Below are positions 1 through 64,000 of a DNA stretch of 64,000 nt, in pieces. The translations under genes were made by a program, and so were the position numbers. The notes under the pieces were generated by a model that saw only the letters and a program-made list of their open reading frames with translations, did not search any database and was not told the DNA's origin. The stretch is from an uncultured bacterium. GTDB taxonomy: Bacteria; Patescibacteriota; Minisyncoccia; Minisyncoccales; RBG-13-42-11. The number at the start of each line of letters is the position of its first letter. The first letter of the stretch is position 1. The stretch is from positions 460,073 to 524,072 of the forward strand of contig CAWBPO010000001.1 of the NCBI GenBank assembly GCA_963790795.1, in the 5' to 3' direction.

Positions 1-836
1 CTACTGTGTTGCGTGATTCTTGTCCCCGCGCCGATCTTCTAAATCGCCATGCACATAAATCGGGCCTTTGATGGTTGCTGTGTTGTTCTGTCCGAATGTC
101 AAATTGCCAATTATCTCGGTAGGACCGAGCTGAAAACCTGTTGTACCATTCGGGAAAACAAATGAACCTTCTACGACTACCGCCTTCTTTGGCTTGTCTT
201 CCAAGTTGTAATATCAAAGCTGGTCGGTAAGGTTACATCTTGCGGATCGCAGGCTTGACCTTGTGCGCCGATAAAAGTATTGGTGTCTTCTTCAATATCT
301 GAAAATCCGCTGGAAGCATCTGAAAAATCGGTCTGCCAGCCAGTGAATATGAATTTAAATCCGCAAGATTCGGCGGAAAAGAACTTCAGCAGAAGGCAAA
401 GAAACTTCAAAATCCCAGACATCAGTTGATGAAGAATCGTAAACGACTGCAGGAGTTATGGTCAAACCCAAAAGCGAACCGGAATAAATTACGCCGTTGC
501 GTTTAGCCACAACATCAAGAGCGTTAGCAAAAATCATCGAACTGCCGATGTTTCCGCTGCCGTTATTCATATTGAAAACCCAAAGTGCCTGAATTATTTA
601 CCGTAATTTGTTTGTTCACGTTATCGCCCGGCAAAAGCCCCATCGGTTCTGTCGGATAGAACTCCAAGTACCGGCAGCTAGTGAAAAGTCCAAAGTGGCG
701 GCTGTAAAAGTATTAGCGCCGTCTCCTTCGTTATCTAAATAATAAGATATTGTTTCCATTACAGCCGAAAGCCCGCTCCAGTTAAGAGCTATAATCACCA
801 AAATACTGTAATTTTTAATAACGACTTTTTTATCAT
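1..836 (-). pseudogene. TasA/camelysin-like secreted protein, SipW-substrate class, frame-disrupted (paralog 3)
   Basis: Minus-strand pieces whose frame changes about five times read as one protein ending at TAG 1-3. Pieces: ATG at 836 MIKKSLLKITVF; LNWSGLSAVMETISYYLDNEGDGANTFTAATLDFSL (now in the sipW frame); PGDNVNKQITVNNSGTLGFQYE; then ORFs 355-570, 177-422 and 1-204. Signal peptide plus YFSDTETS-like box as in the 2581-3477 ORF. Confidence 0.5.
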
Positions 837-1359
837 ATTTATGTCCGTTAACTGGCGGATTTTTTTTCTTTTTTATTTCTCCAAAAATTTTTCTGATTTC
901 ATCGTAAATAATAATCGCTGCCGGGACGATAATAATCAAAGCGAATCCTATTGGTTTTTTGGCAAAATCCACGGCATATCCCAAATAAGGAACGGAAAAT
1001 AATACTTTGCCTAAAATATCTGTTTTTGCAATTTCTCTGGTATCGGGCGCATCATTGGCGTCGCCTTTGGTGATATAAATCGGCTCCCCTCCCTGAACTT
1101 TCATATCGTAAATTCTGTGGGTGGTCGGCGCTTTGGTTTTGCTGTAAGGCCCGAAAGTTATCACATCGCCGATTTTGTAATCTGTTGCAGGCTTTACCAC
1201 TACTATGCTTCCCGTATTGATTGCCGGCTCCATTGAACCTGACTGGACAACCAGCACTTTGTAATTTCCCGGAATCGGAAAAGCGGAAACAATCAGTAAA
1301 ATCGCAATCAGAACTATGAAAGCAATCACTATGTAATAAATTATTTTCAAAGATTTCAT
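616..1359 (-). CDS. sipW: Signal peptidase I, SipW/archaeal-ER type (S26B)
   Basis: N-terminal TM followed by VVQSGSMEPAINTGSIVVVKP (catalytic Ser box), APTTHRIY (His) and TKGDANDAPD boxes, then a C-terminal TM. The last ~75 codons of the listed ORF look like the signal peptide of the next gene, so the true stop is probably near 850. Confidence 0.8.
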   Translation of the reverse strand: MKSLKIIYYIVIAFIVLIAILLIVSAFPIPGNYKVLVVQSGSMEPAINTGSIVVVKPATDYKIGDVITFGPYSKTKAPTTHRIYDMKVQGGEPIYITKGDANDAPDTREIAKTDILGKVLFSVPYLGYAVDFAKKPIGFALIIIVPAAIIIYDEIRKIFGEIKKKKNPPVNGHKYDKKVVIKNYSILVIIALNWSGLSAVMETISYYLDNEGDGANTFTAATLDFSLAAGTWSSIRQNRWGFCRAIT

Positions 1360-1468
1360 TTTTTCTTATTCTTTTTAATCAAAAATCATTAAAATCTTTA
1401 TGAGTTGCCTCAACCTAACCACAAAGAAAGTTGTGAGGCAACCTAAAAAATTTCAACTTTTTGCTTTA

Positions 1469-2125
1469 TTATTGGCTTGTGTCTTGACCTAATTCAAAGG
1501 TCAATACCAACAGTTGTGCTTATCGCCTTGAATAATATTATCTCAACAGCCAGTATCAACACTGACCAAGTCATGCTAATATAACTTGTTCCACTAGCAT
1601 CGCTAATGCATAAATTTGTCATATGTAGTTAGAAGCTGCTATCACTAGATCAGCTTCACCGTTATAAATCAGTATCTCCAGGCCATCCATTGGCCATTAT
1701 TGTTAGCTCAACAATATAGATATCAGCACTCCATTAGTTCCTGCTTAATTCAACACCATAGTAGCAGTCAAGATCTCCACCGTCATCTTCTGTACATCAG
1801 TTTCTGGTTCTGGTTAGCTCATCTGTGTCAGCTAAAGTAATACTCATCTAAAATCAAGATAACCAGCGTAGACTTCCGTCATTTATTAAGTGTCCAAGTA
1901 ATACCTGCCTGAATCGCCTGGGTTTAGCATCTTGTTACATGTGAATTATCACTAGCAGTTACTGTATACTTCTCGATCCGTCCAACTGTCAAGGTTTAAT
2001 GTTCCGGCGGCAAAAGTATTTCCGGTTGAAGTTTCAGTGTCAGAGAAGTAAGCAATTGTTCCACCAACTGCTATTGCAGCTACTGCACCAATCACGCTTA
2101 AGCTGATTATTAATTTCTTGTTCAT
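1469..2125 (-). pseudogene. TasA/camelysin-like SipW-substrate, heavily frame-disrupted (paralog 2)
   Basis: ATG at 2125 gives MNKKLIISLSVIGAVAAIAVGGTIAYFSDTETSTGNTFAAGTLNL, nearly identical in pattern to the 3477 start. Recognisable pieces then continue in shifting frames (NPGDSGRYYLDT, EDDGGDLD, DNIIQGDK, DL-ELGQDTSQ**). No ORF of 60 aa or more lies between the sipW start (1359) and 2195 on either strand. Confidence 0.5.
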
Positions 2126-2194
2126 GTTTTTTTTACTAATTTTCTTTCTAATAACTTCGACCTTTAATAATTTATTACTAATTTCTTACTATAT

Positions 2195-3477
2195 TTACTC
2201 TGTTTGTCCGCAAACGAAATTAGGATTGTTTCTTGACTGCTCGGTGTAGAAAACCAAGTTTGCCAAGAAAGAATCTGTCTGCGCTTTGTTGTAACCGTTA
2301 ACTTCTGCTCCCGAACCATCACAGGTTATTGTTCCGTCTCCTCCAACTGTTTGATTTCCAAAACACCACGCTAAACCTAAATTTTTTGTGGTGCTTCCAA
2401 TTAACGGACCAGTTCCTGTTGTGGAATCATAAATCGCGAGCATGTTAATCGTGTCAAGCACGTATGAACCAATTGCGCTTTCCGTTGCTGGTTCATAAAC
2501 GCCATTACCGTTCTCATCTCTCCAAACAAATAATTTGAGGTAATTTGATAATTCACCAACTTCTGGAGTGATATCTCCTGCTACTTGCTCGGATTGATTG
2601 ATGCGTTTTCATTGTCTTCTTTTTCGGTAACACTCATACAAACCCAGCCGTTATTGTTGTAGTTGTGCAAGCTGATTACGTTTATTCCCCTGTCGCCGGG
2701 CTTTACGTCGTTGAAGTTGAAGAATTTTTCATTCGCCAAATCCTTCAAGCCCCAAAGCTGACAATGAGTTCTGAAGTAATCGTTTTGGTCGCATTGGCCG
2801 TCAATGACCAATTTGTACAAAAGACCGCCGGGATTTGTTGAAGGATTACCCTGAAAATCATCTGGCTCCCAGTTTTTAACTTTGATTTGGAGCGTGTTAT
2901 CTCCTTGTAAAATCCACTGAGAAATTTGTACACCAGAATAAACATCAGTAGGTGGGAAATAATTGAATTCTGTATTATCGCCGCCTACTAAATTGCCGTT
3001 AAGGTAAACTTCATAGCTGTTATCTGCTCCGACATTCAACTGTAAAGTGGCTCCGGTAATCGGACCCCACCATTCAAAGGTTTTCTCGAAATTGTAAATT
3101 ACATCATGGGTTGTATCAGCTGGTAAGGTTGGGTCGGTTGCCCAAATCCAAACCACTCCGGGTATGGAAGTTGTCCATCTTTCGTTATAAGGAGGAGTGA
3201 CTAAAACAGCAGCGTGAGGAAAGGCGACCGGATCACTACCGCCTATTGTTCCTGTTACTATATCTGAAGTGTCGCTTTGAATGCCGACACTGCAAGTTTT
3301 ACAATCAACATCATTGTAAGTTTGTTTTGTGTGGTCAATTTTTAAATCAATTGCACCTGCCACAAAAATATTACCGGCTGATGTTTCAGTGTTGGAAAAA
3401 TAAGCAATTGTTCCGCCGATTGCCACTGCCGCAACTACACCGATTACGCTTAAACTAATAAGAATTTTTTTGTTCAT
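2195..3477 (-). pseudogene. TasA/camelysin-like SipW-substrate with extra C-terminal domains, one frame change near 2585 (paralog 1)
   Basis: ORF 2581-3477 starts MNKKILISLSVIGVVAAVAIGGTIAYFSNTETSAGNIFVAGAIDLKIDH (SipW-cognate signal class). After its stop the sequence continues in another frame as EQVAGDITPEVGELSNYLKLFVWRDENGNG and runs into ORF 2195-2461. Confidence 0.6.
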
Positions 3478-3545
3478 ATTTAGTTCATTATTTTAATTTA
3501 TAATTTTTTACGACCTTTACCTGGTCTCCGTATAAAATGTTTTTA

Positions 3546-3687
3546 GGAGCTCAACTCCCCGCAAGGGAGCCTCTCGCTCCCTTTTCAGGGAACTAAGCTC
3601 CCGCTAAACCCTCCTATTTTTTATGGAGTCCAAGCCCCTACGCCTAATCAATTTCTAGCAATTGATTAGATTTAGAGGTTTGGACTC
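3546..3687 (-). promoter_or_regulatory. Candidate structured 5' leader upstream of the TasA-like gene (long hairpin plus three-way junction)
   Basis: Read on the minus strand: hairpin GAGTCCAA...TTGGACTC (3626-3687) with inner stem CTAATCAATT/AATTGATTAG. It is followed by GGAGCTTA..TGAGCTCC (3546-3602) enclosing three small GGGA/TCCC stems. Confidence 0.3.
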
Positions 3688-3700
3688 TTATTAAATTTTC

Positions 3701-3729
3701 AAAAAGCAAAAACGCAGCTTAAAACTGCG
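3701..3729 (-). terminator. Intrinsic terminator-like hairpin inside the 3478-4062 spacer
   Basis: Minus strand CGCAG-TTTTAAG-CTGCG followed by TTTTTGCTTTTTG. Confidence 0.4.
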
Positions 3730-3784
3730 CAATAAAAAAACCCGACCCTCCGGTTTATATCTTTTAAATTTTTTGTGATTAGAG

Positions 3785-3793
3785 ATTCTATCA
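3785..3793 (-). promoter_or_regulatory. Extended -10 promoter element TGATAGAAT
   Basis: Minus strand TGATAGAAT embedded in the palindrome GTGAT..ATCAC. Same -10 flavour (TAGAAT) as other promoters in the window. Confidence 0.35.
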
Positions 3794-3882
3794 CTAATAT
3801 ACTGATTCCCCTCCTCTAATCATTTGTTATGGTGGCTAATTTCTCTGTTTTACTTTTACACTAAGCAGGGAATTATGTCAAC

Positions 3883-3949
3883 CCCCACACCTAAGGAGCA
3901 TAAATTTTATTTTTCGGTGGGCAGTGTCCAATGCTCTTTAGGTGTGGGG
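3883..3949. repeat. 19-bp inverted repeat with a 29-nt spacer
   Basis: CCCCACACCTAAGGAGCAT (3883-3901) pairs with ATGCTCTTTAGGTGTGGGG (3931-3949), one mismatch. TGTCCTA occurs three times just downstream at 3978, 3991 and 4010. Confidence 0.6.
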
Positions 3950-4062
3950 ACTAAACCCCACTCTATAAATTACTAATGTCCTACTTATGTTGTCCTACCT
4001 ATATATGTATGTCCTATCTTGTTTAACGTGTAACGCAAATCTCGCTGGCGTGAGGAAAGACA

Positions 4063-4547
4063 TTACGTTTCAGCTAGCCCAGGAGCACAAACTTTGAATC
4101 CGTACCAGCTTAGTATCTCTGTAACAGTATAACCAGTATCATAAGTCCCTGTAAGTACAGTCGCTGGTAAGTCAGGAGTATATGTCAGGTATAAACAGTC
4201 CGATTACCTGGATCAATGGTATTTCAGGTATATATGTAGAACCATACAAGGTCTTAAATCGGTCAATCCACTGCCGCTACTGCGTATTGTATATAGCAGT
4301 AGTAGTGGTGCTACGATAGTACCTGCAGCACTGCAAGTAAATATACCTTTATTGTCGGCCATATTCTGACCGATAGCATTTAAAATAGCATTAACATTGC
4401 TAATTCTTTGGCTATTTCTGGCTTGGGCAAATTGTCTTGGCCGGGTTAATAGCAATTAAAACCACGGCTGCTAAAATGGCGATAATACCGATAACAACCA
4501 AGATTTCAATTAAAGTGAAACCCTTTTTGTTTCTTTGTTTTTTTCAT
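4063..4547 (-). pseudogene. Type IV pilin (likely major pilin), frame-disrupted
   Basis: ATG at 4547 gives MKKTKKQKGFTLIEILVVIGIIAILAAVVLIAINPA (prepilin G/FTLIE site plus hydrophobic helix). Continuation runs in other frames: RQFAQARNSQRISNVNAILNAIGQN (ORF 4213-4455), STYIPEIPL, then LTYTPDLPATVLTGTYDTGYTVTEILSWYGFKVCAPGLAET*, ending at TAA 4063-4065. Confidence 0.65.
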
Positions 4548-4623
4548 AGATTAAATTATTAATTTGATATTTTAATAATTTTCCAATAAATCGACCTTTT
4601 AATTGTTTTAATGACGATTTGAT

Positions 4624-4652
4624 ATATTAACAGAATGATATAATTTTGTCAA
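4624..4652 (-). promoter_or_regulatory. Sigma70-type promoter for the pilin gene
   Basis: Minus strand TTGACA (4647-4652), 17-nt spacer, TAATAT (4624-4629), about 75 nt upstream of the ATG at 4547. Confidence 0.5.
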
Positions 4653-4670
4653 ATACGCAACCATTAAAGA

Positions 4671-7600
4671 TTAAGACGTTTCTTTCCAAGAATTAATGTC
4701 AATATTTTGTTGCGTTTCGATCGGCGGAGGGGGTGGCGGATTGGCGGTGTAAATTATCACACAGGTTTTTGTTTCGGCTGCCGCGATCGTTCCCGAACAG
4801 TCGGGCGAGTTTGACACGCTGTATTGCGGATCAATCTCTGAGGTAATATTATAATCCCCCGGATTTAAAGTCCTTAATTCTCCGGTCTCCGAACCTTGAA
4901 ATGTTTGTGGCGAAGGATTATCAATAGTTATCGTAAAATCTGTGGATGTTTTGTTGGATGTACCGCTACTATTGTTGACTTGCGTTATCACAACCAATGT
5001 CGGCGGTAATTCATTAACAGAGGGCTCAAGAATCTCCTCGCCGATAATTTGGAATATGTCGGCCATTTCCTCTGATGTAGGCGAAATGTAAAAATGGTCG
5101 CCATCATGGTTTTCGTTATAAATCAAAGTTGAATCATTGGAAGTACCTGCCTCATTCTTAGAACCAGGTTGATGACCGCCAATTGTAAAATCACCAGTGG
5201 CCAGTCCGGCAATGAAGTCGCGAGGGGCCGGATTGTATTGTCCGTCTGAACCAGCGTTACCAAAGTGAATCGTATAAATCTCGGTCTGTACAAGCCCTTC
5301 GGAGCCGGTTTTGGCGTTGTCGGCGTTAGTTTTCGCCCAATTTATTGCAGATTGGGAAGTTTGTCCGGATCCGCTCTTTTGATTTGTGGCGTTTAAGTTG
5401 ACATTAGTGCCGTCGGAAATCAGAATTAGAACTTTTTTCCCAACAGGTAAACCATGATTTGTCAATTCGGTAGCCCTACCATAATAGCATCACCCAAATT
5501 AGTCCAACTACTTACGGAATCTAATTCATTATCAATGGCAGCATAAAGGCCAGTCGCAGGAACGCTATAATAAATTTTAACTGTTATATAATTAATAGAC
5601 TGTAAAACTCCAATCGGCGCGTTATTGGTTACTCGAAGTACGAAATTACCATTATTGAAATTACTGTTATTCCACGCACCATTGCCTGTCCCACCCCAAG
5701 TATTTGAAGGTCCGCCTAACGTATATGGGGCATCCGCACTAGTAAGACCTGGCGTTGTTTGCTGATTGGGCGTCCAGTTTCCAGCATTGTTCCCGGAAAG
5801 CGCCACCGTTATGGTGCTCGCGGGGATGTAACTTACAACTGCTCTGATTGCGCCCACTCGTACGGTATTAGTATTAACAGATGTTTTTAACACCCCAACT
5901 TCAAGATCGGCACTGGAATTCTTGACGAAATCGGGAATATCGATTGTTTGAGTTCTGGAAATGCATCCGCTGGTGTTCGTTGTGACGAGATTCGCTACTG
6001 CATCGCTATCTCCAGAGACCCTAACAAAGGTTTTATAAGAACCGCCCGTAGCCCCCGAGGCAACATCCCATGTAAAAACTTAAACGCTGGTAATGATGCT
6101 TCCGTGGGCACCTCAAGACAAATTGATGTTTACCGACTCTCGTTGGTTATTGGTATTACTTGAGATGGAGTCGTTACTGCTGCAACTGGAAATACAGGCT
6201 TCGTCCACATCTGATTCGTTGCCTGACCATGCGCTATAGATACCGGTACACTGGGAACCGACTCCCAGTATTTCTAGTCACTGGTGCGAAGACTTGGCGT
6301 ACAAGGTTACCTCAATACCCTCTATAGTTGCACCAACTGGGGTTGTATTCGATGAGTAGTATTAAAACCAAAATTTATATAACCTTGCTGGTCGCCATTG
6401 GTCGCATCAGTCGCATACAAGCTATCGTTTAACTGGGCGTTATCAGGATTCATCCATCGGTCTAAACTACTTGGGCTGGTTTTGTGCCCTCCTGGAGCGT
6501 TAAGGCCTGTACTTGTTGAGGTTGCACGACTACCATAAGAACTTGTAAGAGTCCCGATTATATCAGCACTAACACCACTATCATTACCGAATCGGCCGAC
6601 TCCAACCTGAAATGGAGAAGCGAAAGAACCGTAATAATCCAATAAGGCCTGCGCTGCTTCCTTTTCGTCTGGAACAGATTGGGGGTCGCTGAACATACTA
6701 ATACGTCTATCCAACATCATCCCTGTGTCTGGCGGCGACACTTGTTTTTTAAAAGCAATGGCCAAACTATGTTATCGCCTTTTTTAAGTTTGACCGTACC
6801 GTTATCAAAATCTCCATAACACAAACTGTTACCATCGAATCGGTGCTCCCCGCCCAATCAGAAACATTATAGCCGGTAATCGCGCTGACGGTTATCGGAA
6901 AATTACTCACGGTGCCAAATACCATCGGCGGCCGTAAGTTTAATCTGTTGTTGTGTACTGCTCGGATAACTCTTTCCGTTCACCGTCAATTGCTCCGGCA
7001 ACACGCCATCACTGGAAATAACAACCGTTAACGACGCAGTTTGCGGTTTTAGCGTGTTAATGATATTGCAGGTTTTATAGTCGTTAACTCCCAGTTCTAA
7101 GGTGCCATAACTTCCACTTCCATCATCAACGCAGTCACCGGTATATAACGTCGTATATTCAGAATCGGGCGTTTCGGTTATATTGTAAGTTCCTTGATCC
7201 TTAATCTGTGGCTGACCCAGTTGATCTGATGGAAGATCGGCGCCGCCCACCTGAAACGGCCTGAACTGGTCGGCTGGTTTGGCGCCATCGCCATAGGAAA
7301 ACACATTGACCACAATCTTTGACGGTGGCGAATACTGGGGGTTATAGATTGTAGAGTTTATTTCCATTTTGCTAAATGCGCCATTTTGGGCCGGATATTC
7401 TGCGGTGGAAACGATATTTACGGTTTTTTGATGGGTGACTGGATCATAGTCGGAATTATTTATCAATACTGACAATCAACCGATAAACCAGAGCCAGTGC
7501 CTGAGGCGTTCTGGTTTTTGGCGATTTCCAACAGCGCCTTGTTAATGCACGATTCAGCCATTCCCTTGCTAATTCTTTTGTATTCGCTATTCAAAGAATC

Positions 7601-7724
7601 AAATTGTAAAAAAATCCGACCGAGCCACTGTAAACGCCGAGCCGACTAAAACCACGGACATTATGACCGTAGATATTAGCGCGATATACCCCCCATTTTT
7701 ATTTTGCAAAATTTGGTGGTTCAT
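4671..7724 (-). pseudogene. One or more large pilus-associated surface proteins (PilX-like N-terminus, vWA-like domain, Pro-rich C-terminal Ig-like region), frame-disrupted
   Basis: ATG at 7724 gives MNHQILQNKNGGYIALISTVIMSVVLVGSA (pilin-like anchor). ORFs 6903-7475, 6322-6765, 5462-5893 and 4671-5465 lie in different frames with no intervening start signals. A vWA-like region (TNLGDAI.. then GKKVLILISDGT .. IYTIHFG) spans the 5465 junction. Confidence 0.45.
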
Positions 7725-7736
7725 ATTTTTGAAGGA

Positions 7737-8216
7737 TTATTTACGAAGATACGCGGTTGATTCAAAATGTGAAGTTAAAATCATACCATTAGGCGTGTTG
7801 CTATTCAAATCAAACCCATAGTTTATTCCCTTTTCTCCGTTTCCAGTAGCGGATATGTCAACAAAAAATAAATTAGTAACCTGTACAGTGCTGTTATTAA
7901 GCGGCTCGCCAGAGTCATCATTTCTTTTTAATATTAGATTTTCTCCATCCGCTCAAATTCCAAACTATCACCCGATACAGTTGTCGTAAATGGCCTTCTT
8001 CCGGCACTTGACGCCCTCCGCATTCGAAACCGCCCAATTAATTTTTGCCAGCAAAAATTCTCCTTCCTCTTGCATCATCGCCCGGCTCTGATTTTTGCCA
8101 CTAGATTCAATTACACTAAAAACTGCAGCAAACACCCCACCAAATAGTATAGCAAAAAGAGCGAGGTAGACAACGACTTCAATCAGTGTAAAACCTGATT
8201 GTTGTTTCGTTTTCAT
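7737..8216 (-). pseudogene. Prepilin-type minor pilin with a short out-of-frame patch
   Basis: MKTKQQSGFTLIEVVVYLALFAILFGG from ATG 8216. The same frame resumes after three stops clustered at 7945-7972 and runs to TAA 7737-7739. Confidence 0.6.
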
Positions 8217-8217
8217 A

Positions 8218-9766
8218 TTATGGCGCAATTATTGACAAGTAGCCATGGCCTCCGATATTGGAACCAACGAAAAAGTTATTACCTTCGCAATCCAGGGACG
8301 GTTCAAAGAGGTCGTCTGATCGGGCGTACAAAGTCAAATCCAAATCGCCCCAATCTTCAATATGAGAAACGTCGCTTATATTGAAAATTTTCAATCCAGT
8401 TTTAAGCAGTAAAAACGCCAGATTTTCACGGATAGGATTCCATCAACGTTAACATTGATATCATCTTTTGATCCTAATATCGTAAAGGTGCTGGTTGCCA
8501 AATTACTATTGACCAAAATATAGAATTGGTATTATGAGAACTTTTCCAAGATATAAATTATTGCCCAGCAAATAAAGCTTTACCTTCGCTTGATCCTGGC
8601 TCATTAAAACCCCACGGTGGCGTACCCGACGGTTTGCATACCGATTCGCTCTCCTGCGGATTGGTAACTACGCAACTAGGATCATGTACATCCAAAACTA
8701 TCAATTCCTGGTCATTGGACGTTGCTAAATACGCATATTTGCCGCGAACTGAAATTGCATTAACCGCATTACCAACTGAATAATAACTTCTGCCTGTAAT
8801 TTTTGCCGGATGCGCACGGTCAAGATGAGCATCAATAATATGAAATTCTGGACCATTGCTATTTCCATCTTCATCGATACCAGTTGCTTGCAATCCAAGA
8901 TAAATATAGCCGTCTTTAAAAAAATGCTGTTGCCAATTCCTTGCGTACCCCCAACATTGTCTAAATCGAAATCAACTATTTTTTCCGGCGTAATGCTGTC
9001 GGGATCGGTCACATCAATAACTTGCAACTGGTTCGCGGGACTATTATTGGCAACGTACGCGTAAATTTTATGATTTGTCGTATCTTCGGCAACCGCCACC
9101 GCATTCAAGCCGTCAGCGGTACTATTGGCGTTATCGATTTTACCGATAAGTAACGGGTGAAAACCGATTGGAATATCAAAGACGAAAAATGTCGGGTCGG
9201 CATTGTGAGGGGTTTTACCAATGGTCACATAAAGCTTACCTTCATAAGCGTCAACATCGCTAATCGCGTAATCGCCGGAAATTCCGCGATGATCGAAAAG
9301 TCAGTGTTAATGGTATTTTTAATTTTCGGGTCTTTCCAGGCTTCGGCATTGGGTAGTAAAATTGAGCTGCAGGTATCGCCGCCAACGGCGTTGTTAAAAT
9401 TGGTAACAACTGCGGAAAGAACGGTAGTGCCACGGCGGCCGCTGTCTTCTGGAAATTCAACTGTCGCAGTTACCAACTTTGTAAAATAATCTGTTTGCAC
9501 AACATTTACGCTCGAGGCAAGCCGTCATCAGTAGTAGTGGTCGCCACTGGATTAACCAAATTAAAATCCTTGCGGCTGTCAGGCTGCGCTTTTTCCAACA
9601 GCCCTTGGGCGATATTCAACGCCTCGGCATTGGTCTGACTGTCAATAATCATCGCCTGATTGCCAAACGATACCAGAATGACCGCAGTCAACACTAAAAT
9701 TAAAATAGACATTGCCAGTAGCATTTCAAGCGTTGAAAATCCTTTTTGATAAATCGCGCTTTTCAT
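8218..9766 (-). pseudogene. Prepilin-like N-terminus fused to an LVIVD-type beta-propeller protein, frame-disrupted
   Basis: MKSAIYQKGFSTLEMLLAMSILILVLTAVIL from ATG 9766. ORFs 9225-9500, 8725-9228 and 8558-8893 lie in different frames and carry repeated KIYAYVANN..LQVIDVTDP and GKYAYLATSNDQELIVLDVHDPS units. Terminal piece ends at TAA 8218-8220. Confidence 0.5.
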
Positions 9767-9792
9767 ATCTACTAAAAATAAAAAATATAACA

Positions 9793-10314
9793 CTAGAAAT
9801 CAATTCGGCCTTCACTATTAACCGTAATTACGGAACTATGGCCGCCATCATCCTTTAGAGTAACATTTGTCGATGTAGCGACATTTCCTGAAATTCGGTC
9901 AAACACAATATCCACTGTCGAAGAGCCGACGATGTAAACTGTATGACTGTCAAAGGGGATAATTTCATTGTTTGGATCGGCGTCACTATAAGCCTCTCCT
10001 TGGAAAATTACAACTTCGCGTTTTGCCGGGTCAAAATGAACACCATGCTGCTTTGCCAATTCAGCACAAATGAGCCCCAAAACACATATTATTAACTGCC
10101 AGGCTACGCGCCCGTTGCAAAGCGCTAACCACCATATCACGGTCGTTACAGAACATACCCTGAGCCAACTATCCATGCTCAAAAATAATCCCAAGCCAAC
10201 CAGTATGATTAAAATTACTATCACAACGATAATTTCAATCAATGTAAACCCACCACCCCTTTCCCGAAAATCGGTGCGGGATTTATCTGGATTAGAGATG
10301 TTGAGTGACTCCAT
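9793..10314 (-). CDS. Prepilin-type minor pilin (GspH-like) with an internal out-of-frame segment
   Basis: GGGFTLIEIIVVIVILIILVGLGLF prepilin motif. The middle of the open frame is Trp/Cys-rich and atypical, while an alternative frame reads NDRDMVVSALQRARSLAVNNMCFG. Confidence 0.6.
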   Translation of the reverse strand: MESLNISNPDKSRTDFRERGGGFTLIEIIVVIVILIILVGLGLFLSMDSWLRVCSVTTVIWWLALCNGRVAWQLIICVLGLICAELAKQHGVHFDPAKREVVIFQGEAYSDADPNNEIIPFDSHTVYIVGSSTVDIVFDRISGNVATSTNVTLKDDGGHSSVITVNSEGRIDF

Positions 10315-11362
10315 ATATCGGCGTAATTATTGAAATAACTACAAATCCCACTATAATTCCCATTAATATCATCATCAGGGGCTCCAAAGTATTGGAAAGA
10401 TTTTTAGTCATCTCGTCAACTTCCGTTTCATAAAATTCCGCAAGATAAAGCAGGGAACCGCTTAAGTTTCCTGTTGCCTCCCCTACCGATAACATTTGAG
10501 GAATTAAAATTGGGAAAAAACGAGGATAATTTTCAAATTGATTTGAAATTTTTTTGCCCTTCAAAATGTTTTCGCCCATCTTCTCAAGCATTTTTTTATA
10601 AACTATGTTAGGCGTCGTCTCTGCCGTTATTTTTATCGCTTCAATCAGCGTCACATTGCCTTTTAAAAGCACGCTCAAAGTGCGGGAAATGTTGGCTAAA
10701 TGATAATTTTGCAAAAGTTGGCCGAATATGGGAATTGAAGGCATAATGTTATTAATAAAAATCTGCACTTTAGACAATCTTAATATAAAAATTACAGCTA
10801 TAATAAAAATTATTAAGCCGAGCAAAAAATAAAAACCATAGTGTGTTAAAAAACTGCTCACACCAATAAGAATTCTGGTGGTAATGGGCAGCTGGACTTT
10901 CAAACTCGTAAGAATGGGTAAAATCTTGGGAAAGACAAAAACAATCAAAAGAGTGGTAATCCCGATCGTGGCTAAGGCAACGAAAATGGGATAGACAAGC
11001 GCTCCTACTATCTTGCGGTTAAGCATTCTTCTTTTTTTCAATTCTTCAGCCAAATAATTCAAGTTTTGGTGAAGAAATCCGGTATTTTCCCCGATACGGA
11101 TGACGTTAATTATAAAATCGCCGAAAATATTTCTAAAGCGTTTGAGGCCGACGTACAGGGGCTGGCCATTAGCTACGCTTTGCATCAAACTATCAATAAT
11201 TCTTTTCTGGAGATTTGAACGAGTTTGTTCTCTAATCATTGCCAAACTTTTTAAAATCGGAATGCCGGCTTTCAATAAAAAAGAAAGGCGCTTGACAAAG
11301 AGCTCCTTTTCATGGGCTGATAAGCGATTTGAAAATGAAAATGAAAATTTCTTCTTATTCAT
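10292..11362 (-). CDS. pilC: Type IV pilus / T2SS platform protein, PilC/GspF family
   Basis: 356 aa with two GspF-like repeats and three TM segments. Overlaps pilB by 8 nt. Confidence 0.9.
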   Translation of the reverse strand: MNKKKFSFSFSNRLSAHEKELFVKRLSFLLKAGIPILKSLAMIREQTRSNLQKRIIDSLMQSVANGQPLYVGLKRFRNIFGDFIINVIRIGENTGFLHQNLNYLAEELKKRRMLNRKIVGALVYPIFVALATIGITTLLIVFVFPKILPILTSLKVQLPITTRILIGVSSFLTHYGFYFLLGLIIFIIAVIFILRLSKVQIFINNIMPSIPIFGQLLQNYHLANISRTLSVLLKGNVTLIEAIKITAETTPNIVYKKMLEKMGENILKGKKISNQFENYPRFFPILIPQMLSVGEATGNLSGSLLYLAEFYETEVDEMTKNLSNTLEPLMMILMGIIVGFVVISIITPIYGVTQHL

Positions 11363-12584
11363 TGATTACTCTTAAAATCTCCTCAATAGTAGTTATTCCT
11401 TTTAAAGCTTTTTCGAAACCATCTTCAAACATCGTGGCCATTCCGTCGGCAATGGCAATTTGTTTCATTTTAGCGGACGAATCGCGTCGCAAAATAGATT
11501 CTCTGATAACATCATTAACCACCAAAACTTCATTAATGCAAATCCTTCCCCGATAGCCGGTCTGGTTGCACTGAGGACAACCCTGCCCCCGATAGAAATT
11601 CTCCGCTTTCTCTAAAAGTTTCTGGGGTATTACTTCGGATAAACTTTGATATTCGGCTTTGGTTATCTTGTAAGAAATTTTACAGTGCTCGCAAATTTCC
11701 CGGACCAATCGCTGGGCAATCACCAAATTCACGGTTGAAGCGATTAAAAACGATTCTATTTCCATGTCAAACAAGCGGACAATGGCGGTAACTGAATCGG
11801 TGGTATGAATGGTAGAAAGAAAAAGATGGCCGGTCAAAGCGGTGTTTACGGCTAAATTCGCAGTCTCAAGATCCCGAATTTCACCCACCATAATAATATT
11901 CGGATCCTGACGCAAAATGGAACGAAGTCCTTTGGCAAAAGTCAGATTAGTTCGGGTATTAACCTGAATTTGGCTAACGCCTTCAATATTATATTCTATC
12001 GGATCTTCAATGGTAATAATTGATACCTCTTTATTGTTGAGAGATTTAATAAGAGTATAAAGAGTCGTGGTTTTCCCCGAACCAGTGGGGCCGGTAGCTA
12101 AAATCATGCCCCAGGGTTTTCTTAGAGCTTTTTTAATTTTTAAAATATTATTTTCACCAAACCCCAAAGTTGCCAGAGTGAATTGTTCCACTTTGTCCGC
12201 CAATAATCTAAGAACGGCGTTTTCGCCGTGATAAGTCGGGATAATGGATACCCTGATATCTATATTTCTCTCTTTAATATAATAGCTGAATCGGCCGTCC
12301 TGAGTCGCCTGATGTTCGTCGGTTCTTAAACCGCAAAGGATTTTGATTCTGGATATCACCTCGGGATGAAAACCTTTTGGAAAAGTATAAATTTCCTGTA
12401 AAACTCCGTCAATTCGGAATCTGATTTTCATCCCCTCTTCCAAAGGATCAATATGAATATCGGAAGCTTTCAAGCTGAAAGCATGTTCAATGAGATAATC
12501 AAGAAACCTAACAACGGAGGGCTCTATTTTTTGAGCCAATTGATTCTCAATATTTTTATAATAATCATTAGGATTTGTTTCCAT
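11355..12584 (-). CDS. pilB: Type IV pilus / T2SS assembly ATPase, PilB/GspE family
   Basis: Walker A GPTGSGKTTT, Asp box GEIRDLETA, His box STIHT, and the tetracysteine CEHC...CPQC motif. Confidence 0.92.
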   Translation of the reverse strand: METNPNDYYKNIENQLAQKIEPSVVRFLDYLIEHAFSLKASDIHIDPLEEGMKIRFRIDGVLQEIYTFPKGFHPEVISRIKILCGLRTDEHQATQDGRFSYYIKERNIDIRVSIIPTYHGENAVLRLLADKVEQFTLATLGFGENNILKIKKALRKPWGMILATGPTGSGKTTTLYTLIKSLNNKEVSIITIEDPIEYNIEGVSQIQVNTRTNLTFAKGLRSILRQDPNIIMVGEIRDLETANLAVNTALTGHLFLSTIHTTDSVTAIVRLFDMEIESFLIASTVNLVIAQRLVREICEHCKISYKITKAEYQSLSEVIPQKLLEKAENFYRGQGCPQCNQTGYRGRICINEVLVVNDVIRESILRRDSSAKMKQIAIADGMATMFEDGFEKALKGITTIEEILRVINE

Positions 12585-12755
12585 AAAAAAACAACATTAA
12601 TTCTTAACGTTAAATTGATCTTTTATTATGCATTTATTAATAATATAAGTCAAGTAAAGAACAAAACCACCGCACCACTCATTAATTACTTTTTTAAATT
12701 GAGTAATGGTAGTTAATTACTCCGTTTATCTTACTTATATCTTATCTTTTTTTGT

Positions 12756-13073
12756 TTAAATCTTAAACTTGTCGGCAAATTTTCCCAAAAAAGGAAGTTC
12801 TTTCTTTTTCTTGTTCAGAACATTAAGGATTCCGATAATGCTAAAAACAAGCCAGATAAGCCAGAAGATATTGCCCAAAAACCAGAGAAACGGCAGAATG
12901 AAAAAGACTATCCAGGTTGCCGCTTCAGCGACAAATAAAATAAAGCCTTGCTTGGCGTGAAAACTGATAAATGCGTCTTTTTCTTTCGTCAGTATGGGAA
13001 TCAGACAAAGAAAGCCAATATAGCTGATTATAGCCATTACATTGGATTGCTCTTTTTTTGTTTTTTCTTCCAT
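12756..13073 (-). CDS. Small membrane protein (DUF4870-like)
   Basis: 105 aa, three TM segments, HAKQGFILF box. Confidence 0.45.
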   Translation of the reverse strand: MEEKTKKEQSNVMAIISYIGFLCLIPILTKEKDAFISFHAKQGFILFVAEAATWIVFFILPFLWFLGNIFWLIWLVFSIIGILNVLNKKKKELPFLGKFADKFKI

Positions 13074-13118
13074 AGATTTAGTTAGTTATTAATTAATTTA
13101 TCGACTTTTTATAAAAAA

Positions 13119-13424
13119 TTAGTTTATAGCCGTCAGAATATTTTTAAAATCTTTTTCGTAAATTTTCCCCAATAACTTCAAAGTTGCCTGAACCGAAGGA
13201 TTTTCGGTATTTTTCAGCGCTAATCGCTTGCCGAATTTGTTAAACAAAGGGCCTAAAAATTCATCGCCCCAGGAAGGCGTAAAAGTTATAACTCCTTCAA
13301 AATCCACTATAATTTTTTCACCGTCTTTTATATCCCTTAAATAGGACTCAAAAGCGGCAAAAGATTCTTTGCCGAATTGTCGGCCATTCAAGGTCGTACC
13401 AAATTTTTTTAAAAAAATAGTCAT
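13119..13424 (-). CDS. STAS-like domain protein (DUF4325-like)
   Basis: 101 aa; IIVDFEGVITFTPSWGDEFLGPLF pattern typical of DUF4325/STAS-like partners of GHKL ATPases. Confidence 0.5.
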   Translation of the reverse strand: MTIFLKKFGTTLNGRQFGKESFAAFESYLRDIKDGEKIIVDFEGVITFTPSWGDEFLGPLFNKFGKRLALKNTENPSVQATLKLLGKIYEKDFKNILTAIN

Positions 13425-13434
13425 AGAATTTATT

Positions 13435-14232
13435 TCAAAACTTAATTACGGCCAGGCAACCGCGGAAATTAATGGCTGATTTGTGAATATCTATATCGGA
13501 ATCATCTTTTTGAATCTTAAGCTGAGCGTCGCCTGTTTGAAAAAACAAACTTATCTCGTTTGCAGTTACAACGTCTTTGACAAACTTTAATCCATTTCCT
13601 CTGTATTCGGGCGCGCGTCCGGAAATCACTTCGGTAAAAGCGGTCCGCAAGGCTTCTTGATGGTTTGCTAGCTTCGGTTTGACTCTTTTTAAAGTGGACA
13701 GGATTCCCTGTCCCCGATCAGCTAAAACAATTTTTCCTTTGTTTAAATCCCAGGCAAAAAATATTCCTAAAATATCAGGCCAATTGCCTAAATTATGGTC
13801 GAAGGAGTTATTGCCTATTTCGCCTGTAATAGCCGAAATTAAAGGAAATATTTTATTCAGCCTTTTTATCTTGCCCAATTCGTTTTCCAATCTCGTTAAT
13901 CGCGCCTGAAAAATAGAAATATCCGGACAATAGAAATCAGAAAACGGCTCAACTCCTGGATCATTAATAACCCAATTCCTTGCCATCTTTAAAAGAAGTA
14001 AGCCTTTTGGATTTTCTCTGAGATAATTTTCAATATCGCTTTTTAAATAATGTCTATGACCGGCTGTCTTTCTATCAATTGAGCATAACTTGCCCGAGTC
14101 GTCCCAACGGCGCAAAGTTTGGATGGAAACTCCCAATATTTTAGCTGCTTGGCTAATTGTTAATAATTGCGAATTCATATTCAGCGCAAAGCTATACATT
14201 TTCGTTATATACCCTATATAAAATTTTGTCAA
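13435..14232 (-). CDS. MerR/excisionase-type HTH fused to a GHKL (histidine-kinase-like) ATPase domain
   Basis: LLTISQAAKILGVSIQTLRRWDDSGKL HTH, then NNSFDHN (N box) and ADRGQGI (G1-like box). Start codon uncertain. Confidence 0.55.
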   Translation of the reverse strand: MTKFYIGYITKMYSFALNMNSQLLTISQAAKILGVSIQTLRRWDDSGKLCSIDRKTAGHRHYLKSDIENYLRENPKGLLLLKMARNWVINDPGVEPFSDFYCPDISIFQARLTRLENELGKIKRLNKIFPLISAITGEIGNNSFDHNLGNWPDILGIFFAWDLNKGKIVLADRGQGILSTLKRVKPKLANHQEALRTAFTEVISGRAPEYRGNGLKFVKDVVTANEISLFFQTGDAQLKIQKDDSDIDIHKSAINFRGCLAVIKF

Positions 14233-14266
14233 ATCTAAACATTGAGTAAGATATAATCGAATTTCA

Positions 14267-14971
14267 TTAAATTTTTCTACTAAAATACTTCCCCAGCAGG
14301 TTTTTTAGGTAATTTTTGAATTTTATCTGTTCCTCTATTGAATTATACATTTCCAGAGCAATAACCTTTGAAAAAATGAACCTGGGAAGAGTTTTCAAGT
14401 AATCGAAATCTTTCAAGCTCTTTACCGTATGCATATCCGTATTCTTCTTCCAACCATAGCCGTTTAAATGATTGCAGGCAAATTTGCTTTTATTTTTCTT
14501 GATATAGGTATAATCAAACTCTTTAGTCCAGGAAGTTAAAGCCACTTTAAAATGGGACAAATCAACGCAGAATCCTCCGATATTCTCAATTTTTACTTTT
14601 GGAGAAACGTAATTATCGGCATTCATTTCTAAATAAATCTTTTTCTCGAATCCCGGCCATTTGTCTAAAAAAGCGAAACTGTTCTCATGAATTGTAAAAT
14701 ATCTGGTTTTGAATTTATTTTCCAGAAAAACAAATTCTTCTACTTTCATGTCGTTCCTCACGTGGCAAAGAGGTATTTCTTTCAACGTAGAATCTAAAAG
14801 AGCCCGGTAGATTCTTTTTCTTTCAGCCTGGTTAAGTTCTTCCAAAAACAAAGCAGCTTTCTTAATTTTCAATTTATTTAAAGCTTCTAATTTTTCCTCT
14901 GCACGGCAATGAGGTTTTTTTCCTTCAGTAATGCCGAGCAAAATACGATTTTCAAAGTTTATTTTAGCCAA
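14267..14971 (-). CDS. Hypothetical protein
   Basis: 234-aa ORF, co-directional with the HTH-ATPase gene. No motif recognised. Confidence 0.4.
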   Translation of the reverse strand: MAKINFENRILLGITEGKKPHCRAEEKLEALNKLKIKKAALFLEELNQAERKRIYRALLDSTLKEIPLCHVRNDMKVEEFVFLENKFKTRYFTIHENSFAFLDKWPGFEKKIYLEMNADNYVSPKVKIENIGGFCVDLSHFKVALTSWTKEFDYTYIKKNKSKFACNHLNGYGWKKNTDMHTVKSLKDFDYLKTLPRFIFSKVIALEMYNSIEEQIKFKNYLKNLLGKYFSRKI

Positions 14972-14983
14972 GAAAAATATGCT

Positions 14984-15529
14984 TTAATGCCTTATTTTCC
15001 AATATTTCGTATAAAGCCACTTAGTAATAACTCCAACTATTATCCCCAAAACAGCTCCGCCCAAAATATCGCTTGGCCAATGAACTCCAACAAATATTCT
15101 TGCTATACCCATTAATGTGGAACATGCAAGAAAAAATATTCCTAATTTTTTGTTAAAGCTATATATGACGGCGCTTAACGCAAAAAACAGAATGGCGTGG
15201 CCAGAAGGGAAAGATTGCAAGTTTTCAGCGGTACTGACAGATATAAGCTTATTGGTTAGAGGTAAATTTACATACGGTCTTGGATAGTTATAAAAAAGTA
15301 GAATTATATTTTTAACTACAAATCTGGCGATAAGAGCAGAGATTATGGAAACTAAAACCATTGCTCTGTTTTTTGTTCTGTCTTTCTTTGGCCAAAATAA
15401 AAAAGATAACAGCAATAGTACCAATAAATATGGCAGATAATCTGCCAGAAATATTCCCAATGCATCTATAATTTTTGAGTGATTAGACAGACCATTGATG
15501 GCTTCAAAGATTTTAACGTCGTAATGCAT
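14984..15529 (-). CDS. PAP2-family phosphatase (undecaprenyl-diphosphatase-like)
   Basis: SFPSGHA and GVHWPSDILGG acid-phosphatase motifs in a polytopic membrane protein. Confidence 0.8.
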   Translation of the reverse strand: MHYDVKIFEAINGLSNHSKIIDALGIFLADYLPYLLVLLLLSFLFWPKKDRTKNRAMVLVSIISALIARFVVKNIILLFYNYPRPYVNLPLTNKLISVSTAENLQSFPSGHAILFFALSAVIYSFNKKLGIFFLACSTLMGIARIFVGVHWPSDILGGAVLGIIVGVITKWLYTKYWKIRH

Positions 15530-15534
15530 ATGTT

Positions 15535-15906
15535 TTATCTTCTTTCGATAAGACTAATTATATGAGGCAGAAATATTAAAATTCCTATAACAATAGATAC
15601 AAGCGCCGAAAGCAAAACCGCGCCGGCTGAAAAATCTTTAATTATTTTTACCCTTGGATGATGGTCTGGTTGGATTAAATCCAAAAATTTTTCAATTTGA
15701 GAGTTAATTAATTCAAGACCTAAAACCACTAAAATAGTCAAAAGTAAAATAGATTTTTCTATGTAATTTAAATCAAGAACTATCATAAGGACTATGACTG
15801 CAGATCCTATTAAAAACTGTATTCTAAAATTTCTCTCTTCCCTGAAGGCTGCCACAATTCCAAAAAATGCGGTTTTTAACCTATTTAAAAACTTTTGATT
15901 TTTCAC
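15535..15906 (-). CDS. dgkA: Diacylglycerol/undecaprenol kinase, DgkA family
   Basis: 123 aa, three TM segments, NFRIQ and LELINSQIE motifs. Confidence 0.8.
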   Translation of the reverse strand: MKNQKFLNRLKTAFFGIVAAFREERNFRIQFLIGSAVIVLMIVLDLNYIEKSILLLTILVVLGLELINSQIEKFLDLIQPDHHPRVKIIKDFSAGAVLLSALVSIVIGILIFLPHIISLIERR

Positions 15907-15926
15907 AATTATTTATTAATATTTGA

Positions 15927-16015
15927 CGCGGCTCGGTCGGGGTTGTTTTAAGCTATTTTAACATAAAATGAAACAAATGAGACACTACTTAAGGGTGTTT
16001 TTGGTGTCTCATTTT
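15927..16015. repeat. Intergenic repeat family A, copy 1 (partial)
   Basis: GCTCGGTCGGGGTTGTTTTAAGCT...AAATGAGACACTACTTAAGGGTG...GGTGTCTCATTTT; shares the CTCGGTCGGGG..TTTTAA(A)GCT..ATGAGACAC core with 24490-24606 and 29648-29790. Confidence 0.7.
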
Positions 16016-16086
16016 AACTAATACTTTAGTTATAGATAGTAAAATAAAGGGGCGTCAAATTAACGAAATTTAATGCCCCAATAAGT

Positions 16087-17016
16087 CTAATCTCCTTCTT
16101 TTTCTTTCAATCCGGCGATATTCTTATAACCTTTATTCGCCAAATATTTATCTAAACCATCAACAATTTCAGCCATGGTTAAGGGATTCCTAAAAGTAGC
16201 TGTACCAACTGCTATTGCCTGGACATTTTTAATTTTTAGAAATTCCACAGCATCATCCGTATTGCCTATTCCACCCATAGCAACAATAGGAACATTAACC
16301 ACTTTTGATACTTGCCTGACCATGTATAGGGCAATGTGTTTTATCGCTGGTCCTGATAATCCCCCTTCTATCCATTGACCAGCATTAAGTCCTCTTTCGA
16401 TATAGGCTGCGGCTTTTACTGTATTGATCAGAGAAATAGCATCTGCTCCACTAGCCACGGCAGCTTCTGCCACGAGAGCAATGTTTGTTACGTTTGGAGT
16501 AAGTTTAATCCATAAAGGTAATGCTACCCTGGATTTTAAAGCCATTACTAATTCATAAACCAAATCGGCATCACAACCAAATACCAAACCACTTTTAACA
16601 TTTGGACAGGATACATTAATTTCTAGGGCAGCAATTCTTCCATTTGATTTGGCTTCCAAAACGACCGCCGTATTCACGTAATCATCAATACTTTCCCCGG
16701 CAACGCTAACAATTAATGGAACATCAATCGGTTTCAGCATATGAATTATGGGGAGTTTATTATTAACAAATTCTCCCACCCCAACATTCTGTAAACCGAT
16801 TCGATTGATCATTCCCCCATAGACCTCATATATCCTTGGCTGTTGATTTCCCTCACGTGGCAAAAGAGTAATGCTTTTCTGAATATAAGCTCCGACCTTA
16901 TCAATTTGTACTAATTCCTTTACACCCTCGGGCTCGATATCCAAAGTGCCAGCAGCGTTCATCACTGGATTTTGCATTTCAACCCCAGCTATCTTAACTG
17001 AAAGGTTAACTTTCAT
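16087..17016 (-). CDS. pyrD: Dihydroorotate dehydrogenase, class 1 catalytic subunit
   Basis: MKVNLSVKIAGVEMQNPVMNAAGT start with AAGGAGAAG SD upstream of ATG 17016. Also the NVSCPNV active-site box and a C-terminal GGI..DA..F motif. Confidence 0.9.
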   Translation of the reverse strand: MKVNLSVKIAGVEMQNPVMNAAGTLDIEPEGVKELVQIDKVGAYIQKSITLLPREGNQQPRIYEVYGGMINRIGLQNVGVGEFVNNKLPIIHMLKPIDVPLIVSVAGESIDDYVNTAVVLEAKSNGRIAALEINVSCPNVKSGLVFGCDADLVYELVMALKSRVALPLWIKLTPNVTNIALVAEAAVASGADAISLINTVKAAAYIERGLNAGQWIEGGLSGPAIKHIALYMVRQVSKVVNVPIVAMGGIGNTDDAVEFLKIKNVQAIAVGTATFRNPLTMAEIVDGLDKYLANKGYKNIAGLKEKEGD

Positions 17017-17151
17017 CTCTCTTCTCCTTTTTAAAATTGGAAGGTGCATCCCTCCTATTTAGAGATTATCACATTTCAAAATTTCGTCAAAAAAAAGAGT
17101 CGGTGGGGCTTAATGCCACACCGACTTATGCTTGTGATTATGATATGATGA

Positions 17152-17853
17152 TCATTTCTTCCCGGTCAATTCTGCCCAGTGAGTCTTTGGACGATACCTC
17201 GGGGAGCCGGCCTTGCATAACGGACAATCTTTCGGATAAACTGCCCAGATTTCCTTTTCGATCAACGCGATAACTTTTCGGTCGCCGTAATCTGCCGGTA
17301 GTTTTGGTGGCCGATGAACTAAAGCGCCGACAATCGGCAGGAAATCAATTGGTTCGCCATTTCCTTCTTCAACCGCTCGACGGACTTCCGTCATCGTTCC
17401 GCTGGTAGTAATCAGCTCCTCGATTTGGAGCACTTTAGCACCGGCTGGAATTTTCATTCTCGCCCAGAGCATGTTTTTGCCTTTTAGATCGACTGGATCT
17501 TTCTCTACAAATCCATGGACAGCTCCAAAAGCTTTTGCCACTTCATATGAGAAAGTAATTGCGGCATAAGCAGAACCCACAACCCAATCTGGTGCAGATA
17601 TTCCTTGGTCCTCCAGTTCCTTGGTAAGTTGTTTAGCGAGAATTTCAGTGAGATTCGGATACTTTAAAACCCGCATACAGTCGAAGAAGCCGTTGCTGCA
17701 CATCCCTGAAGTTAATTCGGCATGAGGTTTCTTGGGATCGCCATCGTGAACCCAGGCAGCATCACAGAGGTCAAACCAGTAAAGAATCTCATCTGGGAAA
17801 GCAAGTACCACCTTCTTTGGATCAATCTGACGTATAATATCTATCTTTTCCAT
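17152..17853 (-). CDS. Phosphoribosyltransferase, probable orotate PRTase by context
   Basis: PRPP-binding loop VLQIEELITTSGT. Located between pyrD and pyrF. Confidence 0.6.
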   Translation of the reverse strand: MEKIDIIRQIDPKKVVLAFPDEILYWFDLCDAAWVHDGDPKKPHAELTSGMCSNGFFDCMRVLKYPNLTEILAKQLTKELEDQGISAPDWVVGSAYAAITFSYEVAKAFGAVHGFVEKDPVDLKGKNMLWARMKIPAGAKVLQIEELITTSGTMTEVRRAVEEGNGEPIDFLPIVGALVHRPPKLPADYGDRKVIALIEKEIWAVYPKDCPLCKAGSPRYRPKTHWAELTGKK

Positions 17854-17864
17854 ATTCCTGCTCC

Positions 17865-18650
17865 CTACAGAACATCGGCAATTTCTTCTGCGATTTTTTT
17901 CGCAGCTTCAACCGGTCCGCCAACCTCCGGCGGTGGTTGTGTTATCGGCCGACCAATAACGAGGTGGTTAGCTCCAGCTTTAATCGCTTCACCGGGAGTC
18001 ATCACTCTTTTTTGGTCTCCGGTTGCGGCCCAAAGAGGCCGAACGCCAGGAGTTACTACCAAAAATTCTGGTTGAGTATATTTCCGAATAACCTGGATTT
18101 CCTGAGGTGATGCAATTACGCCGTCAAGCTTAGCTTCTTGAGCAAGCCAGGATAATTGATGACCGACCAGCCTCTCGATTCGCTGACGTTTTATCTCCGC
18201 TAATTCTTTCGGATCAGCGATGTTGAGATCTTCATAAATCCCCAGCAGAACCAAATCGTTGTAGTTGAGGCTGGTGAGCAGCGTTACCCCCAATATAATG
18301 GGAGATTTTTTGCTCAGGCTTTGAGCGGTTTCATCAGCTGCTTTCCTGGCAGCCTTCATCATTTCCAGTCCGCCGAAGCAATGGACATTGAACATATCAA
18401 CGCCTAATTTCGTTACAGCTGCTGAAGCGCCGGCAACGGTATTGGGAATATCCTTGAATTTCCCGTCAAAAAAAATCTTCCCGCCAGCTCCCTGAAGATC
18501 TTGGACGACTACCGGTGCCCCTACGCTCGTCAAAAGCTCAAGGCCGACCTTGAAGTAGCCAACATACGGGTAGAGAAGTTCTACTAGCTTCCGTGCTTTT
18601 TCTCGACTATCCACATCTAGTGCCACAATGATTCTGTCTTTAGCTTCCAT
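17865..18650 (-). CDS. pyrF: Orotidine 5'-phosphate decarboxylase
   Basis: IVALDV, DGKFKDIPNTV and HLVIGRPI motifs. Confidence 0.88.
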   Translation of the reverse strand: MEAKDRIIVALDVDSREKARKLVELLYPYVGYFKVGLELLTSVGAPVVVQDLQGAGGKIFFDGKFKDIPNTVAGASAAVTKLGVDMFNVHCFGGLEMMKAARKAADETAQSLSKKSPIILGVTLLTSLNYNDLVLLGIYEDLNIADPKELAEIKRQRIERLVGHQLSWLAQEAKLDGVIASPQEIQVIRKYTQPEFLVVTPGVRPLWAATGDQKRVMTPGEAIKAGANHLVIGRPITQPPPEVGGPVEAAKKIAEEIADVL

Positions 18651-18807
18651 CTCTGTTGTTTTTCCTCCTTTTAGTTTTTGTCTTGATTATATTTTCAGTC
18701 CTTATTCAATTATTAATAGTGCATTCCCCTCCTTTTTATAATTTTATATTTTATTTTTACCACATTCAGAGGAAAAGTCAAGTTTTAAAAAATCGCCATT
18801 TCGGGCG

Positions 18808-18850
18808 ACTTTTAGACGTGTCTCATTTTAGGGAAAACCGGGAAATTTTA
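18808..18850. repeat. Intergenic repeat family A, short partial copy
   Basis: CGACTTTTAGACGTGTCTCATTTTAGGG matches CGACTTTTAAGGGTGTCTCATAATGCC at 29680-29706. Confidence 0.45.
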
Positions 18851-18929
18851 TCCACAGTTTGTTTGCTTGACAGAAGTTTTATGTTATAATAATTATAGGG
18901 CGTCGTGCGTTGGCCGACAGCCCACTTTT

Positions 18930-19718
18930 TTATTTAGGCTGACCTTTAAACGACCAAACGCTAAAATAATTCGGTTTATGGATGGTCTGGTTCTGGGCTA
19001 AAATTGAGATATTATATTTTCCCTTAAGATAATCTAATAATTTCGTCTTTGGGTTTTCGGGATCTTTTTTCATCATTTTAGCTTGTAGTTTAAAATCATA
19101 AACGACGCAACCCAATAAAATATCAATCATTTGTATATATAACGAGGCATCAGATTCTACTCGGCACGTATTATATACTTCGGGGACCATATTTAACTCT
19201 CTTTCGTAATACTTAGTTGATCTGTGTGGCATATCAACATAATCCGCGACAATGGCTATGTTTTCGTCTTTTTTTACATTGCATTTTATTAATGTCTTAG
19301 AATATCCAATATAAGCTTCCCAAGCGGCAGGAAAATATGTCCTAAAATCAAAGGTTGGATCGTCTTTATCAATTACAAGCGTACAGAAATAATTATTGGG
19401 AAATTGAACATAGACATCTATTAAACCCATAAAATCCGAAAGAGAAATCTCATCTAACTTGTTAAATTTAAACTCGAAACGCTTGTTGCTATGAAGTAGA
19501 TGAAATATATCCTTTTTATTAACGGGGTCTGGAAGAGATTTAATCTTTGATTGTCTCTTCGCCTCAATGTTAGAGACTATTTTATGGTAATATTTTGAAA
19601 GAAGATTATAAAATTCAGCGGCATCTTCTAGTTTCAATAGTCCCAAACCAAAGAATCTCTGTTTTGGGTCTATTTGTAAAATTCCGGTCTCATCAATAAA
19701 ACCAAAGTGATTTTTCAT
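18930..19718 (-). CDS. DUF3800-like protein
   Basis: Starts MKNHFGFIDETGIL (the FIDE(S/T)G start typical of DUF3800). 262 aa. Confidence 0.5.
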   Translation of the reverse strand: MKNHFGFIDETGILQIDPKQRFFGLGLLKLEDAAEFYNLLSKYYHKIVSNIEAKRQSKIKSLPDPVNKKDIFHLLHSNKRFEFKFNKLDEISLSDFMGLIDVYVQFPNNYFCTLVIDKDDPTFDFRTYFPAAWEAYIGYSKTLIKCNVKKDENIAIVADYVDMPHRSTKYYERELNMVPEVYNTCRVESDASLYIQMIDILLGCVVYDFKLQAKMMKKDPENPKTKLLDYLKGKYNISILAQNQTIHKPNYFSVWSFKGQPK

Positions 19719-19741
19719 GGTTTCTTAATTTTTTCTTTCAT

Positions 19742-19781
19742 ATTTCAATTCTATCAAAAAACCGTCCCTTTTGCGAGGCGG
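19742..19781 (-). promoter_or_regulatory. Hairpin-T6-TGATAGAAT-N6-ATG module (terminator plus promoter)
   Basis: Minus strand CCGCCTCGCAAAAGGGACGGTTTTTTGATAGAATTGAAATATG. The -10 box lies at 19748-19753, 6 nt before ATG 19741. Confidence 0.5.
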
Positions 19782-19836
19782 CGGAAATTGGAAACTCGGC
19801 TGATCTTAGACTTCAACAAAATCTAGACGGGTACCC

Positions 19837-20619
19837 TTATGATTTCCGATTAAACGCGAATACGGCCGCAAATATCATAACCGCAGAAAAAACAATAAGG
19901 AACAAGGCATTGATGTGAATTGGATATAAAACAATCTTATTTATAACCTCCGAGGGAATTTGGGCGTTAAGAATAATTTGCCTGAGAGCATCAACTCCAT
20001 AGGTTAAAGGATTGATTTTGGAAAGCACGCTCATCCACGACGGCACAGCGGTGAGTGGGAAGAAAGCACCGGAAATGAAAAACATAGGGAAAATCAAAAC
20101 CTGCATAAAAAGCCCGAAGCTCTCAGTTGTTTTCATGAGAGAAGAAATAAACAGTCCCATACCGGAAATCGCAAAAGCGAGCAGGAGCATAAATATAACG
20201 AGTTGTGGAATGACGGCAAAGTGAATTGTTACGCCGATAAGCGGAGCAAAAATTAATAAGATGAGTGCCTGAGTTGAAGCAATGGTAGTCGCTCCAAGCG
20301 TTTTGCCAAAAGCAACCGCCACGCGAGAGACGGGTGCTACCAAAATTTCTTTTAGGAAGCCGAATTCTCTATCCCAAACAGTGGAGATGGTAGAAAAAAA
20401 AGCAACACTCATAACGCTCATCGCAATAATGCCAGGATACATAAATTGTACGAAATCAACACCAAAATTTCCTGTCGCAAGCGTCTTGCTTAAGCCGGCA
20501 CCAAAGATAGCAAGAAACATAAGTGGCTGAAAAAGCGTGGAAATAATTCGTGTCTTATCTCGCGAGTATCGAATAATTTCTCTTTGCCAAATTGTGTAAA
20601 TTGTTTGAATAAATTTCAT
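19837..20619 (-). CDS. ABC-2 type transporter permease
   Basis: 260 aa, six TM segments, directly downstream of the ABC ATPase. Confidence 0.8.
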   Translation of the reverse strand: MKFIQTIYTIWQREIIRYSRDKTRIISTLFQPLMFLAIFGAGLSKTLATGNFGVDFVQFMYPGIIAMSVMSVAFFSTISTVWDREFGFLKEILVAPVSRVAVAFGKTLGATTIASTQALILLIFAPLIGVTIHFAVIPQLVIFMLLLAFAISGMGLFISSLMKTTESFGLFMQVLIFPMFFISGAFFPLTAVPSWMSVLSKINPLTYGVDALRQIILNAQIPSEVINKIVLYPIHINALFLIVFSAVMIFAAVFAFNRKS

Positions 20620-20646
20620 AAGATATATTTTATTGATGTATAAAAA

Positions 20647-21621
20647 TTATATTCTTCTTCTCCTGCGCATCTGCTGGCGCATATGTTCTTTATCGGAGGC
20701 TTCTTCTTCCCGAATGGCACGCCCCGTAAAATGCAAAAATACATCATCTAATGTCGGTTTTCTCAACTCAATTGCATCAATCTTAGTGGCTAGCTCGTTG
20801 AAAATATTAGGCAAAAATTGATCGCCATTCGCTACTTCCATTCGCAAGGCGCCGTCTTCCTCCTTAATTTCTACCCCATATCTTTCTTCAAGCTCTTTTT
20901 TCAGAGAGGGCTTATCCACGGTTTTCATACTTATAACATCTCCTCCGACTTTTGTTTTAAGATTGTCTGGGCTGTTGAGCGCCACTATCTTTCCATAGTC
21001 TATAATGGCAATTCGATCGCAGTTTTCAGCTTCATTCATATAATGCGTGGTCATGAATATTGTCATTTCCTTTTCGCGTTTCAATTTCAAAACGTAACTC
21101 CACAAATGGGCCCTCGTTTGCGGGTCAAGCCCAATTGTTGGCTCATCCAAAAATAACACGGCAGGATAATGGATAAGTCCGCGCGCTATCTCCAGGCGTC
21201 GCTTCATTCCGCCGGAAAAGTTTTTTATTACTTCATTTTTTCTATCCCATAGATCCACCAACTGCAATACTTCTTTTGCCCGTTTTTTATACTCGTCACT
21301 TGGCACGCCGTACAATCTTGCGTGAAAACGAAGATTTTCTTCTGCTGTTAAACGGTCATCTAACGAAGGATCCTGGAAAACGAGGCCAATGGACTTCCGC
21401 ACTTCGTCTCTTTGAGAAAGAATATTAAAATTATTGATTATTGCATCGCCTTCTGTCGGCATTAAAAGCGTTGAAAGCATATTGATGGTAGTGGACTTGC
21501 CGGCGCCATTTGGTCCGAGAAAACCGAAAATTTCCCCTTTTTTAACTTCAAAAGATATATGATCAACGGCCGTAAGGCCGTTGAATTTTCTAGTTAAGTT
21601 TTTAACTTCAATGATATTCAT
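20647..21621 (-). CDS. ABC transporter ATP-binding protein (DrrA-like exporter)
   Basis: Walker A GPNGAGKSTT, signature FSGGMKRRL, Walker B LFLDEPT. Confidence 0.9.
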   Translation of the reverse strand: MNIIEVKNLTRKFNGLTAVDHISFEVKKGEIFGFLGPNGAGKSTTINMLSTLLMPTEGDAIINNFNILSQRDEVRKSIGLVFQDPSLDDRLTAEENLRFHARLYGVPSDEYKKRAKEVLQLVDLWDRKNEVIKNFSGGMKRRLEIARGLIHYPAVLFLDEPTIGLDPQTRAHLWSYVLKLKREKEMTIFMTTHYMNEAENCDRIAIIDYGKIVALNSPDNLKTKVGGDVISMKTVDKPSLKKELEERYGVEIKEEDGALRMEVANGDQFLPNIFNELATKIDAIELRKPTLDDVFLHFTGRAIREEEASDKEHMRQQMRRRRRI

Positions 21622-21863
21622 TTAGTTTTTTTGATAATATCGCGAATCGCGTTTAATCGAGCTGAAAGATGCGAGGCAAACTGTTCGACTTTTGAAAGTT
21701 TGGTAATTGCGACCATATCATCTCCCATGCCAAATACTAAAAGTTTATCTCCTTTTTCAGCATCCATTTTTCTCCGAGCCTCCGCCGGGATAACTATTTG
21801 GCCTTTTTCGCCTACACTAGCGACGCCGTAAAATTGTTCGCGATTTTTATGTTCTTTCATCAT
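21618..21863 (-). CDS. AbrB/SpoVT-type DNA-binding protein
   Basis: GEKGQIVIPAEARRKMDAEKGDKLLVF looped-hinge-helix pattern. 4-nt overlap with the ABC ATPase gene. Confidence 0.7.
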   Translation of the reverse strand: MMKEHKNREQFYGVASVGEKGQIVIPAEARRKMDAEKGDKLLVFGMGDDMVAITKLSKVEQFASHLSARLNAIRDIIKKTK

Positions 21864-21987
21864 ATTATTGGTATAAATTATTTACATTAATCATACAAGT
21901 AGGAAAAGTATAACACTGTAATTATAATATTCTCAACCATACAAGATGTCAAGCTGCGCTTATGGAAAAATCATTAACTCCCAGAAT

Positions 21988-22020
21988 GAAAATACGGAGT
22001 TGCTATAACTCCGTATTTTC
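21988..22020. terminator. Bidirectional intrinsic terminator
   Basis: GAAAATACGGAGTT-GCTAT-AACTCCGTATTTTC, a perfect 14-bp stem flanked by A and T runs, downstream of the 22062 stop. Confidence 0.7.
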
Positions 22021-22061
22021 TAATAGCTTCAAGCCTCAGTCATCTGACTTAGCATGTGCTA

Positions 22062-23045
22062 TCAGTCTCGCCCTGGCACGGATACTTTCAATTGCTCATT
22101 GTTTTTATATAAGTCGGGGTCAATTATTCTTTCAAAGCAGGTTCTCTCTGCTTCATGATCCCAATTTTGCTGAAATGAACCATAGGGTAACGGCTCCTCC
22201 ATGTAGAAAGATGTTGAACCCTTATAAGTGGAGTTGAAGTCTTTAGTTGAAGTTTTAAATGTTGCACATAATTCAAATGAAACAAGACTAAGAATATTAT
22301 ACTCATATGAGGCATCGCCCTGAGGGTCTTTTGGGACAATAAACCCGGAAATACTGTCTTCTAGTCCGTTAAGACTTTGAGGAAGACTCTCTTTCTGTGT
22401 CCAGTAATTAACAATTTGGCTCTGCAGTATCTGAAGGTCATTTACTCTTCGTTCGTCAAATCTTCTGTCCCGCTGCTCTGCTGGCGTGCCAATAATGAAA
22501 AAACCTGCAATTATGCTTGCTAACACCACAAAAGAAAGAATCCAGGCAAGTATCTTGGGAGTTTTGGACTTTATGTTTTTCCGTCTCAGCTCCCAAATAT
22601 AATATCCGAAAACAGCCGCAGCCACCAAAAGCACAACAAGCATTTTCAAAAAGAACTGAATAGTCAATTCGCCACTCAAGAAGTTATAGACAAAGGTAAT
22701 AAGATCTACAATGATAGTAACTGCAGATATAAAAAGAGTGAAATAAATCAGCCCTTTTCTTAATCTCAGCTCCCGCTTTTCTTGATTACTGGCAATGTCT
22801 TTTGCCAATAGCCATGAGGTTAAAAGATATACCGGAACCGCTACGGCAAGCATTGATGTTGATAAACGAACCGCATTTGCTATGTTCGTATAATAAAAAT
22901 TGAGGGGGTCGGGAAAAATAGCGCTGATATACTGGATATAAAGCGTAATAAAACCAATAACGCTTATAAAAAAGGTGAGAATATTCAAAAGATGCAAAAA
23001 AACATCTTTTGGCGTGTTTTCTATAGTGGTAGTGTCGTATTCCAT
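22062..23045 (-). CDS. Membrane protein (DUF5671-like N-terminus)
   Basis: 327 aa; several N-terminal TM helices, then a soluble C-terminal domain. Confidence 0.45.
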   Translation of the reverse strand: MEYDTTTIENTPKDVFLHLLNILTFFISVIGFITLYIQYISAIFPDPLNFYYTNIANAVRLSTSMLAVAVPVYLLTSWLLAKDIASNQEKRELRLRKGLIYFTLFISAVTIIVDLITFVYNFLSGELTIQFFLKMLVVLLVAAAVFGYYIWELRRKNIKSKTPKILAWILSFVVLASIIAGFFIIGTPAEQRDRRFDERRVNDLQILQSQIVNYWTQKESLPQSLNGLEDSISGFIVPKDPQGDASYEYNILSLVSFELCATFKTSTKDFNSTYKGSTSFYMEEPLPYGSFQQNWDHEAERTCFERIIDPDLYKNNEQLKVSVPGRD

Positions 23046-23157
23046 AGTTTCAGTATATCATACAATACTAGAAAATATAGTAGGATGCTGTGTCCCCCAG
23101 TCTGATACCGAGATTTTAAGGGAAATTTGGCTCTTTTTAGGTGCCGTTTTAATTTTT

Positions 23158-24408
23158 TTATTGAGAAGTGTTTTCCCCGGCGACATAACCAGTACTCCAG
23201 CAAAGCTGAAGATTATAGCCCCCTGTTGGGCCGTCCAAGTTGATTATTTCTCCTGCGAAATATAAATTTTCAATTATTTTCGATTTCATTGTTTTGGCGT
23301 TTATTTCTTTTAATGAAACCCCTCCGGCAGTAATTATCGCTTTATTAAATCCCAATAACTCTATTGGTGTCATCTCAAGGTTCTTTAAAAGTTTAACCAG
23401 TTTACGGCGTTCTTCTTTTGTAATCTCATTAACCTGTTTGTTTCCGCTGATGCCGGATAATTTTACAACAATATCAATAAGCTTTTGGGGAAGCAGGTCG
23501 TCTAAAGAATTTTTAAATAATTTTCTGTTGAATTTTATAAAATCTTTTTGTATTCTTTTGTCCAGTGTTTCTAAATCAAGGGCCGGTTTCAAATCTAAGG
23601 ATAGCTTAATCTCCCCGTTATTTTTTCGCAATTTTAAAAACTCGCCAACGGTTTTACTAATATCTAAAACAATTGGTCCGCTTATCCCGAAGTGAGTAAA
23701 CAGTAATTTGCCAAACCTGCTGTCGCGTTTTTTGCCATTTTCATAAATTGACAGCAAAACATTTTTTAGCGTAAGGCCCTGCGCTTCTTTCGGCCATTTT
23801 TCCTGTATTTTTATGGGAGTCAGAGCGGGCTTCGGTTCTATAATTGTATGACCTAAGTTTTTTGCCCAGACAAAGCCATCTCCCGTAGAGCCAAGCATAG
23901 GATAAGCTTTTCCACCAGTTGCTATAATATATTTATCAGCGATAATTTTTTCTCCGTCTTCCGTTAAAACAGCAACTATTCTGTTATTCTCTTTTATAAT
24001 CTTTTTCACCTTTTTGTTGACTAATATTTTTACCCCGTTTTTAACCAAATAGCATCGCAATACCTGTAAAACATCTTCCGCCTTGTCGCTTTTGGGAAAA
24101 ACCCTTCCCCCTCTTTCTGTTTCTGTTTTTAATTTCAAATTTTTAAAAAACTCAATAACCTGTTTCGGACCGAAAACAGATAAAGCATATAATAAGAATC
24201 TTCCTTCTTTTCCGAATTTATCCGCCAGCTCTTTATTATTAAATTCAGCTTGAGTAATATTGCATCTCCCCTTTCCGGTAACCAAGAGTTTTTTACCCAA
24301 AGAATTGTTTTTTTCAATTAAAACAACGCGAGTTTTGTGCTCGCCTGCCCTGCCTGCCGCCATTATTCCGGCAGGACCTCCACCTATTACCGCCACATCA
24401 TAATTCAT
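23158..24408 (-). CDS. FAD-dependent oxidoreductase, HI0933/BaiN-like
   Basis: MNYDVAVIGGGPAGIMAA dinucleotide-binding start at ATG 24408, and a C-terminal GEIINLDGPTGGYNLQ motif. Confidence 0.85.
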   Translation of the reverse strand: MNYDVAVIGGGPAGIMAAGRAGEHKTRVVLIEKNNSLGKKLLVTGKGRCNITQAEFNNKELADKFGKEGRFLLYALSVFGPKQVIEFFKNLKLKTETERGGRVFPKSDKAEDVLQVLRCYLVKNGVKILVNKKVKKIIKENNRIVAVLTEDGEKIIADKYIIATGGKAYPMLGSTGDGFVWAKNLGHTIIEPKPALTPIKIQEKWPKEAQGLTLKNVLLSIYENGKKRDSRFGKLLFTHFGISGPIVLDISKTVGEFLKLRKNNGEIKLSLDLKPALDLETLDKRIQKDFIKFNRKLFKNSLDDLLPQKLIDIVVKLSGISGNKQVNEITKEERRKLVKLLKNLEMTPIELLGFNKAIITAGGVSLKEINAKTMKSKIIENLYFAGEIINLDGPTGGYNLQLCWSTGYVAGENTSQ

Positions 24409-24489
24409 ATTAATCCACTTTACCAAAATCCCTTAAGTAAAACAAAAACACCCAAAGAGAGTGTTTGTCCTAAATGGCTGTAATCCCCT

Positions 24490-24606
24490 AGTCCAGAACC
24501 AAGGTTTTAGGGGGAAATTGGGGGCCTTTCGGCGTGTCTCGCCGATGCGTCTCGGTCGGGAGTTTTAAAGCTGAATTAAGACAAACGAGACACTACTTTA
24601 AGTATG
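24490..24606. repeat. Intergenic repeat family A, copy 2
   Basis: GTCCAGAACCAAGGTTTTAGGGGG...GTGTCTCG(24534-24541)...TCTCGGTCGGGAGTTTTAAAGCTGAATTAAGACAAACGAGACAC(24586-24593). Confidence 0.75.
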
Positions 24607-24810
24607 TTAATCTGAGGGTGATATAATATTTTGCACGCGGCCGATTTGTCCATCTTCTAGCCGTACCTTAATCCCGTGCGGATGAAAACTGGAGTTCGTC
24701 AAAATTTCTGCTACTATTCCATGAGTAAGCATTCCGGTTTTTTGATCTGCTTTAAGTATAACTTCTACCTCCGAACCAATTTTTACTTTTTCCCTTTTTT
24801 GTTCATTCAC
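24607..24810 (-). CDS. YwbE-family small protein (DUF2196)
   Basis: KADQKTGMLTHGIVAEILTNSSFHPHGIKVRLEDGQIGRVQ matches the YwbE pattern. Confidence 0.75.
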   Translation of the reverse strand: MNEQKREKVKIGSEVEVILKADQKTGMLTHGIVAEILTNSSFHPHGIKVRLEDGQIGRVQNIISPSD

Positions 24811-24829
24811 AGTTTTTATTTCTTAATTA

Positions 24830-25804
24830 TTATTTCTTTTCCGTCTTTTCTGAAATCAAATCGTTGAGTATTTTTTTAACAAGTTCAATGCTTTCCCAGT
24901 CAAATATGGAAATCGGCGTTACGTTTTTATTTAATTCTCTAAGTTTCTCCATCATCTCGGCAATAGTATCAGACGAAACTAAATCCTTTTTGCTTATAAA
25001 AAGATACTCCGGTTTTTCTAAAAGCATTTTGTTGTATGTCCCTAATTCGTTGCGCACCGTTTTATAATCCAAAACCGGATTGACCGAATCGGCAGCCACA
25101 AAATGAAACAGGATTTTCGTGCGCTCCACGTGCTTCAAAAATTTAATCCCAAGACCTTTGCCTAAAGAAGCTCCTTCAATAAGCCCGGGAATATCAGCCA
25201 GTATCAAATCAAAATAAACGCCTAAATTCGGCTCCAAAGTCGTAAACGGATAATTGGCCACTTTACTTTTGGCGTTGGTCAATTCATTAAGCAAACTTGA
25301 TTTGCCGACATTGGGCAATCCCACAAATCCCACATCGGCAATCAATTTTAATTCAAGATGGAATTCAAATGATTCCCCCCGTCCTCCGTATTCAAACTGC
25401 ATTGGCGTAGTATTCGTAGAAGAACGAAAATGAAAATTTCCCTTTCCCCTTCGTCCTCCCTGAGCGATTGCTACTCGTTCGCCGATTTTAGTTATTTCAA
25501 CGTCTTCCGCGGTTTCTAATTTGTGCACCACCGTTCCCACAGGAACTAATAAAACTAAATCTTTCGCATCTTGGCCATCGCGGAATTGTGAACGACCGTC
25601 TTGCCCGTTTTCAGCTTTAAATTCTTTTTTAAAACGGAATTTGTTAAGCGCATTCAAATCAGAAGTTCCTTCAACATAAATACTACCGCCCTTGCCGCCA
25701 CTTCCTCCAGTTGGTCCCAGGGACATCATATTTTTATTAAACAATACTGCCCCCTTTCCACCATCTCCGGCCATTGCGCGTATTTTTACATCATCAATAA
25801 GCAT
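24830..25804 (-). CDS. obg: GTPase Obg
   Basis: MLIDDVKIRAMAGDGGKG Obg fold start at ATG 25804. G1 GLPNVGKSS and G3 DIPGLIEGA. Confidence 0.92.
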   Translation of the reverse strand: MLIDDVKIRAMAGDGGKGAVLFNKNMMSLGPTGGSGGKGGSIYVEGTSDLNALNKFRFKKEFKAENGQDGRSQFRDGQDAKDLVLLVPVGTVVHKLETAEDVEITKIGERVAIAQGGRRGKGNFHFRSSTNTTPMQFEYGGRGESFEFHLELKLIADVGFVGLPNVGKSSLLNELTNAKSKVANYPFTTLEPNLGVYFDLILADIPGLIEGASLGKGLGIKFLKHVERTKILFHFVAADSVNPVLDYKTVRNELGTYNKMLLEKPEYLFISKKDLVSSDTIAEMMEKLRELNKNVTPISIFDWESIELVKKILNDLISEKTEKK

Positions 25805-25886
25805 ATTTATTTTAATCCGCATTAAAAATCAAATCCCGCCGGAAGCGGGACTGATTTTCATTTATTTAATCCTGCAAAACCGATTC

Positions 25887-26084
25887 TTAAATACGGGCTA
25901 CGTTTGTCGCAGTGGGTCCTTTTGGAGAATCGGCTTTTTCAAAAGAAACTTTGTCACCTACTTTTAATTCTTCGTAGGTTACATCCTTTAGCTCATTCTT
26001 GTGAAAAAACAAATCTTTTTCTTCGCCTTCAATAGTAATAAATCCGAATCCCTTATCTGTAAGATTTTTAATTGTTCCTTCCAT
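25887..26084 (-). CDS. Cold-shock protein, CspA family
   Basis: GTIKNLTDKGFGFITIEGEEKDLFFH, containing the RNP1/RNP2 motifs. Confidence 0.9.
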   Translation of the reverse strand: MEGTIKNLTDKGFGFITIEGEEKDLFFHKNELKDVTYEELKVGDKVSFEKADSPKGPTATNVARI

Positions 26085-26229
26085 GATTATAAAGTTAATT
26101 TAATTAATGTTTTAAGGTTTTATCCTAAAGTTTAGTTTTCTAAATAAACTCGACTAAATTCTCATTAGACAACTATCTTGCTCTAATAGCTTACCATTTA
26201 AAAACCGATCCGTCAACTAAACTACCTGG

Positions 26230-26273
26230 CTGGGGCTATGGGACAATGTTAGAACCTGTTTGGTTATTTCTGA
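26230..26273. repeat. Intergenic repeat family B box, copy A
   Basis: CTGGGGCTATGGGACAATGTTAGAACCTGTTTGGTTATTTCTGA. Overlaps the stop codon of the 26264-26491 gene. Confidence 0.8.
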
Positions 26274-26491
26274 GTTTTCTTGAAGATAATTGCGCTTAAG
26301 ATAAATGCGATAGTGAAAAATATTGCTCCGTAAAAACAAGGTGCTAAAAATGGATTAACTAGACCCGCTGCACACCCCGTGGTGCAGGCACGCTTTGCCA
26401 ACCAATCTATAAGCTCCTTGGAAAAATTAAACCAAGCAAACACTGTTCCAATAAGTAAAACTATAAATTGTATTATAATTATTTTTTTCAT
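26264..26491 (-). CDS. Small two-TM membrane protein with a CxxxC motif
   Basis: 75-aa ORF; the motif is CTTGC, and the ATG is preceded by TGGTATAAT-N6. Confidence 0.4.
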   Translation of the reverse strand: MKKIIIIQFIVLLIGTVFAWFNFSKELIDWLAKRACTTGCAAGLVNPFLAPCFYGAIFFTIAFILSAIIFKKTQK

Positions 26492-26497
26492 ATTTTT

Positions 26498-26526
26498 ATT
26501 ATACCAAAAAACCGCCTTGTTGGCGA
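26498..26526 (-). promoter_or_regulatory. Hairpin-T6-TGGTATAAT-N6-ATG module
   Basis: Minus strand CGCCAACAAGGCGGTTTTTTGGTATAATAAAAATATG. Confidence 0.55.
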
Positions 26527-26582
26527 TTCTTTGTTGTCACGATTGACTATAAATATTAGAAAATTACCATAAAATTCATTTT

Positions 26583-27158
26583 TTAAATAAAACTCATAAT
26601 TTTTTCGATCAATTCTTCTTTTCCTTCTTTTGTTTTTGCGGAATACGGCAAAACGAGCGTATACGGCGCCTCTTTTTGAATAAACGAAAGCTGTTTTTCT
26701 GCAAAAATTTTCCCTATCTTATCAATTTTATTCGCGACAATAACAACTTGATGTTTATTTTCTTCAAGAATTTTTAGCATTTCATGATCAAGAACAGTCA
26801 AGCCGACTTTAGCGTCAATAATTAAAAAAACCACCTTAGGTCTAACATTGGAGTGTTTCACATACCAAAAAATCCTTTTAATCATTTTGTTACGATCCTT
26901 TATTGAACGTTTAGCATATCCGTATCCCGGAAAATCTACAAAATAAAAAGAGTCATTAATGCGAAAAAAATTTGCTTCGCTGGTTTTGCCCGGAACCTTA
27001 CTTACTTTGACAAGATCTTTTTTATCAACCAAGGAGTTAATTACGCTTGATTTTCCCACATTGGAACGGCCAAAAAAAGCGATCTGCGGGAAATTGTCTC
27101 CCAAGCTATAATCGTCGCCAATAACTCCTTTGATAAATTCCGCTTTAAATATTTTCAT
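26583..27158 (-). CDS. engB: Ribosome-biogenesis GTPase EngB/YihA
   Basis: GRSNVGKSSVINSL G1 box, DFPGYGYA G3 box, NKIDK G4 box. Confidence 0.9.
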   Translation of the reverse strand: MKIFKAEFIKGVIGDDYSLGDNFPQIAFFGRSNVGKSSVINSLVDKKDLVKVSKVPGKTSEANFFRINDSFYFVDFPGYGYAKRSIKDRNKMIKRIFWYVKHSNVRPKVVFLIIDAKVGLTVLDHEMLKILEENKHQVVIVANKIDKIGKIFAEKQLSFIQKEAPYTLVLPYSAKTKEGKEELIEKIMSFI

Positions 27159-27210
27159 ATTTATACCCTACCAAAAAACCGCCTTGTTGGCGATTTTTTT
27201 TGGCGCTCCC

Positions 27211-27254
27211 CTGGGGCTATGGGACGATGTTAGAACCTGTTTGGTTATTTCTGA
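27211..27254. repeat. Intergenic repeat family B box, copy B
   Basis: CTGGGGCTATGGGACGATGTTAGAACCTGTTTGGTTATTTCTGA; one substitution relative to copy A. Confidence 0.8.
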
Positions 27255-27277
27255 CCATAATTTACTTATAGTTTTTC

Positions 27278-27856
27278 TTACGGCTGGAAAATCTCCTCAG
27301 GCAGAAAACGGACTTGCTGGACTTCTGGAAATTGTTTTGCTGTTGCTTCAACCTGAAACCAAAGAATGCCCACTCGGCAAGAACCACCGACTGTTTTATT
27401 GTTAGGATCATTAAATTCAAGCGTTAAAACTTCGTCTTTCAACGAAGCACCTTTTAATGAAAGTTCTTCCAACGGATATTCGGTATCAATTCCTTGAATC
27501 CTTTCTTCTTCGGTTAGTTCGCCTAAAAGCAAAAGCTTAATGGTATCCTGAATCGGCGTTTGAGTTATTGGAATTTCTCTCTCAACCGCCACCAATCCAT
27601 TTCTACTGCAAGCGATATTGCCTGATTCATCTTTGTCCAGTTCGTAATTATAATAATAAAGTTTTATTGTTTTTGTTTCTGGACACGGCGCAAAATCGCA
27701 TTTCGGCGGAATTCTGGCTACATAAGAACCGTCCAGGCAGAGTTTTGCGTCCATTGTGCAGGCAATTGGCTCTGCCGGCGATTCGCCGATTAAAAACCTC
27801 AACCCGAGCCAAACCCCGGCCAAAACAACTAAAATAATTAAAATTTTTACTTTCAT
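27278..27856 (-). CDS. Secreted GerMN-domain protein
   Basis: Signal peptide, then the pattern VAVEREIP..TPIQDTIKLLL.GELT..E...G..T..P, ending in VRFLPEEIFQP. Confidence 0.6.
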   Translation of the reverse strand: MKVKILIILVVLAGVWLGLRFLIGESPAEPIACTMDAKLCLDGSYVARIPPKCDFAPCPETKTIKLYYYNYELDKDESGNIACSRNGLVAVEREIPITQTPIQDTIKLLLLGELTEEERIQGIDTEYPLEELSLKGASLKDEVLTLEFNDPNNKTVGGSCRVGILWFQVEATAKQFPEVQQVRFLPEEIFQP

Positions 27857-27862
27857 ATTTTT

Positions 27863-27890
27863 ATTCTACCAAAAAAGCGCCTTTTTGGCG
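27863..27890 (-). promoter_or_regulatory. Hairpin-T6-TGGTAGAAT-N6-ATG module
   Basis: Minus strand CGCCAAAAAGGCGCTTTTTTGGTAGAATAAAAATATG. Confidence 0.55.
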
Positions 27891-27922
27891 ATTGATTGAC
27901 GTGGCTCAATCTTCGGGAATCA

Positions 27923-27970
27923 CGCTCAAGGTGGCTGTCCCTATGGGACAATGTTAGAACCTGTTTGATT
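27923..27970. repeat. Intergenic repeat family B box, copy C (diverged)
   Basis: CGCTCAAGGTGGCTGTCCCTATGGGACAATGTTAGAACCTGTTTGATT. Overlaps the stop region of the 27973 gene. Confidence 0.7.
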
Positions 27971-27972
27971 AA

Positions 27973-29013
27973 TTAATTCTTTATTTCTGTGTTTGGTATT
28001 TTTTTCAGCCGCCAATAAGAAAATATGCCGGCAGGCAATGGCAACCAGTAAGAAAACAAACGGAATAAAAGAGTGGCAAAAAGTGCGATGTGCGCGGGAA
28101 AACCAATCTTTATAAAAACCATCGTTAAAGAAGCTTCCATTATTCCGGGCGTGCCTGGCATCAGTGTAAATAAAGTCAAAACTAAAGAAATGGTGTAGCC
28201 AAAAATTAATAAAGCTGGATTTGGTTGAAAACCAAAAACCAAAAAGGAAAAATAAAGAGTAAGAATATCGCCAAGATAAAACAAAAAAGAAGAAAGCAAT
28301 AGTCGAGGAATCTTATCTTTATTTTTCTGTAAAAAATCAAAATATTGATGAAAATCAGAAATAAATTTTTTAAACAAACGTGGCCTTAATAAAATTCTTT
28401 TATTAAAAAAATTAATTATTTTGTTTATCGATTTGGAAAAAACGTTTAAAAACCAAGTAAAATATTTTCCCCTTCTTCTAAATAAGACAAATAAGATAGC
28501 AAAAATCAAAGAAAATCCTAAAATAATTATTATGGTCTCTTTGAAAGAAACGAATTTTAAAAATAGACTGGGTAGCAATAATAAACTTAAAATAAAAAAA
28601 AGAAAGTAGTTCGCCCAAATAAAAAAAGACCAAGTAAAGACCAAGAAAGAAATTACCGCCGAGGGGATATTTAATTTTTTATAAGAATAAAAGGTAATTA
28701 TTGTGCCACCCGCAAAAGGAGCAACATGGTTACCCACAACTCCTAAAACAGCAATCTTTAATGTATCTTTAAAGTTCACCTTAAAGCCGGCTATGGCCAA
28801 TAGAATTTTAGATAACCAACCGTCGCCAAGATAATTAATTATTTGAAAAATCAATAAAAAAAGAAGAAGTGGTTTATTTGCCTCTTCTAATAGCGAAGGA
28901 ATATCATAATAGACATTCTTAAACTTTGAAAAAATTATAAAAAAAGCAACACCTGTTAGGATAATGGTTAAAATATATCTAATATAGCGCCAACGAAATT
29001 CAAATTTTAGCAT
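27973..29013 (-). CDS. Polytopic membrane protein, UPF0104/lysylphosphatidylglycerol-synthase-TM-like
   Basis: 346 aa, about 8 TM helices. Family assignment is by overall pattern only. Confidence 0.5.
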   Translation of the reverse strand: MLKFEFRWRYIRYILTIILTGVAFFIIFSKFKNVYYDIPSLLEEANKPLLLFLLIFQIINYLGDGWLSKILLAIAGFKVNFKDTLKIAVLGVVGNHVAPFAGGTIITFYSYKKLNIPSAVISFLVFTWSFFIWANYFLFFILSLLLLPSLFLKFVSFKETIIIILGFSLIFAILFVLFRRRGKYFTWFLNVFSKSINKIINFFNKRILLRPRLFKKFISDFHQYFDFLQKNKDKIPRLLLSSFLFYLGDILTLYFSFLVFGFQPNPALLIFGYTISLVLTLFTLMPGTPGIMEASLTMVFIKIGFPAHIALFATLLFRLFSYWLPLPAGIFSYWRLKKIPNTEIKN

Positions 29014-29027
29014 ATTCTTTTTTGTCT

Positions 29028-29055
29028 ATTCTACCAAAAAACCGCCTTTTTGGCG
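29028..29055 (-). promoter_or_regulatory. Hairpin-T6-TGGTAGAAT module with a 14-nt leader
   Basis: Minus strand CGCCAAAAAGGCGGTTTTTTGGTAGAATAGACAAAAAAGAATATG. Confidence 0.5.
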
Positions 29056-29096
29056 ATAAAAACTGCCCAGGGATGGGCGGATTGGTTTCTCGAACC

Positions 29097-29138
29097 GCGC
29101 TCAAGGTAGCTGGGGCTATGGGACGATGTTAGAACCTA
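29097..29138. repeat. Intergenic repeat family B box, copy D
   Basis: CGCTCAAGGTAGCTGGGGCTATGGGACGATGTTAGAACCT. Confidence 0.75.
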
Positions 29139-29153
29139 TGTAATAAAAATTTC

Positions 29154-29630
29154 TTAAGTTCTCGTCGAGAAACCATTTCTTTTTTTATGTAAAAATCTAA
29201 TCAACTCAATCAAGATTAATATAAAAACTATTACTAAAACCGTTATAAGATGGATAAATTTAAAATCATGTTTTAATAGATTGAACAAGGATTCTCCGAT
29301 TATAATGAAAATAACCAAAAGTAAGCTTCTTAATATAAATTTACTAAGGATCGTTCCCTTATGTATGCTGGTAAAAATTATTTGTTCTTCGGAAATAATT
29401 TCTATTTCTGATCTTGCGTAAAGTAGAAATGTAATTATAAGAATAAATACCCAAAAAACGATTTGTAATGCCAAAAGACTTGCTTTACTGAAAGTCCCTG
29501 CAAAATCTTCAGGAAATTGATATAAAAAAGTTTCCAACAAAATAAAAATTCCCAAAGTTTCAAACAACCACTTTGTTTTTTTAAAAAAATCGTCTATCCA
29601 TTTAATATTTTCTTTTATAAAACTATTCAT
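29154..29630 (-). CDS. Membrane protein, function unknown
   Basis: Four TM helices. The ATG at 29630 (MNSFIKENIKW) is preferred over the TTG at 29642. Confidence 0.35.
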   Translation of the reverse strand: MNSFIKENIKWIDDFFKKTKWLFETLGIFILLETFLYQFPEDFAGTFSKASLLALQIVFWVFILIITFLLYARSEIEIISEEQIIFTSIHKGTILSKFILRSLLLVIFIIIGESLFNLLKHDFKFIHLITVLVIVFILILIELIRFLHKKRNGFSTRT

Positions 29631-29647
29631 AATTGCTGGCAAGTATG

Positions 29648-29790
29648 GTCCAGAACCCTAGTTTTAAGGGTAAATTCAACGACTTTTAAGGGTGTCTCAT
29701 AATGCCTCTCGGTCGGGGTGTTTTAAAGCTAAAATGAGACAAATGAGACACGAAAAGGCACTATTGGGACTGTCTCATTTGAGACAGTGG
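29648..29790. repeat. Intergenic repeat family A, copy 3 (longest)
   Basis: GTCCAGAACCCTAGTTTTAAGGG...GTGTCTCAT(29692-29700)..CTCTCGGTCGGGGTGTTTTAAAGCTAAAATGAGACAAATGAGACAC(29743-29751), plus a CTGTCTCA-TT-TGAGACAG hairpin. Confidence 0.75.
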
Positions 29791-29867
29791 AGTGTACCGT
29801 TTTAGATATTCCTCTACCCCACTCAAAATGGCGAGATTAATCCAGTATGTAATCTTAAAAGCATTGA

Positions 29868-31709
29868 TTATTTAAAATTATCTTTGGTAATTCTTTCAAT
29901 GCTCAAATAGCTACTAATCTTTTTTAAAAATGGCGACATCGCTTCGGTTTTCAGATATTTAGATTTTTCGTATCTTTCGTGAAAAGATAAAATAACATCT
30001 TGTTTTGCTCTAGTTAGGGCAACATATAAAACTCTAAGTTCTTCTTTCAAGTCGTGATGACGCGCGGGTATAAAAGTATCATTTAGCCACAGTACAAAAA
30101 CAAATTCTGCCTCTAGGCCTTTCGCTGAATACATTGTTGTTACCAGAATTTTATTTTCTTTTGGAATTTCATCTTCAGAATCTAAAAGACCGAATTTTTC
30201 ATAAATAAATTTGATAACCGACCCAATAGAATAAGGCCTTTGTGTTGTTTCGTTAAGTGTAATATTCACTTGAGAGAATAATGTTTCATCAATTAGTAGA
30301 TGAGGAAAAACTTTTAACTCCTTCTGAAATTCGCCGATATTATCAATAACTTCATGAAGTTTATTAAGACTAGTAAAGATTTCTTTTATAATAGGTATTT
30401 CTAGGGTGGAACAATAATCATAAAGGGATTTCCCGGCCCCCATTGCCTTTCGTCTAATATCAGTAATCTCTTTTGCTTTTAGTCCAACTATTTTTAACCA
30501 TTGTCTAAGGGCAATGCTATCAGAAAAATTTAACATTTTTAATACCAAGAGAAGTCGCCAATAATCATTAGGAATTTGAGTTTTTTCTTTTAGTTTTGTG
30601 GGTAAAGAAAATTCTGTTTTTAAAGTAGACGCTACTGTTTTTACAAATTTTGAAATAGGGCAAAGAATCATAAAATCATTATAAGTAAGTGGTTTCCCAT
30701 TCCTATTGGTCTTTTTTTCCATTGTCTCTTTTATTAGCGAGGCAACTTTTTTAATTTGGATATTACTTTTTGTGCATTGTAAAGTTAAAATCTTTTGCCC
30801 GTTATTAGCTGGAATATTAACTTTTCCACCAAGATAATTTTCACCCAAAATTAAGGCTTGTGACGTTCGTAGAATATGGGATGGTAGTCTATGAGAATCC
30901 GAAAAACATACTTTTTCCCATTTTTCTGATCCCCAACGTTCTTGTATTCCCTGGGGATACGCATGGCGAAAACCGTAAATACTCTGGGCATCATCGCCTA
31001 CAACTATAATTTCACTTCCCTTTTTAGAACCTAATAAGTCAACTAATCTTTGATCCATTGGATTCAAATCTTGATATTCATCAATTTGTAAAAATACTGG
31101 TGGGAAATTGGCTTGTTCTTTTTCCAGAATGTCACATGCATATTTAACAATTCCATCCAAATCAAAAGTATTATAAAATTTAAATAAGTAGTCAAGATAT
31201 TTTAAAACTTCTTGTCGTTTATCCTCAGGTATGGGACAATCTGTCCGAAAAGAATTAGTGCATTGATAATAATTAATGTCCAAATCCAAACGATCTATAG
31301 AAATATCAAGCTTGAGATCGTCAATTAGCTCACCCAATAAAAGCTTATGTTCGTTTCGGTCTTTAATTAAGATTGAGAATCTTGAATCTCGCTCAATTAG
31401 AGATGCATATTTATGAACTATACTTTTAGCATAAGTATGTAGGGTGCTAATCCTTGGAAATTCAAAATGAACTTTTGTTTCATCGAAAGCATCCTCGCCA
31501 ACCTCTTTTCTTACTTTTTTATCTGTATCTCTACGGCTTGTCCGAGTAAATGTAATAAATGATACTTCGCGATTGGGATCATCAATAAGTAGTTTTATCA
31601 TCCGCTCTACTATCGTACTAGTTTTTCCCGTGCCAGGCGCGGCAATAACAATAAGGGGTCTTCCCCTATGATCAATTACCGCTTTTTGTTCTTTGCTTGG
31701 AAACCCCAT
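29868..31709 (-). CDS. UvrD/Rep-family (SF1) helicase
   Basis: Walker A AAPGTGKTS, motif II QIDEYQDLNP, and C-terminal TTMYSAKGLEAEFVFV and VALTRAKQDV motifs. At 613 aa it is shorter and more divergent than typical PcrA. Confidence 0.8.
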   Translation of the reverse strand: MGFPSKEQKAVIDHRGRPLIVIAAPGTGKTSTIVERMIKLLIDDPNREVSFITFTRTSRRDTDKKVRKEVGEDAFDETKVHFEFPRISTLHTYAKSIVHKYASLIERDSRFSILIKDRNEHKLLLGELIDDLKLDISIDRLDLDINYYQCTNSFRTDCPIPEDKRQEVLKYLDYLFKFYNTFDLDGIVKYACDILEKEQANFPPVFLQIDEYQDLNPMDQRLVDLLGSKKGSEIIVVGDDAQSIYGFRHAYPQGIQERWGSEKWEKVCFSDSHRLPSHILRTSQALILGENYLGGKVNIPANNGQKILTLQCTKSNIQIKKVASLIKETMEKKTNRNGKPLTYNDFMILCPISKFVKTVASTLKTEFSLPTKLKEKTQIPNDYWRLLLVLKMLNFSDSIALRQWLKIVGLKAKEITDIRRKAMGAGKSLYDYCSTLEIPIIKEIFTSLNKLHEVIDNIGEFQKELKVFPHLLIDETLFSQVNITLNETTQRPYSIGSVIKFIYEKFGLLDSEDEIPKENKILVTTMYSAKGLEAEFVFVLWLNDTFIPARHHDLKEELRVLYVALTRAKQDVILSFHERYEKSKYLKTEAMSPFLKKISSYLSIERITKDNFK

Positions 31710-31735
31710 AAAAAGTTATTTATTACTTGACTTAA

Positions 31736-31918
31736 TTAAATCTTCTTCTTTGATTTATATCTTCGAGGATTTACTCTCCTATCAATCTTAAGAAGTAAAT
31801 CAAAAAATCCTAATAAATTATGGGCGGCCTCAAAGGCCTCCTTTTTAGTTAATTTTCTTCCATAATCTTTTTCAAAAATATCCTGCCATTTCTTAATTGT
31901 TCTCTCGGACAATTGCAT
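31736..31918 (-). CDS. Small basic hypothetical protein
   Basis: 60-aa ORF between the RNase H-like and helicase genes, with gaps of 6 and 26 nt. Confidence 0.3.
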   Translation of the reverse strand: MQLSERTIKKWQDIFEKDYGRKLTKKEAFEAAHNLLGFFDLLLKIDRRVNPRRYKSKKKI

Positions 31919-31924
31919 GAATTA

Positions 31925-32524
31925 TTATTTATGAAAACCTAAATCCGCAGGATTACTTGCGCCAGGTATATATTCCATTTTTCCTCCTTCTTTTTTAAAA
32001 TCATCCCTCAATTTTTTAACTTCTGCTACTAAATTAATTGTATCTGAAGACTTATTTTTTGACTTTATAAATCCTTTAGACCAAGCTTCAAGAATTAAAT
32101 TGCTATCCCCAAATACCTTTTTAATCCCCTCTTTAAGCGCAATCTGTAAAGCATATTTACATGCTAATAGTTCGCCAAAATTATTTGTAACATCTTTGAA
32201 TATCCAATGATGACCACGACGATTTAAGTGCGTTTTGGGTAGTATTTTTCCCAATAAACTGTGTCCCATCTCATCCGTCACATTAATCTCAACTCCATAG
32301 TTAGCACCCGTTCCGGCATCAAAATAAATACCTTTTTCAGCGGCTATGTGTTTAATATTATAATCTGCTCCGGCATCTAACCATCTTCTAGCCTCATCCT
32401 CCGTAAGGAATCCTTTATATTTCGCATCAGGCACGCCCGAAACAATCTTCTCACAAATAGACCAACTATCAACTATCCCTTTTGTTTTCTTGGTTAAATA
32501 CGCATAAAATTTTTGCTTTTTCAT
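31925..32524 (-). CDS. RNase H1-like protein with an N-terminal hybrid-binding (caulimovirus viroplasmin-type) domain
   Basis: KFYAY..GIVDSWSICEKIVSGVPDAKYKGFLTEDEARRWL is the HBD. A DEDD set follows: YFDAGTG, FGELLACKYAL, FGDSNLIL, ASNPADLGFH. Confidence 0.72.
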   Translation of the reverse strand: MKKQKFYAYLTKKTKGIVDSWSICEKIVSGVPDAKYKGFLTEDEARRWLDAGADYNIKHIAAEKGIYFDAGTGANYGVEINVTDEMGHSLLGKILPKTHLNRRGHHWIFKDVTNNFGELLACKYALQIALKEGIKKVFGDSNLILEAWSKGFIKSKNKSSDTINLVAEVKKLRDDFKKEGGKMEYIPGASNPADLGFHK

Positions 32525-32557
32525 AGATTATCTTTATTTTGTTTCTTTTCTTCTTTT

Positions 32558-33349
32558 TTAAGGTTCTTCGTGTTCACCCTTTTTATTGATTTCTTCAACT
32601 TTTTTCAAATATCGCTTAACTAAATCATCTATTCTGGCGTCCAGTCCGAATGCAAATTCCTTATTCCAAGCATCAACGATATGAATAAAGAAATCGAATG
32701 TCATGACTAATGATTCTGAAATCCACTTATCGTCGGGGCCTGATTTAACCTCTAATCTTCCTTCTGATTCGGAGAAATAGTCATTCATATTTCTTGGATT
32801 GGGATGGGTCAGATTACATTGAAGTTTATAGGCTTTTTTGTAAGTATCCAAACGGCCCACTTTTCTTGCCATCTCCCTAAAGCCCTCTTCCGACCATCTA
32901 ATATTGTTTACATTCCGATATTTTTTCTTGATTTTTTCCGCCTCTTCGAGTACCTCTTTTATTGTTGTTCCCGTGGGGTCCTTCTTCCCAAACTCTTCCC
33001 TATATCTCACTTCGTTAGACACAGAATCATACATATTAGCTCGCATTATCCAATCGTAGTCAAAAAATCTTTCAACAATTTTCCCAGTATCATCTTCCAC
33101 AATAAAGAGGGTTGTGATGGCTAACTCAAATATTGACCGGGCAAGTATTCCGGCATCCTGACCAAAACCCCTTTCGCTAAGAAATAAAATAGCGGCTTGT
33201 GTTTTATGACTCTTAGCTAGTGCATATAACAAAAAACTTTGTTTGAGATCTTTCGGCTCAGGATGTTTATCAAGGACTGATTCGATAATTACCCTCAGTT
33301 CTTCGTTAAAATTAAATAAATCAATGTATTTTTCTCTAAAATTATTCAT
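32558..33349 (-). CDS. Hypothetical all-alpha protein (possibly DUF5677-like; unverified)
   Basis: 263-aa ORF with the segment AAILFLSERGFGQDAGILARSIFELAITTLFI. No catalytic motif recognised. Confidence 0.4.
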   Translation of the reverse strand: MNNFREKYIDLFNFNEELRVIIESVLDKHPEPKDLKQSFLLYALAKSHKTQAAILFLSERGFGQDAGILARSIFELAITTLFIVEDDTGKIVERFFDYDWIMRANMYDSVSNEVRYREEFGKKDPTGTTIKEVLEEAEKIKKKYRNVNNIRWSEEGFREMARKVGRLDTYKKAYKLQCNLTHPNPRNMNDYFSESEGRLEVKSGPDDKWISESLVMTFDFFIHIVDAWNKEFAFGLDARIDDLVKRYLKKVEEINKKGEHEEP

Positions 33350-33358
33350 ATTGATAAC

Positions 33359-33754
33359 CTAAAATCTTCTTACACCAACCTTATCTAAAATTAATCCCAC
33401 CGTGAAATAACAAACAGGATAAAGGATAATGGCGCATGCGACATTAAAAAAGTCGCCAACGAAGATTTCTGGACCCCATATCAGTCCGATTATGAATAGA
33501 GTTCCAAAGTATAAAGAATTATACAACACACTACCCAACATTCCCCAACGACCCATTACGGCTTTTAGCATCGCAATAACAAGAATAATAAAAAAAACAA
33601 TCATTACCGCTAACCAATGGTCTACTAAAAATGACTTTAAAATATCCCAAAATATGCGTACCACTTGCTTAGTTTCTTCGTTAACGGTGTTAAGAAACAT
33701 TTTAACAATGTCTTTCGCAAATTCAGGTCCGAATAGTGTAGATGTGGAAGCCAT
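33359..33754 (-). CDS. Small polytopic membrane protein
   Basis: 131 aa, 3-4 TM helices. Starts 3 nt after the stop of the 1180-aa gene. Confidence 0.45.
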   Translation of the reverse strand: MASTSTLFGPEFAKDIVKMFLNTVNEETKQVVRIFWDILKSFLVDHWLAVMIVFFIILVIAMLKAVMGRWGMLGSVLYNSLYFGTLFIIGLIWGPEIFVGDFFNVACAIILYPVCYFTVGLILDKVGVRRF

Positions 33755-33757
33755 AAT

Positions 33758-36700
33758 TTAATCGAGAATATCCTTAAGAAACCAGAACGCGCTACTGCCT
33801 TTTTCTATAAGGGTGCTTATCAAATCCTCCACTGCCTTCTTCAAGCCCAGGTCTTTATAGATAGTAACAAGGGCATCCTTGATTTCGTTTTCAAGACTGA
33901 AGAAGGGTGTCCGTCTATAAGGATTAAGTTCGCCATTAAGAAGTAGGAAATTATTTATAATTTCTAACGTGTTTGAGGGGTCAATTCCTGCAAAAACTTT
34001 TATGCGACGGGTTAAACCGTAGTCCCAATCTATATTTCCATCTGATTTCTTTAACGTAACAGCCAAATTTTTAATGATTGTTTTTTCATCAATTACTTCT
34101 TTGTCTGGATTTACCCAGAAACCAAAACCAGAGAAGGCCTTTGGTTCAACCGAAATATCTGTTTGCAATATCCAATCCCAAAAATCGATAAGTTTTTGTT
34201 TACATACTCCGTTTTCCTCAAACCATTTATCGCCAGCTTGATCCCTGGTGAGACAGCTTCTACCAATAAACGAAACGAACTCATAATGACGCGCCTCGTT
34301 TGGTGTCTTCCAAAACAGATCAAATAATGGGTCACCGATTTTTAAATCAGCATGCGCGTAGGCGAGGGCAAGATGTGTTGCAAGAGTTTCATCGATTCCT
34401 CTCGCATACTTCCTCTCCGGATAATCTTCCGTTTTTATCTTAATCGCATATTCGTAGTACTTCTGGAATTCAATAAATAGTTCCTTATATAAAGAGCTAG
34501 CGAGATACCCCTCCCACGTTGCAAAGTAGAGATTTTCTTTTGTCGGATCGTTGATTGGGAATATTTTTGGAAGCAGTTCGGTAATATATGGGATATCACG
34601 AAAATAGAATGGAGCTAAATAATGGCCTATCACAAATCTAAGCGCATTTGATGTTTCCCTATCGAGCACCACTCCATAGATTTGTTTTACGTCACCCGCG
34701 AGAACTTTACCGTCGTTATATGTAAATTGTACAAACGCTTGATATGCTCTCCCTCGAACCGAGTTGATGGCAACAAAGAAAGGCTCACTTGACTCACGCT
34801 TTTCGTCTTCAATATCCGGGCTACTTTTTATTGTGAGTAGGTATTTGAGAATCAATAGAATGGGCCCACGATTTTTCTTAAATAACTCGGAATCTTTTAT
34901 GCCAGCGAGAACCTCTAAAATAATATCGGCCATCACCCTATGAACGGTGATCCAATCACCAAGCCACGATTTGTCATCACCTTTCTCAAATTCTTTTCCC
35001 TCCCCTGAAACGCGTACCGAATCAAAAAAACTGACAAGTAAATTATATTGATCATCGCTTAATGTTTTTTTGTCCCTTAATATTTCCTCTATTCCACGCA
35101 GTAAAGAATATACATAGTGAGGATGTATAAGTTCACGATCGAAAAATTTTGCAAAATTCGTAAGGTAATCTGTGGTCCTTATTTTTAAATCTTCCTTTAG
35201 CGCATCACCGAGGCCCTCCACCCCTCGTGGGTTAAGAAAATCATCGTCCTTAAATTGCTCCCTTAACGCCTTAGGCGATAATTCGGTCTTCAAGCGTTCC
35301 GCCATGTCCTGAACACTAAAATCAGACGGATTAACTGGCGATCTATGGGACACTAAACCACTTGTGACACCCCCGAAGTGGTCTGGTTCTGGCGCAGGGA
35401 TATCACCACCAGGAAATTTCCCCAAAAGTGATTCAGCTTGGGCTATTTCTGGTCCATTCAGTTCACCTTTGATATACATTAATATCTTTAAACCATCCCT
35501 TTTCCTCCACTCTTTTTTATCCTCATCCGTGAGGTTTGCGCCAAAATAATCAAATACCTTTGCGATATACTCACGTTTCGTTGTGTTATCAAGTAAACCG
35601 AAACCGGCGATAAGCGTGTGGTGGTACTCGGCTCCTTCTTCTATTTCAAAATATCTTTCGCCAACATCAAATATCCTCAAAAGAGCCCCTTTTATTTCTT
35701 CTTTAAAAAGATTTGGACAACGAGTAATGGCAAATAGTTTCAGTTTATATAAAGTACGGCTATCTGGAAGTGTTGAAATATAAGTAGTGTATATTCTTCG
35801 TGCTTCGGCAATATTGCCACAAACTGAGCCCAAGACGTCTCCGATAAGTTTTTTTGCCGTTACAATAAGATTCTCTATATCATCTTTTGAATACGGCTCT
35901 TTTTCTTTATTAAGCTCGGCGGTAAAAAGATTCACCCCAAATAAATTAAACGGCTCAGACTCAGCAAAAACACCTTCTTCTTTTATGTCTTTACCCAACA
36001 TGACCACCTCGCATAGTATCTCCAAGACAACCTTTAATGTTTCTTCCTTTTCTTTATTGTCAGGGTCCAATAGCGCTTCGAAAATACCCGTTTCGGTTAT
36101 ATCGTGAAGATAGAATAATTTATCTGAAAGAGAAAATCTCTCGTTAGCATCAAATTCCTCCTTCGCACGAACGACTAAAATTATCTTGGCAAGTTCGTTT
36201 AGGGCATCATATACTTTTGCCGCTTTAAGCTTTTTAACCATTTCTTGATAATCATATCCATATCGACTAGTAGGAGCCATGAGCCGAACCCAATCTTCCC
36301 GCAATATTTTGGGAAAAATTAATTTTATTTGTTCGACTGGTAATAAACTAGTGATCCAAAAAAATCTATCTACAACTTCGGAATTAAACGTCTCTTTTGA
36401 AATTGAAACTGAATTTATTATTTCAGCAACTATTTTCGGTGCTTTCTCGGCCATTCGGGTCAGATATTCGAGCTCCGGAAGACGATATGAATGTTTAGTA
36501 ACATCGGAGGCGGATTTTTTTAACTCATCTAATAATCCTTTCTCCCATATCCATTTCAACCAAATTTCATCTGCCTTAGAAAAAAAATATCTCCTTGCAT
36601 CTAAACTACCTCCCGAAAAACAATTAGCTTTTATCTTTTTCTCATCAAAATTATTTTTCGAGAAAATCTCGTCTATTATTTTATGAGACCTTAAACCCCT

Positions 36701-37300
36701 TGGTCTTATGTCTAGAATTAGATTCTCGAAGTTGTCTACTAGTTTTTCGAAAGTTTCAGGCTCAACATTGGTTTGGCTGCTTTGAGTAATTTTAAGAAAT
36801 ATAAGAATTCTTAAAAAATCTCCGAAGCTGTTCTTTTTATTAAAATGATGAGCAATCTTCGTAAAAGCCGTGTAAACTTTATTTATTGCTGTTGATATTT
36901 CCTGTCTTTTTGCTTCGTCAGCAATGTATGTCTTTAGTGAATCGGAAATCTTATCTTTTCTATTCTTTGGAATACTTTTTGCTTTATATTTTAAAAATCT
37001 AATCGCACTTAAAACCAGAAGTCTTCTGAGCTTAAAAACGATTGATTTACTTTCTGTAATTCCGTAATGAATCTCTCTAAATGAATGGGCCGATTGAGCC
37101 ATCCAATCTAAATTCTGAAGCCTGTTTTCCTTCTGCATCGCGTACCATCCTCCCTTCAATAAAATAGATGGTCTAACCTCACAAAATTTTTCCAAGTCAT
37201 TAAAAGAATCTAAAAAATCACAAATCTCATCTCTTCTTGGATTGCCCGTATTGAGATTTACAGAATAACCCTTATTATTTTGTGGCGTTGGGTTAGTCAT
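33758..37300 (-). CDS. Large (1180 aa) uncharacterised, predicted all-alpha protein
   Basis: Uninterrupted 3.5-kb ORF in an AT-rich genome. No Walker, nuclease, protease or PIWI-type motif recognised by eye. Composition suggests helical repeats. Confidence 0.8.
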   Translation of the reverse strand: MTNPTPQNNKGYSVNLNTGNPRRDEICDFLDSFNDLEKFCEVRPSILLKGGWYAMQKENRLQNLDWMAQSAHSFREIHYGITESKSIVFKLRRLLVLSAIRFLKYKAKSIPKNRKDKISDSLKTYIADEAKRQEISTAINKVYTAFTKIAHHFNKKNSFGDFLRILIFLKITQSSQTNVEPETFEKLVDNFENLILDIRPRGLRSHKIIDEIFSKNNFDEKKIKANCFSGGSLDARRYFFSKADEIWLKWIWEKGLLDELKKSASDVTKHSYRLPELEYLTRMAEKAPKIVAEIINSVSISKETFNSEVVDRFFWITSLLPVEQIKLIFPKILREDWVRLMAPTSRYGYDYQEMVKKLKAAKVYDALNELAKIILVVRAKEEFDANERFSLSDKLFYLHDITETGIFEALLDPDNKEKEETLKVVLEILCEVVMLGKDIKEEGVFAESEPFNLFGVNLFTAELNKEKEPYSKDDIENLIVTAKKLIGDVLGSVCGNIAEARRIYTTYISTLPDSRTLYKLKLFAITRCPNLFKEEIKGALLRIFDVGERYFEIEEGAEYHHTLIAGFGLLDNTTKREYIAKVFDYFGANLTDEDKKEWRKRDGLKILMYIKGELNGPEIAQAESLLGKFPGGDIPAPEPDHFGGVTSGLVSHRSPVNPSDFSVQDMAERLKTELSPKALREQFKDDDFLNPRGVEGLGDALKEDLKIRTTDYLTNFAKFFDRELIHPHYVYSLLRGIEEILRDKKTLSDDQYNLLVSFFDSVRVSGEGKEFEKGDDKSWLGDWITVHRVMADIILEVLAGIKDSELFKKNRGPILLILKYLLTIKSSPDIEDEKRESSEPFFVAINSVRGRAYQAFVQFTYNDGKVLAGDVKQIYGVVLDRETSNALRFVIGHYLAPFYFRDIPYITELLPKIFPINDPTKENLYFATWEGYLASSLYKELFIEFQKYYEYAIKIKTEDYPERKYARGIDETLATHLALAYAHADLKIGDPLFDLFWKTPNEARHYEFVSFIGRSCLTRDQAGDKWFEENGVCKQKLIDFWDWILQTDISVEPKAFSGFGFWVNPDKEVIDEKTIIKNLAVTLKKSDGNIDWDYGLTRRIKVFAGIDPSNTLEIINNFLLLNGELNPYRRTPFFSLENEIKDALVTIYKDLGLKKAVEDLISTLIEKGSSAFWFLKDILD

Positions 37301-37469
37301 ACTTCGTAAAGATATTTAAAATCTGACGGACTTAATTTGTACATAAATTATTTATTTTTTAGATTTTTTATTGTATTCTAATTGCATAACAAAAATTTCG
37401 GCTAATCTTTCTGCCGCCTCCTCTATTGGTCTTTTCTTTTGTTGTTTTTTATCCTTTGGCGTTTATTAT

Positions 37470-38006
37470 TTATTCTAAAATTAATCGTAGAATAATTCCT
37501 CCGGCGACGGTAATAATTATTCCTATAATTATCTGAACTAGGTATTTCTGTAAAAATGTTTCATTTTTTCCCTTGATGTAAGTTTTTTTGTTTTGGGATG
37601 GTTTAATTTGTTGTTTGTTTTTATCTTCTCTTTCTTTGATGTTTTTTGTTAAAACTCGAGATTGTATTTCTCTTATTTCTGGGGAATATTCTTTTGGAGG
37701 ATAAATTTTTCTTACCAATTCTAATAAAAGTTCTTTATCTTCTTCAGAAATTTGTTCTACTTTTTCAATTTTTTCCGGAGGCACATAAATCCAAAAGGTT
37801 GAAATTACTGAAAATGTATAACTGCCATACTGACTAGATTCTTCCACCTCAGAAGTACAACCTTCTAGCAGTATTGCTAAATCATTACGCCCTCTTGATT
37901 CTAAGAGTTTTTTAAGAGTGGCAACATCTTCTAATCCCTTCTTTTGTTGTTCATCTTCTGCTCTTATTAGACGATAATCTTGAGGCGGTTGTTGATTCAA
38001 TGGCAT
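37470..38006 (-). CDS. Hypothetical protein with a C-terminal TM anchor
   Basis: 178 aa: acidic N-terminal part, a Lys-rich linker, then IIIGIIITVAGGIILRLIL. Confidence 0.4.
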   Translation of the reverse strand: MPLNQQPPQDYRLIRAEDEQQKKGLEDVATLKKLLESRGRNDLAILLEGCTSEVEESSQYGSYTFSVISTFWIYVPPEKIEKVEQISEEDKELLLELVRKIYPPKEYSPEIREIQSRVLTKNIKEREDKNKQQIKPSQNKKTYIKGKNETFLQKYLVQIIIGIIITVAGGIILRLILE

Positions 38007-38010
38007 ATTT

Positions 38011-38826
38011 TTATCTCTTAACTTTTAGTTTTTTATAGGTCAAACAAATGTTTTTAATGGGGCATTTTTCGCATAATGGTTTGCTTTTGCAAATTGCTCG
38101 ACCAAAATGCCAAAAAATTCTATCAACTTCTCCGGGCGAATAAGGTGTTTGTTCAGAAATATTGATTATTAAATTCCTTAAAAATAAATAATTTTCATCA
38201 TTATTGGGATTGGTACCAAAATTTAAATCGCCGTATCCATATAAAATTAAACCTGTTCTTACCAGAACATCTACTACATGAAAATCATTGGCAGAATATT
38301 CTTTTAAAAAACAACTTAAAGCTAAATCTCTTACTTTAAAACCGACTCCGTTTATTTTTAAAAAATCATCATCTAGAAAATTATTTTTATAGTTTTCTTT
38401 AGCTTCTTCAAAATATTTATCCCATTTGGCTTGATATTTATTAAATAATAATTTTTTAGCATTCAATACGGTTTCTAGCCCTTGAGGTTGAAAACGATAA
38501 CCCGAATGTTTCAAAATACTTCTAATATTTTCCTTATTTAAGTCCTTAAACTTTTTAACCTTATTATTGAAAGCATTGTATAGTTTTCCGCCGACCTCTC
38601 CTCTGTTAGCCCTTAATAATAAACTAGCAATAAAAACTTTAAACTTCTTAATATTATCAAAGGAATTATTTAGTTTTAATTCTTTTAAATAATTTAGTCT
38701 CCATTGTTCTATGCTTTGCATCGTGGTTCGTCCCAAATCTGGATGGATAAAATCTCCAGTAAAAGAAGCTTTTATTGGTAAAATCTTTTTTACCAACGTG
38801 TCTATATTAGGCAAATTAATTTGCAT
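38011..38826 (-). CDS. HhH-GPD superfamily DNA glycosylase-like protein with an EndoIII-type Fe-S cluster loop
   Basis: HhH FLKINGVGFKVRDLALSCF, catalytic-Asp region FHVVDVLVRTGL, C-terminal CKSKPLCEKCPIKNIC. Confidence 0.68.
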   Translation of the reverse strand: MQINLPNIDTLVKKILPIKASFTGDFIHPDLGRTTMQSIEQWRLNYLKELKLNNSFDNIKKFKVFIASLLLRANRGEVGGKLYNAFNNKVKKFKDLNKENIRSILKHSGYRFQPQGLETVLNAKKLLFNKYQAKWDKYFEEAKENYKNNFLDDDFLKINGVGFKVRDLALSCFLKEYSANDFHVVDVLVRTGLILYGYGDLNFGTNPNNDENYLFLRNLIINISEQTPYSPGEVDRIFWHFGRAICKSKPLCEKCPIKNICLTYKKLKVKR

Positions 38827-38841
38827 CTTTTATTTTAATAA

Positions 38842-39417
38842 TCAAATAATTTGTATTAAAGTTTCAATTAAATCAATTTTCCAAATTAAGAGAATTATTA
38901 AAATTATCGCAAGCGTAAAAGTAAAATTAATAAAAAATGGTAAGACTCCCAAAACACTCGGTCTCTTTAATTTTTTTATTTGCTCGCTAATATCTTTACC
39001 AATTCCTTCTTTTATAATATCTGTTATCCTTTTTAAACCAGCATCCACACCTTTTTTCGAATCAATATAATTTCCCCAGAGCCCCAGCGGAATTAACGCC
39101 AATAAGATAGTTAATATTATTCTGACCGAAAGAGTTATTTCAATCAGATCGCGATTAAAAGTAGCTACAACCAAAAGCATTGCGGAAAGAGCGCTTATAC
39201 TTGGTAAAAGAGACCATATTGCTCTGATTGAGTATTTTAACGATTCGCTTTCGTTTTCGAGCTTTTCTTTAGCCGACCATGCCTTCCCAAAATCCGACAT
39301 TGCCTTCTTAATTTTTTCCGGGTCTTCAATCATATCTTCAGACAACCCAAATCCTTTCAAGATATCTTCCATTGATTTCATTTTCTCTTCGAAAGATTCT
39401 TTTTCCTTTTCATTCAT
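38842..39417 (-). CDS. Membrane protein, function unknown
   Basis: 191 aa: acidic N-terminal segment, then 3-4 TM helices. Confidence 0.4.
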   Translation of the reverse strand: MNEKEKESFEEKMKSMEDILKGFGLSEDMIEDPEKIKKAMSDFGKAWSAKEKLENESESLKYSIRAIWSLLPSISALSAMLLVVATFNRDLIEITLSVRIILTILLALIPLGLWGNYIDSKKGVDAGLKRITDIIKEGIGKDISEQIKKLKRPSVLGVLPFFINFTFTLAIILIILLIWKIDLIETLIQII

Positions 39418-39554
39418 AATTTTTCTTACTTATAAGTTTTGAGTGAAAAACTATAAATTAAAAAATTTATTAATTGTTAATTCTTCTTTTCCTTGTTCAA
39501 CTAATTCAAACTCAAATTTCTTATTTAATTTAAACTGGACAAGTTTAAGTTTAT

Positions 39555-41931
39555 TCATTCAATTTTTTGAATATTCATTTTATCAAAGACTGCTTTCTTA
39601 TATTGAGTATCCGGATTACCGATTAAATGCTCTCCCTTGCTTTCTATCACATATACAAGCTCTAACGAGTTATTTTTATTTTTCTTTGCGACAATAAAAT
39701 CAGGATGAATTTTATCTTCTCTCCATCCTCTAATTGCATACCATCTTTTATCTTCTGCTATATTCCGCACCCACCATAATACATTTTCCTTTTTGTCTAT
39801 CAAATCAGCAACTTTTTTCTCCAATGGATTCATGGAAAGGATATCTGATTTTTCAAACAGGTTAAGACTAAATGTTTCTATTCCTTCTGGATATATTTCA
39901 TTTTCTTTCGGTAATGAATAGCCTATAGTTTTATCTGGGGAAATTGCCAAAATTAATTTTTTGAATTTAATTAGAAAATTAAAAATCATGCTTTCCTGCT
40001 TTCTTTTTCCTGTGATAATTTATTGATAATCTCTTGTGTCAAAAATCCACTATTGGATTTTAATTTTTTCTGATTTGTGTATTTTTTACATTCTTCTATA
40101 AAGTCACTTGCTAAATCATAAGCTATAAAAGCATTATCAACAACATCAGAAATCCTACGTGTGAGATAGGAAATCTCAATAATCCCGCCATTTTCTTCAT
40201 GTAGGTATTTTTTCTATAACTATCTAACTGATTAGAAATTCGTAATTGATGCTTTTTTCATCAAGCAAGGGAAAAAGTTCTTCTTTAATCCATTTGCTAT
40301 AATCAAAACTCTTCCAATCAATCCTGGGTTTTATATCTACATCATAAGAAAATCTGCGATAGTTGCGATTCTCTTTTACCGTCCATACCGGTAAATATAA
40401 CGACTCGGGATATTTATTTAAAATCTTCTTCTTAATTTTAATTTTGATTTTTCTCGTTCCAGTTGGACCAGACTCTGGACTAATATTTTGGAATAGATCT
40501 TCAAGTCCTTCTTGCTCAAAGCCTCTTTTAATATTATTAAAAACCTCTCCTGTCGTACCTTTTGTGAAATAAACATAACTTTCGTCAAGCTCTGGAATGC
40601 CTATTTTCTTGGCATAAGGTTGTCTTAAAACTCTCCCTACTAATTGAGTCATTGATGACTCTGATCTAGCCTTGGGATAACCCCAAGAATATAAGCAAAA
40701 GAACAATCCCAACCTTCTTTTAGAGCTTCTTTAGTGATAATATATCTGATTTCGCTATCTCTTGATAATAGTTTTTCTTCCTTAATTTCATCTAATTCGC
40801 TTGATTTAACAGCTATCTCAAAAGATGGGACCCTGTTTCGATTAGGTATTCTCTAACATCTTCACTGTGGACAAACCTTTTGCCTCTTTGTTCATTACCC
40901 GTTCTTTCTGCTTGTATTAAAACTATAGGACGAATATAAACTCCTTTATTCCTGTCTAATTCCGTAGCTATCTTATCAAGCGCTTCTCTTTTCCTCTTTA
41001 TATTGTTTATCATTTCATGCCAATTTCCACTTATCGTTGGAGAATGTAAATGCATATCAAGTTTAATCATGCCTGCTTTTTCCAATTCTTTGCCGGTAAT
41101 TTCAATTAAAACATTCATTTGCCTGCGTTCTCTTGGGGTAGCAGATAATCCGATAATCATTGATGGATTTAAACCATCAAGGGTATCTTTCGCAATATCA
41201 GAAAACATAGTGTGGAATTCATCTACAATTATTAGCGGGTTGAGTGTCCTGATTACATTTCCTAAACTTGTTTTAATAATCCTTCTCTTAGAAAACTTAT
41301 CTAATATTGAATCCAAATTGGGAATTTCTTCTAATAGTTTTTGATGTTCATTATATTGGTTATCAAAAGGAAAGAATTCTATATATCCTCCACTATCTTG
41401 AAATACTTTCATGTTTTCTTTGGTGGTTCTGCTGGCGGATTGAATCATGAGCATTAAAATTACTAAATTCTCATCCACATCTTGTTTCCGTATGGATTGC
41501 CCTTTTTCTATAATTAAAGTTCTGTTACCGCTGCATTGATCGAGCCATTGCCGGTAAATATGGTTTTTATCTCTTAACTTCTCGATTGTTTGCCTATAAA
41601 TAGTCTCTCTATGGGTTATCCAAACCACAAGTCCAGTTCTCTTCTTTGCAAATATATTTTGGTACTCACGAATGGCTTCTATCGCTAAAAGTGTTTTCCC
41701 ACCTGCGGTAGGTACTTTTATACAAAATCGAGGATAGGATTTACCTAAACCATTTTGCGGGCGATCTGCAAAATTTCGCTTCAGTGCCCTATAGGTAGCA
41801 TCAACATACAGATTTTCGTCAATCTTTTCTAATGCGCTTTTGTTCTTTTCGGCTACGGTATAAAATTTTTTAAGCGCTTTGACTACTTTTATTTGATAAT
41901 CTTTTAAGACCATTGTTTTATCTCTTTTCAA
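39555..41931 (-). pseudogene. res: Type III restriction enzyme Res subunit, broken into at least four frames
   Basis: ORF 40813-41931 carries helicase motifs I VPTAGGKT, II IIVDEFHTM and III GLSATP. ORF 40224-40712 carries motif VI TQLVGRVLRQ. An unlisted piece at 39990-40223 and ORF 39555-39989 complete the C-terminus. Confidence 0.7.
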
Positions 41932-43600
41932 AAAGACTATAAGGAATACTTACAAAAGTGATATTGAATTTTTCTAAATAATCTTCATCTAAGAAACAGG
42001 CGGGAGCATAAACAATTTTTCTCCTCTTATTGTTTTTACTTATATTTTCCGCCCATTCAAGAGTGAGAGCTAAGTTTTTTAATTTTTCTTTATTATTCTT
42101 GTATATTAGATAAATTGATTCCTTGCCGTTTTTGCCTACAAGATAACCCTTTTCATTTATCGATTTTCCATTGATCATTGTTCTGCCGGTTGCCAAATAA
42201 TAAACATATTTAGCAAGATCTTTATAGGTAGGCAATTTACCAGCTAAAATTGAGTCCGCATCAATTTTTGGCCCTAATTTCATATAGGAAAAACCGGCAT
42301 CTAATTTTATATTTATCAATTACTCTTTTTACTCTTTCTCTTGTAATTTCATGAACATATCTAAATCCCGCTTTATATGCAGGTTTATCTTTTTTTATTT
42401 TTTCTGGTAATTGGACTAAAATAAATTTTCTATTTCCTCTATCTTCTTTATTTAAAGTTAAAACCGCGTGTCCGTAGTTCCAGACCCAGCAAAAGAATCA
42501 AGGATTATATCAGAAGAAGAAGTTGACGAAACCAGTAATCTTAAAATCGTATTTACTGGTTTAGGGTAAGGGAAAATTTTCTCATTTCCAAAAAGCTCTT
42601 TTAGTTCCCTTGTCCCTATTTCTGTTCTGAAATCCTTCTCTGTCCAAATACTTGGCGTTTTTGCTCTCAACTCATCTTTTAAATATTTTTTAAAGAAAGC
42701 GTCATATACATATTCCCCATTTCTTTTAACTTTACGAATTTCTATAAATTCTTTGTCTTTTTCTACTTTTTCCCTACTCCAAATCCAACGACCATCCCCT
42801 CCTTCTGGAAGAATCGGTAAAATTTCAATGTCATAGCCAAGTTCTTTTTTTATAGTTGAAATTTTATTTTTTTTATCATTGTAATAAATTGAAAAATATA
42901 AAGAAGGGACATCTTCTCTTTTTTCTGCGACGCCATGTTGTCTTAATCTTTCAGTTAGAAATTTTCCCCTTTTTCACTCTTGTCTTTTATATTGTTTTAT
43001 TTGTTTTTCTGATAAAGGCAATCCAGAGAGAATGGTATTTTCTGAATTCCCATATATCAAAATATAATCGCCCATTAACGAGATACTGCTACCCGATTGT
43101 CTGCCTCCGGGAGTAGATTTTACTGTAATATTACCTATAAAATTACTTTCACCAAAAATTTCATTCATTAATTGTTTTAAATTATACAATTCATTGTCAT
43201 CAATACTTATGAATATAACACCGTCTTCACATAACAACTCTCGCAACAATTTTAGTCTCGGCGTCATCATGCAAAGCCACTTATCGTGCCGAGTCAAATC
43301 GTCAGCACCAACCGTTTTGCCTATCCAATCCTTTATAAGGGGACTATTTACGTTGTCACTATAGATCCAATTTTCATTTCCGATATTATAGGGCGGATCA
43401 ATGTAAATACATTTTATTCTTCCTTGATATTGAGGAAGCAAGCTTTTGAGTCCAATTAAATTATCTCCCTCGATTATTAAATTCTCATCTTCATTCTCCC
43501 CTTTTAATGATAATTTTTTATCTTTTTCTAAGATCTGATAAGGAACAGACAAGTGATGATTCCAAATTACGTTTTTACCCTTGAAATTTATTGATGGCAT
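41918..43600 (-). pseudogene. mod: Type III R-M Mod (N6-adenine/N4-cytosine) methyltransferase, broken into at least three frames
   Basis: IYIDPPYNIGNENW (motif IV) in ORF 42974-43600 and ILDSFAGSGTT (motif I) in ORF 42458-42670. C-terminal piece is 41918-42319, overlapping res by 14 nt. Confidence 0.7.
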
Positions 43601-43626
43601 ATTTTTTGCTTCATTAAGTTGCTAAT

Positions 43627-43804
43627 TTTATTTTAATAATTTCAAGATATCCGATTTTTTATACCGTCTATCTCTACGATTACCAAAACGAATGGCCTTG
43701 AGAACGCCTTTATTGTCCCAGTTTCTAAGGGTATTCGGGTGAACGTTTAATAGTTCACAAACCTGCTTCATTGTTAAAATCTCTGGTAATTTGTCTTTAT
43801 CCAT
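43627..43804 (-). pseudogene. Excisionase/MerR-type HTH protein, probably carrying a 1-nt frameshift
   Basis: ATG 43804 gives MDKDKLPEILTMKQVCELLNVHPNTLRNWDNKGVLKAIRFG, then stops after GGTAAATCGTAG. Removing one A of the AAA run gives ..NRRDRRYKKSDILKLLK*, ending at 43627. Confidence 0.5.
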
Positions 43805-43872
43805 AATTCGGTATAAAATAAGGTAAACCTACCATAAGTTTACAATCAATTAAGACAAAAGTAAAGTAAAAT

Positions 43873-44127
43873 ATGGACTTCAAAGAAAAAAACAAGTTCG
43901 CGAGGAAACTAATCCGTTGCCCAAGATGTAATAAACCCCTCGCCGAAAAAAGAGGAAATCAAATCTACTTAATGAAATACAACAAAGGAAAACCAATGTA
44001 TGTAAAACTTGAAGTTAATCACGATGCAGGAGGACGTTTTGAGATAAGTTGTGATTGCGGCGGCTATTTGGTAACTACCGTAAAGGCGCTTGAGATGACG
44101 TATGCTATCAAAAACAAAAGTGAATAA
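43873..44127 (+). CDS. Small zinc-ribbon protein
   Basis: 84 aa with CPRC...CDCGG cysteine pairs. Divergent from the HTH gene. Confidence 0.45.
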   Translation: MDFKEKNKFARKLIRCPRCNKPLAEKRGNQIYLMKYNKGKPMYVKLEVNHDAGGRFEISCDCGGYLVTTVKALEMTYAIKNKSE

Positions 44128-44137
44128 ACGCACGTAC

Positions 44138-44166
44138 TTGACACGGATTTATAATCAGGTTACTAT
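44138..44166 (+). promoter_or_regulatory. Sigma70-type promoter
   Basis: TTGACA (44138-44143), 17-nt spacer, TACTAT (44161-44166). Confidence 0.4.
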
Positions 44167-44197
44167 TAAAATGTAAGTTGAAAATTTAATCGAGCAA

Positions 44198-44260
44198 GTC
44201 CGGAACGCCCGGACATGTATCTATACGAAAGTATGGGTATGTGTCCGGGCGTTTTTATTT
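44198..44260 (+). terminator. Strong intrinsic terminator
   Basis: ACGCCCGGACA...TGTCCGGGCGT stem (44205-44252) with an inner ATAC-GAAA-GTAT hairpin, followed by TTTTTATTT. Confidence 0.65.
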
Positions 44261-44413
44261 ACCAAAGAGTAATGGTCGACACTCCCCTATCATTTATTCG
44301 TTAATGGTCGAAATGAATAAATAACGAAAAATAATTAATAAAAACTTTCTGCGTCTAAGATTTATTACTGACATTAAACTTAAAGGTAATAATCAAAAAC
44401 GCAGATACTAACC

Positions 44414-45838
44414 ATGAACACTAATATCGAAACGAAAGTAATAAAAGTAAAAGACATAAGGCCAAATCCTAAAAATCCTAAAAAACACTGGGTAGAAAAA
44501 ATCTCGGAGAGCATGAAAGAAATGGGATATGTAGAACCGATTGTGTTGGATGAGAATAATATGATTCTGGCCGGCCACGGTAGATTAAAAGTATTGAAAG
44601 AAAACAGGGTTAAAGAAATAGAGGTCATAGTCAAAAGAGGGTTAACCGAAAAGCAAAAGGAAAAATACATGCTGTTAAGTAATAGACTGGTTGAAGCAGG
44701 AGGCTGGGATTTAGACCTCCTTAAAGAATTTGACGAATCTTTATTATTAGATTCGGGATTCAACGATGAAGATATGGACCAAATTTTTGGATTGGAAACA
44801 GAGGATAATTTTGACTTAAATAAGGAAATAGAAAAAATTACTCATGGCAAGAGACGTGTAAAAAACGGCGATCTCTGGGAACTGGGAAATCATAAACTTG
44901 TTATAGGAGACTGTACGAAAGAAAAAAGCTGGAAGATATTGTTTGGAGATGAAAAATATGATTTTCTATTTAGTGATCCGCCGTACCGAATCGGATATGG
45001 AATAGGAAACAGGAAGCAGAAGACAAAAGAAGGAATGGTCATTCAAAAATTTAGGACATACGACACAATCGGTCCGACAACCAAAGACGGAAAACCATTA
45101 AAAAATAATCCACCAAACACTAAATTCGGATTTAAACAAAACAGAGAATATTTAGGTGTAAAACAGTTAGGAGGGGTACCAGAATATGATGATTGGTTAA
45201 GTATCGCAAATAAATATCAAAATCCGATCGGCGCCAATATAATGATATTTGAGAATTGGAGAAATACGGTGGGATTATGGCAGGCTATTGAAAAATATTG
45301 GAAGATAAGAAACATGGTGATTTGGTTTCTGTACAATAGATGCCAAGGTTTTTCGGCAAAACACAAGTTTTTTTCGAAGTACGACATCGCTCCCCTAGCC
45401 GATAAAGGAAGGGCGGTACACAACGAAGGATATGAAGAAGAACTTGAAAAATATTTGGAAACCAAAGGACAAAGATTATTAGATACATACGAAGTAATTC
45501 TTTATGGTCAAAAAGGTAAAAGTTATTGGGATAAAAAGAAAGGAACAAGATGGGCTAAAGTAAACGACCATATAAGTTGGACAGCGGAAACCGGATCGTC
45601 CAGCGGACAATCCGTCGTATTCGGGACGAAACCCTTACCTATATTGGTGCCTTTTGTCAAAATCCTTTCTCCAAGAAACGGAATAGTGGCCGAGCCATTT
45701 GCTGGAAGCGGATCAACAATTTTAGCTTCAGAAATCATGCATAGAAAATGCCTCGCGATAGAAATTTCAGACATATATGGGGAAGTAATTATAAATAGGT
45801 TCGAACGTTTTACTAATATAAAAGCTAAAAAACTATGA
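44414..45838 (+). CDS. ParB-like nuclease domain fused to a DNA methyltransferase (beta-class N6A/N4C)
   Basis: N-terminal IKVKDIRPNPKNPKKH..ILAGHGRL is ParB/Srx-like. LFSDPPYRIGYG is motif IV and AEPFAGSGSTILA is motif I. Confidence 0.8.
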   Translation: MNTNIETKVIKVKDIRPNPKNPKKHWVEKISESMKEMGYVEPIVLDENNMILAGHGRLKVLKENRVKEIEVIVKRGLTEKQKEKYMLLSNRLVEAGGWDLDLLKEFDESLLLDSGFNDEDMDQIFGLETEDNFDLNKEIEKITHGKRRVKNGDLWELGNHKLVIGDCTKEKSWKILFGDEKYDFLFSDPPYRIGYGIGNRKQKTKEGMVIQKFRTYDTIGPTTKDGKPLKNNPPNTKFGFKQNREYLGVKQLGGVPEYDDWLSIANKYQNPIGANIMIFENWRNTVGLWQAIEKYWKIRNMVIWFLYNRCQGFSAKHKFFSKYDIAPLADKGRAVHNEGYEEELEKYLETKGQRLLDTYEVILYGQKGKSYWDKKKGTRWAKVNDHISWTAETGSSSGQSVVFGTKPLPILVPFVKILSPRNGIVAEPFAGSGSTILASEIMHRKCLAIEISDIYGEVIINRFERFTNIKAKKL

Positions 45839-46275
45839 AAAGAGATAAACTCAAAAATTCACTAATTGAGCAGTTGAAAGAAATGCCAATCCTACAATTC
45901 TCTTTGAGGAAAGCTGGTATTAGCAGGGCCAGTTATTACAGGTGGATGAAAGACCCGGAATTTGCCAAAGAAGCCGATGCAGCCATTGCTGAGGGCGAGG
46001 CATTAATTACGGATTTAAGCCAGTCTCAGCTGATTTCTCTTATCCGCGACCGTAATTTCCCAGCCCTGCAACTCTGGCTCAAAGCACACCATCCGAAGTA
46101 TAGCAATAAAGTCGAACTGACCGGCCACCTTAATATAAAGGAAGAACCTTTAACTCCCGAGCAGGAAGAATTGGTTGAAAAAGCACTCGGGTTGGCCGGA
46201 TTATTAGAAACTAAACAAATTCAACAAAACCATGAAGGAGATACCTCAAAATCTACCGGAGGGAATAAATCTTGA
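45835..46275 (+). CDS. HTH protein in the terminase small-subunit position
   Basis: SLRKAGISRASYYRWMKDPEF HTH. ATGA overlap with the methyltransferase stop, and located upstream of TerL. Confidence 0.5.
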   Translation: MKRDKLKNSLIEQLKEMPILQFSLRKAGISRASYYRWMKDPEFAKEADAAIAEGEALITDLSQSQLISLIRDRNFPALQLWLKAHHPKYSNKVELTGHLNIKEEPLTPEQEELVEKALGLAGLLETKQIQQNHEGDTSKSTGGNKS

Positions 46276-47692
46276 GATTTTAAAACAAATTCTCAAGGAT
46301 AGAAAAGTAATGATAGCCATTACCCAACGAAGCTTCTTTTACTTCTTCTACATTTATTTTGGTCGCTACATTAAATGTCCAATTGCACCCTTTCACTTTG
46401 AAATGTTTGGAATCGCTCAGAATGAAAAAGTGAAGCGAGCCGGAGTAATGACTTTCCGTAATTCCGCAAAGTCGACGATTCTAAACACCGCTTACAGTCT
46501 GTGGGCCATTATGGGCACACCTCAAAAGAAACACGTTGTCATAGCCAGCCAAACTCAGCAAAGATCCAAAGACCATTTAATGAATATCAGGAAAGAAATC
46601 GAAGGCAATCAGTTATTAAGCGAAAACCTCGGCCCTTTTAGTGTTGGGGAAGATCGGTGGGGTGCTACCACTTTGATAATTCCTGCTTACAAAGCGAGAA
46701 TTAGTGCCATCTCGGTAGAAGAAGGTATCCGCGGTCTTAAAGAAGGTCCTAACCGACCGGATTTGATTATCGCCGACGACATCGAAGACTCAAATTCCGT
46801 GAAAACAAGAGAGATGAGAGATAAAACATTCAACTGGTTTACCGGAGAACTCATACCTTTAGGAGAAACCGATACCAAAGTAATAGTCCTCGGCAATTTC
46901 CTTTATCAGGACTCGGTTCTTTTTAGGCTTGGAGAAATGATTAAAGAAGGAAAAATGAAAGGAGTTTTTCTTCACGTTCCGCTTGTTGATAAAAATAACA
47001 AGATTGCCTGGCCGGGAAAATTCCCTTCTTTGGAAGCGGTAGAAGAATTAAGGCAAAGTGTTGGCAACGAAATAACCTGGCAAAGAGACTTCTTGCTGCG
47101 TGCTATTCCCGATGACTTTCAGATTGTTCATCCTGAACATATTCATTATTACGACGGATTACCGAGCCAAGAAAGAGGTAATGGATATAAGTATACGTGG
47201 ACGGCTGTTGACCCGGCTATTTCAGAAAAAAGCAGCGCGGACTTTACAGCCATGGTTTCGGCCCAGATACACGGCAGTGAAGAAAACTTAAAAATTTATA
47301 TCTTACCCAATCCAATTAATAAACGAATGGATTTCCCGACTGCAGTAGAACAAATTAAAAGAATATCAAAAATCCTCGGCAAAGGAAGACCGACTAAAGT
47401 TTTTATTGAGAGTAATGCTTTCCAAGATTCTCTAGCTCAACAATTAAAATACCAAAATTACCTCGTAGAAAGCGTAAAAACATCGGGAGATAAAAAAGAA
47501 AGACTCAATCTTGTTAGTCCGCTGATTGAAAACGGCACCATTCTTTTTCCGCGAAAAGGAGCAGAAGAACTTATTGAACAATTGGTTAATTTTGGGATTG
47601 AAAAACATGATGATTTAGTAGATGCTTTTACCATGCTTGTTTTTAAAACATTGGAAAATAATCGCCCAATTCCAAGTATAACCTGGATTTAG
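46232..47692 (+). CDS. terL: Phage terminase large subunit
   Basis: ATPase region TFRNSAKST ... LIIADDIED, and a C-terminal RNase H-like nuclease region AVDPA..SADFTA..ESNAFQ..HDDLVDA. Confidence 0.82.
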   Translation: MKEIPQNLPEGINLEILKQILKDRKVMIAITQRSFFYFFYIYFGRYIKCPIAPFHFEMFGIAQNEKVKRAGVMTFRNSAKSTILNTAYSLWAIMGTPQKKHVVIASQTQQRSKDHLMNIRKEIEGNQLLSENLGPFSVGEDRWGATTLIIPAYKARISAISVEEGIRGLKEGPNRPDLIIADDIEDSNSVKTREMRDKTFNWFTGELIPLGETDTKVIVLGNFLYQDSVLFRLGEMIKEGKMKGVFLHVPLVDKNNKIAWPGKFPSLEAVEELRQSVGNEITWQRDFLLRAIPDDFQIVHPEHIHYYDGLPSQERGNGYKYTWTAVDPAISEKSSADFTAMVSAQIHGSEENLKIYILPNPINKRMDFPTAVEQIKRISKILGKGRPTKVFIESNAFQDSLAQQLKYQNYLVESVKTSGDKKERLNLVSPLIENGTILFPRKGAEELIEQLVNFGIEKHDDLVDAFTMLVFKTLENNRPIPSITWI

Positions 47693-47782
47693 TTATCAAC
47701 TGATGGGGTCTGGACTCCCTAGAAGGGTTGCGGCATCCTTGTTCCAAAGGTCGAGAATATAACTAATTGAGCGTTTAAGACC

Positions 47783-49105
47783 ATGGAACAAGCAACAATA
47801 CAACCGAATACTCCCCAATCACCTATTATTGCTCCTCATATAAAGTATTGTCTGTATGCCAGGAAATCAAGCGAAACCGAAGAAAGACAAATTCTCAGCA
47901 TCGATAGTCAGGTTAAAGAAATGTTAGAAATTGGCCAGCGAGACAATCTAGAAGTTGTAGAAATAAAAAGAGAATCTCATTCGGCAAAAGATTCGGGTCG
48001 GAGACCCGTATTTGCCCAGATGCTTAAAGAAATTAACGAAGGAAAGTTCGGCGGCATCCTCACCTGGGCACCAGACCGACTCAGCAGAAATGCAGGAGAT
48101 CTTGGCTGTTTGGTTGATTTGATGGATCAGAAGATACTTCAGGAAATTAGAACCTACGGACAAAGATTTACCAACTCTCCAAACGAAAAGTTTTTACTGA
48201 TGATTCTGGGAAGCCAGGCAAAACTAGAAAACGACAATAAAAGCGTTAATGTAAAACGCGGCTTGAGAACCAAAGTTGAAATGGGGTTATGGCCGAGCGT
48301 TGCACCGACCGGATACCTGAACGAAAAAAGAAGCGATCGAAAAGGATACGTAATAATAGATCCTTATAGATCCCCTGTTATCAAGCAAATGTTTGAAAAG
48401 GTTGCACGCGAAGAATTGAGCGGAAGAAAATTATACCAATGGTTGAAGGACATAAGATTTAAGGCAAGGAGCGGAAAACCGCTCTCCCTCAGTAACGTCT
48501 ATTCGATTCTAAAAAACCCTTTCTATTACGGAACCTTTGAATTCCCCAAGAACAGCGGAAATTGGTATGCAGGAAAGCATACCCCCATAATCACGAAAGA
48601 ATTATATGATAAGGTACAGGAGCAGTTGGCAAAAGAATCTCACGCAAGAATAAACAACAAAGAATTCGCTTTTACGCGACTGCTGACTTGCGGTTTGTGC
48701 GGTTCGGGTGTTACCGCCGAAGAAAAGTTTAAAAAGCTCAAAGACGGCTCGGTAAATCGTCACGTTTATTACGGCTGCACCAGAAGCAGAGATTTGAACT
48801 GCAAATGCGGATATATACGGGAAGAAGATTTAATTAAACAGCTAATAGACCTGTTGGATAAAATAAATCTGAATAAGCTCGGCGTAAAAGAAAATCTGGA
48901 AGAAGAAAGAAAAAGATACGATAAATTCAGAAAAGCCGTACTGGGCCTAAGAGAGAAAGACGAACAGGCGGTAAAAGAAATTAACATCAAGAATTACGCC
49001 AGATATGTCCTTACGGAAGGAACCATATTGGAAAAAAGGGAGCTTCTTTATAACCTCAGGAGTAAATTGATACTGAAGCATAAGGTGGTTTATCTGGAAA
49101 AATAA
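47783..49105 (+). CDS. Large serine recombinase (integrase type)
   Basis: CLYARKSSETEERQILSIDSQ catalytic-Ser region, a recombinase domain, a zinc beta-ribbon CGLCGS...YYGC and a coiled-coil tail. Confidence 0.9.
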   Translation: MEQATIQPNTPQSPIIAPHIKYCLYARKSSETEERQILSIDSQVKEMLEIGQRDNLEVVEIKRESHSAKDSGRRPVFAQMLKEINEGKFGGILTWAPDRLSRNAGDLGCLVDLMDQKILQEIRTYGQRFTNSPNEKFLLMILGSQAKLENDNKSVNVKRGLRTKVEMGLWPSVAPTGYLNEKRSDRKGYVIIDPYRSPVIKQMFEKVAREELSGRKLYQWLKDIRFKARSGKPLSLSNVYSILKNPFYYGTFEFPKNSGNWYAGKHTPIITKELYDKVQEQLAKESHARINNKEFAFTRLLTCGLCGSGVTAEEKFKKLKDGSVNRHVYYGCTRSRDLNCKCGYIREEDLIKQLIDLLDKINLNKLGVKENLEEERKRYDKFRKAVLGLREKDEQAVKEINIKNYARYVLTEGTILEKRELLYNLRSKLILKHKVVYLEK

Positions 49106-49150
49106 AGAGATTCGGGTATAATAAAAGTATAAAATTAAATATCGCCTAAA

Positions 49151-49294
49151 CCTTATAATTCTATAAGGCATGGCACAAAAACCCATCGAAGATATTAAGC
49201 TCGTCGTCAGAGCACTCTTCGATGGGTCATATCGGGAAACCGGTATGGGTCCCGCAAGGGATCGCTGGCGGCGAGCTTTGTGGTTTCCGCCGGC
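49151..49294 (+). ncRNA. Candidate structured RNA / long 5' leader (five hairpins, three capped by GNRA loops)
   Basis: Hairpins: CCTTATA-ATTC-TATAAGG; CCCATCGAAGA...TCTTCGATGGG; CATATCGG-GAAA-CCGGTATG; GGTCCC-GCAA-GGGATC; GCTGGCGG...CCGCCGGC. The segment is locally GC-rich, with a GGTATAAT box at 49115-49122. Confidence 0.4.
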
Positions 49295-49309
49295 CCAAAA
49301 AGGAAAATT

Positions 49310-49783
49310 ATGAAAATCCAAAAAAGTTCAAGACATTCCAAAATTACCGGAAACTTCGGCGAGAATCTAATTTTATATTGGCTATCAAAATATAATTTCG
49401 AATGTGCGAATGTTGACCATACGGGCATAGATATAATTGCCAAGAACCCACATACAAAAGAGCTAATGGGGATTTCGGTCAAAAGCAGAAGCAGAGGCGA
49501 AGGTAAAGAAAAAGAATCCGTAAGCATCGGCAAAGAGGATTTCGATAAAATCAGAAAGGCATGTAATTCTTTCGGCTGCGTTCCTTATTTCGCCATCGTG
49601 GTAGACGCGAAAGATAAAATTTATTGCTTTATTCTCCCCTTAAAAAGGATATTGAAAATGTTTCCAGTGGGCAAAAATACTTTGGAATGGAAAATGGGAG
49701 AAGAATATTTGAACAAGTACTCTAGAGATTCAGAAATTAAAGTATTCGAGTTTACCCACAGAACTTACCGCTGGTGGAGGTAG
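49310..49783 (+). CDS. PD-(D/E)XK nuclease-fold-like protein
   Basis: MKIQKSS start at 49310 after AAAAAGGAAAA. VDHTGIDIIAKN...GISVKSRS resembles a D...(E/S)xK core. Confidence 0.5.
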   Translation: MKIQKSSRHSKITGNFGENLILYWLSKYNFECANVDHTGIDIIAKNPHTKELMGISVKSRSRGEGKEKESVSIGKEDFDKIRKACNSFGCVPYFAIVVDAKDKIYCFILPLKRILKMFPVGKNTLEWKMGEEYLNKYSRDSEIKVFEFTHRTYRWWR

Positions 49784-49811
49784 CCCCACTTTAGAAAAGA
49801 CTTAAAACAAA

Positions 49812-49843
49812 AAACACGAGGTGATTATAACCTCGTGTTTTTA
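49812..49843 (+). terminator. Intrinsic terminator
   Basis: ACACGAGGT-GATTATA-ACCTCGTGT followed by TTTTTA. Confidence 0.7.
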
Positions 49844-49975
49844 TGTATCCTTTGGATTCTAATAAAATCGTTTTGTTCTTAAAAGTTCGATGTTCTAGAC
49901 GGGTACGGCTTTCGATTTCTCGAACCGTTCCCAAAATATGAGGCGTTTCGGTCCCTCGAAGGGCTCACAAGACTG

Positions 49976-50046
49976 CTGCCGGGCTTGGATTCGAACCAAG
50001 ATATAAACCTTCAAAGGGTCTTGTCCTACCGTTAGACGACCCGGCA
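49976..50046 (-). tRNA. tRNA-Gln (anticodon UUG)
   Basis: Minus strand TGCCGGG TC GTC-TAACGGTAG-GAC A AGACC-CTTTGAA-GGTTT ATAT CTTGG-TTCGAAT-CCAAG CCCGGCA G. The cloverleaf was folded by hand. CCA is not encoded. Confidence 0.85.
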
Positions 50047-50051
50047 ATGAT

Positions 50052-51155
50052 TTACTCTTTCTCCCTGATTGTTTCAATTATAGCTAACTCTAAAGGTAGC
50101 TGCGGTATTGAAGAATATTTCATCGTATTTTCAGCTTCTAGAAAAAGACCAATAATCTTTCGCAATTGTTCTTCTTTTAAAATGCCTGCTTGTTTTTGAA
50201 GCTTTTCCAATTCTTCTTTAGTCAGGCCAGCTGCCCACCAGTTAGAACCAGCACCAGTTATCTTAACTATTAAAGCCCGTCTCAAATAATTAATCAAGGA
50301 CTTGGTAAACTCCTGAGGGTCAATACCTTTTTCAACTATTTCATTCAGAAAATTAAGCGTTTCTGAAGTCTTTTGTTGCAAAAGCAAGTCGCAGAACCGG
50401 CTTATGACGTTTATTTCCACCAAACCCAGTATTTCCTTAATGGTTTCCGTTTTAATCTCCTGGGAGCCCTGATAATTTAAAACCTGTCCTAATATGCTTT
50501 CTGCGTCCCTGATAGAGCCGGCAGCGTTCAAAGCAATCAATTCCAAGGCTGCTTTTTCAATTTTAATACCTTCTTTCTTGGCAATAAATTCCAATTTTTT
50601 GACGATTTCAGCCAGAGTAAGCTTTCTGAAATCAAAGCGCTGGCATCTGGAAATGATGGTCGGAATCATCTTATGTATTTCAGTAGTCGCTAAAATGAAA
50701 ATGGCATGGCTGGGAGGCTCTTCCAAGGTTTTCAAAAGAGCATTGGCTGCTTCTTTGGTCAATTGATGACTCTCATCTATTATGAATATCTTGTATTTTG
50801 ACTTTGAAGGAGCGAATCTTATTCCGTCTCTCAATTCTCTCATTTCATCAATTCCCCGGTGGGAAGCAGCGTCAATCTCAATCAAATCCAAAGACCGATT
50901 TTCCATTATTTCCGAGCAGGAAGAACATTTGTTGCAAGGTTCAAACTCCCCTTCTTTTCTGTTCTGACAGTTCAAAGATTTAGCCAGAAGACGGGCCACG
51001 GTCGTTTTCCCTGAACCGCGAGGCCCGGAAAACAAATAAGCGTGGGATATTATTCCGGAAGAAACAGCATTGGTCAAAGTTTGGACAACATGTTCCTGTC
51101 CAACAACCTCTGAGAAAACCTGTGGCCTGTATTTGCGATATAAAACTAAAGGCAT
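50052..51155 (-). CDS. dnaX: DNA polymerase III subunit gamma/tau (short form)
   Basis: GPRGSGKTT Walker A, zinc module CNKCSSC, DEsH box IIDESHQL, SRCQRF sensor. Confidence 0.9.
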   Translation of the reverse strand: MPLVLYRKYRPQVFSEVVGQEHVVQTLTNAVSSGIISHAYLFSGPRGSGKTTVARLLAKSLNCQNRKEGEFEPCNKCSSCSEIMENRSLDLIEIDAASHRGIDEMRELRDGIRFAPSKSKYKIFIIDESHQLTKEAANALLKTLEEPPSHAIFILATTEIHKMIPTIISRCQRFDFRKLTLAEIVKKLEFIAKKEGIKIEKAALELIALNAAGSIRDAESILGQVLNYQGSQEIKTETIKEILGLVEINVISRFCDLLLQQKTSETLNFLNEIVEKGIDPQEFTKSLINYLRRALIVKITGAGSNWWAAGLTKEELEKLQKQAGILKEEQLRKIIGLFLEAENTMKYSSIPQLPLELAIIETIREKE

Positions 51156-51157
51156 AA

Positions 51158-51769
51158 TTATTTATTTTTTGATTTTTTATACAACCACCAGCCAAAGACA
51201 AAAATAGCAATAATCAGCATTAACCAGTCAAACCTTCGAAAATAAACTTCAATATTCTGCCAGTTTTCACCAGTCATAATTCCGATAAAAGTCAAAAAAA
51301 TCACCCAAGGCAAAGAACCAAAAAAAGTATATAAAGAAAACTTGGCAAAAGGCATTTTAGCGATACCAGCCGGAAAAGAAAAGAAAGTTCTTGCCACAGG
51401 AATCATTCTTGAAAAAAACACACTGATGCTCCCGTATTTTTTAAACCATTTCTCTGCCTTATTTAAATCATTAATAGAAAACAAAACGTATTTTCCGTAT
51501 TTTTCAATTATCGGCCTGCCTCCGTAATATCCCACAAGATAAGCAAAAATAGAGCCGATTAGGTTTCCGACGGTTCCAGCAATAACCGTCCACCACAAAG
51601 AAAACTTGTTCAAGAAAACCAAATAGCCGGAAAACGGCATGATTATCTCAGAAGGTATGGGAATGCAAGCACTTTCCAAAGCCATCAAAATACCAATTCC
51701 AAAATAGCCTGAACCTGAAATGAAATTAACGATAAAAGAACTGACAAAAGATAAAAAAGTATATATCAT
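51158..51769 (-). CDS. DedA-family membrane protein
   Basis: 203 aa with the GYFGIGILMALESACIPIPSE and R.IPVARTF motifs. Confidence 0.8.
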   Translation of the reverse strand: MIYTFLSFVSSFIVNFISGSGYFGIGILMALESACIPIPSEIIMPFSGYLVFLNKFSLWWTVIAGTVGNLIGSIFAYLVGYYGGRPIIEKYGKYVLFSINDLNKAEKWFKKYGSISVFFSRMIPVARTFFSFPAGIAKMPFAKFSLYTFFGSLPWVIFLTFIGIMTGENWQNIEVYFRRFDWLMLIIAIFVFGWWLYKKSKNK

Positions 51770-51861
51770 CTATATTATTTTAACTTGTAAAAAATCAAAA
51801 ATCAAGTAGCACTTTACTCAGATAGAGACAAAAAGTTAAATCATGTGATATAATAAAAACG

Positions 51862-53247
51862 ATGCTTAAACTATACAACACTTTAACGAGAAAAAAAGAA
51901 ACTTTTAAACCGAGAAAAGACAAAAAAATAAACCTTTTTGTCTGCGGGCCAACGGTTTACGATTTCTCGCATATCGGACATGCCAGAACATACATCAGTT
52001 TTGACGCAATTGTAAAATACCTCAGAGAAACAGGCTTTGATGTTTTCTATTTGCAGAATATTACCGACATTGACGATAAAATCATTGAAAGAGCCAAAAA
52101 ATCAAAAGTTTCACCTTTAAAATTGGCTGAAAGATTCAAAAAAGAATATTTAAAAGACGTAAAAGACCTGAAAATAACCAGCGTTTCAAAATACGCCAGA
52201 GCAACAGATTATATCAAAGAAATATTAAGCCAGGTCAAGCGCTTAATAAAAAAAGGATATGCTTACCGATTGGAAGACGGAATCTATTACGATATTTCCA
52301 AATTTAAAAACTACGGCAAGCTTTCAAGAAGAACTGTTCTGCAGGCAGAAGACGGCGTATCAAGAATAGACCAAGCCAAAGGAAAAAGAAACAAAGGAGA
52401 TTTCTGCTTATGGAAAAAGTCAAAGTCAGGAGAGCCTAAGTGGTCCTCACCCTGGTTTAAAGGAAGGCCTGGCTGGCATATTGAAGATACAGCCATAACT
52501 GAAAAACAATTCGGCCCTCAATACGATATCCATGGCGGAGCACAAGACCTTATCTTTCCCCACCATGAAGCGGAAATAGCCCAGATGGAAGCAATATCTA
52601 AAAAACATCCTCTGGTCAAATACTGGCTCCATACAGGCTTTCTTAAGGTAGAAGGCCATAAAATGGCAAAATCTTTGGGAAACTTCATCACTATTAGAGA
52701 CTTCCTAAAAGAAAATGACAGTAGGGTTTTAAGACTGCTTGTTATTAAAAGCCATTACCGTTCCCCTCTTAATTACAACAAAAAACTGCTTTCCCAAACC
52801 AAAAAAGAACTGGAAAGAATAGATGAATTCGTAGATAAATTGTCTGGAGTCAAGACTGTTGAAGTTAGTCTTCAACAGATTCTGAAGGGGGTTGAGGGAA
52901 AGTTTAAGGCGGCGATGGAAGACGATTTTAACACGCCAAAAGCAATCGCTGTTATATTTAATTTGATAAACAAAGGAAATTCTTTAATCAGTCAAAACAA
53001 GTTAACTTCAGCTGACGCCAAAGAGATTCTAAACTTTTTAAAGAAAATTGATAAAGTTTTTGATTTTATCTTTCAAGAAAAAGCAAAAGAAAAAATCCCC
53101 TCTTCTGTTATAAACTTAGTTAAGCTCAGGGAAAGATATAGAAAAGAAAACAACTGGCAGAAAGCGGACGAGATAAGAAAAAAAATACAGAAGCTTGGCT
53201 TCTGGATTGAAGACACGAAAGACGGTTCAAAGATTAAGAAGATATAA
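51862..53247 (+). CDS. cysS: Cysteine--tRNA ligase
   Basis: HIGHARTY (HIGH) and KMAKSLGN (KMSKS) motifs. A TATAAT box lies 7 nt upstream of the ATG. Confidence 0.95.
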   Translation: MLKLYNTLTRKKETFKPRKDKKINLFVCGPTVYDFSHIGHARTYISFDAIVKYLRETGFDVFYLQNITDIDDKIIERAKKSKVSPLKLAERFKKEYLKDVKDLKITSVSKYARATDYIKEILSQVKRLIKKGYAYRLEDGIYYDISKFKNYGKLSRRTVLQAEDGVSRIDQAKGKRNKGDFCLWKKSKSGEPKWSSPWFKGRPGWHIEDTAITEKQFGPQYDIHGGAQDLIFPHHEAEIAQMEAISKKHPLVKYWLHTGFLKVEGHKMAKSLGNFITIRDFLKENDSRVLRLLVIKSHYRSPLNYNKKLLSQTKKELERIDEFVDKLSGVKTVEVSLQQILKGVEGKFKAAMEDDFNTPKAIAVIFNLINKGNSLISQNKLTSADAKEILNFLKKIDKVFDFIFQEKAKEKIPSSVINLVKLRERYRKENNWQKADEIRKKIQKLGFWIEDTKDGSKIKKI

Positions 53248-53299
53248 GCAAAAAAATCAGGCACCCTCCGAAGAAGGTGCCTTTAATTTAAGCCGCTGT

Positions 53300-53761
53300 T
53301 TATTCTTTTTTCTTGAGAACTATCTGGGGACATCTAATTGTAGCCAGCCACTGGAAATGCTCGTATAGATCTGGCGTTTTGCGCCTGTCTCTCTCCTGCT
53401 CAATTAAGGCTTTAAGGTCCATCCATTTTTGGTAGAACCAGTAGGGTTTCCACAGGTCGAAGATTGCCTTTTGATTCAGGTAACCCTTCTGTATTCCTGC
53501 GCCTATACGATTGAACGCATAAACAAGTTGAAGAAGGATTTGAACCTTAGCGGAATCTGGCTCGGGTCCAAGAAATTCCAAGATATTCTGGTCACCCATC
53601 TTCCTTAATAATTCCCTGGCCTCTTTTGCTTCGTCAAATGCACGCGCAACAAACGAAACGCTTAATAGTTGCCAAATGACATACAAAAGACAATATGTCA
53701 GGCAAATTGCGATCAAGAGAAAAACCAAAAGTATCGTGGCTATTGTGATAATCTCTAACAT
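53300..53761 (-). CDS. Hypothetical membrane-anchored protein
   Basis: The MLEIITIATILL start at 53761 is preceded by GGAGGGGGG. The longer listed ORF would overlap the glycosyltransferase gene. Confidence 0.4.
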   Translation of the reverse strand: MLEIITIATILLVFLLIAICLTYCLLYVIWQLLSVSFVARAFDEAKEARELLRKMGDQNILEFLGPEPDSAKVQILLQLVYAFNRIGAGIQKGYLNQKAIFDLWKPYWFYQKWMDLKALIEQERDRRKTPDLYEHFQWLATIRCPQIVLKKKE

Positions 53762-53835
53762 TCTTTTCCCCCCTCCTTTCTGATTGGAAAACAGCGGCTT
53801 AGATAACAAAACTCTAACACTATTTTTCCTTTTTG

Positions 53836-54966
53836 TCAAGCAATTTTCTTCTTCTGCTTACGGCACAATTTATAAAAATCAAGCACCTGGTCTGCAATTT
53901 TTGGCCAGGAGTATTTTTTTGCTTCTTCAATCCCCCATTCCCCCATCTCTTTTCTTAATTTCTTGTCTTTTGTTAAAATCTCCAATTTCTCAGCTAAAGC
54001 TTTGTAATCTTTTGCTTCAGCTAAAAACATGCTTCCTTTTCCTTTTTCCAGCACTCCTTTGTAGCCCTCGTTGGCGAAAGCGACCACTGGAACGCCGGAA
54101 GCCATAGCTTCAATTAAAACAATGCCAAAGCTTTCTCCGTAAATTGCCGGACTGCAGAAAATGTCAGCTGTTTTGTAGTATTGTGGCACATTTTTCTCTT
54201 TTGCCACTTTTTCAAAAACAACGTTGTTCAATCTGTTCCTTTTTGTCCATTGCTGACAATTGCTTTTCAAGGTGCCTTCACCCACCACAATCAATCTTAA
54301 ATTCGGATAGCTTTTATTTAAAATCTTAAAAGCTTTCAACAAATAAATTAAACCTTTTCTTTCTTCAATCCGACCCAAGAATAATATATTCAGCTTGTCA
54401 TCGGAAAACCTTTTCAGTTTTGGAATTTTCCCGCTGAACTCGCTCAAATCTATGCCGTTGGGAATGACGGTTTTTGGCCCTTTGTAGTTTTTAAAGAATT
54501 CCAAACAAAGAGGAGCTACGCCGATTATGCCGTCTATTTTCAATTGAACCAGTCTGTCAAAAAGATAAAGAAGCCCGGGAAAAGACATTATGAAATTGTT
54601 TTTCTCAAGATTGGCGTGAAAAGTGAGGACATTCAGAGCTTTTGAATATTCCAAAATCTGCAAAGTTGAAGGAAACCCGCAGTTGTGAAAATGCAGAACG
54701 TCAAAATTCTCTTCATCTAAAAGCTTTTTAACGCTAAAAGGATTGAAATTCAGACAGAAATCACCCTGCGTTCCTCCGACATTAAAGGGAAAAGAAGTGC
54801 CAAGCAAAATGACGTCTTTTCCGTAGTTCTCTTTTCTTGAGCGGCGGGGAGCAATAATCTTTGATTCAATGCCTCTTTTTCTGAACTCCTGGTGCAAGCC
54901 TAAAATATGGCGTTTTACTCCGCCTGGCTGCAAAAACGAATGAAAAGATATTAGTCCTACCTTCAT
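53836..54966 (-). CDS. Glycosyltransferase family 4 (GT-B)
   Basis: MKVGLISFHSF..GGV start at 54966 and a C-terminal E..FGIVLIEAMASGVPVVA motif. Confidence 0.85.
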   Translation of the reverse strand: MKVGLISFHSFLQPGGVKRHILGLHQEFRKRGIESKIIAPRRSRKENYGKDVILLGTSFPFNVGGTQGDFCLNFNPFSVKKLLDEENFDVLHFHNCGFPSTLQILEYSKALNVLTFHANLEKNNFIMSFPGLLYLFDRLVQLKIDGIIGVAPLCLEFFKNYKGPKTVIPNGIDLSEFSGKIPKLKRFSDDKLNILFLGRIEERKGLIYLLKAFKILNKSYPNLRLIVVGEGTLKSNCQQWTKRNRLNNVVFEKVAKEKNVPQYYKTADIFCSPAIYGESFGIVLIEAMASGVPVVAFANEGYKGVLEKGKGSMFLAEAKDYKALAEKLEILTKDKKLRKEMGEWGIEEAKKYSWPKIADQVLDFYKLCRKQKKKIA

Positions 54967-55051
54967 AATTTTGAACGATGGTGAAAAATTATATCCTGAG
55001 ATATATTTTTGTATTTTGACATTTAAAGTAGCGCTTGCTATATTAGACCTG

Positions 55052-56422
55052 ATGAAGAGCAATCCTTCGAACAAAGAATTGCCGGACAAGCTGCCGCCCC
55101 AAGATATAGAGACGGAAAAATCTTTATTGGGCTGCTTGATGCTGGACAAAAACGCCATAGTCAAAGTGGTTGATTTTATTACTCCCAGAGATTTTTACAA
55201 ACCAATTCATCAGGAAATTTACAATAAATGCCAGGAACTTTTTGAAAGAAGCGAGCCAATTGACTTGCTCAGTTTGGCCAGCAAACTGAAAGAATCAGGC
55301 AAGCTGGAAGAAATCGGCGGCAGCAGCTATCTGACAGAACTGATTAATTGTATTCCCACTGCCTCCAATGTTTTACATTATGCCAAAATCGTTCAAAAGA
55401 AAAGAATTCTCAGGGACTTAATAGAAGTCGGTTCGGAAGTGGCGGTCTCAGGATACAATGAGGCAGAAGATCCGGATGTTCTGCTGGACCAGGCGGAAAA
55501 AAACATATTCAGCATCGCTCAAAAAGGCCTTTCCCAGAAATTCGTAGCAATCAAAGAAAGCTTGGAGGAAGCGTTTGAAAGAATTGACCAACTGTCAAAA
55601 CACAAAGGAGGCCTCAGGGGTCTGGCAACAGGATTCACTGCGCTGGATAATATACTGGCTGGCCTTCAAAAATCAGACTTAATCGTTTTAGCTTCCAGAC
55701 CTTCTATGGGAAAAAGCGCTCTGGCTATGAACATTGCCAGCCATGTTGCCATTAATGGAAAAACGCCAGTGGGTCTGTTCAGCTTGGAAATGGCAAAAGA
55801 CCAATTGGTTGACAGGCTGATTGCTGACCAGGCTGGAATTGACTTGTGGAGATTAAGAACAGGCAAGCTTTCAAGCGAAGGAGCTGACAATGATTTTACT
55901 AAAATACGGCATGCTTTAGGAGTGCTCTCAGAAGCGCCAATATATATTGATGATTCAGCTGTCTGCAATATCCTGCAAATGAGAGCCATGGCTAGACGTC
56001 TTCAAGCTGAAAAAGGTCTTGGCCTTATTGTCGTTGATTATTTGCAGCTGATGGAGCCGAGGAATACCAATGCCCCCATGGTCCAGCAAATGACTGAGAT
56101 TTCCCGTTCTCTTAAATCATTGGCCAGAGAGTTGAACGTGCCTGTTTTGGCTATTTCCCAGCTGACAAGAGCAGTTGAGCAAAGAAGTCCCCAGATCCCT
56201 CGCTTATCAGACCTAAGGGAAACAGGCGCTATTGAGCAGGATGCCGACGTTGTTTTGTTCATTTACCGGGAAGACAGATACAGACAAGACAGCACCAGAA
56301 AGAACATTGCCGATATTATAATCGCCAAACACAGAAACGGGCCTGTGGGCAAAATTGAGCTGTATTTTGACGAAAGCATGGTTTCTTTCAGAAATTTGGA
56401 AAAACAATATTACGAGGAATAA
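55052..56422 (+). CDS. dnaB: Replicative DNA helicase DnaB
   Basis: PPQDIETEKSLLGCLMLD N-terminal domain, Walker A SRPSMGKSA, Walker B VVDYLQLM, RecA-like C-terminus. ATG at 55052. Confidence 0.93.
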   Translation: MKSNPSNKELPDKLPPQDIETEKSLLGCLMLDKNAIVKVVDFITPRDFYKPIHQEIYNKCQELFERSEPIDLLSLASKLKESGKLEEIGGSSYLTELINCIPTASNVLHYAKIVQKKRILRDLIEVGSEVAVSGYNEAEDPDVLLDQAEKNIFSIAQKGLSQKFVAIKESLEEAFERIDQLSKHKGGLRGLATGFTALDNILAGLQKSDLIVLASRPSMGKSALAMNIASHVAINGKTPVGLFSLEMAKDQLVDRLIADQAGIDLWRLRTGKLSSEGADNDFTKIRHALGVLSEAPIYIDDSAVCNILQMRAMARRLQAEKGLGLIVVDYLQLMEPRNTNAPMVQQMTEISRSLKSLARELNVPVLAISQLTRAVEQRSPQIPRLSDLRETGAIEQDADVVLFIYREDRYRQDSTRKNIADIIIAKHRNGPVGKIELYFDESMVSFRNLEKQYYEE

Positions 56423-56425
56423 TAA

Positions 56426-57019
56426 ATGTACTCTCGCTCCATTCAAAAATTAATAGAATTGTTTTCAAAATTTCCGACAGTCGGTCCAAGAACAGCTGCT
56501 CGGTTTGTTTTTTATCTGTTAGGCTTAACCAAAGAAGAAATTGAGGAACTGACTTCATCGATAGCTAAACTGAAAGAAAACGTAAAATTGTGCAGTTTCT
56601 GTCATAAATCATTTGAAAAAGAAGGTGAACTTTGCGAAATTTGCAATAATCCTGGCAGAGACAAATCTTTGCTCTGCATAGTTGAAAAAGAAACCGATTT
56701 AATACCGATTGAAAAAACCAAAAAATATGCTGGCAGGTATTTCATATTGGGCGGTACGATTTCCGCTTTTAAAAAAGCAGAGCTTAAAAAATTAAGGATA
56801 AGCGAACTCTTAGAAGCAGTTAATAAATCTGAGATAAAAGAAATCATTATCGCTTTAAATCCGACAACAGAAGGAGAGACCACTGTTTTGTACTTAGAAA
56901 GGACTTTAAAGCCTTTAAATAAAAAAATAAGCCGCTTAGGAAGAGGCTTGCCGGTCGGCGCTGAACTGGAATACGCAGACGAAGAAACATTGGGAGCGGC
57001 TTTTGAGGGAAGAAAATAA
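56426..57019 (+). CDS. recR: Recombination protein RecR
   Basis: HhH FPTVGPRTAARF, C4 zinc finger CSFC..CEIC, Toprim domain. Confidence 0.92.
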   Translation: MYSRSIQKLIELFSKFPTVGPRTAARFVFYLLGLTKEEIEELTSSIAKLKENVKLCSFCHKSFEKEGELCEICNNPGRDKSLLCIVEKETDLIPIEKTKKYAGRYFILGGTISAFKKAELKKLRISELLEAVNKSEIKEIIIALNPTTEGETTVLYLERTLKPLNKKISRLGRGLPVGAELEYADEETLGAAFEGRK

Positions 57020-57022
57020 AAA

Positions 57023-57340
57023 TCAGGATGTGCTTTGGATTTGAGTAATCTCAACTTCTGTAAAAGGCTGTCTGTGGCCTTTTTTTACTTTATAGCGCTT
57101 TTTCGCTTTGTATTTGAAAGCAATAACTTTCTTAGCTTTGCCGTGTTTTAAAATTTTACCCAAAACTTTAACACCTTTTAAATGAGGCATGCCGATGTCC
57201 ACTTTTTTATTCTTTTCCAGCAACAAAACATCGTTAAAAGTAACTTCGCTTCCCTCTTTTTTCTCAATCTTTTCAATTTTTATTTTATGTCCGGGAGAAA
57301 CAATATATTGTTTGCCTCCGGTTTTAATAACAGCTAACAT
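57023..57340 (-). CDS. rplU: 50S ribosomal protein L21
   Basis: MLAVIKTGGKQYIVSPG start; 105 aa. Confidence 0.9.
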   Translation of the reverse strand: MLAVIKTGGKQYIVSPGHKIKIEKIEKKEGSEVTFNDVLLLEKNKKVDIGMPHLKGVKVLGKILKHGKAKKVIAFKYKAKKRYKVKKGHRQPFTEVEITQIQSTS

Positions 57341-57345
57341 ATTAT

Positions 57346-58407
57346 TTATTCTTCTGACGGAGCTTCTATTTCTTTAATTTTTATCTTAGATTCTCCATCT
57401 GTAATTTTTACCACATCTTTATCAACTTTGGCAAGCTCTTTACTCGCCCTGTTATAGCTGCTTACAGTCGTTGATAAATGCTCTCCTATTTTCTTCATAT
57501 ACTCGCTATAGGTTACCATATGGCGGCCTAATCTTTCCACCTCCTTTATTATCTCCTGAGCTTGCTCAGATATTTTTTGGTTTCTTAATCCCTGTAAAAC
57601 AGTTTGCAGATAAGCGAGGAAAGAAGTCGGAGAAACAATCACCACCTTCTTTTTGCTCGCGTAATATATTAAATTATTCGTATCTTCCGTCACCGCGCCG
57701 ATTTTATTTATAAGCAAATCATAGAAAACAGCTTCAGAGGGTATAAACATAAATGCGAAATTCATTGTTTTTTCTTCGGGTTTCACGTATTTCGCCGTTT
57801 CGTCTATTCTTGACTTAATATCTGCCATGAAAGAGCTTTCATATCTTTTTTTCTCGCCAGGATCATGCGATTCCAAAATTCTGTTATAATTTTCCAGACT
57901 GAATTTTGAATCAATGGGAATAACCTTTTTATCTACGAAGACCGCCGCATCCACTATTGTTCCGTCTTTAAAAGAATACTGCATTTGATAAGAGCTTGGC
58001 GGAAGAACATTCTTTAATACGGTTTCCAGATAATATTCTCCCAAAACACCTCTTTGTTTGGGATTTTTTAATATGTCCTGGAGATTTTGAAGCTGGTCGG
58101 CGAAACCAATCACCTGCCGGTTGGTATCATCTAATTTTGTCAGTTTTTCAGTAACGCTGCCTATAATCTTGGCGCTTTGGTTGAATTGAGTTTGGATGGT
58201 TCTTGTTGATTCCGATAATTTATTATCTAAAACCTGATTCATGTGATTCAACTGCTGCATTATTAAAGAACTTTCCTCTTTATTAGAACCTTTCTTAATT
58301 AACAAAAAAATAACTATTATCAAGCCGACAAAAATTAAAATTAAAAATGGAAGCATTAATTGTTCCATAACGGCATTTACTTTACCATAAATTGCTGCTG
58401 ATTGCAA
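57346..58407 (-). CDS. rmuC: DNA recombination protein RmuC
   Basis: N-terminal TM, a coiled coil, and a C-terminal FMFIPSEAVF nuclease-like core. Confidence 0.85.
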   Translation of the reverse strand: MQSAAIYGKVNAVMEQLMLPFLILIFVGLIIVIFLLIKKGSNKEESSLIMQQLNHMNQVLDNKLSESTRTIQTQFNQSAKIIGSVTEKLTKLDDTNRQVIGFADQLQNLQDILKNPKQRGVLGEYYLETVLKNVLPPSSYQMQYSFKDGTIVDAAVFVDKKVIPIDSKFSLENYNRILESHDPGEKKRYESSFMADIKSRIDETAKYVKPEEKTMNFAFMFIPSEAVFYDLLINKIGAVTEDTNNLIYYASKKKVVIVSPTSFLAYLQTVLQGLRNQKISEQAQEIIKEVERLGRHMVTYSEYMKKIGEHLSTTVSSYNRASKELAKVDKDVVKITDGESKIKIKEIEAPSEE

Positions 58408-58422
58408 TTATTTTTAAAATAA

Positions 58423-59379
58423 TTATTTGACTAAAATTTCAGTTATAAGAAAGACGATATAAAGGCCAAGTAAAAAAACAGCTTCTTTCCGGGTAATTTT
58501 CTGGCCGGTTCTCACAAACGTCAAAAAGGAAAGCGCTGCCAAAATAAGGAAAATTCTGGCAATGGCAAAAGGCGAAAAATCAGCAATCTGTATGGGGCTG
58601 ATTAAAGCAACTATTCCTAAAACCAAAGTGGCGGCCACGATAACCGAACCCATCAGGTCTCCCAACACCAGCCATCCTTCTCCCTTTTTAGCGGAAATTA
58701 TGGAAAAATACGTTTCAGGCAGACAGTTACCCAAACCGACTATTAAAATACCGATTAAAGCCAAAGGTAAGCTGAAATAGTCAGCAAAAAAAGAAGCTGA
58801 AATAACTATTCCCTGAGCAGCCAATAAAATCAAAAGAATGCCGACAATCACCACGCTTCCGCTCTTTAAAATATCTTTTAATTGCTTGCCAATCGGGTAA
58901 GGTGGCCTATCATAAACCTTTTGGAATCTTTCGTCCTTTGAAAACAGCCAGATAATATACATAGCAAAGAACAGAATGAGGATTATTCCGTCGATTCTTC
59001 CCAATTTTCCGTCTAAAATCAAAAGTAAAGGCAAAACCGCTATCACCAGAGTGAATATGGAGGACGTTTGGATGGTTTTGCTGGCAGCTGGTATGCCTTT
59101 GGCAAACAAAGCAGCCAGAGCCAAAACCAAGGTCAAATCAGCTAGGTTTCCTCCGACAACGTCGCCAAAAGACAACTCCGGAATCCCTCTTAAAGCAGCG
59201 CTGACACCGACAAAAAGATTGGGTAAAGAACCGGCAAAAGCCATGATAAAGAAAGCAACGACAAATTCTTTCCAGCATAAAACCTTGGCTATTTTTATCA
59301 AAGCGTTGATCAGGTATTTACCGGCCAAAGCAAGCAGGCCGCAGGAGATAAGAAAGATTAGTATGTATAAGAATATCAT
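58423..59379 (-). CDS. Ca2+/Na+ antiporter family (CaCA) membrane protein
   Basis: Two alpha-repeats: GSLPNLFVGVSAA..GDVVGGNLADLTL and GNCLPETYFSII..GDLMGSVIVAATL. Confidence 0.75.
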   Translation of the reverse strand: MIFLYILIFLISCGLLALAGKYLINALIKIAKVLCWKEFVVAFFIMAFAGSLPNLFVGVSAALRGIPELSFGDVVGGNLADLTLVLALAALFAKGIPAASKTIQTSSIFTLVIAVLPLLLILDGKLGRIDGIILILFFAMYIIWLFSKDERFQKVYDRPPYPIGKQLKDILKSGSVVIVGILLILLAAQGIVISASFFADYFSLPLALIGILIVGLGNCLPETYFSIISAKKGEGWLVLGDLMGSVIVAATLVLGIVALISPIQIADFSPFAIARIFLILAALSFLTFVRTGQKITRKEAVFLLGLYIVFLITEILVK

Positions 59380-60497
59380 CGCTTTATAAAATATATTATC
59401 TCATAAATAATGCCGATTAGAAATATCAAAATCAAGGGATAGACCAGCAAACATTTGAAACTTGATTCTTTAAGTTTAGTATAAGACTTTTTGCACATCA
59501 AAAGAATGAGAATGCCCTCAATTCCCAGCATAACGCCACCGATCAAAGAGATTATGGTGATAAAGCTTTTGATGCCGATTAAAAAGAGAATTAAGGGAAC
59601 AAAGCAGGTAATTGCCCAAGCTAATTTCTCATTGATTTTCAAATCAAAATGGAAAACCTTTTTCAAGGTCAGACCCAAAGCGATAAAAGAGGTAAAGGTA
59701 GTCAAGATGCCAAAACAAAAAGCCAAAGAAACCATTCCGTTTCCCAAAACACTTCTCAGTCCGGACAAAGCTGACTCAGTTGTTTCGGGACCGGTAATTC
59801 CCAGAATCAGATAAATGAAAAAGAGGTAAACGATTATCGGAATGAGAATGGCTGCAGGAATTATTTTCAAAATCAATTTCCTTTTTTCGCCCAGCATTTC
59901 TTCTGCTTCCGGAATCATAGTTGCTCCCCAAAGGCAAAAAAGAATAATGCCGTAAGGTAAAAACAGAAACGATTTATCGGGAGCAGTAAAAAGATTGCTA
60001 ACAGTCAAGAATTCCTTGCTTTGAAAGAATATGATAAATAAAATCAAAAAAAACAAAAGGAGTCCCCAAAATTCAACTTTAGCAATCGCTTTTATGCCGG
60101 AGAAAATAAAAAGAGCTCCGGCAACAAAATATAACAGGGTGTAGATCAATGAATTTCCGCCGAAAACAGGCGAAGCCAGTTCAGAAAGGAACTCTCCTCC
60201 GACAATTAAATAAACTAAAAGAGCGCCCAAAATGCCAGCGATCGTTGAAATATATGCTAAACCCTGGCCCCATTTTCCCAGATAAAGCTTGGCAAAACCA
60301 GGCATCCTTTTAAAATCAGGCGTTTTTAAGACCAACTCTCCAAAAAACAGATGGACTACCATTACTAATCCACCCAATAAAAGAAAATAGCCGAGTATAA
60401 CCCAGAATCCCACTTTTAGGGTAATGTAAGGCAAAACAAAAAAGCCCACTCCAATGCAAGTTCCGGCAATAACGGCCAAAGCGCAGGCAATTTTCAT
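59376..60497 (-). CDS. Amino-acid permease-like transporter
   Basis: About 11 TM helices. MKIACALAVIAGTCIGVGFFVLPY start at 60497. The listed upstream extension overlaps tRNA-Glu. Confidence 0.55.
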   Translation of the reverse strand: MKIACALAVIAGTCIGVGFFVLPYITLKVGFWVILGYFLLLGGLVMVVHLFFGELVLKTPDFKRMPGFAKLYLGKWGQGLAYISTIAGILGALLVYLIVGGEFLSELASPVFGGNSLIYTLLYFVAGALFIFSGIKAIAKVEFWGLLLFFLILFIIFFQSKEFLTVSNLFTAPDKSFLFLPYGIILFCLWGATMIPEAEEMLGEKRKLILKIIPAAILIPIIVYLFFIYLILGITGPETTESALSGLRSVLGNGMVSLAFCFGILTTFTSFIALGLTLKKVFHFDLKINEKLAWAITCFVPLILFLIGIKSFITIISLIGGVMLGIEGILILLMCKKSYTKLKESSFKCLLVYPLILIFLIGIIYEIIYFIKR

Positions 60498-60500
60498 AAG

Positions 60501-60573
60501 CGGCCCCAACCGGATTTGAACCGGTGTTACCAGGATGAGAACCTGGCGTCCTAGGCCACTAGACGATAGGGCC
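60501..60573 (-). tRNA. tRNA-Glu (anticodon CUC)
   Basis: Minus strand GGCCCTATCGTCTAGTGGCCTAGGACGCCAGGTTCTCATCCTGGTAACACCGGTTCAAATCCGGTTGGGGCCG. Anticodon loop TTCTCAT, T-loop GGTTCAAATCC. Confidence 0.85.
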
Positions 60574-60598
60574 AAAAGCAGAGAAGGTGATGATCTAA

Positions 60599-60928
60599 TT
60601 ATCTCCTCGCTTTTCCGTCAAGAAACTGATGAAAAATTGCCATTGGGTCCCTCCTCTTATTTAACTCTTCGACAATCTGCCGATTTATCTCTATAATCTG
60701 GGTTTTTTCCAGGGATAGAGTTAATCCGGTTGTTATAAAATTATCAACCTTCACATCGAGATGTCTGATTTTTCTGGCAAGTTTATTTTTCTCAGTTTCG
60801 GAAACATCTGGTATCTCTTTTTGTCTGCGTTGTTCGTGAAGCAACCGACGGTATGTTGCTATACAATAGATATTAGCCTTGAGCCATTTGCGGGTTTGCG
60901 CCCCTTGTAGTTTTTCGGCTGTTATCAT
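60599..60928 (-). CDS. Hypothetical protein
   Basis: 109-aa ORF with a strong AGGAGGTGA SD upstream. Confidence 0.35.
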   Translation of the reverse strand: MITAEKLQGAQTRKWLKANIYCIATYRRLLHEQRRQKEIPDVSETEKNKLARKIRHLDVKVDNFITTGLTLSLEKTQIIEINRQIVEELNKRRDPMAIFHQFLDGKARR

Positions 60929-61101
60929 CGCATCACCTCCTTTTTGAATTATTTTTGATCATCACCTCCCTTTTTATGATAGTATGAACCGTTTTTTAAT
61001 CTAACATAAAAGTTAAGTATTGTAAAACCGCGAAGTAAAATAAAAAGTCCTCCCGATGAAAAGGAGGACCTCAACTTAATTTCGTTTCTTAACCCTGTTT
61101 T

Positions 61102-61317
61102 TTATGGCTGGATAAAAGGGATCTTTTGAGTTTTAAGCCGATTTAGCAAATAAGCGGCTCTTTTTCCAGTATGGCAGCAGGCCTTCTTTAGTCTTCCGTC
61201 TCCATTCCTCTTAAAATGGTGTAGTGCGCCACAGCTACATTGTACCCAGGCAGCATCAGCAGAAACCTCTTCCCCGCATGTACATAACAGCTTTGGATTG
61301 TTCGTTTTTTTCGGCAA
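61102..61317 (-). CDS. Small Cys-rich hypothetical protein
   Basis: 71 aa with CTCG...CSCG...CCH cysteines. Confidence 0.3.
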   Translation of the reverse strand: MPKKTNNPKLLCTCGEEVSADAAWVQCSCGALHHFKRNGDGRLKKACCHTGKRAAYLLNRLKTQKIPFIQP

Positions 61318-61407
61318 TTTCTCCCCCTATTTTTGTTTTATTATTAAGAACTAACTAAAAGAACTCACTAAAGAACGATAGTATACTAACCTTTTTTCCA
61401 ATAGATG

Positions 61408-61905
61408 TCAATATCTCCCTTTGAGCGATTGGGAAATCTCAACCAGGTTCAAACCGAAAACCGTGCCGACGCAAACAGCTGACAAAACAGGATGAATCTG
61501 CTCTTCAAAGCCGACATCAGTCAGAGCAGCTGTCCAAAAAGGAACAAAGCCACCCTTGTAATTGACTTTAAAATTTATTCCGCCGTTCAATTTAATGTCA
61601 GAAGCAAAAACATCGTTTTTTTCGTCAAATCCAAATTTTAATGTTTTGAAATCAAAAAGATCGTGAATTGCTTTTATCTTTTCATCGTCTGCCAAAATCG
61701 GCAGTTTGGAATGTTTGATAAAAAAGGAAAGCTTATTAACGTCCTTTTCTTCCGTTTCAAAAATGAAAACATCCTTGCCAATTTGAAAATGTTGGCTTAA
61801 AACCCGCAGGATGATTTCTCCGGCTTTTTTTCTTCTTTGGCCGACAATAATAACCACTTTCGGCTTTTTAAAGAAAAACTTAATCTTAATTAAAAATTTA
61901 TTCAT
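61408..61905 (-). CDS. Short Mur-ligase-like protein (uncertain)
   Basis: KPKVVIIVG... start-region pattern and its position downstream of ftsI. Too short for a full Mur ligase. Confidence 0.3.
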   Translation of the reverse strand: MNKFLIKIKFFFKKPKVVIIVGQRRKKAGEIILRVLSQHFQIGKDVFIFETEEKDVNKLSFFIKHSKLPILADDEKIKAIHDLFDFKTLKFGFDEKNDVFASDIKLNGGINFKVNYKGGFVPFWTAALTDVGFEEQIHPVLSAVCVGTVFGLNLVEISQSLKGRY

Positions 61906-63511
61906 TGTCTGAAGGTATTTGGTAATAGTCAAGAATCGATTTTGCCAGCTCGCGGAAAACAGGCACAGCTGAATATTCCGCTGTATTGGCTTTCGGATTG
62001 TTCAATTTCACTAAAATGAGGAATTGCGGGTTAAAAGCAGGGACAAAGCCGACAAAACTCTGCCAGGTTTTGTCTGAATAGCCTTTTTTGTCTATTTCTA
62101 AAGCAGCAAAAGATATCTGGGCTGTTCCTGTTTTGCCGGCAATATAATATCCTGGAATGCCAGCAGACTTGGCATAGCCGTTTTCAACTACGCTGACCAG
62201 CATGGCTGTCAGCTGATTGGCTGTTTTCGGAGAAATAACCGGCTCTTCCTCTGTTTTCGGCTCTGTTTCTAAAACATCCTCGCCTTGCACTATCTTTTTA
62301 ACGAGAAACGGTCTTACCAGCTTTCCCTCATTGGCAATAGCGCCGTAGGCCCTGATTAACTGAATTGGCGTTACTTCAATGCCCTGGCCGAAAGAAGCTG
62401 TGGCAAAGTTTATCTCGTAGCCCTTTTTAAATTCCTTGTTTTCCGAATAAACTTCATCAAGGTCAATGCCTGTCGGCTTGAAAAAGGAGAATTTCTCGAT
62501 ATATTTCAAAAAAAGATTGTCTCCGAGCTGCCTTTCAACAAAAACAGCTCCTGTGTTGATTGATTTTTCCAGCACTTCTATTATTGATCTCTCTCCCCAG
62601 ACCCTTTGGCCATAGTTATATATTGTATACCCTCCGATTTTCACTGAACCCGTATCAATGTAAGTGGTTTGGGGAGTGACTTTTTCCTCTTCTAAAGCTG
62701 AAGCTACGGTAATCGGCTTGAAAATGGAGCCTGGTTCAAATATATTTTGCGTTGCTCCGTTTTTGAAAATATTAAAATCAGAAACTAATGAGTACTGGTT
62801 GGGATTAAAATTAGGGAAATTGGCCAAAGCCAGAATTTCACCGGAATCAGGATCAATAACAATAATTTCTCCTCCTTCAATATCAAGATCTTCTTTTGCT
62901 TTGGCTAAAAGCTCTTCAGCTTTAAACTGGATGAAATAATCAATGGTTAAAACAAGGTCGCTCCCTTTCTGGTTTCTTTTCCCTTTTAAAACATCGTCAT
63001 AATAACCTTCTATGCCGTATTGGCCCTGCAAATTGTTGTCTATGAAGCCGATTAGCTGAGAGGCAAAAGCTTCCTGAGGATAATATCTTCCTGTTTCCTT
63101 GCCCAAATAAACTCCTTTCAAATCAAGCTCGTTTATCTTCTGGCTTTCCTCATCAGTTATCTTTTTCTTAATAACCTCGTAAACATTGTCTTTTCCCAGT
63201 TTTTCCAAAATAGCATCCTTATTCAAAGAAAGAGCCTCAGATAGTTTCTCAGCTGTTTCATCTTTTTCTGATATTTCTGCCGGAGAGGCAAAAACCAACG
63301 GCCAATCCATATTTATGGCCAAAGGTTCGCCATTCTTAAAAAAAACCTCTCCTCTTTCTCCGGTAATCTCCTCTTCAATGGCGAACATTCCCTGGGCTAA
63401 AGCCTTGTAATAGTCGCCTTTAATAATCTGGATATAAAAAAGGCGGCCGACAATGGCCATGCCAAAAATAAGCATCAGTCCTAAGATAATATTAATTCTC
63501 CAGCGAATCAT
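61898..63511 (-). CDS. ftsI: Penicillin-binding protein 2 / FtsI transpeptidase
   Basis: N-terminal TM, SxxK (GSIFKP), SxN (KSINTG) and KTG (GKTGTAQ) motifs. Confidence 0.9.
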   Translation of the reverse strand: MIRWRINIILGLMLIFGMAIVGRLFYIQIIKGDYYKALAQGMFAIEEEITGERGEVFFKNGEPLAINMDWPLVFASPAEISEKDETAEKLSEALSLNKDAILEKLGKDNVYEVIKKKITDEESQKINELDLKGVYLGKETGRYYPQEAFASQLIGFIDNNLQGQYGIEGYYDDVLKGKRNQKGSDLVLTIDYFIQFKAEELLAKAKEDLDIEGGEIIVIDPDSGEILALANFPNFNPNQYSLVSDFNIFKNGATQNIFEPGSIFKPITVASALEEEKVTPQTTYIDTGSVKIGGYTIYNYGQRVWGERSIIEVLEKSINTGAVFVERQLGDNLFLKYIEKFSFFKPTGIDLDEVYSENKEFKKGYEINFATASFGQGIEVTPIQLIRAYGAIANEGKLVRPFLVKKIVQGEDVLETEPKTEEEPVISPKTANQLTAMLVSVVENGYAKSAGIPGYYIAGKTGTAQISFAALEIDKKGYSDKTWQSFVGFVPAFNPQFLILVKLNNPKANTAEYSAVPVFRELAKSILDYYQIPSDNE

Positions 63512-63517
63512 ATTTTC

Positions 63518-63859
63518 TTACTTTGCCAAGGCTGTGGTTTCCAAAACGCGTATATATTCTATTTTCCCCGCTCTTTCAAAGTTCTGGACGTAATTGCCCA
63601 TGTTTTGCAAGGAATCAGCTTTAGTCAGGTTGATTTCCAAAAACTTGTTTTCCTGCGAAAGCTGATTCATCATTTTTCCATACTTGCTGACAGTATACAC
63701 TTCCGAAGTGTATACATTAAGCAGATAAACACAAGTAATCAAAAGAGAGAAAATTATTGTCAGAGCAAACGCCAAGAGAAACTTCAAGCTTAAATTCATC
63801 TTGAATCTGACAGAAGGCATTGAAATCGGCAGACTTGAAACTAAAGAAGATTTGTTCAT
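63518..63859 (-). CDS. FtsL-like bitopic membrane protein
   Basis: 113 aa, single TM. Position between rsmH and ftsI. Confidence 0.45.
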
Positions 63860-64000
63860 ATTTTTATTGCTACTCTCAGTTTTCCGGACCGAGAACTGGG
63901 ATTAATTTTTATTTCTTTTAAACTTGGTATTATCGGCTTCTTAGTTATTATTTTTAATGCGTTTTCTTTTGATTTTTCTTTGAAAAAGTTTTTAACTATT
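63856..64000 (-). CDS. rsmH: 16S rRNA m4C1402 methyltransferase RsmH, C-terminal end (partial at window edge)
   Basis: Minus-strand frame reads ..[34 protein letters not shown]. The NPxSRSAKLR-type tail is characteristic of RsmH. Its TGA overlaps the ftsL-like ATG. Confidence 0.6.

Follow-up and report, generated by a model that had tools for sequence, protein, structure and literature searches.

Type IV pili of Candidate Phyla Radiation (CPR)/Patescibacteria and the Com-type pili of Gram-positive bacteria combine a PilB ATPase and a PilC platform with several prepilins that carry an N-terminal methylation-motif helix. In the Bacillus SipW-TasA system, an archaeal-type SipW occurs amid camelysin/TasA-family proteins with a SipW-type signal peptide, and in C. 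perfringens, SipW-processed matrix proteins (SipW-BsaA) are reported to be tied to type IV pilus genes (PMC11580942, PMC7395162). Both gene sets occur on the minus strand of positions 1-10314 of the window (the whole 64,000-nucleotide stretch analyzed here), in a Nealsonbacteria-like CPR type IV pilus and SipW/TasA locus. Like the described pili, this locus encodes PilB, PilC and several methylation-motif prepilins, one of which has a ComGE-like N-terminus, as in Com-type pili. It differs from them in that one pilin bears an LVIVD beta-propeller and a ~1,000-aa pilin-like protein contains vWA and SpaA-like domains. Likewise, an archaeal-type SipW is encoded amid camelysin/TasA-family proteins, whereas, compared with SipW-TasA and SipW-BsaA, there are three substrates (~200, ~430 and >1,000 aa, the last with an LTD domain) and the host is a CPR genome.

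As predicted from its sequence, the operon is made up of pilB, pilC and five pilin-like genes, and the major pilin gene comes next, before a SipW/TasA-like fibre cassette (Table 1). T2SSE and T2SSF domains are annotated in syntenic loci of relatives, N_methyl and ComGE matches were obtained, and the gene order is fully syntenic with that of relative L001. The signal peptidase and TasA/camelysin family matches listed in Table 1 point to a putative fibre system. The pilus and fibre genes underneath the frame noise are real and almost certainly functional. No prepilin peptidase gene was identified within the window, and no TapA-like partner was identified for the SipW/TasA cassette. Downstream of the pilin gene lies a conserved element, in which folding revealed no structure (z = 0.3). 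In relatives, the locus is kept and unbroken, and it bears the LVIVD-propeller pilin and the giant vWA pilin.

Table 1. Features of the pilus/TasA locus and of the second broken cluster. Minimum switches are the fewest frame changes that let a gene be read without a stop.
Feature	Coordinates	Strand	Minimum switches	Observation
Large gene after sipW, 5' part	1-836	minus	4 (together with sipW)	8 frame-breaking indels
sipW, archaeal-type signal peptidase I	838-1359	minus	4 (together with next gene)	TIGR02228, E = 2.7e-37; body intact
TasA2, short TasA/camelysin-like (~203 aa in relatives)	1469-2125	minus	10	At least 10-12 frame changes in ~500 nt
TasA1, long TasA/camelysin-like (~426-434 aa in relatives)	2195-3477	minus	1	PF12389 and TIGR04088 matches
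Major type IV pilin	4063-4547	minus	4	Aligned with L010, L011, L001 and L009; compared with L014
Giant pilin-like, vWA and SpaA-like domains (835-1016 aa in relatives)	4671-7724	minus	10	At least 12 private indels
pilinB, minor pilin	7737-8228	minus	2	Three 1-nt deletions (8011, 7984, 7951), each hitting a non-repeated base
Pilin with C-terminal LVIVD beta-propeller (497-550 aa in relatives)	8218-9793	minus	6	PF08309; ComGE-like N-terminus
pilinA, prepilin	9793-10314	minus		ORF open; compensating indel pair
pilC (10292-11362) and pilB (11355-12584), pilus machinery	10292-12584	minus	0	Intact; internal control
Type III R-M island, second broken cluster	39558-43600	minus		ResIII and N6_N4_Mtase matches; stop-free tiling and translations

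Nucleotide alignments to homologues revealed at least 49 frame-breaking events on the minus strand of positions 1-10314, which is tiled with short stop-free pieces in alternating frames. All five pilin-like and all three TasA-like genes were hit. Repeated breakage of the surface genes had been recognized in a preliminary description of this DNA, and its extent proved to be larger than claimed there. TasA2 was the most damaged gene and needed as many switches as shuffled sequence (10.4), yet it still aligned to the TasA203 protein of L001: frameshift-aware protein-DNA alignments to intact homologues gave z = 34 relative to shuffled DNA for the middle of TasA2 and z = 15 for pilinA. The large gene after sipW, with a TasA-like SipW-type signal peptide and, in relatives (999-1380 aa), an LTD domain, showed 73% amino-acid identity in a frameshift-aware alignment; its indels were placed at ~803, 658, 567, 541, 527, 385, 200 and 36 by alignment with L008, L011 and L001. 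At the other extreme, TasA1 has a single 1-nt deletion (~2604) at a non-repeated T, where all four relatives read GCTATT and the window reads GC-ATC, with 90% amino-acid identity to L008 on either side of the break. Break density was very uneven (~2% in TasA2, 0.08% in TasA1) and does not simply track divergence between relatives.

Among the pilins, 1-nt insertions struck the conserved N-terminal helix of the major pilin (GG to GGG at 4523, C to CC at 4440), and its C-terminal half has at least two further frame changes. Nine indels were located in the LVIVD pilin (9521, 9283, 9174, 9154, 8925, 8578, 8536, 8529 and 8436). In the giant pilin gene, comparison with the contig L014 placed indels at 7615, 7465, 6918, 6837, 6763, 6355, 6289, 6245 and 5477 and an insertion/deletion pair near 6115, and a substitution creates a stop at 6082 (TAA for CAA). 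pilinA is deceptively open, as its ORF hides a compensating -1/+1 pair that scrambles ~30 codons: a G4 run loses one base at 10161, and ~89 nt away one base is inserted at 10072. The machinery genes, all previously considered uninterrupted, deserve that description in the case of pilB and pilC, which aligned as single full-length HSPs with 79-87% amino-acid identity and zero frameshifts. sipW is in a single frame and 89-91% identical to SipW of relatives, but relative to L011 a 1-nt deletion at ~842, three codons ahead of the stop codon, joins it to the following gene as one reading frame (ORF 616-1359).

L014 (ENA ERZ25039515 contig_56495) is an independent contig of 6.9 kb that aligned end to end with window positions 10963-4062, with ~99.5% identity between the two across the giant pilin gene (3 kb). 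In L014, pilinA (165 aa), the LVIVD pilin (518 aa) and pilinB (160 aa) are intact ORFs. Relative to this same-allele contig, the window has ~27 private frame-breaking indels of 1-2 nt between positions 10200 and 4400, comprising 22 deletion events (18 of a single base) and five single-base insertions; only three in-frame indels separate the two. L014 has three private breaks of its own (L014 positions 39 in pilC, 4365 in the big gene and 6558 in a pilin), sites where neither the window nor distant homologues lose the frame; at window position 6593 in the giant pilin gene, it is L014 that is broken and not the window. As the two contigs break at different sites, the noise is independent in each. 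Frame-restoring variants, which the preliminary description had proposed to look for, are thus provided by L014 over 4.4-10.2 kb. Strictly, L014 represents another strain (pilC ~80% identical); intact copies of these alleles exist, and we infer that the window strain has one of its own.

As L014 and other assemblies keep these genes intact, it is highly likely, on the sequence evidence, that the frame breaks are residual indel errors in a long-read metagenome consensus at a strain-variable locus. A long-read source was deduced from the size of the source contig (538,786 bp) and the naming of related contigs. Consensus error agrees with the state of the locus in other assemblies, whose type (short-read or Flye-style) was judged from contig names alone. 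A frameshift-aware scan found no frameshifts in L001 and L015, and full-length JGI gene calls are present in L010 and L011. The Flye-style contig_N relatives each have private breaks at their own sites: three to five frameshifts in L008, two of them in pilC, and three each in L009 and L014. Breaks are absent from short-read-style assemblies of the locus. For positions 1-4400, no comparator nearly identical to the window was found, and the comparators used there were more distant. A SipW scan of JGI metagenomes returned 80 loci, none with >81% identity, and the middle of TasA2 likewise yielded no closer comparator. PilC, PilB and an adjacent 105-aa protein of the window had no exact match in the contig index, and with a concatenated 1,665-aa reconstruction as the protein query none of 8,000 candidates scored. 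L015 was rejected as a close comparator: its PilB has 95.8% amino-acid identity, but pilB/pilC are only 85% identical at the nucleotide level and the remainder is unalignable.

A subtype of consensus error is a chimeric sequence, i.e., a blend of at least two co-assembled alleles, instead of one allele at low depth, of which part matches no real strain. Indeed, mismatches to L014 are clustered in patches between identical stretches (~24 in 6355-6100), and identity to L014 is a mosaic, with 13-22% divergence in pilC and 0.5% in the giant pilin gene. Furthermore, the worst-hit middle of TasA2 is flanked by conserved anchors, and a single ENA assembly has three or more variants of this locus, among them L008, L009 and L014. 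However, the mosaic may also be real recombination, and blending would look like low depth. Chimerism is very unlikely as the explanation. The locus appears to swap cassettes between strains.

The position of the breaks relative to repeats bears on whether they could be genuine phase variation of surface antigens, with slipped-strand mispairing in short homopolymers switching genes on and off. Phase-variable loci of Neisseria, Haemophilus and Campylobacter, including the type III mod phasevarions, likewise have surface proteins and type III mod genes out of frame, and the gene types broken here are often phase-variable. A few breaks do lie in runs (T8 to T7 at 8925, G4 to G3 at 10161 and 5477). 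In such contingency loci, each gene has one long repeat tract that acts as its only, reversible switch, whereas the broken genes here have many breaks each, mostly outside repeats. With 2-12 breaks in every gene except TasA1, one slippage event could not turn any of these genes on. As far as the contexts of the resolved breaks show, none lies in a simple-sequence tract near the 5' end of a gene. The preliminary description had placed the breaks that it could reconstruct in short homopolymers, but the link is weak: of the 18 single-base deletions, 8 removed a non-repeated base, and runs of at least three were struck six times against 3.5 expected. Phase variation is accordingly close to excluded as an explanation. 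No shared motif, which would be a sign of methylation-linked systematic error, was evident by eye around the deletions at non-repeated bases. Programmed frameshifting and transcriptional slippage were rejected, as the resolved breaks coincide with neither slippery motifs nor long A/T tracts and are far too numerous in each gene. Diversity-generating retroelements produce substitutions rather than indels and were set aside for that reason.

Breakage is not restricted to surface genes, as had been thought. In the type III R-M island, res (41949-39558) has at least four frameshifts and mod (43600-41918) has one in-frame stop and a frameshift pair, which together amount to at least six frameshifts and one stop. 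Break density was ~4.7 per kb in the two accessory loci, while no frame breaks were detected in pilB, pilC and ~43 kb of core genes. One core stretch differed from an independent Logan contig by four mismatches and no gaps over 1,956 nt, and the core in run ERR10755944 was 99.8% identical to the window. An HTH gene at 43.68 kb that had been listed among the broken genes is intact (43628-43804; HTH_17 at positions 2-47 of 51). The G+C content of positions 1-10314 is indeed higher (41.5% versus 36.7%), although not at the 45-50% estimated by eye; the giant pilin gene alone reaches 44.8%. G+C content was ruled out as the cause of the breaks, as the R-M island is low in G+C (31-33%) and an intact relative has an equal G+C offset at its pilus/TasA locus.

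Genuine recent pseudogenization, with pilins, TasA-like fibres and R-M genes inactivated through many small indels, e.g., under phage or host pressure, would account for the restriction of broken genes to accessory or surface loci. The few substitutions of the window relative to L014 look neutral (dN/dS 1.0-1.25), and one of them makes a stop; recent decay would match this. Bacteria have a mutational bias towards deletions, with which the excess of deletions agrees. Nevertheless, in near-identical stretches the ratio of indels to mismatches is ~1:1 (eight indel events and ~10 mismatches, the latter even across codon positions, in the giant pilin gene outside one patch), whereas the natural ratio of indels to substitutions is nearer 1:10. 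Nearly all events are 1-2 nt long and larger deletions are absent. About half of the single-base deletions fall on non-repeated bases, the stop at 6082 is the one substitution-type stop among the at least 49 breaks, and frameshift-aware alignments to distant homologues required no stop codon.

The selection signature of the broken genes also argues against decay. Pseudogene decay typically brings a higher dN/dS, nonsense codons and indels of various sizes, and usually the partner machinery is lost too. In comparisons with more distant relatives, the frame-corrected gene after sipW had a dN/dS of 0.18-0.26 (0.21 between intact homologues) and frame-corrected TasA1 had 0.13-0.19 (0.125-0.21 between intact homologues), and the dN branch of the window was not longer. 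pilB and pilC had a dN/dS of 0.08-0.12, and these genes and sipW remain perfectly conserved; purifying selection on pilB, pilC and sipW with every substrate dead is biologically incoherent. Furthermore, it is the contig_N comparators that also have private frameshifts, even in pilC, while short-read-style relatives have none. Genuine recent pseudogenization is therefore very unlikely. The preliminary description had left consensus or assembly error and slippage-driven decay or phase variation unranked; the evidence supports the former, and several breaks per gene, non-repeat deletions and an unchanged selection signature speak against the latter.

Residual indel errors as proposed here resemble those known from long-read, especially nanopore, metagenomes: they are 1-2 nt long, are mostly deletions and split ORFs, and they occur in Flye-style but not in short-read-style relatives (as named). 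Residual indels in nanopore consensus sequences depend on coverage, with ~40-fold needed for near-finished quality (PMC9262707). In contrast to the classical genome-wide homopolymer problem, the errors are sharply local, confined to two accessory loci and weakly linked to homopolymers, a pattern suggesting that read support dropped locally where the DNA is strain-variable. We infer low or mixed read support as the cause of the local drop in quality. Errors would gather where the population is strain-variable, as at the pilus/TasA locus and the type III R-M island, because few reads of the right strain would back the consensus there or because polishing would draw in reads of other alleles. Core genes common to all strains would receive full depth and yield a clean consensus.

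As a biological feature, the frame breaks are very probably not real and are a matter of quality control rather than biology. It is very unlikely that at least some of them are real and that the strain is shedding or silencing its exposed pilins, TasA-like fibres and type III R-M by unusually indel-rich mutation while keeping its secretion machinery; if true, an episymbiotic CPR bacterium would have been caught in the course of antigen loss. As consensus errors, the at least 49 spurious breaks turn ~10 genes into dozens of fragments, which are now in public protein databases. A long-read MAG that is clean elsewhere can be polished worst at its strain-variable surface and defence loci. The genes there are of most interest for host attachment and phage defence, and at badly polished loci they would be miscounted as pseudogenes or taken for "phase-variable".

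The minus strand of the window begins within a large operon showing full synteny with the intact locus of a Candidatus Nealsonbacteria MAG (L001; PilC 79% identical). Genes of the locus were named from Pfam and NCBIfam matches and from the annotated genes of related contigs. Positions 1 to 10314 of the minus strand are covered by short stretches that lack stops and alternate in frame; the repeated frame changes reported in the preliminary description are genuine features of the deposited sequence. As a homology-free lower bound, we counted the fewest changes of frame that allow each gene to be read through without meeting a stop, which came to 37 for the locus.

Genes of the pilus and TasA locus, with the minimum number of frame switches
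Gene	Position	Strand	Minimum switches
pilB	11355-12584	-	0
pilC	10292-11362	-	0
pilinA, prepilin	9793-10314	-	0
Pilin with LVIVD beta-propeller	8218-9793	-	6
pilinB, second small pilin	7737-8228	-	2
Giant pilin-like protein, ~1,000 aa, vWA and SpaA-like domains	4671-7724	-	10
Major pilin	4063-4547	-	4
TasA1, long TasA/camelysin-like gene	2195-3477	-	1
TasA2, short TasA/camelysin-like gene	1469-2125	-	10
sipW	838-1359	-	4 (with next gene)
Gene after sipW, start of very large protein, TasA-type signal peptide	1-836	-	counted with sipW

A frameshift-aware protein-DNA alignment written for this analysis tracked homologues through the switches, scored much higher than on shuffled DNA (z = 34 in the middle of TasA2, 15 in pilinA, and 6 midway through the giant gene), and needed to cross no stop codon. 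Nucleotide alignments revealed breaks invisible to the stop-based count, raising the estimate to 49 or more events across 10.3 kb. Phase variation of surface genes, one of the explanations first offered, is excluded because there are too many breaks per gene.

The remainder of the window holds dense full-length ORFs, and its short ORFs are genes of small size that are complete. Frame breaks are not confined to surface genes. The type III restriction-modification island at 39.5 to 43.6 kb (res and mod, 39558 to 43600, minus strand; G+C content only ~31 to 33%) is broken like the pilus locus: res consists of five stop-free pieces in alternating frames, with at least four frameshifts and no large deletion, and mod is interrupted by an in-frame stop at 42974 and by paired frameshifts at around 42460 to 42320. 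Three other details of the preliminary description needed correction. The HTH gene (43.68 kb) is unbroken; sipW, described as uninterrupted, has a 1-nt deletion three codons from its end that removes the stop and fuses it to the next gene; and the G+C content of the locus is 41.5% versus 36.7%, not 45 to 50%, with an offset also present in the intact L001 locus (42.6% versus 36.4%). An integrated-element-like block at 44414 to 50046 (ParB-N6/N4 methyltransferase fusion, AlpA-like HTH protein, terminase-like protein, and large serine recombinase, then a LOOT RNA [49143 to 49263, 103 bits] and tRNA-Gln) has intact genes despite adjoining the broken island.

One window fragment clusters at 90% identity with a 595-aa protein, whose contig, L014 (6,893 bp; ENA ERZ25039515 contig_56495), matches window positions 10963 to 4062 end to end. 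Frame-restoring variants, which had been called for, are supplied by its pilinA (165 aa), LVIVD pilin (518 aa), and pilinB (160 aa), all single ORFs to which distant homologues align without frameshift. Identity to the window is mosaic: pilC is 13 to 22% divergent at the nucleotide level, pilinA through pilinB 1 to 10%, the 3-kb giant gene is ~99.5% identical (0 to 3 mismatches per 300 nt outside a single patch), and the C-terminal part of the major pilin is once more strongly divergent. Judged from these alignments, the mosaic suggests either recent exchange of the pilin cassette between strains or a chimeric contig. Clustered mismatches in a 250-nt patch (6355 to 6100) are compatible with a mixed pile-up. 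From 10161 to 4440, the window differs from L014 by ~27 frame-breaking changes (22 deletion events, 18 of them single-base, and 5 single-base insertions) and by only three in-frame indels. Three frame-breaking indels are private to L014 (one in pilC, one in the giant gene at window 6593, and one in the major pilin at window 4412); at these sites, the window and distant homologues are in frame. As the private breaks lie at different sites, they point to independent noise on one underlying sequence in both contigs.

Outside one patch, the giant gene shows ~10 mismatches to L014 versus 8 indel events, and mismatches are distributed evenly among the three codon positions (bigN, 3/4/1; bigC, 7/14/5). 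In mutation-accumulation and pseudogene studies, the indel-to-substitution ratio is nearer 1:10 and single-base indels concentrate in runs. The proposed location of breaks in short homopolymers held only in part: runs of three or more were struck by 6 of the 18 single-base deletions (3.5 expected from composition), but 8 of the 18 fell at non-repeated bases. A similar mixture is seen at the best-resolved breaks elsewhere: TasA1 lacks a lone T present in four of four relatives, the major pilin has gained one G (GG to GGG) and one C (C to CC) within its universally conserved N-terminal helix, and the gene after sipW carries eight indels, mostly at non-repeated bases. Only one stop arose by substitution (6082); a second candidate, at 6115, was rejected, being in fact an insertion/deletion pair. 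Break density is uneven (TasA2, ~2%; gene after sipW, ~1%; LVIVD pilin, 0.5%; TasA1, 0.08%), does not simply track divergence between relatives, and would fit a mixed pile-up.

After frame correction, dN/dS against relatives was 0.18 to 0.26 for the gene after sipW and 0.13 to 0.19 for TasA1, compared with 0.21 and 0.125 to 0.21, respectively, among intact homologues; pilB, pilC, and sipW gave about 0.08 to 0.13. For the gene after sipW, the dN branch leading to the window (~0.10, from three pairwise dN values) lies between those of two intact relatives, and TasA1 is 90% identical to that of the related contig L008 upstream and downstream of the break alike. By rough estimate, real neutral indels at ~1% of a gene's sites would come with a far larger number of substitutions and with several nonsense codons. 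Real decay of the pilus and TasA genes would agree with the neutral appearance of the few substitutions relative to L014, which represents another strain. However, decay is difficult to square with the indel-to-substitution ratio, the indel size spectrum, the unchanged dN/dS, pilB, pilC, and sipW (up to its lost stop) intact beside uniformly "dead" substrates, and the private breaks of sister contigs, and we consider it very unlikely.

The frameshift-aware scan was repeated over the entire locus of several relatives, with assembly type judged from contig names. No frameshifts were seen in L001 (named in Illumina style, "scaffold_") or in L015 (named "k141_"), and the JGI contigs that provided the query proteins (L010 and L011) have genes called full length by JGI. 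The "contig_N" contigs of ERZ25039515 had 3 to 5 (L008, two in the core gene pilC), 3 (L009), and 3 (L014). The window's source contig is 538,786 bp long in a CPR genome, which suggests a long-read assembly. In published benchmarks, residual indels in nanopore assemblies vary with coverage, and ~40-fold is needed (PMC9262707). A core stretch of the window showed 4 mismatches and 0 gaps in 1,956 nt against an independent Logan contig (run ERR10755944). ORF fragments from the window have each been deposited as a protein in its own right in NCBI and ENA-derived collections (P0128, P0142, P0144, P0149, and P0150), such as a 264-aa giant pilin tail, a 298-aa TasA1 head, and a 247-aa SipW fusion; three are cluster representatives (P0128, P0149, and P0150), two of them for clusters without other members.

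As ERZ25039515 holds at least three versions of the pilus locus (L008, L009, and L014) and nucleotide similarity among relatives is fully lost right after pilC, the locus is hypervariable at the population level. Core DNA common to all strains would receive full read depth, while a strain-specific allele would have only its own reads or those of other alleles forced across it. The ORFs of L014, the indel spectrum, and the unchanged dN/dS favor consensus error at a strain-variable locus, the other explanation originally raised. An artefact, chimeric consensus included, is very likely, and the breaks are probably consensus indel errors that survived where effective read support was poor, at strain-variable loci.

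Immediately downstream of the gene for the major pilin, a 44- to 70-nt element (3975 to 4044, minus strand) shares 91 to 98% identity with L009, L010, and L011 despite strong divergence of the neighboring pilin C-termini. It contains TAGGACA three times, ~20 nt apart, showed no significant RNA fold (z = 0.3), and may act as a site where a regulator binds upstream of the TasA cassette. The ~400 nt upstream of TasA1 (3478 to 3884) have no obvious ORF and are conserved with L001 and L009 in nucleotide sequence (70 to 84% within longer alignments); in relatives, this interval sometimes holds a small GIY-YIG gene (L009 and L015). GIY-YIG nuclease genes occur at differing points of relatives' pilus loci (L015, 6354 to 7031 and 11635 to 11892; L009, 5934 to 6179), one apparently fused upstream of pilinA, and could be mobile elements contributing to cassette shuffling.

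The frame changes themselves are no new biological feature. The window's SipW/TasA-type cassette, of a known kind, adjoins the pilus operon, and published work describes a similar pairing in Clostridium perfringens, with BsaA/SipW adjoining pilus genes (PMC11580942, PMC7395162). Once the noise is set aside, the locus belongs to the known kind of CPR/Gram-positive type IV pilus operons.
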